Below the pieces are notes generated by a model. The model made no database searches, was not told the DNA's origin, and worked only from the letters and a program-made list of their open reading frames with translations. Source: Heterodontus francisci (taxonomy: Eukaryota). From it: DNA of 64,000 bases. The translations under genes were made by a program, and so were the position numbers. The number at the start of each line of letters is the position of its first letter. The stretch's first letter is position 1. The stretch spans positions 26,798,262 through 26,862,261 of the forward strand of contig NC_090413.1 of NCBI RefSeq assembly GCF_036365525.1, written 5' to 3'. This document shows, in pieces, positions 1 through 64,000 of the stretch.

Positions 1-1866
1 TGACAGGGTGGAGGGGATGTTGGAGTGTGACAGGGTGGAGGGGATGTTGGAGTGTGACAGGGTGGAGGGGATGTTGGAATGTGACAGGGTGGAGGGGATG
101 TTGGAGTGTGACAGGGTGAGGGGATGTTGGAATGTGACAGGGTGAGGGGATGTTGGAATGTGACAGGGTGGAGGGGATGTTGGAGTGTGACAGGGTGAGG
201 GGATGTTGGAATGTGACAGGGTGAGGGGATGTTGGAATGTGACAGGGTGGAGGGGATGTTGGAGTGTGACAGGGTGAGGGGATGTTGGAATGTGACAGGG
301 TGAGGGGATGTTGGAATGTGACAGGGTGGAGGGGATGTTGGAGTGTGACAGGGTGAGGGGATGTTGGAATGTGACAGGGTGGAGGGGATGTTGGAGTGTG
401 ACAGGGTGAGGGGATGTTGGAGTGTGACAGGGTGAGGGGATGTTGGAATGTGACAGGGTGGAGGGGATGTTGGAGTGTGACAGGGTGAGGGGATGTTGGA
501 GTGTGACAGGGTGAGGGGATGTTGGAGTGTGACAGGGTGGAGGGGATGTTGGAGTGTGACAGGGTGAGGGGATGTTGGAGTGTGACAGGGTGGAGGGGAT
601 GTTGGAGTGTGACAGGGTGAGGGGATGTTGGAATGTGACAGGGTGGAGGGGATGTTGGAATGTGACAGGGTGAGGGGATGTTGGAGTGTGACAGGGTGAG
701 GGGATGTTGGAGTGTGACAGGGTGAGGGGATGTTGGAGTGTGACAGGGTGGAGGGGATGTTGGAGTGTGACAGGGTGAGGGGATGTTGGAATGTGACAGG
801 GTGAGGGGATGTTGGAGTGTGACAGGATGAGGGGATGTTGGAGTGTGACAGGGTGGAGGGGATGTTGGAGTGTGACAGGGTGAGGGGATGTTGGAGTGTG
901 ACAGGGTGAGGGGATGTTGGAGTGTGACAGGGTGGAGGGGATGTTGGAGTGTGACAGGGTGAGGGGATGTTGGAATGTGACAGGGTGAGGGGATGTTGGA
1001 GTGTGACAGGGTGAGGGGATGTTGGAGTGTGACAGGGTGAGAGAATGTTGGTGAGGGTGAGGGGATGTTGGAGTGTGACAGGGTGAGGGGATGTTGGAGT
1101 GTGACAGGGTGGAGGGGATGTTGGAGTGTGACAGGGTGAGGGGATGTTGGAGTGTGACAGGGTGAGGGGATGTTGGAATGTGACAGGGTGAGGGGATGTT
1201 GGAGTGTGACAGGGTGAGGGGATGTTGGAGTGTGACAGGGTGAGGGGATGTTGGAGTGTGACAGGGTGAGGGGATGTTGGAGTGTGAGGGGGAGGGGATG
1301 TTGGAGTGTGAGGGGGAGGGGATGTTGGAGTGTGAGGGGGAGGGGATGTTGGAGTGTGACAGGGGGAGGGGATGTTGGAGTGTGACAGGGTGAGGGGATG
1401 TTGGAGTGTGACAGGGTGAGGGGATGTTGGAGTGTGACAGGGTGGAGGGGATGTTGGAGTGTGACAGGGTGAGGGGATGTTGGAGTGTGAGGGGGAGGGG
1501 ATGTTGGAGTGTGACAGGGTGGAGGGGATGTTGGAGTGTGACAGGGTGAGGGGATGTTGGAGTGTGACAGGGTGGAGGGGATGTTGGAGTGTGACAGGGT
1601 GAGGGGATGTTGGAGTGTGACAGGGTGAGGGGATGTTGGAGTGTGAGGGGGAGGGGATGTTGGAGTGTGACAGGGTGAGGGGATGTTGGAGTGTGACAGG
1701 GTGGAGGGGATGTTGGAGTGTGACAGGGTGGAGGGGATGTTGGAGTGTGACAGGGTGAGGGGATGTTGGAGTGTGACAGGGTGAGGGGATGTTGGAGTGT
1801 GAGGGGGAGGGGATGTTGGAGTGTGACAGGGTGGAGGGGATGTTGGAGTGTGACAGGGTGGAGGGG
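1..1866. repeat. G-rich minisatellite, 22-23 bp unit TGACAGGGTG(G)AGGGGATGTTGGA(G/A)TG, truncated by window start; intronic in lectin gene A
   Basis: Directly visible tandem array with unit variants; related shorter array at ~18985-19501. Confidence 0.98.
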
Positions 1867-2455
1867 ACATGGCAGAAGATGGGATTGGGGTTTGAGTACT
1901 TGAGGCTTCCTGTGCTGCTGATGCAATTCATTCAGAACCTAATACCCTTCAAGAGATAATGGGGCTAATTTCCCTCCCCCGGGATCTCAGTGTAAGTTTG
2001 ATCCTGTGCTTTCCACAGGTGCCAACTTGATCCCAGCTGAACCTGGCCGTGTTTTTAATATCCAGCACTGAGTTGGAAGCACCTCAGAATCTGGACACGG
2101 CCAATAGCAAGGAGGGAATTTGTGCGCTATTTAATGTTGAAAGGGCTTACTGGGCAGGAGGAAGTTGAGCATCTGTTTATGGTGGGAGCAGGAACCTGGC
2201 TTTGAAAAGGACATAGTGGCGGTTTTGCTGCAACAAGACAGCTCATCAGTAATGTCACGACTACTGTGAGGTCAGCTTGCCCGTCGATCATCTGGCACAG
2301 AGTCTGAGAGCAGATCCATTTCTGAACTGGTAATGGATGGTGTTATTGTCTATGCCAACAGTAACACATCCACAGCATATTGCCAACCTCTCCAATAACT
2401 CACCATGTGCCAGGTAGTGTCTGCTGCAAAGTGTTAGAAACCAAAAGAGATAAGT

Positions 2456-2788
2456 CAGGTTGCCAACCTTAGATGGACATTTTCCTGAAGGTTTCATCTC
2501 GAAACACCCCGCCCCCACACTCTCACCCTTGGTCGCCGAACATGTGCATCCTCAGAATGTGAACAGACTCTTCATTTTCTGATTGAATGATTGTTGACTG
2601 TCAGTCAAACAGCATTTATTTCCTGTCTTTATCTAACTAGTGAACAAATATATTCAAATAATTTTTTAAAAAACACAGTGTCTGCTAATGCCCCTGTAAT
2701 TCTTCTCCTGGCTGATGCTTTTGCAGCGTCCAGGAAATTAATCTTTAATTCCTGGGGATGTCAGGGCACTCCTGAGGGTGGTAACCTG
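2456..2788. mobile_element. Old non-autonomous DNA transposon (hAT-like MITE)
   Basis: Imperfect terminal inverted repeats CAGGTTGCCAACC ... GGTGGTAACCTG; right half homologous to ~19820-19917 in paralog B; no TSD seen. Confidence 0.45.
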
Positions 2789-2892
2789 GAGTCAAACCTA
2801 CCTGAGGCCCCATTACAGACTCCGCGGGTAAACTAATGTATTAAATAGATCCCCTTTTCTGAATTACTCATTCGATTTCCATCCTTGTGCAG

Positions 2893-3005
2893 TATTTTCT
2901 GACATTAGAAAGTGAAAACAAACGATTCTGGATTGGTCTGCATGATCAAGAGAATGAGCATGTGTGGCAATGGGTGGATGGCACAGACTATGAGAGAACA
3001 CTAAC
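2893..3005 (+). CDS. Lectin A CRD exon (WIGL)
   Basis: tgcag|TAT...CTAAC|gtaag, 113 nt, same size as paralog exon 20016-20128. Confidence 0.92.
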
Positions 3006-3615
3006 GTAAGTTCATTTAACATTTATACAATGCAAGTGCTGGAGACTTCTAAGAAAGGGTGAAGGAAGGGGGGGAAAAAAACTCAGTCCAGAGTTCTTAA
3101 CCCTGATTGCTGTGTGGGATCTCCCACTGCAAAGTGTGCAGGTGGTGGTGTTCCCATGCATCTGCTGCCCTTGTCCTTCTAGGTGGTCGAGGTCGTGGGT
3201 TTGGAAGGTGCTGTCGAAGGAGGCTTCATTTGGAAGTGTGCACGTTCTTTCTGCCCTGCATGGTGAGGACTTGGGGCTGTGTAGTGCCTGAAAAATGGGC
3301 ACTAGGTGAACCAAATCCTGTGAAGCACCTTGGGGTGTTGTATTATTTTGAAGGTGCTATATAAATGCAAATTGTTGCTCTTTTTTTACAATTCAAGCAT
3401 TAGCTAGTAAAACTACTTCCCAGGCAATCTGCCGTGGCACATTTATTAACATCTCTGTGGACTTTTATGTTTAAAGGTTTTGGAATGAAGGGGAACCAAA
3501 CAATGCCGGGAATACTGAGGATTGTGTCCACACTGATGATGGAGGAAAATGGAACGACAACAGTTGCTCTGCAAAGTTCCTCTGGATCTGTGAGCTAAAG
3601 GCCAAGTCAACTTGA
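2893..3615 (+). CDS. Type II C-type lectin receptor A (CD209/CLEC4/CLEC17A-like), last two CRD exons; 5' part lies upstream of the window
   Basis: join(2893..3005,3477..3615): YFLTLESENKRFWIGLHDQENEHVWQWVDGTDYERTLT / FWNEGEPNNAGNTEDCVHTDDGGKWNDNSCSAKFLWICELKAKST*; WIGL, EPN and WND motifs; AG/GT sites in phase. Confidence 0.93.
3477..3615 (+). CDS. Lectin A terminal CRD exon (EPN, WND)
   Basis: taaag|G TTT TGG ... TGA at 3613-3615. Confidence 0.92.
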
Positions 3616-4126
3616 AATGCCTGCCGCACGTCTCGATAATACAAATGACATTTTCTGAATTGTCAGTTCATATCTGAAACAAGTACAATATTCCAGGCTG
3701 AGTGGCACTACACTCAACTCAACTCAACCTTGTCAAGTGGAGGCCAAGCACCTAAGTTGCAATGGGTTTCCCTACATTACAACAGTGACGACCCTTCAAA
3801 AGTACTGAATTGCCGTAAAGCTCATTGAGACGTCTTGAGGATTTTGCAGGCACGATATAAATGCGAGTCTTCCTTTCAGTTCCGTGTGACCAACATCACT
3901 CTGTACATTAACATGCCTCGGTATTAACGGTAGAGGTGTTTTCTATATTGAGATTGTTCGCGGTCTGTGCCTGTTTTTACACTCTGTTTATTTTACAGCT
4001 AAATGCATAAAGACAAATATGTTATATTTCTTTAGTTTCATTCCTTTTTTGCTTTCTGTACCAAGTCCGACTTACTCCTGTTGTATTTCCAGTCAGTTTG
4101 TCAATTCATTAGATTTGAGACATCAT

Positions 4127-4132
4127 AATAAA
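4127..4132 (+). terminator. Putative polyadenylation signal of lectin A
   Basis: AATAAA about 510 nt after the stop, followed by a GT/T-rich tract (~4150-4175). Confidence 0.6.
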
Positions 4133-4673
4133 ACCTCAATGTTATTGATTGTGCATGTGTGTGTGTGTGTGTTTTAAGCACAGGTTAGTGGGTTCACATT
4201 AATTTCCTGTCTGTGCTCTTCTAACATGTTAATTAACCCTTTTGTTTTAGATTGAGTCAGCGCTGTGTTAAAATAGCACAGCCAGAGATCTACTGAAAAT
4301 GTGTTAACCATGGCACATGAGAAATCAAACCAGCGGATGTATCTAAACATGAACTGTACTCAGAGAACAGGATTCCCAGATGCCTGAGTGCACAATCCGT
4401 CCCGACTGTTGAGATAGCTACACGGACAACAATGCCCAGACAAAGAACAGGGAGAACAACACTGGAAAAAAAAAATAGATCAAAATAAAACATGTTCAAA
4501 AAGTGAACGACGAGGGATTTCCTTCGGAGCTGCTCCTGGACCATCCCCAGAAATGTGGTGGAAAGCTCCGAGGAAATTTCCGACCAATGGTTTACACCAT
4601 CATCGTTTAATGTCCTTGGTGTCCTCCTCTCTTCACTCATCCTCAACCCTCCACCAAGCCGGGGTTGAAATGT

Positions 4674-4970
4674 CTTTTTTTAATTCGTTCATGGGATGTG
4701 GGCGTCACTGGCCAGGCCAGCATTTATTGCCCATCCCTAATTGCCCTTGAGAAGGTGATGGTGAGCAGCCTTCTTGAACCGCTGCAGTCCATTTGGGGTA
4801 GGTACACCCACAGTACTGTTAGGAAGGGAGTTCCAGGATTTTGACCCCGCGACAGTGAAGGAACGGTGATATAGTTCCAATTCAGGATGGCGTGTGGCTT
4901 AGATGGGAACTTGCAGGTGGTGGTGTTCCCATGCATCTGCTGCCCTTGTCCTTCTAGGTGGTCGAGGTCG
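4674..4970 (-). mobile_element. Inverted 3' end (~300 bp, with tail) of the adjacent LINE family
   Basis: Reverse complement of ~7580-7880, about 20 differences in ~290 nt by eye. Confidence 0.9.
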
Positions 4971-7881
4971 ACCCAGGCACCAGAAACGACAACGGCAAAC
5001 CCAGCCCTGTCGACCCTGCAAAGCCCTCCTTACTAACATCTGGGGGCTTGTGCCAAAGTTGGGAGAGCTGTCCCACAGACTAGTCAAGCAACAGCCTGAC
5101 ATAGTCATACTCACGGAATCATACCTTACAGACAATGTCCCAGACACTGCCATCACCAGACCCGGGTATGTCCTTTCCCACCGGCAGGACAGACCCACCA
5201 GAGGTGGTGGCACAGTGGTATACAGTAGGGAGGGAGTTGCCCTGGGAGTCCTCAACATCGACTCCAGACCCCATGAAGTCTCATGGCATTAGGTCAAACA
5301 TGGGCAAGGTAACCTCCTACTGATTACCATCTACCGCCCTCCCTCAGTTGATGACTCAGTACTCCTCCATGTTGAACACCACTTGGAGGAAGCACTGGGG
5401 GTAGCAAGGGCACAAAATGTACTCTGGGTGGGGGACTTCAATGTCCATCACCAAGAGTGGCTCGGTAGCACCACTACTGACCGAGCTGGCCGAGTCCTAA
5501 AGGACATAGCTGCTAGACTGGGTCTGCAGCAGGTGGTGGGGGAACCAACACGAGGGAAGAACATACTTGACCTCGTCCTCACCAATCTGCCTGCCGCAGA
5601 TGCATCTGTCCATGACAGTATTGGTAGGAATGACCACCGCACAGTCCTTGTGGAGATGCAGTCCCACCTTCACATTGAGGATACCGTCCATCATGTTGTG
5701 TGGCACTATCACCGTGCTAAATGGGTTAGATTTCGAACAGATCTAGCAATGCAAAACTGGGCATCCATGAGGCACTGTGGGCCATCAGCAGCAGCAGAAT
5801 TGTACTCAACCACAATCTGTAACCTCATGGCCCAGCATATCCCACACTCTACCATTACCATCAAGCCAGGAGACCAACCCTGGTTCAATGAAGAGTGCAG
5901 GAGGGCATGCCAGGAGCAGCACCAGGCATACCTCAAAATGAGGTGTCAACCTGGTGAAGCTACAACACAGGACTATCTGCATGCCAAACTGCGTAAGCAG
6001 CATGCGATAGACAGAGCTAAGCGATCCCATAACCAACGGATCAGATATAAGCTCTGCAGTCCTGCCACATCCAGCCGTGAATGGTGGTGGACAATTAAAC
6101 AAATAACTGGAGGAGGTGGCTCCACAAATATCCCCATCCTCAATGATGGGGGAGCCCAGCACATCAGTGCAAAAGATAAGGCTGAAGCATTTGCAACAAT
6201 CTTCAGCCAGAAGTGCCGAGTTGATGATCAATCTCGGCCCCCTCCTGAATTCCCCAGCATCATAGATGCCAGACTTCAGCCAATTTGATTCACTCCGTGT
6301 GATATCAAGAAACAACTGAAGGCACTGGATACTGCAAAGGCTCTGACAGTATTCTGGCAATATTACTGAAGACTTGTGCACCAGAACTTGCAGCGCACTT
6401 AGCCAAGCTGTTCCAGTACAGCTACAACACTGGCATCTACCCTGCAATGTGGAAAATTTCCGAACTTTGACCTGTACACAAAAGGCAGGACAAGTCCAGC
6501 CCAGAAACTACCGCCCCATCAGCCTACTCTCAATCGTCAGTAAAGTGATGGAAGGTGTCATCAACAGTGCCATCAAGCGGCACTTGCTTAGCAATAACCT
6601 GCTCAGTGACGCTCAGTTTGGGCTCTGCCAGGGCCACTCAGCTCCTGACCTCATTACAGCCTTGGTTCAAACATGGACAAAAGAGCTGAACTCAAGAGGT
6701 GAAGTGAGAGTGATTGCCCTTGACATCAAGGCAACATTTGACCGAGTATGGCATCAAGGAGCCCTAGCAAAACTGAGGTCAATGGGAATCAGGGGGAAAA
6801 CCCTCTGCTGGCTGGAGTCATACCTAACACAAAGGAAGATGGTTTTGGTTGTTGGAGGTCAATCATCTGAGCTCCAGGACATCACTGCAGGAGTTCCTCA
6901 GGGTAGTGTCCTAGGCCCAACCATCTTCAGCTGCTTCATCAATGACCTTCCTTCAATCATTAGGTCAGAAGTGGGGATGTTCGCTGATGATTGCACAATG
7001 TTCAGCACCATTCGCGACCCCTTCTGATACTGAAACAGTCCGTGCAGAAATGCAGCAAGACCTGGATAATATCCAGGATTGGGCTGACAAGTGGCAAGTA
7101 ACATTCGTGCCACACAAGTGCCAGGCAATGACCATCTCCAACAAGAGAGAATCTAACTATCTCCCCTTGACATTCAACAGCATTACCATCGCTGAATCCC
7201 CCACTATCAACATCATAGGGGCTACCATTGACCAGAAACTGAACTGGAGTAGCCATATAAATACTGTGGCTACAAGAGCAGGTCAGAGGCTAGGAATCCT
7301 GAGGTGAGTAACTCACCTCCTGACTCCCCAAAGCCTGTCCACCATCTACAAGGCACAAGTCAGGAGTGTGATGGAATACTCTCCACTTGCCTGGATGAGT
7401 GCAGCTCGAACAACACTCAAGAAGCTCGACACCATCCAGGACAGAGCAGCCCGCTTGATTGGCCCCCCATCTAGAAACATTCACTCCTCCACCACCGACA
7501 CATAGTGGCAGCAGTGTGTACCATCTCCAAGATCCATTGCAACAATGCACCAAGGCTCCTTCGACAGCACCTTCCAAACCCTCGACCTCTATCAACTAGA
7601 AGGACAAGGGCAGCAAATACATGGGAACACCACCACCTGCAAGTTCCCCTCCAAGCCACACACCATCCTGACTTGGAACTATATCACCGTTCCTTCACTG
7701 TCGCTGGGTCAAAATCCTGGAACTCCCTTCCTAACAGCACTGTGGGTGTACCTACCCCACATGGGCTGCAGCGGTTCAAGAAGGCAGCTCACCACCACCT
7801 TCTCAAGGGCAATTAGGGATGGGCAATAAATGCTGGCCTGGCCAGCGATGCCCACATCCGAAGAATGAATTTTTTTAAAAA
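4971..7881 (+). mobile_element. Decayed non-LTR retrotransposon (CR1/Jockey group, Crack/Daphne-like): APE endonuclease + reverse transcriptase
   Basis: ORF pieces with [61 protein letters not shown]; several stops and frameshifts; AATAAA near the 3' end. Confidence 0.93.
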
Positions 7882-9124
7882 TTCCTAACGCCTTTACTTA
7901 CAGTCCTCCACTGGCTATCTCACCGCCAATGAGAGAGCACAATTTAGAGAGCCCAAAGTGGTCTCAATACTGGGACCAGACCAAATTCAAAGCTTGCACA
8001 CCACGACATTCTATTGAGTAAAGGATAGGAACTCTATTGAACTGCTAAATGTCTCGTAGCTTTGCTGCAGGAAAACAAATAAATTTAACCAAACTCCTCA
8101 GGCAGGAATCTCACAGAATTGGCTGGAATCCCAGTTTTACACTCCACCCAATATCGCTGGGAAATGGCTGAGTGGTTACAATTTGGAATTCACTACCAGA
8201 TGCAGTGGTTGATGCAAATAGTGTAGAAGTATTTAAAAAGAAGCTCGATATGTACACAATGGAGAAAGGAATAGAAAGTTTCCTGATAGGGTTAGTTGAA
8301 CAGAGCTAAGAGGTGGTTCCTGTGGAGCATTAACACTGGGATGGACTAGTTGAGCTGAATGGCCCATTTGTGCTGTGAATTTTATGTAATTAATGTTCTC
8401 ATGGTAGCTTGCAAAGGGCAAAAAACTCTGCCTTGTCAGCATTGCACACATCCCAGGAACAAATTGGAAAGAAAGCCCAGTTGGATTACAGCCCTTTAAT
8501 CGCTGCAGCTCAGTTTGAATCAAGCCCTGATTTCTGACACGCAGTTGTCTGCATTTCCAATAATTTTGGTCACCGTTTAGGTTTTATTGCATTGCAACTT
8601 CTATTTCAAACTTTTATCCTACATACTTCCACCAGGCATCTCACTTGCAGCAGGGGAATCGGACGGGAATTCCTTTGTGTGGATTCCATTGGCACTTCTG
8701 GATCTGGAGGAGGAAGCTCAGTGGTTCAGGAGAAGGCATAAACTGTGGGTGTGATTGCTCCTCAGGCAATATATCGCACCCGTCCTTATCCATCATTCTA
8801 TGTGCAAACCTTGGATGGAATTCTGACTCCCTGAAGCTCAAAACATGAGAAAATACTTTTCTGAAATGTGTGCATCATTAATGCTGAGAGTTGCAGTTTA
8901 GTCAATTTGATCATTACCACCTTTTCCTTCCTTCTGTAATATTTACATCATTCATAAATGTCAGTGTCAGCTTTACTTGAACTGGTTTCAATTCTGCAAA
9001 CGGGCGGCTTCCTTGGATTTTAGAAACTGCTCTTGATCTTCAATGTAACAGACAACATAAAGTGACCCATTGCCTTTACAGCTCATTGCGTCGCCCAGCG
9101 CCAGTTTCTGCATCGTCTTACAGA

Positions 9125-9209
9125 ATGGCTGGGGAAACTGCCATTGACGATTATGAGAATTTCAACCTTGAGAGCGAACAAAATCAGCAACAGGCTAAGT
9201 GGATTCCAG
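9125..9209 (+). CDS. Lectin B exon 1 (cytoplasmic tail)
   Basis: MAGETAIDDYENFNLESEQNQQQAKWIP; agaATGG Kozak context; donor gtatat. Confidence 0.75.
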
Positions 9210-12200
9210 GTATATTTTAGTGCAGTGAAGGCAGGAATAAGTGAGCCCAAGTGGGTATTCTTTTGCCTTGAGTATTTTGTTGTTTAAACAGTCAAGAGAG
9301 CTACAGAATATCTGGTTCGCTGGTTTTGCATGAGGGGGACCATTGCTCTTGATGACATCTTGTTAGTCAAGATCTTCTTCGATAATGTCTTCCTTGGCCT
9401 GGGAAATGTCCACATAAAACTGACATTGCAAGGGAGACCGATCCTCTCAGTCAGCTCCTTGTTATTTAAGATACCTTGCAGTATTTGCTGAATCTCTTAG
9501 CAACTTACTGTTTGCTTCCTTATCGCTAACTGTTTGTACAACAACAACTTATATTTATATAGCATCATTAACGTAGCAAAACATCCCAAGGTGCTTCACA
9601 GGAGCATTATCAAACAAAGTTTGTCACCAAGCCGTGTAAGAAGATATTAGGACAAAAGCTTGGTCAAAGAGGTAGGCTTAAGGAACATCTAAAAAGAGGA
9701 AAGAGAGGAGGAGAGGTTTAGGGAGGGAATTCCAGAGCTTAGGTCCAGGCAGCTGAAAGCACAGCCACCAATGGTGGAGCAATGAAAATCAGGGATATTG
9801 AAGAGACCAGAATTGGAGGAGCGCAGAGATAGGGAGGGATGAGGCCATGGAGGGATTTGAAAACTAGAAAAATAACATTCACTTTGAAGATGTGACAAAG
9901 CCTATCTGACTGTACTCTTGTGCTAACCGCTGCACTGCAGTTGATTCAGCAATAGAATGTCTTGCTGTAATTTTCCAGATTTGTTTTATTCTTGTAAACC
10001 GATTCCGTGAGCCCCAAATTCCTGGGCTCAGCCGTAGGAGAAGTCCTCGAGCTCTTTTAAGGTGTCAACTGTGGCTCTGTGATAGTCCTCTCGCCTCCAA
10101 GTCAGAAGGTTGTGAGTTCACTAACCAGTCCAGGGATTTGAGCACATTATCTAAACTGACATCCTTGTGCGATACTGAGGGCTGCACTGTCAGAAGTATT
10201 GTCTTTCAAATGAGATGCAAAACCGAGGCCTCAGCTGATCTGGCAGGTGGGACTAAAAGATCCCAAGGCACTACGTGAAGAAGAGCAGAGCAGTTCTGCC
10301 TGGTGTCCTGGCCAATGATTATCTCTCAAAACTGATGACCTGGTTCTTATCTTATTACTGTTTCGGGATCTTACTGTGCTCAAATTGTTTCCTACACTAT
10401 AACACTTCAGAAATACTTCATTAGCTGTAGAATGTTTTGGGATGACCTGAGGATGTTAAAAGCTCGATATAAATCCACTGTTTCTGTTACATGTTCCTGA
10501 TATTTGGTATTAGTATTCTCAAGGCTACAGCTTGAAAGAATCAATGGTAATAGTGTGCTTATTGGCAGTAATTGGGTTTCCTCATCATTACGAAGATTTG
10601 AACACCATATAATATGATATTCTAACCAGTACCATCTTTGGAATATCTCAGATAGCCGATTCAAGTCACACATCTGTGGAAAGGGGCTGATGCTCCTAAT
10701 TTTCATCGTCCTCAGTGTCTTCCTCATTCTTCTGATCACCGGAGTCATTAAATGTAAGTAACTTTACACTTTTGTCCATGTTGTTCTTTTTTTATTCACT
10801 CTTGGAGTATGAGCATTGCTGGCAAGGGCAGCATTTATTGCCCATCCCTAGTTGCCTTTGAGAAGGTGGTAGGTTTTAGACTTGAATTGCTACAGTCCAT
10901 GTGGTGAAGGTTCTGCCACAATGGATTCAGACTTGGTAATTAAACACAACTGTCCAACAACAGCATTGTTTCCAGGTCAACTTAGGTGTGACTGATTGTA
11001 ACAAAGGAGGCAATTTATTGAGACAAGTCATTTAATGACACATAGCGTCACCGACTCTGGGACGTTTTAATGTAAAACTATGGCACTGAGGTAGCCAAAG
11101 CTTCAGTGTGGGCAAGTATAGAAACTTCCAGAATGTGGCTCCGTGTCAAATCATTTCCCCTTCTTGCAAGCCCATCAATGTATTCTTCAAGACTGTTCTG
11201 GAATCGTTACATTGGGTCTGGCTATATGATCAGCAATCTGCAAGCTTTGTTCGAAAGAGAACATGTTTAAAGAACTTGTGCAAATGACTGTAGAAAGCCA
11301 GATTAATAGACTGACCCTCCAAAACTTAGAGTCTATGTCATTTACTTATGGATATGTCTGGATAAGATTATATTTATGCCTCACACATCAGGTATAACAA
11401 TGAGAAGCTAATTGTATTAAGTTATGCTACAAGATGGTTATCGAACATTTGCTTAATCTGCCTCATTAATCAAGCAACATCAGCTGGTTTCTGAAGGGTA
11501 AGAGGCCAGTGTAACAAAGTGGAATATTGTCCTTTCATGGCCCTTGGTGCGAAGCTGGCCGACAATCAAAGTTTCTTCTTTCTGACGGCTCCCAAGAATC
11601 CTGAGTGAAATCAGTTTAATGTAGGTGCCAATGAGTTCAAAATAGGCTGGAGGACAAAGTCATAACTCGATACTAATGAGACCAAACTGGGCAGATTTAC
11701 TTCGGAGAGATAACATCTAGAAATACCAACACTCCACCACACAGAATAAGAGGCATGCAAAAGGCAAAATATTGCGGATGCTGAAAATATGAAATAGAAA
11801 CAGAAAATGCTGGTAATATTCAGTATGTCCAGCAGCATCTGAAGCATTAACTGGGTTTCTCTTCACAAATGCTGATGAGTATTTCCAGTGTTCACTGTTT
11901 ATATTACAGGATAACAGGGGCCAGAATTTTATCACCCCACCTCAAAGAGCAGGCTGGTAGCCAATTAACGGCCACTTAAGGGCCTCTTCCCGCCCCCATG
12001 GGGATTTTACCATTGACAGGCCTGAGAAAAGCCACCTGACAAATGTTGGCGGCCTTTTGACGGCCTGGGGGGGGGGTCCCGCCTGATCGGGCATCCTGTG
12101 CCCGATGGAGGGACGCCCTTAAAGCCCCAACTACCCCAAACACCCACTCTGTCCCCCGCCCCCCAATTGACCCCCCCCCCTTGCCTCGCCAGGAAACAAC

Positions 12201-15200
12201 CAATCACCCCCAGCGAGGCCCCAAAAACCTACCTCTTTTCCGGGCCGTCCTTCCTCTTGAAGCTGGGTTGCAGTCCCACGGTAAACACCGCTCCCATTGG
12301 CCCTGCTGATTCTAAGAGCTGTCGGCCCGTTAATCGGCCAGCAGCTCCATTAGGTGGGGCTTTCTGCCTCAATGCGGTGGAAGTCCCGCCTAAGCCCAAT
12401 TAAGGGCCTGGGAACTGTAAAATATGGTCTGGATCCCCAGGCCCGGTGGGATCGCCACTGACTTTCGGTCGGTGGACGGCTCCCATCCGACAAGCGAAAA
12501 ATTCCAGCCAGAATGTGGATTTGGGCCACGTAGCCTTTCAAAGGTTGAGTTCCCCATCTCAGTTACGCCACTTATAGCAAATCTTCCCCAGCAATATAGT
12601 CATAGATGCAGTCACCCAAGTCACCCTATATTGACACAGGCCTGGGTGTTGATCACTTTCCAAAAGTGGCCATGCTACATCTCACAATCTAACTCAGGAA
12701 ATGGGGAACGGGGGAAAATGTATTTATTTTTATATCTGTTTGGAGTTGGGTGTGGATAAAGAGAAAAGAGGAGAGCGGGCAGAGGAGAGGAAAGGATTAA
12801 AATATTTGAACCACGATATTAACTCAGGTTTATGGCTGATAGACATCAAGAAACCATTTCTTGTTTCTCTTCAAATGAGCAGTTCCATCAGCTAATGCCA
12901 GGAGACTGAACAGATAGCCAAGGTTTAGATGCTACTTGTGACATTATTGGTGGAACAGTTTATTTTAGAGCAGAGGCTGAAGAATAGTTAATGATAAAAC
13001 TCATGTCACAACGCCAAACGCGGGGGGGAGCAGGAGCAATGGAATCGATTCTGAAGTCTATTTTAATGCTGATGAAATCTTGCCCTGAACTTCAGTAACA
13101 TTGCAATCGGCTCCAAGTCATAAGGAAGTTGGAGATATCTTGCAAAAAAACAAAATCAAGTTCTTCAGATATTGTGGCAGCATAGTCAATGCCTGCTTCG
13201 CAATTTTGCAACTTCCCCAACAGCATGTTTGACATTAAAAATAGCCTGCCCTATCCAACAGCAGAGCAGTGGTGTTATACTTTACAGATCGAAATCTGTT
13301 GATCATCCTGACTTTTCAATAGGTTTCATTCATTGTGACAATTGGAAGGGTTTGTTGCTGGTAATTCCAGATTTGAAAAAGTTAATTTACTATCTCTTGG
13401 CTGTGCTAAATTAACTTTGCACCTAAATTCTTGCTGGTTTCTAAGGTTCAGAGGCCAATGGGGCAGTGGAGGAGTTTCAGTCGCAAGTCCAGATGCAAAT
13501 CTCTCAGACGATGAATAATGGTGAGTGGAATATCATTGATTGCAGTGAAATTGGCATCATTGCAGGAGCTTCACCTGCACAAGCTCGTGGTTCCAGAGTG
13601 TTATGGACAAAATTGAGAGGGAACTGAAGCTTCTGTTCCCTTTTCTTTAATGTCACTAATCAATGTATTTTTTGAAAAGGGAGATGTGTGTGTTTCTTAA
13701 CCCCTGAATATATGGCCAATTTGAATAACCAGCAGCATGCTTTTTGTGGGCTTAAATAAAGAGATTATTTTTATTCACACGTTTACCCTAAAAGTCTCGC
13801 GCTACATCACTCACTCACCACTCACTCACACTTGAGAAAGCAAGTCAGAGTTTGGTTTTCTGTACCGGTGCATTTCAATAGGAACAGGCTTGCAGACCTT
13901 TAGAATGTCATAGCCTCCAGTTTTCCAGGCATAGGCATTGTGCCTTTGTTGCTGACTCTCCAGCTGTTTGAGGACTGACTAGTTTCTCCCTGGTGCTTAG
14001 TTTAGTTTAGTTTAGTTTAGAGATACAGCATTGAAACAGGCCCTTTGGCCCACCGAGTCTGTGCCGACCATCAACCACCCATTTACACTAATCCTACACT
14101 AATTCCATATTCCTACCATATCCCCACCTGTCCCTATATTTCCCTACCACCTACCTATACTAGTGGCAATTTATAATGGCCAATTAACCTATCAACCTGC
14201 AAGTCTTTGGCATGTGGGAGGAAACCGGAGCACCCGGAGGAAACCCACGCAGACACAGGGAGAACTTGCAAACTCCACACAGGCAGTACCCGGAATTGAA
14301 CCCGGGTCGCTGGAGCTGTGAGGCTGCGGTGCTAACCACTGCGCCACTGTGCCGCCCTTAAATAAATTCCTTCTTAAATAAATGAATGAACCACAATGGA
14401 CAGTAAAATGACTTCTACAATTTTGGCCCAGACTCTGAAGTATCTCAAGCTTCCGGAAAGTTCCTAATTGAATAAAGAAGGAATTTTCCTCGACACAAGA
14501 TCAGGGAGCAGGTTGTTCAACCTTGCCCGTCTAAGAGCAAAGTCCAAAGTACGGAAAGTCCTCATCAGGGAACTCCTCTTTGCTGACGATGCCGCATTAA
14601 CATCTCACACTGAAGAGTGCCTGCAGAGTCTCATCGACAGGTTTGCAGCTGCCTGCAATGTATTTGGCCTAACCATCAGCCTCAAGAAAACGAACATCAT
14701 GGGGCAGGACGTCAGAAATGCTCCATCCATCAATATTGGCGACCACGCTCTGGAAGTGGTTCAAGAGTTTACCTACCTAGGCTCAACTATCACCAGTAAC
14801 CCTCTGAGATCTCTGGGCTTGTCCAATTCTGGCCTCTTACACATCCCTGATATTCATTGTTCCACCATTGGCAGAAGTGCCTTCAGTTGTCTGTGCCCCA
14901 AGCGGTGGAATTGCCTCTCTTAACCTTTCCACCTCTCTATCCTGTTTTAAGATGCTCTTTAAAACCAACCTCTTTGACCAAGCCTTTGGTCACCTGTTCT
15001 ATTATCTCCTTATATGGCTCAGTGTCACATTTTTCTGATAATAGTCTTCTGAAGCATCTTGAGATGTTTTACTCTGTTAATGGTGCTATATCAAGGCAAG
15101 CTGTTGTTGTCTTTTGTTCTATATTCCTTCCTGTATAAACTTCTTTTTCTGGAGCTGCAATCAGGATTCATCCCATCACCTTCCACTCTAACCAATCCCT

Positions 15201-18200
15201 TCCAGCACCTCAAAGCTGTGTTAAGCATTAGCTCCCTAAGTCTCCCCTTACTCCTAGAAACTGTACGTTGCAAACCGTTTGCCAACACAGCAGTGAATCC
15301 TGTTTGTTTCTCCTCCAAATCTCTGGCATTATTTGGTGTCTGTTAGGAATTGGTTAACACATTCTAGAGAAAGGGATTAATTTTCCCTGCATTGTAACTC
15401 GCACTGCAACCATTTTAAGGTCACTTTCTAAATTCTAACCTTGACGTCTAAATCATTTCTCTCATTTTAGTTTCCGACAAATCAGAGCTGACGGAACTCG
15501 AGCTGCGTATTCGCAATGAAGTGACACAGATGGGGGCAAGAGGTGAGTGGGAGAACAAAGAACAAAGAACAAAGAACAGTACAGCACAGGAACAGGCCAT
15601 TCGGCCCTCCAAGCCTGCGCCAATCTTGATGCCTGCCTAAACTAAAACCTTCTGCACTTCCGGGGCCCATATCCCTCTATTCCCATCCTATTCATATATT
15701 TGTCAAGATGCCTCTTAAACGTCTCTCTGGTACCTGCTTCCACCACCTCCCCCGGCAACAAGTTCCAGGCACTCACCACCCTCTGTGTAAAGAACTTGCC
15801 TCGCACATCCCCTCTAAACTTTGCCCCTCGCACCTTAAACCTATGTCCCCTAGTAACTGACTCTTACACCCTGGGAAAAAGCTTCTGACTATCCACTCTG
15901 TCCATGCCGCTTATAACTTTGTAAACCTCTATCATGTCGCCCCTCCACCTCCGTCGTTCCAGTGAAAACAATCCGAGTTTATCCAACCTCTCCTCATAGC
16001 TAATGCCCTCCAGACCAGGCAACATCCTGGTAAACCTCTTCTGTACCCTCTCCAAAGCCTCCACGTCCTAGAAGGTTGGATCAATTGAATGGCAGCATCA
16101 GAAACATTGAGCAGGAACCAATCACCAAAAACTCGGGGAAGAATATTGCCCACCTCACTCAGAATTAGCGGGGGACCACATTTCCCCTTTGCCATTCTTT
16201 GGCTCCACCACTGGCAAGCACGGAGATGTGAACACTGAGTGAGGAGAAAGTCAAGGCTGGCTGTGATACACACCATGCCCGAATAGCCTGCCAGCACTCA
16301 CTGTTTAAGCCCACATAGTGAAAATGGCCAGCCATGGAACCCTGTTCTCCTGGCACCCAAGGAACCCAACTGGAGCCTTCAAGAAAGGAAACATATGTGA
16401 AGCTCAGAAAAGAATTTTGTCCCCTATAGAGACATAGAAAATTTATGTCATAGAAGGAGGCCATTCGGCCCAATATGTCTTTGCCAGCCCAAGAAAAGCA
16501 ATCCCGCCATGAACTTTTTTAAAAATTTAGCAGTGTGGTTTAATAAGAATTTTGACCCCTACCTCATTCTGATTGCAAACACCAACCCCTTGCAATTTGA
16601 ATGAATTTAATTTTTGTTCCATGGTGAGCACTAAGTGCAAGACATTCCCCTGCATGTGACAGCACCTTTTCCTCCTTTTCCCACCTGTAGCTGTTTTAGG
16701 GATTTACGCAAACCCCGCTGGAAGGATCCTGAACAATATCCTGCCCCACAACCAACACCGTCAGGAACAAATTAACTGGTCATTCTTTCTATGGCTGTTT
16801 TTATCACGGAAGCTTTAATCACATTAAAAAGTAATGCATCGCATGAGGGAATTTTGTGTGTGTGGCAGTGTGAAAATGTGTGTGTTTGAGTGAATGTGAG
16901 TATGTGTGTGTGAGAGTGCGTGTTTATGTGAGTGGACAGTGTGTGTGGGGAGAGAGTGTTGATGTGCGTGTGAATGTGTGTGTGTGTGTGTGTGTGTTTG
17001 TATTTATCACTCCTTATGATCTAATCTTGATTCCCTCTTGCTGTTTAGTTTTGGAGGAGTTATCGAGGACAAAGGCTAACTTAATATCCACAATGTCTAG
17101 AAAACTGGAAATGTTGCCAGAACCTGGTGACTTATCTGAAGGTATGTCAATTTAAATAAAGTGAGTATCTGTCGCAGCTTTTTAAAGACAGGGCTAAAAT
17201 GTGGCGAGTCGAAGAGACTTAGTAGTTGGCAGGAAAAAAGACAGAGGCGCAAGGGGAGAGCCAACTGTGTAACAGCCCCAACAATCAAATTTTTCTGTAG
17301 CACCTGTGGAAGAGCCTGTCACTCTAGAATTGGCCTTTATAGCCACTCCAGGCGCTGCTTCACAAACCACTGACCACCTCCAGGCGCTTACCCATTGTCT
17401 CTCGAGATAAGGAGGCCCAAAAGAGTATCTGTCGCAGCTTTTTCCCTCATCCTCTCCTGAAGGCATTAAGACAGATTTCCTGCTTCGGCAACCTCACCAG
17501 CGTGATTCTGATGATCTCCCCGGGATTCGCAAGGAGCTGTCAGGGCAGGCGACCAAAAGTTTTTCCAAAGAGGTAGGTTTTTAAGGAGCATCTTTGAAGG
17601 AGGAGAGCGAGGTGGAGAGGTTTAGGGAGGGAATTCCAATGGTGGAGCGATGAAAATTGGGGGATGCGCACGAGGCCACAACTGCAGGGAAATCATTGTT
17701 TATAATGCAAAGTGCAACTCCTCTGAAACCTGGCAACTGTGGTCAACTGAAAATCACTTCTGACATGTTGTGTTCATTTAGTAACATTTGTGCTAGTTTG
17801 TTGATTTGGCCCCTCAGCCTTGGCAGGTAATTGTTGAATGTTTTTCAGCATGTCAGAACCTTCAATGTCCTCACAATTGGATGTACTTCAATGAGAGCTG
17901 TTACTACTTTTCAACTAAACGAGCGTCATGGAACATGAGCAGTTTGTACTGTTCCCTCCGTGGGACCCACCTTCTCGTCATAAACAGCATTATTGAGCAG
18001 GTAAAGCTACGTTTACACCATAAGCTCTGTTTCATCAGTCTGTGTGAGATTGAGAAGCTGGTGCTGGAGAGGGTACAGAGGACGTTTACCAGGAATGAGG
18101 GATTCAGTTATGTGGAGAGATTGGAGAACAGAATGATAGAATGGTTACAGCATAGAAGGAGGCCATTCGGCCTGTCGTGTCCATGCTGGCTCTCTGCAAG

Positions 18201-21029
18201 ACCACCTCATCTCGTCCCACCACCCACCTCCCCCCAGCCTTTTCCCCATAGACCCACAAATTGTTTCTCTTCAAATAATTATCCAATTCGAGAATTTGGG
18301 ATTGTTCTTCTTAGAGTAGAGAGGATTGAGGGAAGACCTGAGCTGTTCAAAATTCCAAAGGAATTTGATAGAGCCAGTAGGAGAAAATGTTTCCTCTGGA
18401 AAGTGGGTCAATAACCAGAGGTCATAGATTTAAAATAATTGGCAAAAGAACTAGAGAGGAAATGAGGAGAAATATCCTCACATGGAGAATTGTTAAGATC
18501 TGGATCACACTATCTGAAAGACTAGAGGAAACAGATCCCATTGGACCTTTCAAAAGGACAACTGGACATGTACTTGAGAACAGGATGAATTTGCAGGGTT
18601 ATGGGGAAAAGCTGGGGTGTGGGATTAATTGGAGAGCTCGTCGGAAGAGCTAGCACAGGTTCAATGGGCTGAAGGATTCTAGGATCCTATGATAGGGTTA
18701 CCAAAGTTTTCCAGGTCTCAACCAGACAGATTTTCTTTAAGTAAGAGCATTATGGGTTACAGAACCAAGGCAGGTGGATGGAGCCTGGATACAGATCAGC
18801 CATGATCTAATAGATTGGCAGAAGAGGCTTGAGGGCCTGAATGACCTGGTCTTGTTCCTGTCTCGCTAACAATATGGCAGCTAAGGAGATAGGGATAGTG
18901 CGTTGTGGGGAAATGGCAGGGTGGTGAGGTGATTTGGATGGGCCCAGTGAGGTAGGTGAGGAGAAGGGTAGGAAGAGTCCCGGAGGATGGGATGTTGGAG
19001 TACAGCAGGGTGGAGGGGATGTTGGAGTGTGAGGGTGAGGGGCTGCTGGAGTGTGACAGGGTGGAGGGAATGTTAGTGTGTGACAGGGTGGAGGGGATGT
19101 TGGAGTGTCAGGGTGAGGGGATTTTGGAGTGTGACGGGGTGGAGGGAATGTTGGAGTGTGAGGGTGAGGGGCTGCTGGAGTGTGACAGGGTGGAGGGAAT
19201 GTTAGTGTGACAGGGTGAGGGGATGTTGGAGTGTGAGGATGAGGGGATGTTGGAGTGTGACAGGGTGGAGGGATGTTGGAGTGTGACAGGGTGGAGGGAT
19301 GTTGGAGTGTGACAGGGTGAGGGGATGTTGGAGTGTGAGGGTGAGGGGATGTTGGAGTGTGACAGGGTGAGGGGATGTTGGAGTGTGACAGGGTGAGGGG
19401 ATGTTGGAGTGTGACAGGGTGAGGGGATGTTGGAGTGTGAGGATGAGGGGATGTTGGAGTGTGAGGATGAGGGGATGTTGGAGTGTGACAGGGTGGAGGG
19501 GACATGGCAGAAGATGGGATTGGGGTTTGAGTACTTGAGGCTTCCTGTGCTGCTGATGCAATTCATTCAGAACCTAATACCCTTCAAGAGATAATGGGGC
19601 TGATTTCCCTCCCCCGGGATCTCAGTGTAAGTTTGATCCTGTGCTTTCCACAGGTGCCAACTTGATCCCAGCTGAACCTGGCCGTGTTTTTAATATCCAG
19701 CACTGAGTTGGAAGCACCTCAGAATCTGGACACGGCCAATAGCAAGGAGGGAATTTGTGCGCTATTTAAAGATGACATTACACTGGTTGCTGTCAGGAAA
19801 AGGAGTCAGGCCAATGTCCCAATGATTCCTTGTCCAGGTTTGCTTGGAGCAGTGTCCTGGAGATTAATCGTTAATTCCTGGAGATTCCAGGGCAATCCTA
19901 GAGGGTTGGTGAGTCTAGAATTAAGCCTGCCTGAGGGTCCATTACAGCTAATATAACATATTAAATATTTTACTTATTTAATTACTGATAATGTTCTTTT
20001 TCCATCCTTGTGCAGCATTTTGTTACCTTGGAAACTGAATCCAGGAGATTCTGGATTGGTCTAACTGATCACAACAGTGAGAATAAATGGCAATGGGTGG
20101 ATGGCACAGATTATGAGACAACACAAAAGTAAGTTCAGTCAAACAATACACAATGCAAGTGCCAGACATTGGCCATCTGAGTGACTTACAACACAGTCTG
20201 TACACCTGCCTTTACTTCATTAAAAATAAATGACTTAATGTAAAGACATTGTTTCCAATATCATCACTTTCAATATTACCGGAGCTGGATATTGTTGGAA
20301 ACAATTATTATTGTGTTATAAAGACGTGGAACCTTCCATAGAGACGAAGAACACTGATAGTGCGATTAAGAAAAAGGAATTCTGATGGAAATCCTCTCTA
20401 GCAACAAGTGTATTTATGTAGTGCCTTTGACATAGAAAAACATTTCAAGGCTCCTCACATGAGTGTTATCAAACAAACTTTGGCACTAAACCACGTAAGG
20501 AGATATTAGGACAGGTGACCAACAGCTTGGTCATAGAGGTAGGTTTTAAAGAATGTCTTAAAGGAGGAGGGAGAGGCGGAGAGGTTTAGGGAAGGAATTC
20601 CAGAGCTTCAGGTTAAGGCAGCTGAAGGCATGGCAGCCTATGATGGAGTAATCAAAATCAAGGATGCATAAGAGGCCAGTGTAGAGATAGGAGTGTAGAG
20701 ATCTCCTAGGGTTGTAAGGGTAAAGGAGGTGACAGAGATCGGGAGGGTCGAGACCATGGAGAGATTTGAAAACTAAAGGGAATCTTAATTGTTCTCCTGA
20801 CCATATGATTCACTCCTTAAAGAGATTACTAGTTTACCTGATGATGTCGCGGTGAATCCCCAGGATTGGATACAGTAATAACTAGGTTTCGTTCCTCAGA
20901 TTTTGGATGCCGGGAGAACCAAACAGTGTTGATGAAGGTTGCGTTCACCTCTGGATGAATGGAATGTGGAACGATGCTCCATGCTCGATGAAAGATTACT
21001 TCATCTGTGAAAAGGAGGCTCACCAATGA
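9125..21029 (+). CDS. Type II C-type lectin receptor B (CD209/CLEC4/CLEC10A/CLEC17A-like), 8 coding exons, 273 aa
   Basis: join(9125..9209,10652..10753,13446..13520,15471..15542,17049..17141,17849..18000,20016..20128,20900..21029) = 822 nt, all GT-AG and phase-consistent; cytoplasmic YENF, TM segment, neck, CRD with CP..W..F..SCYYFS, WIGL, EPN, WND. Confidence 0.88.
9540..9895 (-). mobile_element. L2-like LINE 3' fragment (family also at ~14800-15110+, 20400-20780-, 23327-23745-, 27060-27415-, 32555-33265+, 42718-43248-, 54277-54590-)
   Basis: Shared block caacaacttgcatttatatagcaccttt...gagaggtttagggagggaattccagagc recurring across the window; translations resemble the L2 ORF2 C-terminus (LWNSLP). 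Confidence 0.75.
10061..10475 (+). mobile_element. DeuSINE-type tRNA SINE (other copies ~21160-21435-, 24075-24527+, 30100-30375-, 32094-32490+, 56813-57250+, 59015-59430+, 61785-62060+, 62185-62392-)
   Basis: tRNA-like head (gtggctc...agtcagaaggttgtgagttca), central block gatgagacgttaaaccgaggcc...aaagatcccatggcact as recalled for the Deu domain, L2-like tail. Confidence 0.7.
10652..10753 (+). CDS. Lectin B exon 2 (transmembrane)
   Basis: DSRFKSHICGKGLMLLIFIVLSVFLILLITGVIK; donor gtaagt. Confidence 0.82.
11755..11909. mobile_element. Degraded palindromic Penelope-terminus derivative
   Basis: Left part matches 37760-37845 (aaatattgcggatgctg...aaatgctgg); right part is its degenerate reverse complement. 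Confidence 0.6.
11919..12509. mobile_element. GC-rich MITE-like element
   Basis: Imperfect TIRs GGCCAGAATTTT / AAAATTCCAGCC; abrupt GC/CpG-rich composition relative to the flanks. Confidence 0.5.
13446..13520 (+). CDS. Lectin B exon 3 (neck)
   Basis: CSEANGAVEEFQSQVQMQISQTMNN; phase 1-1; donor gtgagt. Confidence 0.7.
13599..13996. mobile_element. Partial LTR related to the solo LTR at 34107
   Basis: Starts TGTTAT and shares the motif order of 34107-34400 (tggccaatt, ttt..gagttaa/ggcttaa, tttatt). Confidence 0.4.
13997..14357 (-). mobile_element. Young V-domain tRNA SINE (HE1-like), full length
   Basis: Minus strand: GGGCGGCACAGTGGCGCAGTGG (A box), GGTTCAATTCC (B box), V-domain gggtttcctccgggtgctccggtttcctcccac, (CTAAA)n tail. 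Confidence 0.92.
14473..14799 (+). mobile_element. Internal RT fragment of RTE LINE
   Basis: [13 protein letters not shown]...FTYLGS; near-identical to ~51912-52238. Confidence 0.9.
15471..15542 (+). CDS. Lectin B exon 4 (neck)
   Basis: VSDKSELTELELRIRNEVTQMGAR; pyrimidine tract + tag acceptor; donor gtgagt. Confidence 0.78.
15553..16067 (-). mobile_element. CR1-type LINE 3' fragment with microsatellite tail
   Basis: ALERVQKRFTRMLPGL...SYEERL..LGLFSLE.RR.RGD; KFFTQRVV; (aagaaca)n tail. Confidence 0.9.
16855..16998. repeat. Imperfect (TG)n microsatellite
   Basis: Visible TG-rich run. Confidence 0.8.
17049..17141 (+). CDS. Lectin B exon 5 (neck)
   Basis: VLEELSRTKANLISTMSRKLEMLPEPGDLSE; phase 1-1; donor gtatgt. 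Confidence 0.75.
17184..17422 (+). mobile_element. 5'-truncated RTE LINE 3' end with 21-bp TSD
   Basis: Matches ~52770-53005; encodes [17 protein letters not shown]; flanked by GAGTATCTGTCGCAGCTTTTT at 17163-17183 and 17423-17443. Confidence 0.92.
17849..18000 (+). CDS. Lectin B exon 6 (CRD N-terminal part)
   Basis: ACQNLQCPHNWMYFNESCYYFSTKRASWNMSSLYCSLRGTHLLVINSIIEQ. Confidence 0.93.
18060..18690 (+). mobile_element. Old CR1 3' fragment with a nested antisense CR1 piece (~18129-18290)
   Basis: LERVQR.FTR...SY.ERL; RGHRFK translations. Confidence 0.7.
18985..19501. repeat. Second copy of the G-rich minisatellite, intron 6 of lectin B
   Basis: Same unit family as 1-1866, more degenerate at its 5' end. 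Confidence 0.95.
20016..20128 (+). CDS. Lectin B exon 7 (CRD, WIGL)
   Basis: HFVTLETESRRFWIGLTDHNSENKWQWVDGTDYETTQ; donor gtaagt. Confidence 0.93.
20900..21029 (+). CDS. Lectin B exon 8 (CRD, EPN/WND, stop)
   Basis: KFWMPGEPNSVDEGCVHLWMNGMWNDAPCSMKDYFICEKEAHQ*. Confidence 0.93.
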
Positions 21030-21604
21030 AAATGTTACTAAGTCCAGTGCAGTGTTTGCAACTGTTCAACATTTGGAATGTGAAAGCAAAAACTAACCCT
21101 TCCTTCTTTAAGGACTCCTTATGGCTCATACATCTCCACATAGCTGGCAGTAAAGAAAAAACTTGCATTTATATAGCACCTTTCATCACTTCCTGACTTC
21201 GCAAAGAGCTTTACAGCCAACAAAGTACTTTTGAAGTGCAGTCTCTGTTGTAATAATGGAAAAATGGCGGCCAACTTTACGCACAGCAAGCTCCCACAAA
21301 CAGAAATGTGATAATGACCAGATAAGCTGTTTTTGTGATGTTGATAGAGAGATAAATATTGGCCCAGGACACCGGGGAGAACTCCCTTGCTCTTCTTTGA
21401 AATAGTGCCATGGGATCTTTTACATCCACCTGAGATTTTATGCTGAAGTCACAGCAGCCAATCAGGAGGTTCCACTCACACTCCCTCCCTGTCCTCTGCC
21501 CCACAGAAATTCAACCAGAAAGTGGGTGATGTTGTCGTACCTACAGGTCCTGTCCCATCACTGTCTTCATTCATTTTCACCTGCATTGCTGCAATGCCAA
21601 GGCA

Positions 21605-22270
21605 CACAGTCCGAAAGCAGGACCTCGAGCTTCCGGTTGCTTGTCATTTCAACACTCCCCCCTGCTCTCATGCCCACATCTCTGTCCTGGGATTGCTGCA
21701 GTGTTCCAGTGAACATCAACGCAAGCTCGAGGAACAGCATCTCATTTACCGATTAGGCACGCTACAGCCTGCCAGACTGAACATTGAGTTCAATAATTTC
21801 AGAGGCCCCCTTTTTTTTATTTTTAGTTATTTTTTCTTTCTTTCTTTTTTCTTTTTTCTTATTTATTATTTGTTTTTGTTTATTTTATTTTAGTTTGTTT
21901 CATCATTCATTTTTTTACCATGTGCCTACCCACTGTTTTTTGTGCTTGGGGCCAGGGCTGTTCATTTTTCTGTCAATTAACACCGTCTCTGCACTAACGC
22001 TTTGTCTTTCAACACACCATTAACATACCGTTTGCCTTTGTTCCATGACCTTCTGGTCAGTTATTCTCCGTGACCCTCTGTCCTATCAACACCTTGCCCT
22101 TTGTTATCTCTTGCCCCACTCTCGCTTTATTTGCTTATAACCTTTCACATTTCTAACCTTTGCCAGTTCTGATGAAGGGTCACTGACCTGAAACGTTAAC
22201 TCTGCTTCTCTCTCCACAGAGGCTGCCCGACCTGCTGAGTATTTCCAGCATTTCTTGTTGTTATGCCAGG
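21605..22270 (+). mobile_element. Penelope-like element 3' end (GIY-YIG endonuclease C-terminus + pseudo-LTR)
   Basis: LPVACHFN...H..ISVLGL...RKLEEQHLIYRLGTLQP..LNIEF matches the typical PLE endonuclease C-terminus; followed by a T-rich tract and a hammerhead motif. Confidence 0.85.
22165..22201 (+). ncRNA. Minimal type I hammerhead ribozyme motif
   Basis: AGTT-CTGATGA-AG[GGTC act GACC]T-GAAA-CG-TT-AACT: helix I AGTT/AACT, both core boxes intact, helix II, palindromic ACGT helix III. Confidence 0.75.
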
Positions 22271-22545
22271 AAACATTTGCAAGGCTTTGAGGAAAGAGCT
22301 CAAGGAGGGGAGTGGGACGAGTTAAATAGTTCTTTCAGAGAGCTGGCACAGGCATGATGGGCAGAATGGCCTCGTCCTGTGCTGAACGATTCTATGATTT
22401 TATCAGCGATCGGAAAACACATTAAAAAAAAGTCAAGACGTTCATTCCCAGTATTTTCTGCAGGAACCAACAACTCATAATTCATGTCCTGATGGGTTTA
22501 ATGAGGCTTCACGCTTATTGTTTGTGATGTGACACTTTTGAGTAA

Positions 22546-22551
22546 AATAAA
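22546..22551 (+). terminator. Candidate polyadenylation signal of lectin B
   Basis: First AATAAA seen after the stop at 21029 (ATTAAA at 22421); GT-rich sequence downstream. Confidence 0.45.
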
Positions 22552-23129
22552 CCTTTGGAGTGCCCTTGTGTATCTGTCATGGAGTTATAATGTTATAACA
22601 CACCATAAACTGTGGAGCATCTGATGAAAACAGTCACACAATTCAGCACTGTCTCACATTTCAGGGCTGGAGTGAGGGTGAAGTGGGGGGGGGCAGAATT
22701 TCCTGGCTGTTTTCCAGTGCATCAGTGACATATGGACCGTGCAGAAAATTTCTTTCGCTTTGGGAATTGGGTGGAATTCCATTCTGCACCCCCCCCCCCC
22801 CCCCACAATTCCATCCCCACCCCCACAACGTTTGTATGTTATCAGTAGCCCAGCAATTGCAGGTTTTCTGCGTTTACACTGCTGATGCACTCTGGTCATG
22901 TTCGATTGAGATACTAGGTACTGATACTGATACTGAGTTAGTGTGGGCACCGTATCTATGTTTAGAAAGTAAGTGTGGTATTTGGGGTTTATTGGCTACC
23001 AGTCACTGTGTCTTTTGCTACTGTGCGATCATCTTCGGGGGTGAGAGAGGGATTTCTCAGAGGTTTTCCTAAATTAGCCTAAAATTTATTTTTCTTTCCC
23101 TCCGTTTTTGTGCCCCTTCCAGGAGACTG

Positions 23130-23273
23130 CACGTTCCCTCTAAGCTGCACGAAAGTCACCATGCACAAATCGGCCCCTTTAAATTACCACACGTGTGAAG
23201 CCGTGCAAAAATATTTAAAGGGACTGTGTACTTAAATTCCCCCACACTTGAAAATAAATTAGAGGGAATGTTG
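23130..23273. mobile_element. Small MITE (related element at ~59709-59810)
   Basis: TIRs ACGTTCCCTCTAA / TTAGAGGGAATGT. Confidence 0.5.
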
Positions 23274-24569
23274 ACTGCATAGTGGGGGCAGGGGGTGTGT
23301 GTGTGGCGTGGTAGTGCAATGGGTCACAACAACAACAAAAACTTGCATTTAAATAGCACCTTTAATGTAATAAAACATCCCAAGCTGCTTCACAGGAGCA
23401 TTATCAGAGAAGATTTGACACCAAGCCACAGGAGATATTAGGACAGGTGACCTAAAGATTGGTCAGAAAGGTGGGTTTTAAGGAGCGTCTTATAGGAGGG
23501 GGGAGAGAGAGCGAGGGAGGTGGAGAGACTTAGGGAGAAAATTCCAGAGCTTTGGGCCTCAGCAGCTGAAGGCACGTCCGCCAATGGTGGAGTGAAGGTA
23601 ATTGGGAATGCACAAGAGGACAGAATTGGTGGAGCTCAGTGATCTCGGAGGGTTGTAGGGTTGGAGGAGATCACAAAGATAGGGAGGGTTGAGGCCTTGG
23701 AAGGATTTGAAAACATGGATAAGAATATTAATATTTGAGGCATTGCATATTACAGTTGCCAATTGTTATTCCTACACCCGTCTCTTTACTGTAATTTATA
23801 ACTGCAACACACATTTCCTCTGAATGGAACATTCTGCTGTTGGCAACAAGTGATTATGGGATTTGAGATGTTGTGACTTGTCCTGGCAGGTCAGTTTCTG
23901 ACTGTTCAGTCCCATTCACCTCATGGCTGAGTGCACAGTGTTTGTACCTGTGGAGATCTAGTCCCTAGGACTGAACAGTCTGTCATTTGAGTAAAGGTCC
24001 TGGTGCTCAGACAATTTCGGATCTTGTATCCTCCTATCATCCACTGTTGCCCGGTCATATCACTTCCAGCATTGGGTCAGTATCATGTACCTCAGTCAGC
24101 AGCACTGTTGCCTCTGAGTCAGAAGGTTTTGGGTTTAAGTCCCACTCCAGAGACATGAGCACAAAAACAGCAAGGCTTACACTCTCTGCGCAGTACTGAG
24201 GGAGTGCTGAATAGTTGGAGGTACCTTCTTTCAGATCAGATATCAAACCAAGGCCCTGTCTGCCCTCTCAGGTGGAGACAAAAGATCCAATGCCGCTGGT
24301 TAGAAGAAGAGCAGGGGAGTTCTCTCCGGTGTCCTGGTCAATATTTATCTCTCAATCAAAATCACTAAAACAGATTATCTGTTATTACCACATTGCTGTT
24401 TGTGGGATCTTGATGTGCACAAATTGGCTGCATTACAACAGTCAATGCACAGCAAAAGTACTTCATTGGCTGTAAAGCGCTTTGGGATATTTTGCGGTGT
24501 TGAAAGATGATATATAAATGCAAGTCTTCCAACTTGGTCTTCAGCGTCACTGACGAATGGTTTTTAAAA

Positions 24570-25170
24570 GCAGGAAATGAAACTTTGTTCAGCTGCACAC
24601 TATCACATTCTATCAGTAAGCCTTTTTCGTTGATTTTGTGTCAATGGAGCAGCTTGGCTTGTCTCTTTGATGCTTTGTGAAGGCACACCGACCGAGACTG
24701 ACAGAAAAAAATAATCTTCTGGTCGTCAAACTTGTTTCAGAGGGAATTTCTCATTTTATCTCCTCCCGAAATAAAACTTATGACTGAAAAGTTTTGTTCA
24801 GAAAAAGATCCGGAGCGAAGAAGTGAGTAAAAGAGTCAGTTGTTTGATGTACTGGTAAGCTGGGGGAATCCCGAAAGTAGAAATATAACTTATTTTATTG
24901 ACTGAGTTAAGGCTGCCAAGTTTCATTTCGTTCAGACCCCTCTCCTAAACTTTTAGATGGACTCTTCCAAACATGTTCAATCTCCACTCTGTCTTGTGAC
25001 TCAGTGGGTTGGGTAAAGTATGTGAGAAAAGGGTTCGAACTGACTTTCTGTATTGAAGAAATCTTATTTCTATTTTACTTTCCGAAATGTGAAATTTGAA
25101 CTGCTTTGTTCTACATTTTTTGCAAAATTTATGAGTAAAGTATATTTTTGAAAAAAAAAGATGCCAGACT
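24570..25170 (+). promoter_or_regulatory. Putative DNASE2 promoter with IRF/ISRE and NF-kB motifs
   Basis: GGAAATGAAACT 24573-24584; GGGAATTTCT 24742-24751; GGGGAATCCC 24863-24872; AGTTTCATTTC 24919-24929; unique sequence just upstream of a candidate non-coding exon. Confidence 0.55.
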
Positions 25171-25274
25171 TCTGACAGGTGCTTTAACTGCAGCAGAACA
25201 GGCAGAGAGAGGGGCAGGGACGGTGGTGCCAGTGAAAGCAGGCACCGTATTGAAGGAAGATCCACAGCAAGGCA
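25170..25274 (+). other. DNASE2: Candidate non-coding first exon of DNASE2 (5' boundary uncertain)
   Basis: Donor ggca|gtgagt; the DNASE2 ATG sits directly after an acceptor (tttttcag|ATG), implying an upstream exon; the splice gives gcaATGG. Confidence 0.5.
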
Positions 25275-25479
25275 GTGAGTACATGAAAACTGTAACTGGG
25301 GGGGATAAAGTGAAGGACTGAGGGAGAGGGGAGATCAAAGGGACTCGTTTTCATGTCCCTAACACAGCTGGACCAGAGAAACTGGATTTGTACGTGTGTT
25401 TTTTAAAATCTCAACTTTATTTTAGGCTGCAGTTGAGGACTGGTGAAGTTTTCTCTTGTGGGTTCATGACAGGATCAGT

Positions 25480-25898
25480 GGAGACAGTGGCTCAATGGTA
25501 ATGTCACTGGACTAGTAATCCAGTGGCTCAGGCTAATGCTGAGGGAACAAAGGTTCAAATCCCAGCATGGCAGCTGGTGAGATTTAAAATGTAACTAGTA
25601 AATGCAATTGATTAATAAAAATCTGGAATTGAAAGCTAGTCTCAGTGATGGTGCTATGAAACTATCATCAATTGTCGTAAAAACCCATCTGGTTCACTAA
25701 TGTCCTTTAGGGAAGGAAATCTGCCGTCCTTACCCGGTCTGGTCTACATGTGACTCCAGACCCACAGCAATGTGGTTGACTCTTAACTGCCCTCTGAAAT
25801 GACCTCACAAGCTGTTCAGTTGTCAAGGGCATTTAGGTATCGGCAACAAATGCTGGCCTGGCCAGTGATGCTCACGTCCCATGAAAGAATTAAAAAAA
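25480..25898 (+). mobile_element. tRNA-derived SINE sharing its 3' tail with the LINE at 4971-7881; degraded inverted copy at ~26230-26605
   Basis: A box GTGGCTCAATGG, B box GGTTCAAATCC, last ~70 nt match 7803-7870. Confidence 0.8.
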
Positions 25899-27481
25899 GA
25901 TCTTTTTGAGATTGTCTCATTGTTCCTGCTCTCAGATTACTCAACCTTGTCTTTTCTCACCCTCAATCTTTACACACTTTTATAAGCATTTGTTTACAGG
26001 GTTATAGATTACAAGCCTGCACCGCCTAAGCCAACAACGACAATTTAAGTCAGTGTTATTTACAGGGGCACAAGTAAATCTCCAGTTAATGCCCACCACC
26101 TGCTTACAATTAAACACAATTAATATAAAATTAAGAATTCTTTTCATATTTTTGGTGCAAAGTGCTCCCAGCTCTTAATACTAGCCTTTTCGAATGGCTT
26201 TGATGTTCTTATAAACTGAAAAACCTATTCCTTTATTCATTCTCAAGATGTGGACATTGCTGGTTAGACTGGTCTTTATTGCCCATCCCTAGTGAGGTGG
26301 TAATGGGTTGCTAGTAACAATTTGATACAAAACTGAATGACTTAATAATCAGTCACATTGGTATGGGACTGGAGTCACATATAGACCCAGACTGGGAAAG
26401 GAGGGCAGGTTTCTTTGCCTGAAGGACATTAGTGCACCATTTAGGTTTTTATAACAATCTGACAGCTTTATGACCACTTTTACTGATACCAGTTTTTTAT
26501 TTCTAGGTGGTTTCGAATCCAAATTATCAAACTGCCATGGTGGGATTTGAACTCACATTCTTTGGAGTATTTGGGAAGACTGGCTGAGTAACATAACCAC
26601 ATACCTAGGTGAAGGGCTAAGCTGCCACTAATGATTGAAAACAATAGGAAAGCTTAAGGTGCAGAAAGTCAGTGATTTAGATAATGCCAACCCTGGGTTT
26701 CAGGAGTCTATAGTTATGGGGCAAATGGTTGGCTTTGAATGTAGATTGTAGAAGTTGATGCAATGAGTGTTGATTTTGAAACAGGAAGGGGAAGGCAGAG
26801 CACGTTAAACGATACATTTCAAAACAAACCCTGGCCGCACATTTAATCCACTGCCAGAATTTTTTTAAGAATCACTTCTTCGGTTATGGGTATCACTGGA
26901 AAGGCTGGCGTTTATTGCCCATCACTAGTTGACCTTGAGAAGGTGATGGTGAGCTGCCTTCTTCCCAAGCGGCTGCACTCCATGCAGTGAAGGTGCTGTT
27001 AGGGTGGGAAGTTCCTGGATTTTGACCCAGTGATGATGAAAGAGTGGTAATAGATCTCAATAACTGCATTTACATAGCACCTTTAACCTAGTAAAACATC
27101 CCAAGGTGCTTTATAGGAGTGTTATCAAACAAAATTTGGCACTGAACCACATAAGGAGATATTAGAACAGGTGACCAAAAGCTTGGTCAAAGAGGTAGAT
27201 TTTAAGTCGCATCTTAAAAGGAGGAGAGAAAGGTTTAGGGAGGGAATTCCAAAGCTTAGGGCCCAGGCAGCTGAATGCACGGCAGACAATGATGGAGTAA
27301 AGAAAATGCAAGAGGCCAGAATTGGCCAAGCGCAGATTATCTCGGAGGGTTATAGGACTTGGGGAGATTACAGGAAGGAGGCTATGAACGGGTTTATAAA
27401 CAAGAATGAGAATACAATGATTACTGGCTGGGAGAGGATACTTTCAACCTGTCAATCTTCAATATTCTCATTGTTTTTCAG

Positions 27482-27594
27482 ATGGACATCTCTGTTTGTT
27501 GGTGCACACTCGCTTCTCTGATTGTTGCCTGTTTTGTGTCTCCTGTGATCTCTGACATTTCCTGCTACAATGATGATGGTCAGCCTGTCGATTG
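27482..27594 (+). CDS. DNASE2: DNase II coding exon 1 (signal peptide)
   Basis: MDISVCWCTLASLIVACFVSPVISDISCYNDDGQPVDW. Confidence 0.92.
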
Positions 27595-30500
27595 GTAAAT
27601 TGGGGCATTTGTTACCCACATCCAAAACTTCTTTAACTAAACAGTGAGCTGCAAACATCAGGGAAATATTAGAAGTGACTTTTCTGATCAGCAAGGATCA
27701 TAGGAACAGGACTTTTTTTTTATTCATTCATGGGCGACGCTGGCCAGGCCAGCATTTATTGCCCATCCCTAATTGCCCTTGAGAAGGTGGTGGTGAGTTG
27801 CCTTCTTGAACCGCTGCAGTCCATGTGGGGTAGGTACACCCACAGTGCTGTTAGGAAGGGAGTTCCAGGATTTTGACTCGGTCTTGTAAGACTTAATCAG
27901 GGGTAACAGGTTACTCAAAAGAGTTGAGGAGTCACAGATGGTTTAGTTTAAAGGTTAAAGTGGTTTATGGAGAAGCGACAGGTCAAATACAACACATAGT
28001 CAGACTGGATATAGTAGGTATATGACATGTGACAGGTGAGAAGGTTTACTGGTCGTGGATCGGACGGACGGACGGAACAGCCTGATCTCTGCTGCTTGCT
28101 GTAACGATCTCTTCCACACCTTTAGGTTAATCAGGGTGATAAGCTGAAGCTAGCAACCCTAAAGAGCCTCCTCCCTTCGTCTGTCCTTTTCCCTACTTGA
28201 CTGCCTGTTTGTATACTTTACTTTTAGGGGTTGGTGAGTATCTCATGCCAATCATTTGTTCAATTACATCTTCCCATCTAATTGTCCAATTACCAAGGGA
28301 CAGGTACCCGAGATGAACCTCTCCTATTTCCATGCCCTCGCCCATGAAGTCACCTCATTGCTTGTTTCTTGTAAGAGAATCTTGCTGGCTTCACCAGACA
28401 TTTTTTTTTAGATAAGGAATCATGAGGCTTTATCAGGCCCAGGCCTGTATCTGGAGAAGTGATTTCTCCCTCTGGAAAACACAATGTATCTTGACTGCAC
28501 TGTGTCTGTGCTATCTTTAGCAGGCAGCTAAAGAGTTCCTTGAAGTGAGAGGTAGAGCGAGAAAAACCTATTTCTAAGAAGCCACTATCCCAGCATTTCT
28601 TTAACAACTATCAATTCGAGTCATTCAAAAATATTCTCAGAACTACCATTCCTTCCACCATTCAGACCTTTGTTCAACCATTCAATTAGATCACGGCTTA
28701 TCTTAAATCCATCTACCAGCCTTAACCCTTAATACCCTTCCTTAACAAAAATAACAGAAGCTCTGTTACCCACCAGAGGGGAAGGAGCCGTCTGTTCAGG
28801 TGGGAGGAAAGGGATTTCCCCCTCTTTCTATATCATTGAGGTTTGTGTGTTTCAGCAATGTCAGTAACACATTATTATTAACCTGAGAACTCACTGGAAG
28901 AATCTTATTTCATCATTTGGGAGAGAAATATTTTCTAGTGGTCCGACAAAGAACAATTCTTTTTGAAGAAAAGCTTTTGTATTTAGTGACCCAGATAGCC
29001 ATGGCTTTTAAGAGTGTTGGGCATTGCATATCCTGTCCTAGCAACACTGTGTAATATCTCAGACATACTGGTACTTTGAGAGGTATAAAACTAATTTAAT
29101 AAACTATTTGCGTGTTAGCACTCAAAGGGAGTAATTTTAACAGTGTGATGCTGTAAAACAGGTGAGAGTGGCTCAGTGATGCCTTTTACATCTCTTGTGA
29201 TTATTATTTCCATTGGAGTCAATTGGGAGAGATGTTAAAATGACCGGTGAACTGTCCGTCACTTAAACTATCATACAGTCAAAATGAACCCTGACAGCTT
29301 TCATTTCTGGGGCTGTAGATTGGTGCTGAGCACTTACTAAGTCAGGTACAGCACAGATTGATGGTGGTGTTCCCATGCGTCTGCTGCCCTTGTCCTTCTA
29401 GATGGTAGAGATCACGGGTTTGGAAGGTGCTGTCTAGGGAGACTTGGTGAGTTGCTGTGTTGCATCTTGTAGATGGTACACACTGCTGCCACTGTGCGTC
29501 AGTGGTTGAGGGAGTGAATGTTTAAGGTGGCGGATGGGGTATTGGTCAAGTGAGCTGCTTAGTCCTGAATAGTGTTGAGCTTCTTGACTCTGAGTGAGGC
29601 GGGGAGATATTGTGTTGTGGGCTCGTACCCACCAGGAGTGGTTTATTGAAGATGCCCATGACTAGGTTATGTGGGCAGTGTTCCCTTTTCATTCACACTG
29701 TCTTTCCTGTTGACTTTTATCTCCTTCCACCCCACCCCCTGTGTTTTCAGGTTTATTATTTACAAGTTACCCAAACACGTCAGTCAAAATGGTTTAACGT
29801 ACATGTACATGGACCCCACGACCTACAGCTGGAAAACTGGGAAACACTTAATCAATGAGTCTGACGGAGCTGTGGGAAAAACTGTGCAGCAGTTCTACAA
29901 TAGATCTAAACATCAGGTAACTGAAATGGTGGTTTCTGTCACTGAGCTGGAAGGGGCATGGTGCGAGGTGTTAATGATCATGAGGATAGTGATACAGGAA
30001 CCAATCACCCATTCATCGCTTTTGTAGGAGACAATGGGAGGATATTGACCACCAGAGTGAACTGCAGTCTGATAGTCTCCTCTTTGAATTTGAGAAAGAA
30101 AGGACCTGCATCTCCATAGTGACTTTCATAACCTCAGGACATCCCAAAGCGCTTTGCAGCCAATGAAGTACCTTTGAAGTATAGTCACTGTTATAATGTA
30201 GGAAGCACGGCAGGCAATTTACACACAGCAAGAGCCCACAGATGATAATGACCAGATCATCAATTTTTGGCGATGTTGATTCAAGGATAAATATTGGCCA
30301 GGACACCAGGGAGAACTCCCCTGCTCTTCAAAATAGTGGCCTTGAATTATTTTTTATGTCCACCTGAGAGGGCAGAATGATTCACCGAAACACACAATAC
30401 TACTTTGAAATGCTTTATTGACCATATGGTGCGTACTTGTGGAACTTTTCTATATCACAGAGCCCTGTAGGGTAATACTCCCTATGGCTGCCCTATAAAT

Positions 30501-33500
30501 GATTGAATTTCCCCAGATGTTTTGTCCCCCTCACACCCAAATTCTTCTTATGTTGTCAAATCTTTGGAGGGCTACAGGGAAGGAGTGGAGGCAGTGGGAC
30601 TAATTGGATAGCTCTGTCAAACAGCTGGCAGTATCATGATGGACTGAATGGCCTCTTTCTGCGTTGTATCATCCTGTGACTCAGTAATCCTGCAATAGCT
30701 AAATTCAGCAGAGGGTGGGTTGTGTACGAGGTGAGCTAAGGGATCCATCTGCTGGGGGCTACTGGAGTTTTGTGTGGTCTATCCTCCACCTCTTCAGCGT
30801 AGAGTGCGCCTGAGGATCCTGTGACCCCCCCGCCCAAAGGTTGGGGGCAGTGAGCTGCTGGACGGTGACCCCATGCTCTGTAATAACTTATTTGGATTGG
30901 TAAATATTCAGACAGGTTTCTTCCAAATCACAAATGGAAATCTGCAAACTGCTGCAAATTACACTGATATCTTAGTCAGCAGTTGGGACAGCTCACTAAG
31001 TGGTTCCTGGTTTTACAGACACCACAAAGTTGCTGGCTCAATAATTTTCTTTCCCCATCACCTCCTAGATCCCGTGACTAATCTGTAACTCAACTCCATC
31101 CACCAGCCTTGGTTCGTTGTCCCTTAACACGCTTCTGCAACAAAAACAATCTCAATTTTAAAATTTTTAATTGATACCCCGCAGCCTCAACAGCTTTCTG
31201 GGGGAGAGAGTTCCAGATTTCCACTAGCCTTTGTGTGAAGAACTGCTTCCTGACATTACCCCTGAATGGTCGAGCTCTAATTTTAAAGTTATGCCCCCTT
31301 GTTCTTGACTCCACATCCCACCCACCCCCGAACCCCCACCCAGGGAAATAGTTTCCCTCCATCTACCCTATCAAATCCTTTAATCATTTCAAACACCTCA
31401 GTTAGATCCTCCCTTAATCTTCTATACTCGAAAGAACACAAGCTGAGTCTGTGCAACCTGTGCTCCTCGTGCAACCATAATCGCCCTGGTACTGCTCTTA
31501 TTGGACAGACTGGTACAGAGTAGCTTGGGACACTGTTGGATGTGTGACAGCAATGTTCTCTCTCCAGGTTACAAAGCTATGGAAAGTGCTGTGACTTTGT
31601 TCAGGCAGCATGTGCTGAGCTGGGCAGGGAATACTCTGTGTTGTGCTGTCTGTGTTCATAAAAACATGTTGATATGGGATTTCCAGAGGGGCTGGTTCGC
31701 AGTTAGGGGGAGTTCTATGACTGTAGATGCCTGGACTTAATAGGTTGCTTAGAGGCAGTAAGAAGCAGCTGGAAAGATTTCTGCATTCATTCCTGTATTT
31801 TTTGTTTTTACAGAGTGACGATGTGGCATATGTGCTCTACAATGACCAGATCAGTGTTGACTCTACTACTCACATTGGCCATACTAAAGGTGATGAGCAA
31901 TCACTATGCAGTGATGTTTCCTCTCATGCAATAGTCTATAGGCCTTTCCATAAGCAACATTCTGTTTAAAATGGGTTTGGTTACAGGGCTATTTTCTCCC
32001 CACCTTCCTGCTGCTCTGCTTCTTTGCAAATGCGCTTGAAATATTTGATTGCTGAATGGATTTTTGTAGAGGTGATTTACGCCCAGCGTGTTAGGTGTCA
32101 GCTGTGGCTCAGTGGGTCACACTCTTGCCTCTGAGTCAGAGAGTTGTGGTTCAAGCCCCACTCTCAAAACTTGAGGGTCCACCCAGGCAGACACTCCAGT
32201 GCTACTATGGAGGGAGTGCTGCACTGTTGGAGGTGCCATCTTTCATTAAACCAAGGTACCCTCTCCATTGGATGTAAAAAAAAAACCTGTGGCACTATTT
32301 CAAAAGAGCAGGGGAGTTTGTCCTGATCAATATTTATCACTGAAACAGATTGTCTGGTCATTGTCACATTGCTGGTTGTGGGAGCTTGCTGTGCGCAAAT
32401 TGGCTGCTGTGTTTCCCACATTACTTCATTGGCTGTAAACCTCTTTCTGGTGCCTTGAGGTCATGAAAGGTGCTAAATCAATGCAACTTCCTTTATTCTT
32501 TGTGTCATTTAGATTTGGGGAACTGCATTCAGGCCCCTGTCTGCTGACAAGATTGTTTAGAACCATGACATCCTATTTGACCCTGAACTGAGCTTCCAAT
32601 CCTCATCTTCCCCAACACCAAGACCGCCGACTTCCAACTCCATAATGTCACACGTCTCTACCCCTGCCTCTGCCCGTCTTCTGCTGAAGCACACACCCTG
32701 CTTTGTTACCTCTAAACTTGGATACTCCAATACGCTCCTGCCTGGCCTCCCATCTTTCACAAACTGAGTTCGTCCAAAACTGCCCTTATCCTTACTCACA
32801 CCAAGTTCTGTTGACCCATCACCCCATCACCCCTGCTCACTGACCTGCACATTGGCTTCTGGTCTACAATGACTCAAGTTTAAATTTCTCATTTTTGTGT
32901 TCAAATTTCTCCATGGCTTCACCTCATCCCTATCTCTCTAACCTCGTCCAGCTCTATAAGCCTCTGAGAACTCTGCATTCTTCCAGTTTTGGCCTCTTAT
33001 GCATCTTCCTGATGTTTCTTTGTCCGTCCATTGATAACCGTGCCTTAATTTGCCTGGGCCCTAAACTCTGGAATTCCCTCTCTAAACCTCTCCACCTCTC
33101 TCATCTTTAAGACACTTCTTAAAACCTACCTCTGACCAAGCTTTTGGTCACCTGTCCTAATATCTCCTCATGTGATGTCAAATTTTGTTTCATGATGCTC
33201 CTGTAAAGCGCCTTAGGGCATTTTACTATGTTAAAGGTGCTGTATAAATGCAAGTTGTTGTTGTATTCCATATGTTGCAGCTTATACCTTGCAGTTCCCA
33301 CTGAGTCTAAAATTCAAACACCTTAATGATGGAATGTGTAGTCCTTATGTTGCTTCTGCTACTGGATTAGAGTATCTTGGTTGTTCTCACTGTGTCGTTT
33401 GGTTATATAGACACTGGAAGTGTTTACTGATCAGTATTTCTTTCTTCCTAAAACCAGGAGTTGTCCTTTTGGATCAGAAACAAGGCTTCTGGTTAGTTCA

Positions 33501-36500
33501 CAGTACTCCACACTTCCCATCAAGCACTGATGAATGGCACTCGTGGCCAGACAGTGGAAAGAAAAATGGACAATCGTTCCTCTGTGTTACATACCTATAC
33601 TCGCAGTTCATAGAAATTGGTGAGCAGATTGTTCGGCAAATGCTGCTGTCTTCTCTTTAAAATAGTGCAAAGCTCCCCGAGTGGCTCAGTTGTTAAATGT
33701 CCTGCCCAGGAAGCTCCCATTTTGATACCTAAGTGGACCTTAGCTGGGATGGTAATGCACTGGAAACCAATATCCAAAGTCCTGGGCTAAGGAAGGGGTA
33801 TAAAAAATTGGCCTGGGTTCCTACTTTCAATCAATATTCATTAACTGGGTGCAGTTTGGTCCAAGCAGTCTGGAGTTAGCTGATCTTATAACCCTTACAG
33901 TGGCCTGGCATGCTGACACTCCATATTGAGGCTGATTGGTGAATACTTTGGGCAAGCGTCTTCACCCAGAGAGTGGTGAGAATGTGGAACTCACTACCAC
34001 AGGGAGTGGTTGAGGCGAATAGAATGCATTTATGGGGAAGCTAGATAAACACATGAGGGGGAAAGGAATAGAAGGATATGCTGATAGGATGAGATGAAGA
34101 GGGGTGTGTTACGGTCAAGTGAGGAGGGGGTGAAAGGTTTCCTTCTTTTCCCTCTCCTTGTTTGACCACAACAGGTTTAACGCTTTCTTAAAGTGGATGT
34201 ACTGGCCAATTCAGCAGGTGTTTGATTACTTACTTGCTATGATCATAACCAGAACCAACTGGACAGGTTTTCTTGAGTTAACAAAGAAAGAGGTTAACTT
34301 TATTGTACCTAAACCAAACTAATAAAATAATAAACAACGCGCCAACTTTCACTGTCACGCACACCAGAGGTTTACACACACAAATAGGTTATAGAGTGAG
34401 GAAAGATAGATTGGTTGAGTTTAGAGGCCCATAAAAAAATGTATACAGTCTGTGCAGTTTGGTGATTCGGCTGGCTTCTAGCTGAATTCAGAGGTCCTGA
34501 GGCTTTTAGTTTGACGGAGGTAGACGACTGGTTTGGTGAGTCTCTTGGAGAAAGGGGTGCGGATGATTTTCTCCAACGGGATTTCTGATTGTAGCCAGAG
34601 TATGCAAAGGTGGTCAGTGAACAAGCAGGATTTGAAAGCTTTCAAGCTGGAATGGAGAGAGACAGAGAGGGAGACCCTCACTTAGGGTCTACATGTGTCA
34701 GAGTCCAGTTGTTTTTCCTCTGCTGCAGAGAAAACACCATCTTAAAACCACAGATGGGGAGGGGCTTGTCACATGACAGTCACTCAGTCATTCAAACATA
34801 GCAGTTAGTAGTATTGCTTCTTGCTAAAAGAAAGAGAACAAACAGTCCCTTAAACTTCCTGGGTCTTGATTCTTGCTGGGGAATTAGCAGACATTTCTTC
34901 TCCCTCCTCAGGCCTTTGCAATGTAGGATACAGTGTTGCAAACTAGGTGATCATTTTAAGCTGCTATCAAAGTCATCTTTTTAAAATGTCTTTTAAAAAC
35001 AAATAAATTCAGATTGCCAGTCAGTGGATTAAAGAAAATTATCATTTAACAAAGCACATTAGTGTAATAAGTGGAAGAAGGCTCGTGTGGAGCATAAATA
35101 CAGTATGGACCAGTTGGGCCGAAAGGCCTCTTTCTGTGCTAAGGCCTTGTAAGATTTTTGATAAGGTAGGGGTGTTTTATAACCCCTTCTAAGGTGGGAA
35201 CAGACTTGGCAGCAAACAGCTTGTTGTGAATTGATTTAATTGAGATATAGGTAAGGACAAGTTTGTCAAATTCTCAGTAAGCTATTGTAATTAACAGTCT
35301 AACCTGTATTATGGACTGGACAGCAGAGCACATGACTCTCTCTCTTGCAGCTTGTGGTCTTCAAGCTTTTGGCTCTCTCTCTCTCTCTTGTAGTTTCTTG
35401 TTGTTCAAATTCTCTGCCGCATATTGGCAAAGTCACAAGCCAACTTATTCTGGCAGCCTTGCAGTTAACACCAATCTGTGAGCAGTCTTGTATTAAAGGA
35501 TGTCTTTCTTAACCAACCAAGGATTCTTTTGTGATGGTTGCCAACCTTTTCATTCCTGCTATTAAAACGTAGAAAAAGTCTTTGTGTTAACCACCTTATG
35601 TCAATGCTTGTACTTTTCCGGGGATGCCTTATCTCACTATAAGACAAATCTATGCAGAGTCTGTCACTGTCTGCTCTCAAGATCTGACATTTTTACTGCA
35701 AGCAAGCATTTTAAAACTTGACATAAGACGGAATCTCTCTGCCTTGACATCTTGTCTATACTGTACCTTATTTCCTACCTTTTCCCACTTTTCCATACTA
35801 CAAAGAAGGATTCTAATAAAGCAAAATGTTAGTTTATAATAAGTCATTGTTAGTTTATAATAGCTAGATTTTAACAATTAGTATGCTGGTTAGTAACTTT
35901 TAGCAATCTAATAATTGAGATAGCTGATGCCTGCGAAACTCCAACCATCAGGAGAGCAAATAAATCACCCCCCCCCCCCCCCAAACTGGGGCGGCACAGT
36001 GGCGCAGTGGTTAGCACCGCAGCCTCACAGCTCCAGCGACCCGGGTTCAATTCCGGGTACTGACTGTGTGGAGTTTGCAAGTTCTCCCTGTGTCTGTGTG
36101 GGTTTCCTCCGGGTGCTCCGGTTTCCTCCCACATGCCAAAGACTTGCAGGTTGAAAGGTAAATTGGCCATTAGAAATTGCCCCTAGTGTAGGTAGATGGT
36201 AGGGAAAATATAGGGGACAGGTGGGGATGTGGTAGGAATATGGAATTAGTGTAGGATTAGTGTAAATGGGTGGTTGATGGTCGGCACAGACACGGTGGGC
36301 CGAAAGGGCATGTTTCAGTGCTGTATCTCTAAACTAAACTAAACTAAAAAAGAGCGTCTCTTGCTCTTTAATTTGTTTTACTTTATTCATTGAAGGATTA
36401 CACTGTTGTGAAAGTTTCCTGAAATATCTAACCTCTCCTCCTGCCATGTTGCCTTTTGTAGGGACGCAGTTGTTGTACAACAACCCTCGTGTCTACTATC

Positions 36501-38602
36501 AGTCTGTCCCGTCCACTTTTGCCGAAGATCTTGTGAACCTCACGAAGGCAGCGTCGGGTGAACGGCTGAAGGCCCCTCCCTGGCATCGAGCGGTCAACCT
36601 ATCGTCTGCAGCAGGGAAACGCTTCATCAGTTTTGCAAAATACAGCAAATTTGGAGATGGTAATGTACTTTCTCCATTAACAGTGTAGCTCCCTTCTTAC
36701 CCTATCTCAGTCCGATTTACCTTTCTCTACTCTTGCCGAATCTCAGGCATTTCCCCCTTGCAAACCATTCCAGCTTACACATGCTTTCAACACTCCTGCA
36801 GTCAAGTGGAAGTAGATCCAATAGTAACTTTCAATTATATATATACTTGAAAATAAAGTTTGTGGGACTATGGGGAAAGAGCAGTAGAGTGGGGCTGATA
36901 GCTTAGTTTAGTTTAGTTTAGAGATACAGCACTGAAACAGGCCCTTCGGCCCAACGGGTCTGTGCTGACCATCAACCACCCATTTATACTAATCCTACAC
37001 TAATCCCAAATTCCTACCACATCCCGACCTGTCCCTAGATTCCCCTACCACCTACCTATACTAGGGACAATTTATAATGGCCAATTTACCTATCAACCTG
37101 CAAGTCTTTTGGCTTGTGGGAGGAAACCAGAGCACCCGGAGAAAACCCACGCAGACACAGGGAGAACTTTCAAACTCCACACAGGCAGTACCCGGAATCG
37201 AACCCGGGTCCCTGGAGCTGTGAGGCTGCGGTGCTAACCACTGCGCCACAGCTCTTTCAAAAGAGCTGGCACAGGTATATTTAGCATGGAAGTTATTATT
37301 GAATATGCTTCCATCACCCTTCCAGGCAGCGCATTCCAGATCACAACAACTCGCTGTGTAAAAAAAAATTCTCCTCCTCGCAACTCTGGTTCTTTTGCCA
37401 ACTACCAACCCTCCTGCCACCGGAAACAGTTATTCTCTATCTACTCTGTCAAAACCCCATGCAATTTTGAACATCTCTATTAAATGCCCCCTTAATCTTC
37501 TGAACACTAAGGAGGATAATTTCAGCTTCTTCACATAACTGAATGTAGGTGGGGAATATTTCAGCTGTTTTGACACTTTGGCTATTTTAATTCTGGCATT
37601 CCCTTTAAATTTTTGGGGCCCTAAGCCTAAACCTAATCCTTAGAGGATCATTAGGGGATGCAAGGAGGTATTGTGTGGATTTACAGCACAGTAACAGGCC
37701 ATTCAGCCCAACTGCTCCATGCTGGTGTTTATGCTCCACATGAGCTTCCTCCCATCCTAAAATAAAAGCAAAATACTGCGGATGCTGGAAATCTGAAACA
37801 AAAACAAGAAATGCTGGATTCACTCAGCAGGTCTGGCAGCATCTGTGGAAAGAGAAGCAGAGTTAACGTTTCGGGTCAGTGACCCTCCTTCCGAAGAAGG
37901 GTCACTGACCCAAAACGTTAACTCTGCTTCTCTTTCCACAGATGCTGCCAGACCTGCTGAGTGATTCCAGCATTTCTTGTTTTTGTTCCTCCCATCCTAC
38001 TTCATTTTGCCCTTTCTCCCTCATGTGTTTATCTGGCTTCCCCTTAAAAGCATCTACACTATTCATCTCAACTACTCCCTGTGGTAGCTAGTTCCACATT
38101 CTCACCACTCTCTGGTGAGGCTCTCCTGATTTCTGTATTGATTTGTTAATGACTATCTCACATTTATGGTCTAGATGGAATGGGTAGAGATGCTGTTGAT
38201 CACTGTTATATGTTCTTCTACATTGCAGATTTATACTCCGGCTGGGTGGCGAGCTTCTTTCAGAGTGACTTGTTGGTTGAGACGTGGCCAAATTCTGAGC
38301 ACACACTCCTGTCCAACTGCAGCATGAAGTACGCAGTGTACAACGTGAAGAAAGTTACATTCACCGCAAACATCAGCTTCAGCAGCCATGACGATCACTC
38401 AAAATGGTGCGTGACAAGCTCAGGCGGAGATGTTAAGTGGACGTGCATTGGGGATATCAACCGAGACCAGGCGCAGGAACACAGAGGAGGTGGAACTGTC
38501 TGCACCAATGATCCAGTTGTCTGGGATTCTTTCTTGAGCCTAGCTGCATCCTGCGAGATCTGCAACTGTCCTTGCAATGAGGAGCAAAGAAGGAATTTCT
38601 GA
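27482..38602 (+). CDS. DNASE2: Deoxyribonuclease II (lysosomal DNase II alpha), 6 coding exons, 362 aa
   Basis: join(27482..27594,29751..29916,31814..31889,33458..33619,36462..36659,38229..38602) = 1089 nt; signal peptide, SCYND.GQPVDWF..YKLP, YNDQ, GHTKG, GFWLVHSTP.FP, DHSKW, CIGDINR...Q..RGGGT.C. Confidence 0.95.
27713..27880 (-). mobile_element. 3' fragment of the Crack/Daphne-like LINE (others at ~3130-3222, 10785-10925, 26870-27055, 29360-29590, all -)
   Basis: Reverse-complement match to ~7700-7880. Confidence 0.85.
29751..29916 (+). CDS. DNASE2: DNase II coding exon 2
   Basis: FIIYKLPK...GAVGKTVQQFY...HQ. Confidence 0.93.
31050..31470 (-). mobile_element. CR1 3' fragment
   Basis: SRTRGHNFKIR..PFR..VRKQFFTQR..EIWNSLPQKAVEA. 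Confidence 0.8.
31814..31889 (+). CDS. DNASE2: DNase II coding exon 3 (first HxK motif)
   Basis: SDDVAYVLYNDQ...GHTK. Confidence 0.93.
33458..33619 (+). CDS. DNASE2: DNase II coding exon 4
   Basis: GVVLLDQKQGFWLVHSTPHFP...NGQSFLCVTY. Confidence 0.94.
34107..35069. mobile_element. Solo LTR (~963 bp) inserted in a CR1 3' fragment
   Basis: TGTTAC...GTAATA termini; 4-bp near-TSD GGTG/AGTG; host CR1 sequence (gagatgaagaggggtg|gaagaaggctcgtgtgg) rejoins across it. Confidence 0.7.
35988..36348 (+). mobile_element. Young V-domain tRNA SINE (HE1-like)
   Basis: A/B boxes, V domain, (CTAAA)n tail. Confidence 0.92.
36462..36659 (+). CDS. DNASE2: DNase II coding exon 5
   Basis: GTQLLYNNPRVY...SFAKYSKFGD; 198 nt, phase 1-1. 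Confidence 0.94.
36903..37249 (-). mobile_element. Young V-domain tRNA SINE (HE1-like)
   Basis: Reverse complement of the 35988-36348 family. Confidence 0.92.
37760..37985. mobile_element. Palindromic Penelope pLTR mini-element with 14-bp TSD
   Basis: Arms ~37797-37891 / 37893-37987; TTCCTCCCATCCTA at 37746-37759 and 37986-37999; sequence matches 22170-22270. Confidence 0.88.
38229..38602 (+). CDS. DNASE2: DNase II coding exon 6 (second HxK motif, stop)
   Basis: DLYSGWVA...DHSKWCV...CIGDINR...RGGGTVC. Confidence 0.95.
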
Positions 38603-41230
38603 GCTGGGGCTGGGATGGTGGTTTCAGGGTAAATGTGCACCGATTAGCTTTTCCTTTGCTTTTGCCAGTTTGGGTTTAAGAGCTTGTTTGTATATTAGTA
38701 CACAGAGAGCATGACAAATACTTATAGTCTGTTGGAATCCCATCCAGCGAGCTCAAGGTCATATCCAGATTTGGCCAAGGTTTGCCTCTAATGGACAATG
38801 GCCTTGATATTTTCTTTCAGATCCATATTTTGGATGAGATGTTAAACCGAGGCTTCATCTGCCCTCGAAGGTAGATGTAAAAATCTCATGGCACTATTCT
38901 GAAGAACAACTGAGGAAGGATATACATGCCATAGAGGGAGTGCAGTGGAGGTACACCAGACTGATTCCTGGGATGGTGGGATTGTCCTATGAGGAGAGCA
39001 TACGAACAGACCAATTAGGAGCAGGAGTAGGCCAATCGGCCCTTCGAGCCTGCTCTGCCATTCAATAAGTTCATGGTTGAACTGATTACTCCACATTTCC
39101 ACCTAACCCCAATAACCTTCCACCCCCTTGACTATCAAGAATCTATCTACCTCTGCCTTAAAAATATTCAAAGACTCTGCTTCCACTGCTTTTTGAGGAA
39201 GAGAATTCCAAAGACTCACGGCCCTCTGAGAGAAAAAATTTCTCCTCATCTCTGTCTTAAATGGGCAACCCCTTATTTTTAAACAGTGACCCTTAGTTCT
39301 AGATTCTCCCACAAGGGGAAACATCCTTTCCACATCCACCCTGTCAAGACCCCTCAGGATCTTATATGTTTCAATCAAGTCGCCTCTTACTCTTCTAAAT
39401 TCCAGCGAATACAAGCCTAGCCTGTCCAATCTTTCCTCATAAGGCAGCCCATCCATTCCAGGTATTAGTCTAGTAAACCTTCTCTGTACTGCCTCCAACG
39501 CATTTACATCCTTCCTTAAATAAGGACACCAGTACTGTACACAGTACTCCAGATGTGGTCCCACCAATGCCCTGTATAGCTGAAACATAACCTCCCTACT
39601 TTAGTGTTCAATTCCCCTCGCGATAAACAATAACATTCTATTAGCTTTCCTAATTACGTGCTGTACCTGCATATTAACCTTTTACGATTCATGCACTAGG
39701 ACACCCAGATTCCTCTGCATCTCAGAGCTCTGTAATCTCTCACCATTTAGATAATATGCTTCTTTTTTATTCTTCCTGTCAAAGTGGACAATTTCACACT
39801 TTCCCACATTATACTCCATTTGCCAGGTCTTTGCCCACTCACTTAACCTATCAATATCCCTTTGTATCCTCCTTATGTCGTCTTCACACGTTACTTTCCT
39901 ACCTATCTTTGCGTCATCAGCAAATTTAGCAACCATACCTTCAGTCCCTTCATCCAAGTCATTTATATAAATTGTAAAAAGTTGAGGCCCTGTGGCACTG
40001 AGAGATTGAAGAGAATTTGCCTGTATTCTCTGGTGTTTAGAAGAATGAGAGGCGATCTCATAGAAACTTACAAAATTCTTAAATGGAATGGAATTTTGGC
40101 ATTTATTGCGAAAGGAATAAAAGTAGGGAAGTATTGCTGCAACTTTACATGGCATTAGTGAGACTGCACCTGGAGTATTGCGTACAGTTTTGGTCCCCTT
40201 ACTTGAGGAGGGGTGTAGTTGTATTGGAGGCAATTCAGAGGAGGTTCCCTAGACTGATTTCAGAGATGAGGGGTTTGTCTTATGAAGAGAGATTGAGCAG
40301 TTTAGGCCTTTACTCACTTGAGTTTAGAGAGGAGATCTAATTGAGGTATTTAAGATGATTAACAAAGTAGACGTAGAGAGGATCTTTCCTCTTGTGGGGC
40401 AATCTAGAACGAGAGGTCATAGTTTTAGGATAAGGGGTAGCAGATTTAAAACAGAGATGAGGAGAAATTACTTCTCTCAAAGGGTCATGAGGCTATGGAA
40501 TTCACTACCCCAGAGTGCGGTGGATGCCGGGACATTGAGTAAATTTAAGGAGGAGATAGACAGATTTTTAATTAGAAATGGGTTGAAGGGTTATGGAGAA
40601 TGGGCAGGAAAGTAGAGTTGAGGCCGAGATGAGATCAGCCAGGCTCGAGGGGCTGAATTGCCTACTCCTGCTCCTAGTTCTTATGTTCTAAAGGGATAGA
40701 CAAGGTGGATGCAGGAAGGATGTTTCCCTTGGCTGTGGGGTCTAGAACCCAGGGGACACAATTTCCGAATAAAGGGCAAGCCATTTAGGACTGAGATGAG
40801 GAGCAACTTCTTCACTCAGAGAGTGGTGAATCTTTGGAATTCTCGGCCCCCGAGGGTGGTGGAAGCTCAGTCACTGAGTAAGTTCAAGACAGAGATCGAT
40901 AGATTTCTAGTTGCTAATGACATCAAGGGAAATGGGGATAGTGCGAGAATATGGCGTTGAGACAGATGATCAACCATGATCTAGAATGGCGCAGCAGGTT
41001 TGAAGGGTTGAATGGCCAGTCCTGCTCCTATGTTCTCCCCTGTGTCCTGGCCAACATGTATCCCTTAACCAAAATCACTAAAACAGATTATCCAGTCATT
41101 GCTGTTTGTGGGGGCTTGCTGTGCAGAAATTGGCTACTGCATTTACTACGTAACTACACTTTAAAAGTACTTCATTGGCTGTAAAGTGCTCTGGGATGCC
41201 TGAGGTTGTGAAAGGCGCTATATGAATGCA

Positions 41231-41341
41231 TAATAAAAACAAGAAATGCTGGAAATACTCAGCAGGTCGGACAGCATCTGTGGAGAGAGAAGCAGAGTTA
41301 ACGTTTCAGGTCAGTGACCTTTCATCAGAACTGACAAAAAT
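41231..41341 (-). mobile_element. ~110-bp Penelope terminus fragment
   Basis: Matches 22160-22265; flanked by imperfect 16-nt repeat GCGCTATATGAATGCA / GCACTATATAAATGCA. Confidence 0.82.
41296..41332 (-). ncRNA. Minimal type I hammerhead ribozyme motif
   Basis: Minus strand AGTT-CTGATGA-A[AGGTC act GACCT]-GAAA-CG-TT-AACT. Confidence 0.75.
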
Positions 41342-41904
41342 GCACTATATAAATGCAACTCCTTTCTTTCACTATCCGATCCTGGTTAGTTTCCCATGGC
41401 TCCTTTCCCTGATATTGGGCTTTGAAGTGAAACAGAAAGACAGGCTTATGTCATTGAAGTATGTTGGCATTTCCAGGGGACACGCTACCTACGGTGCTTA
41501 GAACTAATACTGCTCTTCCTCCAATAGAAATGTGATGTGGGGCAGCCCCACACTTTACTGCCCGCCCTCCACAGACATAAAGATGCTTGAGTGCCTCACT
41601 CTTTCCGTTCCTTGCTTCGAGAGTGGCTGAGATTGATGATGGTTTTCCTGCCACAGTGAACTGCCGCTCCAGGTCACTGTATTGGCGTCCACAAATACGT
41701 TGTTTAATTTGTAGCACTGAATATTCTTGCCTGAATCATCAGTAAATCAGTGGTGCTGTGTAACAGAATAAATCCTGGGTTTAACCTCAGAATTCACCTG
41801 GTATGTTGTTTCTGGTCTGGTTTTACTTTGTATAACGCTCGAAAATTAACTTTCAAATATACTGAAGTGTCAATCCATCAAGCATGTAAATGGCACATCT
41901 AAGA

Positions 41905-42320
41905 CATCATGGAACGATACTGCCCAGAAGGAGGCTATTCAGCCCATCGTGCCTGTGCTCGCTCGTTGAAAGAGCTATCCAATTTGTCCCACACTCTCCT
42001 TGCTCTTTCCCCCTAGCCCTGAAAATGTTTCCTTTTCGAGTATACATTTAATTTCCTTTTAGAGAGTTCTTATTTAATTTGCTTTCACCGCCCTTTCAGG
42101 TAGTGCATTTCAGATCACAACTCACTGAGTGAAAAAATGTCCTCATCTCCCTCCTGGTTATTTTGCGAATTAGCTTAAATCTGTGTCCTCTGGTTACCGA
42201 CCCTCCCACCAGTGGAAACAGTTTCTCCTTACTTACTCTATCAAAACCCTTGATAATTTTGAACACTTCTATTAAATCTCTTCTTAATCTTCTCTGCTCT
42301 AGGGAGAACAAACCCAGTCT
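41905..42320 (-). mobile_element. CR1 3' fragment
   Basis: LGLFSLEQRRLRRDLIEVFKIIKGFDRV..EKLFP. Confidence 0.8.
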
Positions 42321-43329
42321 ATCCACAGCATTGAAGTCCTTCATTCTTGGTAAAATTCCAGCAAATATATTGCATTTGGACAACATTCCACCAATAAGCA
42401 GCAAGAAATTGGGCAGCACAAAGTTCATAGTTCACTAGGAATGTCTGAGATGAATAAAATGTTCCGAGAAATTGATTTGTGTTAAATGTTGTACTTGTGG
42501 GGATTTTGCTGGAAATTGCAGCAGTGATATGTGACCTACAGACACTAAGGTCTAGGTTGAATCTCTGGTATTGCCTTGGGGGATTAGTTATGCTCAAAAC
42601 TAACTGGTTCCTCTTACATCACCTTAGCTGAGCTGCGGCACTCAAAGATAGGATCATCGCTCCTCAAATCTTTTCACATCTTAACTCATTATACCCCAGG
42701 ATTTTAAAACTGGAAATCAACAACTTATATTTATAGTAAATAAAAGCTGACAGCAAGGCAGATTACCAAAAGCTTGATCAAAGATCTAGGTCTTAAGGAG
42801 CATCTTGAAGGAGGAAAGAGAGGCGGAGGGCAGAGGTTCCAGAGATTAGGGCCTTGGCAGTTGAAGGTACGGCCACCAATAATAGAGCAATTGAAATCAG
42901 GGATGTTCAAGAGGCCAGAACTGGATGAGTGTAGAGATCTCTGAGGGTTGCGGGACTGGAGGAGAGTACAGAGATAGGGAGGGGTGAGGCCATGGAGGGA
43001 TTTGAAAAATAGGATGAGTATCTTAAAAATGGAAGCATTGCTTAACTGGGAGCCAATATAGGTCAGAGAGCACAGGGGTGATGGGTGAATGGGACGGCGT
43101 GAGTAAGGACACGGGAGTTTTCGATGACCTCAAGTTTACGGAGGGTAGAATGTGGGAGACCGGCCAGGAATGCATCAGAATAGTCAAGTCTAGAGGTAAT
43201 AAAGGCATGGATGAGGGTTTCAGCAGGAAGTGAGCTGAGGCAGGGGTGAATCTCCTTGCTCTGATATTGCTGGAACACTCTAGCCATTGGGACTTGGCTG
43301 AGCTTCTGGCTCTGTTTAAATTGTTCTGT

Positions 43330-43562
43330 GGGGTGCTGCGCTGCCTTCCCTGCAGAGGGCGCTAGCCTAGCAACGCGGGGGGGGGGGGGCTGCTGGAGGA
43401 ACCTCTCAACCTAACTCGCTAGGCGGCAATGATTGACGTTAGAGATTGACCAATAGTGAGTCGCGCTGAGGGACGGAGTAACCAGTAGAGAGCTGGGAGG
43501 CGGGGCCCGGGCTGGCCCAGCAGGTTGGGTTGCGCGGCGGCGGAGTTGAGGAGAAGATGGCG
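43330..43562 (+). promoter_or_regulatory. CpG-rich housekeeping-type promoter / 5' UTR of DCAF15
   Basis: Local CpG enrichment, CCAAT (43450-43454), GC box GGGAGGCGGGG (~43495), YY1-like AAGATGGCG overlapping the ATG. Confidence 0.75.
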
Positions 43563-43631
43563 CCGAGTTGGAACAAGCGTCCGAGTGGGAGGAAGAAAAG
43601 CAACGTCCTGAGGAGCTTATACCGGCTGAAG
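43557..43631 (+). CDS. DCAF15: DCAF15 exon 1
   Basis: [25 protein letters not shown]|gtact. Confidence 0.88.
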
Positions 43632-46600
43632 GTACTGGAATGGGCGGCAGGCCAGGCTCAGTTAACATCTGACACTTACTGTGCCTGCACAGAGTGAAAT
43701 CCCCCTAAATAAAGCTGTAAAACTGGGATTGACTCAGTGGGGAAAATAACTCCAAATTCTCCCTCTCTCCCACAGCAACATCTCAAAAATATAATAATCA
43801 ACCACTTTCCATTAACCAGGACAGCTTAAAATGTTTTATTTTGAATGCAATATACCGCAAATCCCCTAAAGCTGCCAGGAGCTATTGAGCTGTGGTTACC
43901 ATCATCATATATTTATTTGTTTAAAGTGGTACAATTCATTTCAATTGCAAAATGAGACCTCAAAAGCTGGATAAATGAAAGATTGTCTTTTACGCTTGCT
44001 TTCAGCATCCTCTTCAATGTGTGTGTGTTTTAACCTTGCCCAGATTGAAATTGCACGTTAATAATCAGTGCTTGCCAGTGAAATTCCTTTGTTTGCTGGT
44101 TTTTGCACCACTCTTCTCCCCAACTTTCTTCTGAAAAGGATTCGCCCCCAATGACAGTCAGGAGTTTTCGCGTTGGTAGTGTTGTTAAATGTTGTGCACT
44201 GGGATTTTTTTTTTCCCTCCCCTTTTTAAAAAAAAAAAGCCCTGTGTGATATCTGGGTGTTCCAGGAGCACCCATTTCCTGCCCTCTTCACAAGGTTCAA
44301 TGTGTTTGGTAATCCAAAATCTGAAGACTGATTGCCTCGTCTGTCAAGTGGTTCACTGGCTCAATTCACTACCACGTTGACCAGTTGAGATGAATAGTAT
44401 CGATGCATTGAAGGGGAAGCTGGATAAACATAAGGGAGAACGGAATAGAAGGATATGTTGATAGGCTGAGACGAGGCTCGTATGTATCATGAAAGCCAGC
44501 ATAGACCACTTGGGCCGAATAGCCTGTTTCTGTGCTGTAGACGCGATGTAATGTTACAGAAGGGTAAACCTTCTTGTGATTGTGCCAAGGAAAGCTGGCA
44601 GTTAACTATTGTGTGTCGTTACTAGAAAATGCCCTAAATATTTCCTGCATTGTCTGCTTTATAAGCAGCAGTTTTATTCCACAACGTAGGGGAGGATACC
44701 AGGAAAGATTGTTGTCCAGTAACACTTCAGTATTCATCTCATCCTTGTAAGTTTGGTCAGTTGGTGGCAATCTGGATCAGAAAGTTTAATGGGACCGAGT
44801 CATACTACACAACTTGAGTTGGGGGTAACATTCCTTTACGGTACAAAGGGAGCGCTGCATTGTTGGAGCTGCCATATTTCGCGTGAGATGTTGAACCGAG
44901 GTCCTGCCTACTAGTTCAGGTTGATCTTAAAGTATAAGAAGAAGCTGCTGTGACCAACATTTTCCCTTAATCAGTACCACCAAATAGTAGTTTGTTTAGT
45001 TATTTGCATCACTGCTGTTTGTGGGATGTTGCTGATGCAGAATGGCCACTGTGTTTGTCTTTACAAGTCACTACATTTCAAAATGGAATTCACTGTATGA
45101 TTTACTTTCAGAATGATAACATGACACAACATACAATTATTAAGAACTAAATAGTACAGTGATTTAGATACCAGTGGTTAAATATGTGAAAATCTCTTCT
45201 ATAAAGCTGGTATATAAAATGAGTTTGGGTAGTTTCAGTGTAGTTCCTAATGAAACTGAAACTACAACAAAAAAAATTGTTCCTAATTTGGCAGTAATTG
45301 GTACAGTCACTGGGAGTGAATGGTGTGAAAATGGGAAATGTGCCATGCGCCAACAGTTTGGCAGGGGGCACTTTTAGTGTTGGGTTTTAAGTGCTCCCTC
45401 TTTTTTTAAGTTGCTTTTAAGAGCAGGGGTGTTATTTCAACCAACATCACTAGCAGTTTATGTGCTCATTATCACATTGCTATTTACGGGAGTTTGCGGT
45501 GCACAAATTGGCTGCCGTGTTTCCTACATTACAACAGTGACTGCACTTCAAAAGTACTTTATTGGCTGTAAAGCACTTTGAGGCATCCTGAAGTTGTGAA
45601 AGGCACTATAGGAATGCAAGTTTGTCTTTATCTTTTATTTTCCCATCCTCTGTCTTGGCTGGGTCAACAACATGCTCTCGATTCTCTCTCGGTTTAAGTT
45701 TCTAATATGTGTAGAATTTTCTGGAATTTTAGCTTTCTGATGAAAAAATTGGTAAAAATTTAGCAAACCTTTCCAGACATATTTGGGAGTGAGGAGTCAA
45801 TGATTAAAATGCCATTCATTGGGAGGTGAAACACTCCAAGCTTTCTGATATTCTGTTAAATTTATCACAGGCTTGTTATGATTCTTAATCCAGGTTTTAA
45901 TGGACATGGCAAGTTAAGGAGGAACTTGTTTAACAACTGGGAATTGTATATTGTGACACCAACTTTGCATCAGGGAATGATTCTTGAAATTAAATGGATA
46001 CTCTAGGGGCTTTTACTCCCTCTAATTAAATTCTTTAATTAAAAGCCGAGCTTAGAAGTTAGCACCATTCAGATTACCCTGTTGAGATCTTTCTGGGCAT
46101 TGCTGTTTTCTCATGCTTGTTCTGGAACAGAAGAGTGTTATGATGAGGAGTGGGTGGACAGTTGCTTCCTAGTCCCAACTTAGCTGAATGGTGAGTCAAG
46201 TTTTCGATTATCGCAGGCCTTTCCACAGTTTGTCATTACATGGTTGGGTCAGGTGTAGGGCTGTGTGGAGATCAGGGCAATGTAAAGTATCAAGCCATTC
46301 GAACGCAGTCCTTGACCAAACAATAACCCGTTGTCACGTGATTCTTATTTTTAAGGCTACAAACGGCTGTTCCTTTTTCTCTGTTTTACAGATAACTGGC
46401 CAGTTCTCGCACCGAATGTTCCAAAATTTGCCTCCCATTCTTTGCGTCCCCCTGAAGAACATTGTGGATGATGATTTTTTACTAGCTGGGTACGTAAACC
46501 ATTTCCTGAGTTAACAGATATTTTAATTCCTACCTTTTTATGTTGAGAAGAATTAGGTTCATTCATTGATTTAACTTGAGAATGTTAGGTCCCAAGACCT

Positions 46601-49600
46601 TGCCGTTATTCTGTGGGATACTGGTGAATTTGACTGCAGCATTGCACGATTCTACAGAGGCTATAATTCTTAATTTTAAACAGGCTCATGCTAGTTCAAA
46701 AATAGAGAGAGGATTTTTCAGACAAATGTATTGTGTTTATGTTTTAGAATCCCACAGCATAATGTATAGGCCCAGACAACATATAGCGAATACGAACATA
46801 CGAATTAGGAGCAGGAGTAGGCCACTCAGCCTTTCGAGCCTGCTCCGCGATTCAATAAGTCCATGGCTGAACTGATAACTCCACATTTCCACCTACCCAC
46901 GATAACCTTCCACCCCCTTGCTTATCAAGAATCGATCTACCTCTGCCGTAAAAATATTCAAAGACTCTGCTTCCACCGCCTTTTAAGGAAGAGAATTCCA
47001 AAGACTCTCAACCCTCTGAGAGAAAAAATTGCTCCTGATCTCTGTTTTAAATGGGCGACCCCTTATTTTTAAACAGTGACCCCTAGTTCGAGATTCTCCC
47101 ACAAGGGGAGACATCTTTTCCACACCCACCCTGTCAAGACCCCTCGGACTGCGTTCGAATGGCTTGATACTTTACATTGCCCTGATCTCCACACATATGT
47201 TTCAATCAGGTCGCCTGTTACTCTTCTAAATTCCAGCGGATACAAGCCTAACCTGTCCAACCTTTCCTCATAAGACAGCCCATCCATTCCAAATATTAGT
47301 CTAGAAAACCTTCTCTGTACTGCTTCCAACGCATCTACATCCTTCCTTAAATAAGGACACCAGTACTGTACACAGTACTCCAGATGTGGTCTCACCAATG
47401 CCCTGTATAGCTGAAGCATAACCTCCCTACTTTTGTATTCAATTCCCCTCGCGATAAGCGATAACATTCTATTAGCTTTCCTAATTACTTGCTGTACCTG
47501 CATACAATCTTTTGCGATTCATGCACTAGACGCCCAGATCCCTCTGCATCTCAGAGCTCTGCAATCTCTCACCGTTTAGATAATATGCTTCTATTTTATT
47601 GTTCCTGCCAAGTGGACAATTTCCCACTTTCCCACATTATACTGCATTTGCCAGGTCTTTGCCCACATAATCAATCTATAATCCCTTTGTAGCCCCCTTA
47701 TGTCGTCTTCACAAGTTACTTTCCTACCTATCTTTGTGTCATCAGCAAATTTAGCAACCATACCTTCGGTCCCTTCATCTAGGTCATTTATATAAATTGT
47801 AAAAAGTTGAGGCCCTGTGGCACACCACTTGTTACATTTTACCAACCAGAAAATGACCCATTTATGCCTACTCTCTCTTTCCTGTTAGCTAGCCAATCTT
47901 CTATGTTACCCCATACACCATGAGCTTTTATTTTCTGCAATAACCTTTGATGTGGCACCTTATCAAATGCCTTATGGAAATCTAAGTACAATAGAGATGC
48001 AGTGGCAGACATTTAAGGGGATATTTCAATACACAGAATAGATGCATTTCAACGAGAAAGAATAATTCCAAGGGTGGGACTTGCCATCCGTGGTTAACTA
48101 AAACAGTTAAAGATAGTATCAAACTTAAAGAAAAAGCACAAAAATGGGAGGCAGATCAGAAGATTGGGCAGAATATAAAAAACAGCAAAGAATGACTAAA
48201 AGATTGATAAAGGAGGTAAAATTAGAGTACAAGAGAAAGCTAGCTAGAAATATAAAGACAGATAGTAAGAGTTTCTGTAAATACTTAAAAAAGAAAACAG
48301 TTAACAAAGTGAACGTAGGTCCTATAGAATGAGAGTCTGGGGAATTAATAATGGATAATAAGGAGATGGCAGACGAATTGAACAGATATTTTGCATCGGT
48401 CTTCACTATTGAGGATACAAGTAACATCTCAGTATTATCTGTAAGTCAGGAAATGGAAGGGAAGGAGGAAGTCAAGAAAATTACAATCACCAGGGATGTT
48501 TAGTTTAGAGATACAGCACTGAAACAGGCCCTTCGGCCCACCGAGTCTGTGCCGACCATCAACCACCCATTTATACTAATCCTACACTAATTCCATATTC
48601 CTAAAACATCACCACCTGTCCCTATATTTCCCTACCACCTACCTATACTAGGGGCAATTTATAATGGCCAATTAACCTATCAACCAGCAAGTCTTTGGCA
48701 TGTGGGAGGAAACCAGAGCACCCGGAGGAAACCCACACAGACACAGGGAGAACTTGCAAACTCCACACAGGCAGTACCCAGAATTGAACCCGGGTCGCTG
48801 GAGCTGTGAGGCTGCGGTGCTAACTACTGTGCCGCCCATTTGTACTGAACAAATTGTTGGAGCTGCGGGCTGACAAGTCCCCGGGTTGTGATGGACTTCA
48901 TCCAAGGGTGTTAAAAAAGTGGCTAGTGAGATAGTTACTGTGCTAGTTTTAATTTTGCAAAATTCCTTAGATTCAGGGAAGGTTCCGTTAGATTGGAAAA
49001 TAGCGAATGTAACTCCTTTATTCAAAAAGGGAGGGAGACAGAAAACAGGAAACTACAGGCCAGTTAGCTTAACATCTGTCTTAGGGAATATGTTAGAAAC
49101 TATTATTAAAGACGTTATAGCAGGGCATTTAGAAAAATTCAAGGTAATCAGGCAGAGTCAACATGGTTTTGTGAAAGGGAAATCATTTTGAACCAATTTA
49201 TTGGAGTTCTTTGAGGGAGTTACATGTGCAGTGGATAAAGGAGAACCGATGGATGTATTGTACTTGGATTTCCAGAAGGCATTTGATAAGGTGGCACATC
49301 AAAGGTTATTGCAGAAAATAAAACTCATGGTGTAGGGGGTAACATATTGGCTTGGATAGAAGACTGGCTAGCTAACAGGAAAGAGAGAGTGGGCATAAAT
49401 GGTCATTTTCTGGTTGGCAAGATGTAACAAGTGGTGTGCCACAGGGATCTGTGCTGGGGCCTCAACTTTTTACAATTTATATAAATGACTTAGATGAAGG
49501 GACTGAAGGTATGGTTGCAAAATTTGCTTATGATACAAAGATAGGTAGGAAAGTAACTTGTGAAGACGACATAAGGGGCTACAAAGGAATATAGATAGAT

Positions 49601-52600
49601 TACGTGAGTGGGCAAAGACCTGGCAAATGGAGTATAATGTGGGAAAGTGAGAAATTGTCCACTTTGGCAGGAAGAATAAAAAAGAAGCATATTATCGAAA
49701 CGGTGAGAGATTGCAGAGCTCTGAGATGCAAGGGATCTGGGTGTCCTAGTGCACGAATCGCAAAAGGTTAGTATGCAGGTACAGCACATAATTAGGAAAA
49801 CTAATAGAATGTTATCATTTATCGCGAGGGGAATTGAATACAAAGTAGGGAGGTTATACTTCAGCTATACAGGGCATTGGTGAGACCACATCTGGAGTAC
49901 TGTGTACAGTATGGTCTCCTTATTTAAGGAAGGTTATAAATGTGTTAGAGGCAGTACAGAGAAGGTTTACTAGACTAATACTACAGAGCAAGACTACACC
50001 TTCTTCTGGCAGGGTAGGGATCCAGAAGAACCAAGACAGCATGGAGTGGGTTCCGCCATCAGAAACTCTTTGCTCAGCATAATAGAGCCACCTTCAAATG
50101 GCTCGGAATGCATACTGTCCATCCGACTGCTCACCACCTCTGGTCCAGTACACCTACTCAGCATCTATGCTCCAATACTCTGCTCCCCACCTGTAGCTAA
50201 AGACCAGTTCTACGAGGGACTCCATAATATCATTAGTATTATACCGAACATCTGTTCCTGCTGGGGGACTTTAATACCAGGGTTGGGGCCGACCATGACT
50301 CATGGCCCTCTTGCCTTGGGCGCTATGGCATTGGAAGGATGAATGAGAATGGACAGCGACTGCTTGAGTTGTGTACCTATCACAACCTCTGCATCACCAA
50401 CTCGTTCTTTCATACTAAACCCTGTCACCAGGTTTCTTGGAGGCACCCAAGATCACGTCGTTGGCACCAGCTGGAGCTCATCGTCACAAGGCGAGCCTCT
50501 TTAAACAGCGTTCAAATCACACGCAGCTTCCACAGTGCGGACTGCGACACCGACCACTCCCTGGTGTGCAGCAAGGTTAGACTCAAACCAAAGAAGCTGC
50601 CTCACTCTAAGCAGAAGGGCAACCCGCGCATCAACACCAGCAGAATATCTTATCCACAGCTGTTACATAAGTTTCTAAATTCACTTGAAAATGCCCTTCA
50701 AAACACTCCTACAGGGGATGCAGAGACCACGTGGGCCCACATCAGAGACGCCATCTATGACTCAGCAATGACCACCTATGGCAAATGTGTGAAGCAGAAT
50801 GCAGACTGGTTTCAATCTCACTGAAGAGCCGGAACCTGTCATAGCCGCTAAGCGCATTGCACTGTTGAACTACAAGAAAGCGCCCAGCGAGTTAACATCC
50901 GTAGCACTTAAAGCCGCCAGAAACGCTGCAAAAAGAACAGCCAGGCATTGCGCAAATGACTACTGGCAACACCTATGCAGTCATATTCAGCTGGCTTCCG
51001 ACACCGGAAACATCAGAGGAATGTATGATGGCATTAAGAGAGCTTTTGGGCCAACCATCAAGAAGTTCGCCCCCCCCCCCCCCCAAATCTAAATTAGGGG
51101 ACACAATCACTGACCGCAAGCAAATGGACCACTACCTAGAACTGTACTCCAGGGAAAATGTTGTCACTGAGACCGCCCTCAATGCAGCCCAGTCTGTGCC
51201 AGTCATGGATGATCTGGACGTACAGCCAACAAAATCGGAGCTCAGTGATGCCATTAATTCTATAGCCAGCGGAAAAGCCCCTGGGACGTACGGTATTACC
51301 CCTGAAATAATCGAGTGCCAAGCCTGCTATCCTTTCAGCACTCTACGAACTCCTTTGCCTGTGCTGGGACGAGGGAGCAGTACCACAGGACATGCGCGAT
51401 GCCAATATCACCACCCTCTATAAGAACAAGGGTGACCGCGGTGACTGCAACAACTACCGTGGAATCTCCATGCTCAGCATATTGGGGAACGTCTTCGCTC
51501 GAGTTGCTTTAAACAGGCTCCAGAAGCTGGCTGAGTGTGTCTACCCTGAGGCACAGTGTGGCTTTCGAGCAGAGAGATCCACCATTGACATGCTGTTCTC
51601 CCTTCGCCAGCTACAGGAGAAATTCCGCGAACAACAGATGCCCCTCTATGTTACTTTCATAGATCTCATCAAAGCCTTTGACCTCGTCAGCAGACGTGGT
51701 CTCTTCAGACCACTAGAAAAGATCGGATGTCCACCAAAGCTACTAAGTATCATCATCTCATTCCATGACAATATGAAAGGCGCAATTCAGCATAGCGGCA
51801 CCTCATCAGACCCCTTTCCTATCCTGAGTGGTGTGAAACAGGGCTGTGTTCTTGCATCTACACTGTTTGGGATCTTCTCACTGCTGCTCTCACACGCGTT
51901 CAAGTCTTCAGAAGAAGGAATTTTCCTCCACACAAGATCAGGTGGCAGGTTGTTCAACCTTGCCCGTCTAAGAGCAAAGACCAAAGTACGGAAAGTCCTC
52001 ATCAGAGAACTCCTCTTTGCTGACAATGCTGCATTAACATCCCACACTGAAGAGTGTCTGCAGAGACTCATCGACAGGATTGCGGCTGCCTGCAACGAAT
52101 TTGGCCTAACCATCAGCCTCAAGAAAATGAACATCATGGGACAAGACGTCAGAAATGCTCCAACCATCAATATCGGTGACCACGCTCTGGAAGTGGTTCA
52201 AGAGTTCACCTACCTAGGCTCAACTATCATCAGTAACCTGTCTCTCGATGCAGAAATCAACGAGCGCATGTAAAAGGCTTCCACTGCTATGTCCAGACTG
52301 GCCAAGAGAGTGTGGGAAAATGGAGCACTGATACAGAACACAAAAGTCCAAGTGTGTCAAGCCTGTGTCCTCAGTACCTTGCTCTATGGCAGCGAGGCCT
52401 GGACAATATATGTCAGCCAAGAGCGATGTCTCAATTCATTCCATCTTCGCTGCCTCTGGAGAATCCTTGGCATCAGGTGGCAGGACCATATCTCCAACAC
52501 AGAAGTCCTCGAGAGGGCCAACATCCCCAGCATATACACCCTACTGAGCCAGCGGCGCTTGAGATGGCTTGGCCATGTGAGCCGCATGGAAGATGGCAGG

Positions 52601-55600
52601 ATCCCCAAGGACACATTGTACAGCGAACACGTCACTGGTATCAGACGCACCGGCTGTCCATGTCTCTGCTTTAAAAACGTCTGCAGACGCGACATGAAGT
52701 CCTGTGACATTGATCACAAGTCGTGGGAGTCAGTTGCCAGTGACATCCAGAGCTGGCGGGCAACCATAATGGCGGGGCTAAAGTGTGGCGAGTCGAAGAG
52801 ACTTAGCAGTTGGCAGGAAAAAAGACAACCGCAAGGGGAGAGCCAACTGTGTAACAGCCCTGACAACCAATTTTATCTGCAGCACCCGTGGAAGAGTCTG
52901 TCACTCTAGAATTGGCCTTTATAGCCACTCCAGGCGCTGCTTCACAAACCACTGACCACCTCTAGGCACTTACCCATTGTCTCTCGAGACAAGGAGGCCA
53001 AAGAAGAAGACTGGGAATGGGCAGGCTGTCTTACGAGGAAAGATTGGACAGGCTAGGCTTGTATCGACTGGAATTAAGATGAGTAAGAGGCGACTTGATT
53101 GAAACATCTAAGATCTTGAGGGATCTTGACAGGGTGGGTGTGGAAAAGATGTTTCCCTTTGTGGGAGAATCTCGAACTAGGGGTCACTGTTTAAAAATAA
53201 GGGGTCGCCCACTTAAAACAGAGATCAGGAGCAATTTTTTCTCTGAGGGTTGAGAGTCTTTGGAATTCTCTTCCTTAAAAGGCGGTTGAAGCAGAGTCTT
53301 TGAATATTTTGAAGGTGGAGGTAGATAGATTCTTGATAAGCCAGGGGGTGGAAGATTATCAGGGGTAGGTGCAAATGTGGAGTAATCAGTTCAGCCATGA
53401 ACTTATTGAATGGTGGAGAAGGCTCGATGGGCCGAATGGCCTACTCCTGCTCCTAATTTGTATGTTCGTAATTCAACTCAGTTATTCTTGATGTATAAAT
53501 GTTTGATTGAAATGCAGAGCTGAGCTGTTTGCTTGTGGCTCAGAGAATTTAGATAATGGGTAGTTAGGAACAGGAGGAGACCATTCAGTCCCTTGAGCCT
53601 ATTCCACCGCTCAGTTGGATCAAGGCAGACCTGGTCAAGCAAACCACGCAGATCGGGAAGATGCTAGTTTCTATTTGGGTTCTTTAGTCTGAGCTGAGTC
53701 AGCTGGCCAGCAGTACGGAAGCTGCAGTAGGGCTCAGTTCCCCTGGGTAGGGAGAGAGAAATTATTCAGTGCTCCCTTTCCTAATGCACTCTGCAATGAC
53801 TACTGCCCACCCCCCCCCACCCCCCATCCAACAGCACCCCCCCCTGCACGCGCACACAATACAGTGATGACCTGACGAGACTTGTCATGGTTCACAAGTA
53901 AGCATGAGTGGAGAAAATGCAGCCTTGCTTTCATTTTTACTTTCTGTTGTTTAATCTCTCTCTCTCTTTCTCTCTCCCTTTTCCCTCCCCCTGCCACAGC
54001 CACATATTCCTTGGCTTTACAAAATGCGGTAGGTATGTGCTATCCTACACCAGGGATGTGCCAGAGCAGGATATTGACGAATTACCGTACTACGTGTATT
54101 ATCTGTACTGGTGGAAGTTCAACATTCATGACAAGTTGAAAAAGGTGCGTACCAAAGATTTCCTTGTGAATAGAGAGCGTTCCGAATTCCCTTGCTGAAC
54201 TCAAATAAATCCTTGGATGGGCATCGCCCCTTTTTTGTCTGCCTTTTGGTATTATGTTCTGTCAGTTTTAGTTTCTCAACAACAACTTGTATTTATATAG
54301 CACCTTTACTGTAGTAAAAGTTCCCAAGGCACTTCACAGGAGTGATTATTAAACAAAATTTCACATAAAATATTACGACAGATGATGAAAAGCTCTGTCA
54401 AAAAGATGGGTTTTAACGAGTGTCTTAAAGAAGGAGAGAGAGAGGGGTTTAGGGAGGGAATTCCAGAGCTTAGGGTCCAGGCAGCTGAGGGCACGGCCGC
54501 CAGTGGTGGAGTAATGGGGATGCACAAGTTGCCGAATATGGAGGAGCTCAGATATCTTGAAGGGCTGGAGGAGGTTACAGAGACACGGAGTGAAAGAAAT
54601 TGGCATCTTGCCTCTGATTCCTTGCGCAATATCTTGTGGAGGAGGCTAGCCTGCTCGTGTGCACCTCATAACTCTTACACAGGGCAGTAGAGGCAGGTAC
54701 CAGGTGGACTAGGCATCATCCTGCCAGGAAATAGATATAGGATTGTTGACCTAAGGGACAGAGTAACCTCCAGCTCCCTCTCCCTACCCCTCTCTCTCAT
54801 GCACAGACACACATCACATACACACAAAAATATACTAGCTATACTTAAACTACATATTCATTTTTAGGAGGATATTCATATTCTGAATTACTGTTCTATA
54901 CAAGAAAAACAAATTTTTAAAGAAATCTTTTTTGTTGATCTTTAGGTGAGACAAGTGCACCTTTTCAAAGATCAGGAAGTGTACAGCGACTTGTATCTAA
55001 CAGTGTGTGAATGGCCAAGTGATCCCTCAAAGCTTATTGTGTTTGGGTTCAAGTAAGTATTCAAAGGAACAGGTGGAGGCCATCCAGCTTGTCCCGCCAT
55101 TGAGTTAGATCCTGGCTGACCTGCATTTTAACTCCATCTATCCGCCTTGTTATTGTATCCCTTGATACCCTTGCTAAACAGAAAACTCTCAATTTCTGTT
55201 TTTAAATTTTCAGTTAACCCTCCACTCCCCCCCCCACCCCCACCTCAGTCTCAATCTCAATAGCTTTTTGGGGAAAGAGTTCCAGAGTTCTACCTTTTGT
55301 GTGAAGACATGCTTCCTGACATCACCCCTGAAGTAGCTCTAATTTTAAGGTAATGCCTTCTTGTTCTGGATCCCCACCACCAGAGGAAATAGGTAGATAG
55401 AAAGAAACTATCAAATTCTTTTAATCATCTTAAACCTGATCATTTTGATCAATTAGATCTCCTCAATCTTTTTTCCAGCCTAGTCTGTGCAACCTTTCCT
55501 CTTAATTTAACGCTTTTAGCCACAGTATCATTCTGGTGAATCTGCGCTGCACCCCCTCTAAGGCCGATATGTCCTTCCTGAGATACTGTGCCCTGAACTG

Positions 55601-58600
55601 AACACAATACTCAAATGTCTGTTTTGATTCTATAAATGAAAATTATATTTAAGTAGGTTGGTGTTTCTGTCTAGTTCTCTGAAAATTTTCAACCCCGTCC
55701 ACTCCTACAGGAAAAATTGCTAAGATTTTAATTCTAGTGTCAGTTTGGTTCAGTGGGTAGCTCTCTCACCTCTTCGTCAGAAGGTTGTGGGTTCAAACCC
55801 CACGCCAGAGACTTGAGCACAAATATCCGATGAGTCATTAAACTGCAGCTCCACCCGCTTGTTGTTGCATTTAGCACTATTAGAATCACTGTATATCTTA
55901 GCAAACCAACACCACCTAAAACAGATGAACTTGTTAGTTTTTTATGGGATCTTGCTGTTCTGGTGTCTTTTTTTTTTCATTTAAAATTTTTTTCCCCTTT
56001 CTAGCTTTTCCCAGCAGGCGAGTGACCTATGCCCCAGAATCTGTTCCACTTACAGCTGCTGGAAGAAGTGTGGGTGACTCACTTCCGCTTGCTATGAGTG
56101 TTAGGGACGGGGAGGGTTGGGGTAGGGTGCAGGGTCCTTGCTCTTCCTCTTCCAGCCAATTTTTAAAAAAAAATTATTTTTTCACCTTGTTATGAAAATG
56201 TAATTCAGTTTCTTTTAATACAGCATTCGCTCAGTGAACGATCTACTGATAAACATGGTGATGAGTGATGAGAATGATAGAGATATTTATATTACAACAG
56301 TTGCTACACCGCCATATGCGTTCTGTCCCGATTGCAAGGACGTGGCTTTGCTTAACACAGGTATGAAAAAAGACCTTTCTTTCAATTGGACATGTGCATG
56401 TTAAAGCTGTACGACTTCACATTGCAAAGACCTAACTTGGTGTTGTGTGCTTTACAGATGAGCAGAATGCCTATTGTTTACAGCACGGTTTCATGCTTCA
56501 TACAAAGTACCAGGTGGTGTATCCCTTCCCCACGTTTCAGCCTGCCTTCCAGCTCAAGAAAGATGGAGTGGTGTTACTGAACACCAGCTACTCACTGGTA
56601 GCATGTGCAATATCTGTAAACACAACAGGTATGCTCCAAGTGTCATTGTTCATGTGGGAACCTTGATAATATGTATGAGTAGGTTAGTCACAAGATAATT
56701 ACAGATAGGGAGGATATTTGGTCCAAAAGGCAGATATACATGACTTTCCTCCCCTTTCACTGGAGCAGCCAGTTGGTTTTCACTACCACCACTGTATCTG
56801 GAAACGTATTTAAGTGTCAGCCATGACTCAGTGCTAACTCTTCAGAAAGTCGTGAGTTCAAGTCCCATTACAGAGACTTGAGCACAAAATCTATGCTGAC
56901 ATTCCCAGTCTATGCTGAGTGGTGTTAGAGGTGCTGTCTTTTGGATGAGACATTAAATCAAGGCCCAGTCTGCTATCTCAAATCCCATGGATTGTTGAAG
57001 GAAGAGCACACAGTGTTCTCCCTGGTGTCCTGGGCAATGTTTATCCATCAACCAACATTACTTTTTTTTAAAAAAAAAAGGACCGTCTTGACATTATTAT
57101 TACATTGCTGTCGTGGGAGCTTGCTGTGCACAAATTGGCTGTTGCATTTCCTACAATACAACAGTGACTACACTTCAAAAAGCATTTCATTGGCTGTAAA
57201 ACATTGTGACGTTCTCTGGTTGTGAAAGGTGTGATATAAGTGCAAGGTCCTTTACCTTTTGGATGGGAGCACCACAGTCGCTTACTTTTAATCTGCTGAC
57301 ACCTCTCCGCTGTACTCTGACTCCCTCATAATGATCATCGATGCTTTGCAAATTTTCTCCCTAGTCACACTCAGCACCTGGGTATAATTACCATCTCTCC
57401 CTATTGGGCATTGTAAGCGAGCCCAGTCGTGTACATACATGCATACTTCACTGGGGTCACTGGTTTTCCATCTCTAACCCAGGGCCATTGTGATTAATTG
57501 TAACCCCACAACAGCCACCTCCAGCAGACGTCAACTAACTCAGCGTAGATGGCAAAATTCAGGCAGAGGCCTTTCTGGTTTATGAAAATGATGGGAAGGA
57601 AAAGACCAGCTGCTCCTTGCTCCTGATGGTTGGAGCATCTTGACTACACTCTTCCTACCCGCTGCAGCCATAGAATCTCCTGGGAGAGGCAAATAACCAG
57701 GAAAAAAAACCCAGGACCAACAAGGGGGAAAATTCCTGTTAGGCGATCAAAACCAGCCCAGGAGATCACTTTTACCATGGATGTGTTTTTATAACCAATA
57801 CTTAACCAGCTATTGTTTCCAATTCAGACTTGTAAGAACTGTTCTGCTTTGTTTTTTTGTGTGCTTCAGGTGAGAAAGGACAGATTCTGTACAGTAGGAG
57901 CAGTGAAAACACTGAACCTGCAGGACACCATGAGTTGGATCCTAGTCTTACTTCGCCAGTAATGGACAGTGTCACGTCCAGTTATAAGCAGTGTGAAGAT
58001 GCCAATAGTCCTTTATCCAGCCATGGAACATCGGACTGCATCTTACACAAATCCGACACTAACAGGTGCACACGCTGTGAAAGCTGCTCTGAGGAAATGC
58101 TGAGCTGGGAACTTAAGAGCTGTAAGCACGCTATACTGGCAGAGTGTAAACCTGCCCAGTGTGACCAATCTTCTGCCACAGACAAAGCAAAGGAATTTGC
58201 AGCTGACATTTTCAGGCGAGCCAGAGCTGCCAGCAGTGTCACTGCTGTGTCGCGTAGTTTAAGTGAAGCTGTATCCAAACCAAAGGAAGGTGCCCTAAAA
58301 GAGAAGCCCACAGAAGACTACTACAAGGTCCTTTGTACACAGAGAAATGAGACTTCTGATTTCACGCTCCCCTCCTGCTCTTCTGAAGCAATGTTAGAGA
58401 TGCAGTGTTCTAGTTGTGTTGCCTTGAACCCCAAGTGCTCGCATTCGCTTGTATTAGGGTGCACTTGTACAACACTGGGGAAACCTGTTCTGGACAACGG
58501 TGTATCGTCTGCTGCTAAACTGAGGACTGAAGTGACAAGTGAGTTTGTTCAGAGTGAATCAGGCACAATGGACAATACTGCCAGCCAGCACCACGAAACT

Positions 58601-61600
58601 GCACAAACAGACCCCGGTTACGTGAACTACATAAAGCTGCATTATGTTCTGGAACCTTCTGGTATGGTTGCAGATGATGATGGTGAGTTAAGCAGCAGTA
58701 CTAAGAATTCAGTTACACCTCCATTTTTGGTTGTTGGTGTGCTGTTTGCTTCATAGTTTGCAATGACCTTGTGATGTTCCATGGGTCCTGGCTGTTAGAT
58801 GTACTTTCTCAGAAGGCCCTTTGCTCAATTCTTCCCTTGTAATACGCACAATTCCTGAGAAAGAAGGGTTGGCAGAGAACCTCCTCCCAGGTCCTCACCC
58901 TCGTCACACTGCCATTGGCTGTTGGTTGGTGTTTGGAAACAGCAGGATTGCCCTTTGGTAATTGTGAGCAGTAGTCAGATCCCAGGTTTATTTTTGTCCC
59001 AGCTTAATTATCACCATCGCTCGGTGAGTAGCACTATTTCATGAGTCAGAAGGTTGTGGGTTGAAGCCCCACTCCAGAGACATGAGCACAATCTAAGATG
59101 ATACCTCATTGTGGTACTGGGGTCATGCCACATTGTCAGAGGTGCCACATTTTGGATGGGACAGTTAAGCGAGATCCCACCTGCCTGTTCAGGTGAACGT
59201 ACAAGACCCAACAGCACTTTTTCCGTGAAGCTGAGGTGTGCCCAGTGTCCTTCTGGTGGGGCTCCTCCAGCACCATCACAACAGATTATCTGGCCATTCA
59301 TCTCACTGCTGTTTATGGGATCGTGCTATGTAAAATTTGATTACCTTGTTTCCCTACAACAGTGACTGCACTTAGGTTCATTTGCTGGGAAGTGCTCTGG
59401 GATGTGAAAAGCGTTCTGCAAATGCAGGCTCTTTATTTAGATGGGTAGTTAAGGAACTAACATTCTTACAGAGCCAGTTGTTGGTTCTGTCTCCCAACCC
59501 TAAGTGGGCTGCGAGTCCTCTTTTCAAACACTGATTAGCCTGAGGCTGTAAGTTCCAGCATTCTCTGTCTTGATTTTAGATGGCAGCATTTGCAGATTGT
59601 TTTTTTCCTATTTCTTTTGACGTTCTTGTGATTTTGGTGCTGATTGAGGTGCTGGAGATTTGGACATTTCTTTCAAATAACCAAATGTCAACTTCAAGCA
59701 CTGCTCGGCAACGTTCCCTCTAAGTTCTGTTTTGTGATGAGCTTGTTGCCCTGCACGGTCCCTTTAGGTTGATGCTGGACTGTGCACACGCACGTCTTAA
59801 AGGGAACAGGGCTTGTATTCAGGCTGTTTGTTCCCTGCACAGAATATTCCCAATTGCCATGTGGCTGTGCACCCACGCAGCTTGGAGTAAACATTGCTCA
59901 GAAACCTGTTGGACGCAGGGGCAACAGCATTCCTTCTGCACCAGTAATCTTGAATGAGATTGTCCATCTAATGTTGAATTAAGGACAGTTTTGTGTCCAT
60001 CAGGAACTATTGAGACTGGCCAAACACATTTAACAATAACAGCCATCCTGTCACACTGGTCTGAATTTGAACCCAGGCCTAAAGTTAAAAGCCAGTATTT
60101 TCACCCACTCTTTCATCTAATGTCCGGTCGCAGAGCAGACCTTGAGGTATCTGAGTAATCTGATTCTCCGTGCTATGGTTCAATTTCACCACCCCCTCTC
60201 TACACAATTCGGTCCCTTTTTGGTTGATCTCATCTCCACTTTTCCCCGCCATATTCCCAAATCCTACCTATTTCCAGAAATGAAATAGCCTCTTCCTGAT
60301 CCTGTTAATACCATATGTTGGAATGATAATATTCCCTGATAATTTGCTCAGCTACAGTTTGTTGGAAATAATTCTGTGAGTTTTCTGTTTACCCGCTGTT
60401 TTTAAACCTTTCCGTAGTGAGAGTGATTTGGCGCAATGTCACCGTTCAGTTAAAAATGTTGATGCTTGACAGCTGCACTTTGTTAAATCAGTGAAAGGGT
60501 GACGCGTGCAGGTCTGTCAACCATTAACTACAAATAGATTTTCACTTCATCTTCAAACTGGGATGTGGGGGGGTGGTGGCACCATATTCTCACTGGTGTC
60601 TGTGCTGAAAATGGGTTCACTCCTGTCGTAGTACAGCACTGGGAGTGCAATTGGGTGGCATCTTCTACCAATGTTAGCTCATCTTCCAAATGGTGGTTCT
60701 GACGCAACAAGCAGGTGGAACTTGGCTCATTTGCATTATTGAAGATTTGTGGTGGTAGAATTGCAGTGTTAAATCGAAGGATTAAATTGAGGAAGTTAGT
60801 TCATTTTATATTAATAAAAGTTCACCGAATTGTGTGATTGAGGATCTCGAAGGATTTGTTTAATCTTGCAGTTGTTGCTAATTAGTTTGCTACTGTGAGG
60901 TGCTTTGTTGTTGGAAAACTAAAACAGATCTTGTTTCTCACAGGATATGATGATAAGATCTCGCTGCATTTTGTAGTGACTGACTTGAGGGGAAGGAACC
61001 TGAAACCTGTGAAAGAAAGTACTTTGTATCAGGTATTTTAACCAACGTGCATCGTAACCCTTTCCTACTCGGAAGGCTAGAAACCTGCTATCGTGGCATT
61101 GTACTGGGTTGCCAACAGCCATGAGAACTCACTGATTGTACTGTGTAGCAACTTGACATGTCACTATGATTATAATAGTGGGATATGCAATATTGAAATG
61201 TGAAAAGAGAAGTTTTTAGATTTCATTCTTGCAAATTTGATTCTGTCTGCAGACAGTCTTTTGCATTGTAAACACTACAGTGAAGTACTGATGCTTACAG
61301 GTCTGGCAATGGTGCTGGTAGAAATAACTCGAGTTGAGGTATTGCAGAACATTGAGTGTTTTAGCTTCAGTGAATTTCATGTGTAAATCTCTGAAGTTAC
61401 CAATGCGATAAATATGTCTATCAGTGATACTGCATCGTAAAACACAGAGCTGTAGTAACTATATCCCCTGATTACTGCCTATTTCTGGCTGAAAGTGTTA
61501 GAGCTCTGGGTTATTTTTTCTCTCTTTGTGAAAAATAGCTAAGGACATTTTGGGATGAATTGAGTTTGTGATGAAAACTGGTAAATATGCAGTGTCCATG

Positions 61601-63665
61601 GGCAATATTAAATTGAAACTCTGGATGTGCAGCTTGCTTTAATTATGATGATAAAGGGGTGTGCTAGTATACTGTATTGTAGAGAATACCTATATACATA
61701 TATATATATAGGTAGATAGAAGTATTCAGTGGATTTGGGAAGCCACGATAGTTCACATGATAAGGCACTGAGCCCTACAGATCACATTCTGAGTCAGAAG
61801 ACCATGGGCTCAAGTCCCACGCTAGAGACGTTGGCACAAAATCTAGTACATTACTGAGGGAGTGCTGCACTGTGCGGAATACTGTCTCAGGTACACGTAA
61901 AAGATCCCACGGCACTATTTTGAAGGAGAACATGGGAGTTCTCCACAGTGTCCTGGCCAGTATTTATCCCTCAAACAACATCACTAAAACAGATTATTTG
62001 GTCATTAGCACATTGCTGTTTGTGGTACGTTGCTGCCCATAAGTTGTCTGCCATGTTTTCCTAAGAGAACACTAAGGGAGCCAATGGATATGGGGATGGG
62101 GCAGGAAAATGGAGTTGAGGTAGAAGATCAACTTTGATCTTATTGAATGATGGAGCAGGCTCAAGGGGCTAAACTCCCATGATCTTTTTCAAAAAAGTGG
62201 CAATAGATCTTTTACGTCTACCTGTGAGGACAGACAGGGCCTCGGTTTAGCGTCTCATCTGAAGGACGGCACCTCTGGTGCTGCACTGGGAATGTCAGCT
62301 TAGGTTTTTGTGCTCAAGTCTCTGGAGTGTGACTTAAACCCACAACCTTGACTCAGATGAGAGGGTTTCCCACTGAGTCACAGCTGACACTGTTTGGCAT
62401 GTATATGTTCTGGTACATATTGTCCTTGCCAACTGTGCAATCAAGGGTAGTTAAGAGGAGTGGTTTAAATGCTTTCACTGCTTTACATTTTCATGAGGAC
62501 AAAGTCTTAATGAGATATATAACCACCTTGTGCCTGGTCTTTCTGTGTCTCCCTGCAACCCATCTCTTGCATCTTGTGAATTTCTAGGGCAAGTACCTCA
62601 CAGTGGAGCAGCTGACACTTGACTTTGAATATGTCATTAATGAGGTTATAAAGAATGATGCTTCCTGGTCAAAGCGATACTGTTCCTTCAGTGATTATGA
62701 TATTGTAATCCTAGAGGTAAGTGGATTTAGACTGAACAAGCATTGTGTTTCAGCCAGCCTGGCATGGTATGCGTGACAGGACGTGGCTTCACAGGGTGAT
62801 CCTTCATGTGGCCAGTCCAGTCATTGGGGTAGTCAGTCTGTGTCACTTTAATTGGCCTAAGTGAAGAGCAAAATAAAGGCTGGATAAGATTATTGTCAGT
62901 AAAATAAATTAGAGCTGATTTCTGGAGACTATAGAATTAAAGTATGATAAATTTGAGCTGGAGAGATTGCTAGGACTGCAGCTTCATTGGTCAGTAGCCC
63001 CATTACTTTACAGCAGGTGTTAGAAATTGAAAGAGATCTACGTTTTTGTTCAAGCCCCAGTTTATTATTTCTATTTTGTTTTAAACAGCAATATCTTCCC
63101 AGTACCCCACACACCATCTGTGACCGGGCGAGGGGCCAGCAGTAAGGTCATTGTTACTTGCACTCTGAAACTGTCCATAAAGGGTAGTCTTGAGTGTGAC
63201 CAAGAATGACTGAGATTCCAGTTTTTCCCTTGATGTGGGAGGTGAGTGGTTGGTTTATTCCCATGGACTTCAGGAGCTTGATATAGGAACGCAAGCATTT
63301 TTAGGAATAGACAAAAATCTTGAGGCCTAACTGCTCAGCTGCTCTCCACAGATCAGCCCACCTTTATCACCTTAACATATTCCTCAATCCACCCTTTCCA
63401 AGTCACATTGTCCCTTCGGCACCTTTATATTGTCTGCTCAAAGGCCTTGTATGGTGTGTGGAAAAGCGTGCACATAAACCAACTGCTTACAGATTGTACT
63501 TTCAGTGCAGTTCGTTCTTGTTCCCTTGGCTTTTGGGACTGTCAGTAACATCAGTTCAATAGTGATCTGTTTCCGTTTCAAGGTCTGCCCTATAACCAAC
63601 CATGTCATCATTAACATAGGACTGCTGCTCTTGGCATACCCTTCAGATGAAGAAGGACAAATAAG
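43557..63665 (+). CDS. DCAF15: DDB1- and CUL4-associated factor 15, exons 1-10 (3' end beyond the window)
   Basis: join(43557..43631,46392..46489,54000..54144,54946..55052,56224..56360,56458..56628,57870..58682,60944..61032,62588..62716,63583..63665); recognisable motifs [77 protein letters not shown]. Confidence 0.96.
46392..46489 (+). CDS. DCAF15: DCAF15 exon 2
   Basis: [33 protein letters not shown]. Confidence 0.93.
46788..47990 (-). mobile_element. CR1 LINE 3' 1.2 kb (antisense arm)
   Basis: [20 protein letters not shown]; (cgaacata) tail at the left end. Confidence 0.9.
48498..48837 (-). mobile_element. Young V-domain tRNA SINE (HE1-like) nested in CR1
   Basis: Same family as 13997-14357. 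Confidence 0.92.
49982..53010 (+). mobile_element. Near-full-length decayed RTE LINE (APE endonuclease + RT)
   Basis: [67 protein letters not shown]; (AAG)n tail. Confidence 0.94.
54000..54144 (+). CDS. DCAF15: DCAF15 exon 3
   Basis: [17 protein letters not shown]...[14 protein letters not shown]. Confidence 0.95.
54946..55052 (+). CDS. DCAF15: DCAF15 exon 4
   Basis: [36 protein letters not shown]. Confidence 0.95.
56224..56360 (+). CDS. DCAF15: DCAF15 exon 5
   Basis: [45 protein letters not shown]. Confidence 0.93.
56458..56628 (+). CDS. DCAF15: DCAF15 exon 6
   Basis: [45 protein letters not shown]. Confidence 0.96.
57870..58682 (+). CDS. DCAF15: DCAF15 exon 7 (long linker)
   Basis: 813-nt open exon with [13 protein letters not shown] and [14 protein letters not shown]. 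Confidence 0.92.
60944..61032 (+). CDS. DCAF15: DCAF15 exon 8
   Basis: [22 protein letters not shown]. Confidence 0.94.
62588..62716 (+). CDS. DCAF15: DCAF15 exon 9
   Basis: [43 protein letters not shown]. Confidence 0.95.
63583..63665 (+). CDS. DCAF15: DCAF15 exon 10
   Basis: [27 protein letters not shown]. Confidence 0.94.
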
Positions 63666-64000
63666 GTAAGGGAAAAGTAACCTTTAGAGTGTGTGCAGTT
63701 CTGAAACTGTAGACCTGATAGATCTGAGGCTACACTTGCATCATATATTAACTGTCTTGGGAAATCTGAAGTTTGTTCCATTCAAGGACTTCATGGGTAG
63801 GTGCTCACACTGACCTTTCGGCCCAGACTAATGAGATGCAATTTTCCTCACTCTGTTGCTTCTAAGAGTGTAATGTGAAATGAATTTGCCAAGTCTCAGC
63901 ACAGTTCATAGTGGCCCTTGCCTGCAGCGTTAAAATGTACGTTTGCTATCAATTGGCATTAACTTGCCAGTCTGACTTGGAGCAACCACAAGGATGGCTG

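Follow-up and report, generated by a model that had tools for sequence, protein, structure and literature searches.

The window, i.e. the whole stretch of 64,000 nucleotides of the Heterodontus francisci genome that was analysed, contains on its plus strand the lectin B gene, and the sequence downstream of the stop codon of this gene harbours a piece of a Penelope-like element (PLE) with a hammerhead ribozyme motif. The initial annotation had placed the motif in the putative 3' UTR of the lectin gene and had proposed a possible independent case of ribozyme control of a lectin mRNA. The features referred to below are the following:

9125 to 21029, plus strand: lectin B gene, encoding P0001 (273 aa), with the last exons at 20008-20128 and 20900-21029
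21030 to 22563, plus strand: likely 3' UTR of about 1,534 nt, from contig cover and contig ends and from repeat cover
21150 to 21435: second dispersed repeat of the UTR, with 50-73 matches per position at most positions in the fetched loci
21607 to 22264, plus strand: 5'-truncated PLE copy, with boundaries from matches in the fetched loci
21607 to 21803, plus strand: end of the GIY-YIG coding part within the PLE copy, followed by the 3' UTR of the element and the terminal repeat with the hammerhead
22165 to 22201, plus strand: minimal type I hammerhead motif, from the sequence, the list of pairs and the class description in PMC4209133
22268 to 22400: third dispersed repeat fragment of the UTR, with 9-27 matches per position and a 76% match to window 41906-42033
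22546 to 22551, plus strand: AATAAA, the likely poly(A) signal in use, from contig ends

The lectin gene and its transcript

P0001, the product of lectin B, goes under the name of hepatic lectin-like of Heterodontus francisci in its source. It contains a hydrophobic stretch near the N-terminus and a C-terminal C-type lectin domain (E 5.4e-24), together with the motifs EPN and WND. These motifs are linked to Ca2+-dependent mannose-type binding. Among the best 60 of 84 PDB matches, the last exon of lectin B matches collectins, CD209, langerin and similar proteins, and Clec2 is absent from them. An orthologue search with the P0001 protein retrieved only P0001 itself, the cluster of which consists of one member. 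Two paralogues, lectins A and C, lie upstream of lectin B, and neither of them (2/2 neighbouring paralogues) contains a hammerhead core with helix II within 5 kb past the stop codon. The three genes form a tandem cluster (window 1-3615 and the upstream loci L046-L050), in which lectin A is interrupted by an intron of about 23 kb, and tblastn points to a possible stop close to where one of its coding exons ends. Lectins A and B contain the same G-rich minisatellite in corresponding introns (1-1867 and 18982-19502), which is a mark of the tandem duplication.

The stop codon TGA of lectin B (21027-21029) is located 1,136 nt upstream of the motif, in agreement with the distance of 1.1 kb given in the initial annotation, and, as was also noted there, neither AATAAA nor ATTAAA occurs between the two; the positions given for the signals ATTAAA (22421), AATAAA (22546), AGTAAA (21149) and GATAAA (21351) are correct. 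Dispersed repeats account for 1,077 nt (70%) of the likely 3' UTR. The repeat at 21150-21435 is putatively SINE-like, and ARAGORN detected no tRNA in it.

The expression evidence consists of contigs from runs that were only guessed to be RNA. The GT..AG join from 20128 to 20900 was present in 4/4 runs of sample S1. Mismatch-free X1 contigs cover 20900-21185, 21157-21323 and 21406-21673, the last of which crosses the 5' junction of the PLE copy, and another X1 contig (22198-22251) bears private letters of the window copy; among the 40 best of 480 candidates, a full match to this stretch was found only at the lectin B locus. The downstream contigs end at 22563 in X2 and X4 and at 22558 in X5, which belongs to a second study, i.e. 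7-12 nt past the end of the AATAAA at 22546-22551, which is a weak hint of a poly(A) site. No cover was found at 22566-22700 in the runs compared, and no single contig spans the UTR. Since contigs cover both sides of the motif and end just past the AATAAA at 22546, the motif likely lies in the lectin 3' UTR, between the stop codon and the poly(A) site, as had been proposed.

The X5 contig, which derives from organism B, opens with 25 nt of the PLE 3' end, where 31 are needed for a bridge. Over about 320 nt, it differs from the window at 10 letters and by an insertion of 3 nt. Because this contig carries the PLE 3' end, the insertion likely predates the split of the two species, and since it is likely common to organism B, the insertion has persisted.

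Among the contigs listed, none carries the private letters across the cut site. The contig depth of the exons and of the downstream part was 137.9 and 89 in X1, 20.6 and 28.1 in X2, 104.2 and 94.5-180.6 in X3, and 5.11 and 4.7 in X4, respectively, but a similar depth on both sides of the motif is no proof that cleavage does not occur, since depth cannot rank the parts of a gene. Holes in the cover, such as most of 22264-22563 in the listed X1 contigs and the unique part in X6, prove nothing either. Long contigs at 23362-24336, past the likely poly(A) site, were present in all four S1 runs and may represent a separate transcript or a longer form of the UTR. The 3' arm of the motif runs into a pyrimidine tract ending in CAG (window 22196-22219), which to our eye resembles a 3' splice acceptor, and no splice joint into this tract was among the joints listed in the runs compared.

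The transposon copy and its hammerhead motif

The PLE copy in the lectin UTR is regarded as 5'-truncated because other copies extend upstream into GIY-YIG coding sequence. It stops at the short-tail 3' end, and a further tail of about 35 nt is present in about half of the PLE copies listed. Its coding remnant is identical in 63 of 66 amino acids to the end of a 924-aa ORF in locus L139, which has the hammerhead motif at both ends of this ORF, and the window copy matches the 3' end of L139, with the motif located in the PLE terminal repeat. Both matches agree with the earlier description of a Penelope remnant that carries the motif in sense orientation. The full-length element starts at L139:2674 with the first bases of the hammerhead, and the letters around the helix I start presumably resemble an initiator element.

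Intact ORFs of 902-924 aa were found in 4/4 regions fetched for intact elements. RVT_1 (E 5.5e-6) and GIY-YIG (E 0.0019) were detected in the one intact ORF that was scanned, both under the curated cut-off, and a GIY-YIG match at the cut-off was obtained in locus L012; a Pfam scan of the window remnant alone gave no match. In related copies, a single ORF encodes RT followed by a C-terminal GIY-YIG domain, and the intact element contains a C-x4-C-x2-C linker between RT and endonuclease. A CX2-5CxxC linker, 5' truncation, inverted partial copies and an optional tail, all of which were found in this family, are features of endonuclease-bearing PLEs according to PMC8557442, and two alternative 3' ends or an optional tail of 30-40 nt are given as a PLE signature in PMC8557442 and PMC11167929. 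Judging by the linker, the sequence suggests that the family is of the Neptune type.

Inspection of the sequence yielded a hammerhead motif of 37 bases at 22165-22201 on the plus strand. Helix I (4 bp) is formed by 22165-22168 with 22198-22201 and encloses the CUGAUGA box (22169-22175), an unpaired A (22176), helix II (5 bp, 22177-22181 with 22185-22189, consisting of the pairs G•U, G-C, G-C, U-A and C-G and closed by a 3-nt loop), the GAAA box (22190-22193) and the ACGU palindrome (22193-22196), in which U22196 corresponds to U16.1; U17 is found at 22197 and the predicted cut is 22197/22198. Position, sense strand, intact boxes, helices I and II and the palindrome are all as initially annotated, and the cut predicted there after 22197 agrees with the position of U17. 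Since the ACGU is without a loop, helix III is impossible within one molecule. The search with hammerhead models that had been suggested as a check returned nothing for the motif: at the gathering score, Rfam gave 0 matches in the whole window and hence no hammerhead family, and at E<=10 over 20000-24500 it gave four unrelated weak matches only.

Minimal hammerheads (min-HHRs) occur in the pseudo-LTRs of metazoan PLEs (Cervera and De la Pena 2014, PMC4209133). The lectin-UTR motif resembles those described there in its type I arrangement, the intact core boxes CUGANGA and GAAA with U16.1 and H17, the short helix I of 4 bp, helix II, the unpaired base between 9 and 10.1, and the loopless, palindromic 15.2-16.2 without a monomeric helix III, as well as in its place in the terminal repeat and in the mostly single motifs of truncated copies. 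It differs from them in the pair 10.1-11.1, which is G•U instead of the usual G-C; G10.1-C11.1 is typical of min-HHRs, yet outside the search descriptor of that paper (PMC4209133). The G•U reduces the expected activity, and class membership is unaffected by it. Among 47 copies spanning the motif, this pair was A-U in 17, G•U in 14, G-C in 12 and of another kind in 4. Structure and context make the motif a PLE minimal hammerhead in which one pair is atypical. The intact elements L137-L140 carry G10.1-C11.1 and mostly C at core position 4, and in other PLE subfamilies U4 is combined with G•U or A-U as the 10.1-11.1 pair; C4 is carried by 21/84 sampled copies, about a quarter.

The shark family shares with the anole Poseidon element PAc (Frangieh et al. 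2024, PMC11167929) the vertebrate host, the minimal hammerhead in the pLTR and the two alternative 3' ends 30-40 nt apart. Unlike in PAc, the linker C-x4-C-x2-C points to the Neptune type, and the ORF of the shark element starts well after the motif. A literature search, with most subscription papers outside its reach, found no report of a PLE hammerhead from sharks, and the one searchable supplement of PMC4209133 contained no shark terms.

The 6.0-Gb assembly contains 2,624 exact copies of the 37-mer, and the intact core pattern occurs 28,804 times as opposed to 76 times for the reversed control, so that the motif is not due to chance. The density of intact cores is one per 418 kb per strand, and 92 copies of the PLE 3' end were counted in 1,160 kb taken from stretches at fixed positions, i.e. 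about 1 per 13 kb. This copy number is far above the 4,000-9,000 given for coelacanth and frog in PMC4209133. The chance of a sense core in one 1.5-kb UTR is 0.4%. Under the assumption of 20,000 UTRs with a length of 2 kb, chance alone would place about 96 sense cores in them, and a match beside some lectin gene is therefore unremarkable. The most common form of the 37-mer just 3' of the motif has 19,600 exact copies as opposed to the 2,624 of the motif, which is an unfair test of conservation because the subfamilies differ inside the motif.

Three more copies with the motif lie elsewhere in the window, two of them as an inverted pair at 37800-37984 and one at 41233-41338, besides a weak piece at 11799-11841. 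The nearest motif-bearing copies begin 15.6 kb off, far beyond the likely poly(A) site; the lectin-UTR hammerhead had no partner motif on either strand at distances of up to 15 kb, and in sense orientation it had none. Short PLE ends often form inverted pairs, arranged head to head around the hammerhead (at several loci and in the window at 37800-37984), which would give long hairpins if transcribed. The 5' ends of copies pile up at the first four hammerhead bases, with 7.5 per nt as opposed to 0.2-1.7 elsewhere.

Cleavage and conservation of the motif

In a nearest-neighbour folding model, which leaves out tertiary contacts and proteins, the 37-mer prefers a structure in which the first core box is paired with the cut site. 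The pair probability of helix II was 0.98 in the 37-mer and 0.25 or less in a wider context, and the hammerhead-ready fraction amounted to 0.0006-0.024 in three local windows. The active swapped dimer was calculated at -8.5 kcal/mol, compared with -7.3 for each monomer on its own and -23.6 for the most stable dimer, which is inactive; according to this model, a trans-dimer of the lectin motif would be energetically unfavourable. A split, Clec2-like hammerhead with GUC at 21972 was considered as well and rejected, since it was predicted to make up about 1e-13 of the ensemble. A minimal hammerhead from a schistosome remained uncut as a monomer, and its dimer showed only little cleavage (PMC4209133).

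The X1 contig starting at 22198 was considered as a sign of cleavage and rejected, as word length and private letters explain this start: a contig built from 31-letter words that carries the letters 22221 and 22228 must span 22198-22251, as seen. Contigs with other letters likewise start at 22198, in X1 and X6.

Among 122 PLE copies in 1,624 kb, 30 start at the beginning of helix I, 9 within 22195-22200 and 1 at 22198, which suggests that PLE RNA starts at helix I and is copied uncut. Since copies start at helix I and long copies pass through the cut site, the copied RNA would be mostly uncut. RNA of the PLE family is very abundant in the runs, with hundreds to over a thousand contigs per run, so that trans partners exist. 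With such partners, a small share of the lectin mRNA could be cleaved in trans via the ACGU, as an unselected side effect of the transposon that would equally strike any host RNA with an intact sense copy, given abundant PLE RNA and protein; trans-dimer cleavage, if any, would not be specific to the lectin mRNA. The intact core and the abundant family RNA fit such incidental cleavage, as do the intact 924-aa ORFs and the finding that the anole PLE ribozyme cuts once its protein is added (PMC11167929). However, the folding model disfavours the active dimer, the 10.1-11.1 pair of the lectin-UTR motif is G•U as opposed to the G-C of the intact copies L137-L140, and the truncated copy lacks the greater part of the element RNA, which the protein may need. 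In the same anole study, the ribozyme did not cleave unless protein was present, and none of the RNA reads ended at its site (PMC11167929). We consider incidental cleavage of the lectin mRNA unlikely.

The conservation of the window copy was assessed by a private-change test on 35 long copies, many of which were chosen by likeness to the region, with the duplicates L020-L023 excluded. In the window copy, private-like changes affect 9 of the 480 flank sites and none of the 37 motif sites (Fisher p = 1.0), in a test of little power, and the expectation that the motif is better conserved than the PLE flank thus met no signal in this copy. The probability of no change was 0.50 for the 37-nt motif and 0.81 for the 11 core bases. 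With a divergence of only about 2%, the window PLE copy has an even chance of an intact motif (P about 0.5), and there is no sign of selection on this copy.

Family-wide, the tests of conservation gave mixed results. In 78 copies, changes amounted to 4.9% in the core and 5.1% in the flank (p = 0.85), while 122 copies, in a local alignment favouring intact motifs, gave 3.6% and 5.1% (p = 0.037). Within 28 copies anchored on both sides, 4 core changes were observed and 11.1 expected (p = 0.014). The core/flank ratio was 0.58-1.06 for singletons only, which is not significant, and 0.74-1.58 for the set of 84 copies. The strict core is retained in under half of the sampled copies (37/82 and 36/84). 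A weak excess of conservation would fit selection on source elements, not on inserted copies.

The parallel drawn in the initial annotation was that with the Clec2 lectins. The mammalian Clec2 3' UTR contains a discontinuous type III hammerhead, which is split by hundreds of bases, active within one transcript and found in several mammals (Martick et al. 2008, as described in PMC2950038, PMC6155905, PMC4041007 and PMC6765202), and which lowered a reporter by 80% (PMC2950038, PMC6155905), and the Clec2 proteins are lectin-like, probably without Ca2+-dependent sugar binding (PMC4041007). As in Clec2, the shark core belongs to a gene that encodes a C-type lectin domain and lies past its stop codon and ahead of the likely poly(A) signal. 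Unlike the Clec2 ribozyme, which folds as a discontinuous type III hammerhead within one transcript, the shark motif is a contiguous minimal type I hammerhead that needs a partner, and it lies inside a young, high-copy piece of a transposon. Its host gene, with EPN and WND, is hepatic lectin-like and outside the Clec2 group. As for conservation across species and paralogues of the kind seen in Clec2, the motif is absent from 2/2 paralogues and the contig of organism B stops short of it. The parallel is superficial, as ribozyme topology and kind of lectin both differ.

A ribozyme kept by selection to lower or time lectin expression, in parallel to rodent Clec2, is highly improbable. The sense orientation, the likely place within the UTR, the 0 private changes in 37 nt, the insertion likely common to a related species and the Clec2d precedent with its 80% reporter drop (PMC2950038) would fit such a co-opted regulator, but the intactness is expected by chance, no stable helix III has been gained, and the split arrangement with GUC 21972 is predicted at 1e-13. 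Furthermore, tens of thousands of equal motifs exist, both paralogues A and C are without one, and a lectin with EPN and WND resembles sugar-binding lectins, not Clec2, so that the independent ribozyme control proposed for the lectin mRNA is not upheld. Hardly conceivable, finally, is an effect of the insertion without cleavage, e.g. by a PLE internal promoter that starts short RNAs at 22165 or by a longer UTR: family copies and the full-length element do begin at the first bases of the motif and Drosophila Penelope has an internal promoter (PMC2377424), but the contigs give no readable 5' ends, no joint or loose end indicates a separate transcript of the locus, and the property would be common to every other copy.

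Origin and meaning of the motif in the lectin UTR

The motif in the lectin UTR is very probably a neutral, non-cutting passenger. The minimal hammerhead would be part of the terminal repeat in every copy of this PLE family, a truncated copy of which likely landed by chance in the lectin 3' UTR, presumably by reverse transcription of PLE RNA. The lone motif would not be expected to cleave, as its helix III needs a second molecule, and in one tested PLE cleavage also appears to need the protein of the element; the motif probably looks intact because the copy has decayed by only about 2%. Membership in a very large PLE family, truncation, single copy and low divergence are established here. The copy number, the paralogues without the motif, the repeat-rich UTR, the lack of a cis partner and the folding model speak for a passenger; the intactness of all core bases, the insertion likely shared with organism B and the abundance of trans partners speak against it.

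As such a passenger, the motif adds a further copy to a class of RNAs that was described in 2014 and has tens of thousands of members in this genome, and it matters little in itself. It also calls for caution, since chance alone would be expected to put hammerheads into shark UTRs. It is very unlikely that abundant PLE RNA and protein lead to cleavage in trans of those shark mRNAs, perhaps a hundred including that of this lectin, in which a sense PLE hammerhead is intact. With a motif that is intact, single, likely transcribed and tagged by private letters, the locus lends itself to testing, and the observation that copies start at helix I, not at the cut site, bears on what PLE hammerheads do. 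If cleavage in the lectin mRNA were true, a vertebrate transposon ribozyme would act on a host message in trans, which would be a possible first step of domestication. If trans cutting were true, the stability of an innate-immune lectin mRNA would be tied to transposon activity, and it would show that a Clec2-like regulator can begin from the end of a transposon.

Follow-up and report, generated by a model that had tools for sequence, protein, structure and literature searches.

How did an exact inverted copy of 50 nucleotides of DCAF15 intron 1 come to lie inside a LINE in intron 2, and could the two complementary segments, which enclose exon 2, affect splicing of the gene? An earlier note on this locus had proposed a recent repair scar, citing polymerase theta-mediated end joining and replication template switching as processes that leave such insertions. 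We followed up this proposal in the window, i.e. the whole stretch of 64,000 nucleotides, and in sequencing runs mapped to it. The following features are referred to below.

46262..46311, + strand: donor 50-mer, unique DCAF15 intron 1 sequence; 5′ arm of a possible pre-mRNA stem
47146..47195, - strand: inverted templated copy of the donor, in LINE copy B, with loss of 9 nt; 3′ arm
46975..47145, - strand: C-like tract of copy B, ending at the insertion and matching the neighbouring copy C; probable ectopic conversion
46791..47993, - strand: LINE copy B, 5′-truncated, 3′ end at 46791, antisense within intron 2
47989..53470, + strand: LINE copy C, sense within intron 2, head-to-head with copy B
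48498-48833: SINE interrupting copy C
49981-53013: second LINE interrupting copy C
53118..53286, + strand: part of copy C matching the tract 46975-47145
39001..39998, - strand: LINE copy A, sister copy with the empty site at 39356-39364
43557..43631, + strand: DCAF15 exon 1, coding part, 75 nt
46392..46489, + strand: DCAF15 exon 2, 98 nt, within the stem loop
54000..54144, + strand: DCAF15 exon 3, 145 nt

Copies B and C overlap by 5 nt in their head-to-head arrangement (loose ends at 47989 and 47993), and we infer that 47989-48497 belongs to copy C. We take the family of copy B to be CR1-like, and the second LINE inside copy C is presumably RTE-like; the RVT_1 matches in copies B and C are weak and below the Pfam cut-off. 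The identity of the gene is based on its later exons and not on the first ones: of four exons scanned, two, both later exons, match the Pfam family DCAF15_WD40 above the cut-off, and one later exon matches human DCAF15 in the PDB with an E value of 2e-28.

The inverted copy and its empty site

Positions 47146-47195 are identical to the reverse complement of 46262-46311 at 50 of 50 positions, and the match cannot be extended in either direction; by chance, about 1e-21 such matches would be expected in 64 kb. Judged against the sister copies A and C, the insertion replaces 9 nt of copy B, which in copy A read AGGATCTTA. Within the window the 50-mer hardly recurs: an 18-mer of it, allowing up to three mismatches, hit both arms only (0.01 expected), and a single one of its 12-mers occurs elsewhere in the window. 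It is likewise absent from the reads of the LINE family, since 626 reads of run X22 with 219 different starts jump over 47146-47194, 433 of them carrying AGGATCTT in between. X22 comprises raw reads of another sample and has zero depth on the unique flanks, so that it does not represent a second individual at this locus. Taken together, the exact copy and the family reads support the central claim of the earlier note, a locally templated inverted insertion by template switching that is absent from the family.

The proposed geometry was borne out as well. The first arm ends 80 nt upstream of the acceptor of the 98-nt exon 2, the second arm starts 656 nt past its donor, and the loop comprises 834 nt. 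The GGA microhomology named in the earlier note fared less well: GGA is common to the lost 9-mer, but the preceding A is absent, so that it is not flush with the junction. Hence, the left junction shows no flush microhomology (AGGA would result only if a separate loss of 1 nt is assumed), and the right junction comprises one shared A.

Read support was sought in four of the 24 runs (X1, X5, X20 and X22), none of them from relatives. In the DNA run X1, which may be the source sample of the window and whose contigs hide zygosity, contigs break exactly at 46311/46282 with an overlap of 30 nt, which is the fork expected from the junction 47145|47146. In contrast, at 46262, the position at which a fork from the second junction would be expected, the contig continues without a break among the 24 of 123,370 pieces listed; the reads thus support one junction indirectly and leave the other without a fork. 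The depth of the donor bin in X1 (14.2, versus 10.5 and 11.3 in the adjacent bins) indicates a single-copy sequence. An excess of about 190 depth letters in this bin could represent a junction contig at half depth, but neighbouring bins show such excesses too, and we drew no conclusion on zygosity from it. The RAD runs X23 and X24 were set aside: of six enzyme sites checked, just one, the EcoRI site at 46993, is close by, at a distance of about 150 nt from the junction. An assembly or library artefact, or a 50-mer residing within a dispersed repeat, would be in keeping with the indirect read support at one junction only, with the possible identity of X1 with the source sample and with the lack of depth on the unique flanks in X22. 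Nevertheless, the contig fork exactly at the arm end, the single-copy depth of the donor, the family reads without the insert and the lack of a further copy in the window make such an origin very improbable.

A C-like tract adjoins the insertion

The tract of about 170 nt directly left of the 50-mer (46975-47145), which the earlier note had overlooked, matches the inverted copy C. With tract limits that were chosen after the data were seen, copies B and C differ at 4 of 169 positions within the tract versus 71 of 950 elsewhere (21 of 184 to the left and 50 of 766 to the right; Fisher P 0.012). A run test on 107 informative sites likewise indicated clustering for the pair B-C (P 0.003-0.007, uncorrected for three labels), whereas the corresponding tests for A-B and A-C were not significant (P 0.57-0.79). 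Moreover, when majority letters were taken from the best 40 of 194 sites, copy C was found to share seven of the eight listed non-majority alleles of B within the tract, as compared to two of 24 outside (P 8e-5). Between the last shared allele and the junction there are 20 nt, a closeness with a chance probability of 0.04-0.10, and inside the tract B and C differ by four substitutions and a 2-nt gap.

In the family reads the shared alleles are present at 3-8%, one at 21%, and they are not commoner than the private alleles of B (Mann-Whitney P 0.26). Given this rarity, a subfamily carrying all seven would account for at most about 3% of the mapped reads. The clustering of shared derived alleles, within limits set post hoc, which a subfamily does not readily explain, corresponds to what is expected of ectopic gene conversion, and copies B and C have probably undergone such a conversion here. 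Copy C is mildly favoured as the conversion donor (2.5 to 1). On the other hand, B has a 13-nt deletion and one allele in common with copy A, which makes it a mosaic, and local conversion or mixing of subfamilies may be common here. The comparison covers three young copies (A, B and C); a metagenome scan with a 23-nt pattern of the family gave no matches and was uninformative.

A compound template switch as the preferred origin

Along the + strand, 46975-47145 resembles the reverse complement of C, followed by 50 nt that are the reverse complement of intron 1 and then by B, which resumes 9 nt further along its own lineage. Both the C-like tract and the 50-mer were copied from the + strand. For the 50-mer, the edges are sharp, the return point lies 9 nt past the departure, and the order of the switch is 3-2-1-4, as this notation is defined in PMC5453318.

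From the arrangement of these pieces we favour one DNA-level template-switch event after insertion of the LINE, in which C was copied, then intron 1, before rejoining; we rate it the best single account, at slightly short of even chances, and its product is probably a neutral scar. During repair or replication, a single growing + strand would have switched template twice. The process may have begun with a break or a stalled fork close to 47145, whereupon the left 3′ end would invade copy C, its homologous neighbour in inverted orientation at a distance of 6 kb, and acquire C alleles (ectopic conversion, aborted SDSA). The strand would then dissociate and, with at most 2-4 nt of pairing, fold back at 46311 onto the + strand, either its own or the lagging one, copy 50 nt of intron 1 and be joined to the right end via a single common base, 9 nt being lost. 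In worms, failed SDSA intermediates are known to undergo end joining with templated inserts (PMC8654963). Polymerase theta, which the earlier note had invoked, is not indicated, considering the microhomology of 0-1 nt and a template 835 nt away; at this distance the donor does not flank the break as expected for theta or SD-MMEJ, although PMC7407515, whose wording is 'flanking', gives no distance cut-off for it.

Age of the scar

The designation of the scar as recent could not be upheld. No mismatch in 50 positions bounds divergence only below 2.9% per arm, a limit comparable to the age of copy B itself (private changes from 22/1153 to 26/973). At the rate of the epaulette shark, assuming that it applies, the probability that a 50-mer stays perfect over a million generations is 0.93; thus, in a slowly mutating genome its perfection does not date the event as recent. 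Over the 219 nt of tract and insert, one change falls on the B side, as compared to 4-6 expected if they were as old as B (P 0.02-0.08; for the insert alone P 0.06-0.15), a test weakened by the fact that the 'private' changes of B may partly derive from its source element. The absence of changes in the insert (0/50) is compatible with 4/169 in the tract (P 0.31). If the two are linked, the scar is probably no younger than the tract, with its 4 differences in 169 positions (95% range 0.6-5.9%).

Rival origins

The adjacency of tract and insert would also be expected if an older insertion merely halted a later conversion. Accordingly, we considered two separate events, namely a lone local template switch for the 50-mer, by fork fold-back or synthesis-dependent end joining, and an independent B-C conversion or subfamily mosaic for the tract, its edge being placed at the insertion by a heterology stop or by chance. 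A lone switch was the view of the earlier note, whose local templated switch is supported but which missed the adjoining tract. Two events explain the adjacency without an event comprising two jumps, and they agree with the derived features that B shares with A elsewhere and with the weakly resolved direction of the conversion. In addition, the lone 3-2-1-4 and its mirror type constitute 31% of the high-confidence human-chimp template switches (PMC5453318). However, this reading requires two rare events within 220 nt, it has to accommodate a microhomology of 0-1 nt, and an edge set by heterology would make the insert older than the tract, yet the insert has accumulated no change in 50 nt (P at most 0.31). 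We consider it possible, though rather unlikely.

Alternatively, reverse transcriptase may have hopped during integration of B, from its own RNA to C, to intron 1 and back to its own RNA, the C template being the homologous part of C in nascent DCAF15 pre-mRNA, RNA of another LINE or local DNA. The first cDNA strand would be the + strand of B, and the two foreign pieces run antisense to the pre-mRNA and succeed each other in its 3′-to-5′ order (C 53286-53118, then 46311-46262), as a hopping reverse transcriptase would produce; a single hopping DNA strand would, however, equally account for the shared strand. B and C adjoin head-to-head with their 5-nt overlap, the unchanged insert taken alone is compatible with the age of B (P 0.06-0.15), and templated insertions of L1 as well as two-template insertions are known (10.1101/2024.08.27.596794, PMC11702581 and PMC13174262). 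In contrast, the remainder of B appears older than tract and insert together (P 0.01-0.08), and an in-register return in mid-element, 9 nt on, would better fit two retained DNA ends. Moreover, the donor lies 479 nt from the 3′ end of B (46790), whereas the typical L1 template lies within 15 bp of the site (10.1101/2024.08.27.596794). This origin appears quite unlikely. That a LINE reverse transcriptase copied two distant pre-mRNA pieces of an active host gene, returned in register and wrote a stem across exon 2 is more improbable still, and in conjunction with a function of the stem as a poison-skip rheostat of DCAF15 it is hardly to be expected, although hopping on host pre-mRNA, if true, would raise the significance of the locus. 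The compound switch at the DNA level is retained as the preferred reading.

Possible effect on splicing

As the earlier note had anticipated, the arms are predicted to form a perfect 50-bp duplex across exon 2 (-98.7 kcal/mol; the local MFE fold contains 49 of the 50 pairs), and skipping of exon 2 would shift the frame, resulting in a stop at codon 36, 112 nt upstream of the exon 3-4 junction. We asked whether looping-out of exon 2 by the stem could be frequent enough to reduce DCAF15 via frameshift and nonsense-mediated decay. Apart from its predicted stability and the position of its arms, which lie 80 nt and 656 nt away from the exon, the stem is the sole strong match in inverted orientation that introns 1 and 2 share, and it can already form when transcription is still 2 kb short of copy C. 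In seven reporters described in PMC13019944, deletion of one inverted Alu decreased skipping by about 1 to >40 PSI points.

Conversely, the arms leave the splice signals uncovered, and predicted accessibility is hardly altered with the insert (branch region 0.47 vs 0.40, tract 0.39 vs 0.30, 5′ splice site 0.27 vs 0.23). The second arm, moreover, lies within the 1.2-kb intra-intron duplex of B and C (-758 and -1140 kcal/mol). Exon 2 is present in abundant contigs of both RNA-like carrier runs, X5 and X20, which are taken as RNA by guess only, with a bin depth of 196 and 60, respectively, versus 0-4.7 in the flanking intron bins. Exon 1 is almost without depth in the RNA runs and exon 3 is outside the mapped stretch, so that the joint of exons 1 and 3 is not visible; neither a skip joint nor a back-splice joint (46489-to-46392) is among the 15 of 348 joints listed. 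On balance, such a lowering of DCAF15 is unlikely, and a measurable splicing effect of the stem is likewise rather unlikely. RNA editing gave no signal in X5 and X20, where A>G and T>C counts resemble those of the DNA runs and stem mostly from other family copies.

Masking of the branch point was also considered. A branch-like motif at 46310-46316 touches the first arm, but an AG at 46354-46355 is interposed between this motif and the acceptor, and under the AG-exclusion rule masking is unlikely. Another branch-point candidate is located at -48 to -50 from the acceptor.

The earlier suggestion of a circRNA is weak, given the length of exon 2 and the lack of the back-splice joint among the joints listed. 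A circle of 98 nt, and hence a circRNA from exon 2, is highly unlikely: ZKSCAN1 exons of at most 400 nt circularised poorly, although a 360-nt EPHB4 circle formed (Liang and Wilusz, PMC4201285), and 98 nt falls well short of the lengths for which circles were obtained there.

Comparison with known systems

Inverted Alu pairs cause exon skipping (TBXT, via PMC13019944) or circles (PMC4201285) by means of complementary arms in both flanking introns, as are present here. In contrast to these pairs, the arms at this locus are 50 nt of unique sequence derived from a copying error, the exon comprises 98 nt, and the pairing is a computed one. If skipping occurred, the locus would parallel the TBXT case without involving Alu elements: one copying error would have turned unique sequence into a stem that regulates splicing of a gene for a ubiquitin-ligase receptor.

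Templated insertions of L1 and chimeric insertions arising in target-primed reverse transcription (10.1101/2024.08.27.596794, PMC11702581, PMC13174262) likewise contain local non-LINE sequence inside a LINE in an orientation compatible with cDNA; the present insert differs by its mid-element position, the in-register return, a donor 479 nt away and an apparently younger age than the LINE. Class 2 templated sequence insertion polymorphisms (Onozawa and Aplan, PMC5110952) resemble it as DNA patches without target-site duplication or poly(A) and with loss at the site, yet they have a distant donor, whereas the donor here is local. MMBIR/FoSTeS, aborted-SDSA end joining and SD-MMEJ/TMEJ (PMC7407515, PMC8654963, PMC11724301) share with this locus the use of several templates per junction, a small deletion, minimal microhomology and inverted fold-back copies. 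Typical inserts of these processes are, however, shorter (5-34 bp in the yeast study) and derived from the break flanks, as compared to 50 nt with a microhomology of 0-1 nt.

Four-point template switches (Loytynoja and Goldman 2017, PMC5453318; Walker et al. 2021, PMC7954356) similarly create a local reverse-complement fragment from the opposite strand, so that a perfect inverted repeat arises where no similarity existed before, and here the reverse complement of nearby sequence explains the whole cluster of changes relative to the ancestral 9-mer. Their fragments have a median of 12 and a maximum of 128, compared with 50 nt and a jump of 835 nt at this locus, and the model describes short-range single switches, whereas a probable conversion from a repeat 6 kb away precedes the present insert in the preferred reading. 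Most likely, the locus represents one more template-switch scar of this known class, whose anatomy is well resolved because sister repeats supply the empty site and reveal that the insert is joined to a tract of probable conversion. It offers an example, arisen naturally in the germline, of a single junction that combines homologous with microhomology-level switching.

Sequence relations and uniqueness of the insert

Positions 47146-47195 in DCAF15 intron 2 are the exact reverse complement of 46262-46311 in intron 1 (50/50, extendable on neither side). The earlier note had described this copy as an insertion in place of 9 nt within a LINE copy, and this description stands: the 9-nt stretch is found at the corresponding site in both sister copies.

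Features of the locus
46791-47993, minus strand: LINE copy B, 5′-truncated, carrying the insert (arm 2)
39001-39998: LINE copy A, sister copy with the 9-nt stretch
to 53470, plus strand: LINE copy C, sister copy with the 9-nt stretch
43557-43631, 46392-46489, 54000-54144, 54946-55052: DCAF15 exons, open frame, GT-AG ends

Two of the four later exons scanned match DCAF15_WD40, and one later exon matches human DCAF15 (E 2e-28). The LINE copies, which we take to be CR1, gave RVT_1 matches below the Pfam cut-off in two of four stretches of B and C, and a second LINE interrupting C has a strong one. This 3-kb LINE (49981-53013) and a young SINE (48498-48833) are nested within C in intron 2. B and C lie head-to-head with a 5-nt overlap (47989-47993), which may mean that a single break received two LINE RNAs. 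Together B and C make up an inverted repeat of 1.2 kb (46791-53470), a likely dsRNA and editing substrate.

A 50-nt inverted match has a chance expectation of about 1e-21. The window is rich in repeats and contains other exact matches of at least 50 nt (16 of 157 maximal matches listed when the minisatellite is left aside), but most of them sit within longer family alignments, whereas the flanks of the inverted match are unrelated and the donor surroundings have no other match within the window. Separately, 37797-37987 is a near-perfect repeat palindrome (95-nt arms, 97% complementary, 1 nt apart) resembling a fold-back duplication. A 26-nt minisatellite and its flank occur twice, at a distance of 17.5 kb (1-2140, 72 copies; 18982-19775, 20 copies), with a 167-nt exact match between the two (1968-2134 and 19603-19769). 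In addition, a 90-nt repeat fragment and, 1.7 kb away, the end of a longer copy have 59 nt exactly in common in direct orientation (3137-3195 and 4912-4970); this is perhaps a further locally templated copy, or simply the mark of a young family.

Four of the 24 listed runs were compared with 43420-48100 at 90% likeness. Among the family reads of X22, a raw-read run of another sample, 626 jump across 47146-47194 and 735 show clipping at 47145; thus, the LINE family lacks the insert. Depth in X22 is zero on the unique flanks of the insert. In X1, a DNA run assembled to contigs, the donor bin is at single-copy depth, so at 90% likeness the 50-mer is not a dispersed repeat. Neither run bears out the earlier concern that it might occur in many repeats, and an artefact or a dispersed repeat is a very remote explanation. 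Unique X1 contigs (45593-46311 and 46282-46817) break exactly where the arm ends, as they would fork if the reads contain the junction 47145/47146; X1 may be the source sample. The other junction should give a fork at 46262, but no break was seen there; that branch may have been lost by contig simplification. Indirect read support, as called for earlier, is given for the first junction and not for the second. Taken together, the inverted copy is real and its class is already known.

Junctions

At the left junction B ends with CCCTC and the insert begins with GGA. The GGA microhomology proposed earlier is not flush: AGGA is present in the family and in the donor, and its A is missing in B, so that flush microhomology would require the loss of one further base. 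A few bases upstream there is a shared GTCAAG hexamer, and one A is shared at the right junction. The shortest description of the change is 49 nt for 8 with one base in common. These features are compatible with several pathways and single out none. The inverted repeat also brackets exon 2, and inversion of the spacer (46312-47145) would flip the exon; 31-mer contigs cannot separate its two orientations. A second small complex change in B (47666-47681) resembles a synthesis-dependent end-joining scar: in place of the family sequence there is a stretch that contains a direct repeat of 6 nt and has lost 3 nt.

A C-like tract adjoins the insert

The 40 best-supported of 194 differences were used, 32 of which lie within B. 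Eight of these fall in 46985-47125, seven being common to C, as compared with 2 of the remaining 24 (Fisher P 8e-5). B and C mismatch at 4/169 positions in 46975-47145, limits set after the data were seen, versus 21/184 on the left side and 50/766 on the right side (P 0.012). Over 107 informative sites, a run test that omitted the misaligned 47660-47685 and was uncorrected for three labels gave P 0.003-0.007 for B=C, as against 0.57-0.79 for A-B and A-C. The alleles shared with C are as rare in family reads as the private alleles of B, so a linked subfamily would make up at most ~3%. The pattern suggests that B and C, as inverted neighbours, underwent ectopic conversion, with the direction C to B favoured by only 2.5 to 1. 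A 13-nt deletion between CCC repeats (47815, 39990) and one allele (47358) unite A and B and are absent from C and many family reads; B is thus a mosaic, which tempers the conversion reading, and these features are a subfamily mark or a local conversion.

The predicted stem and exon 2 splicing

Pairing of the arms amounts to -98.7 kcal/mol, with 49/50 pairs in the local MFE fold, and no other strong inverted match links intron 1 with intron 2. The splice signals lie outside the stem, and their predicted accessibility is barely altered relative to a control lacking the insert. Arm 2 is a bulge in the far stronger intron-2 B:C duplex (-758 and -1140 kcal/mol), whose partner is transcribed 2-6 kb later; the two structures can coexist.

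As the earlier note had predicted, skipping of exon 2 would shift the frame: the computed exon 1-3 product would meet a stop at codon 36, which lies 112 nt upstream of the junction of exons 3 and 4, so that decay of the transcript is expected. In X5 and X20, runs from the X1 sample that are RNA by guess only, the exon 2 bin has a depth of 196 and 60, compared with 0-4.7 in flanking intron bins, which puts exon 2 in spliced contigs of high abundance; their depth is flat and gives no measure of inclusion. Among the joints listed (15 of 348), there was no exon 1-2 or back-splice joint. Exon 1 is almost without depth in both runs (0 and 1.15), in contrast to the ~100-350 of the contigs that contain exon 2. 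This is most simply read as 5′ drop-off, and a different first exon may lie outside the compared stretch, as exon 3 does.

Deletion of one inverted Alu cut skipping by ~1 to >40 points in the seven reporters described in PMC13019944, which cites TBXT as a related precedent. For the 50-bp stem, we consider a measurable splicing effect unlikely. The suggested circRNA fares no better: according to PMC4201285, circles can be driven by repeats of 30-40 nt, but ZKSCAN1 exons no longer than 400 nt gave poor circularisation, which makes a 98-nt circle unlikely.

Age and origin

B carries 22/1153 to 26/973 private substitutions. A perfect 50-mer as old as B would have P 0.06-0.15, so its perfection alone leaves room for capture at integration. 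Tract and insert together show one B-side change in 219 nt versus 4-6 expected (P 0.02-0.08) and four pairwise changes versus 8-12 expected (P 0.01-0.08), favouring a putative post-integration event unless the private changes of B were inherited from its source. If insert and tract are linked, the insert must be at least as old as the tract (0.6-5.9% pairwise). Assuming that the epaulette shark rate of 7e-10 per base per generation (PMC10587355) applies, the chance that a perfect 50-mer persists for a million generations is 0.93; the view that the scar is recent is thus unsupported.

The tract ends at the insert, and both are reverse complements of plus-strand sequence. We tentatively rate a single event, with one growing plus strand changing template twice, at a little short of an even chance. 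The sequence relations are observed, and the steps, which we infer, would be as follows: the strand invades C, comes off it, folds back to 46311, copies 50 nt from there, and its new end is joined to the right end. That tract and insert arose separately is somewhat unlikely; an older insert would itself halt a later conversion, which calls for caution on the shared edge. Reverse-transcriptase hopping during LINE integration has L1 precedents (10.1101/2024.08.27.596794, PMC11702581, PMC13174262), but their templates, as described, typically lie within 15 bp, and we regard hopping as quite improbable here.

Among the titles listed for DCAF15 exon 2 (12 of 63), with most subscription papers outside the search, none concerned this locus; within the same limits, none of those listed for conversion together with templated insertions at junctions of retrotransposons (15 of 44) concerned a compound junction of this kind. 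This junction and the possible stem around exon 2 are still of interest.

In the four-point model, the insert has the switch order 3-2-1-4, and such switches create new inverted repeats without prior similarity (PMC5453318); template-switch lengths have a median of 12 and a maximum of 128 in PMC7954356. As to a single event as outlined above, PMC8654963 describes, for worms, patchwork inserts as well as end joining that acts on failed SDSA intermediates; PMC11724301 describes inverted inserts arising by fold-back in yeast, and PMC5110952 repair patches in people. Multi-switch MMBIR and SD-MMEJ are reviewed in PMC7407515.
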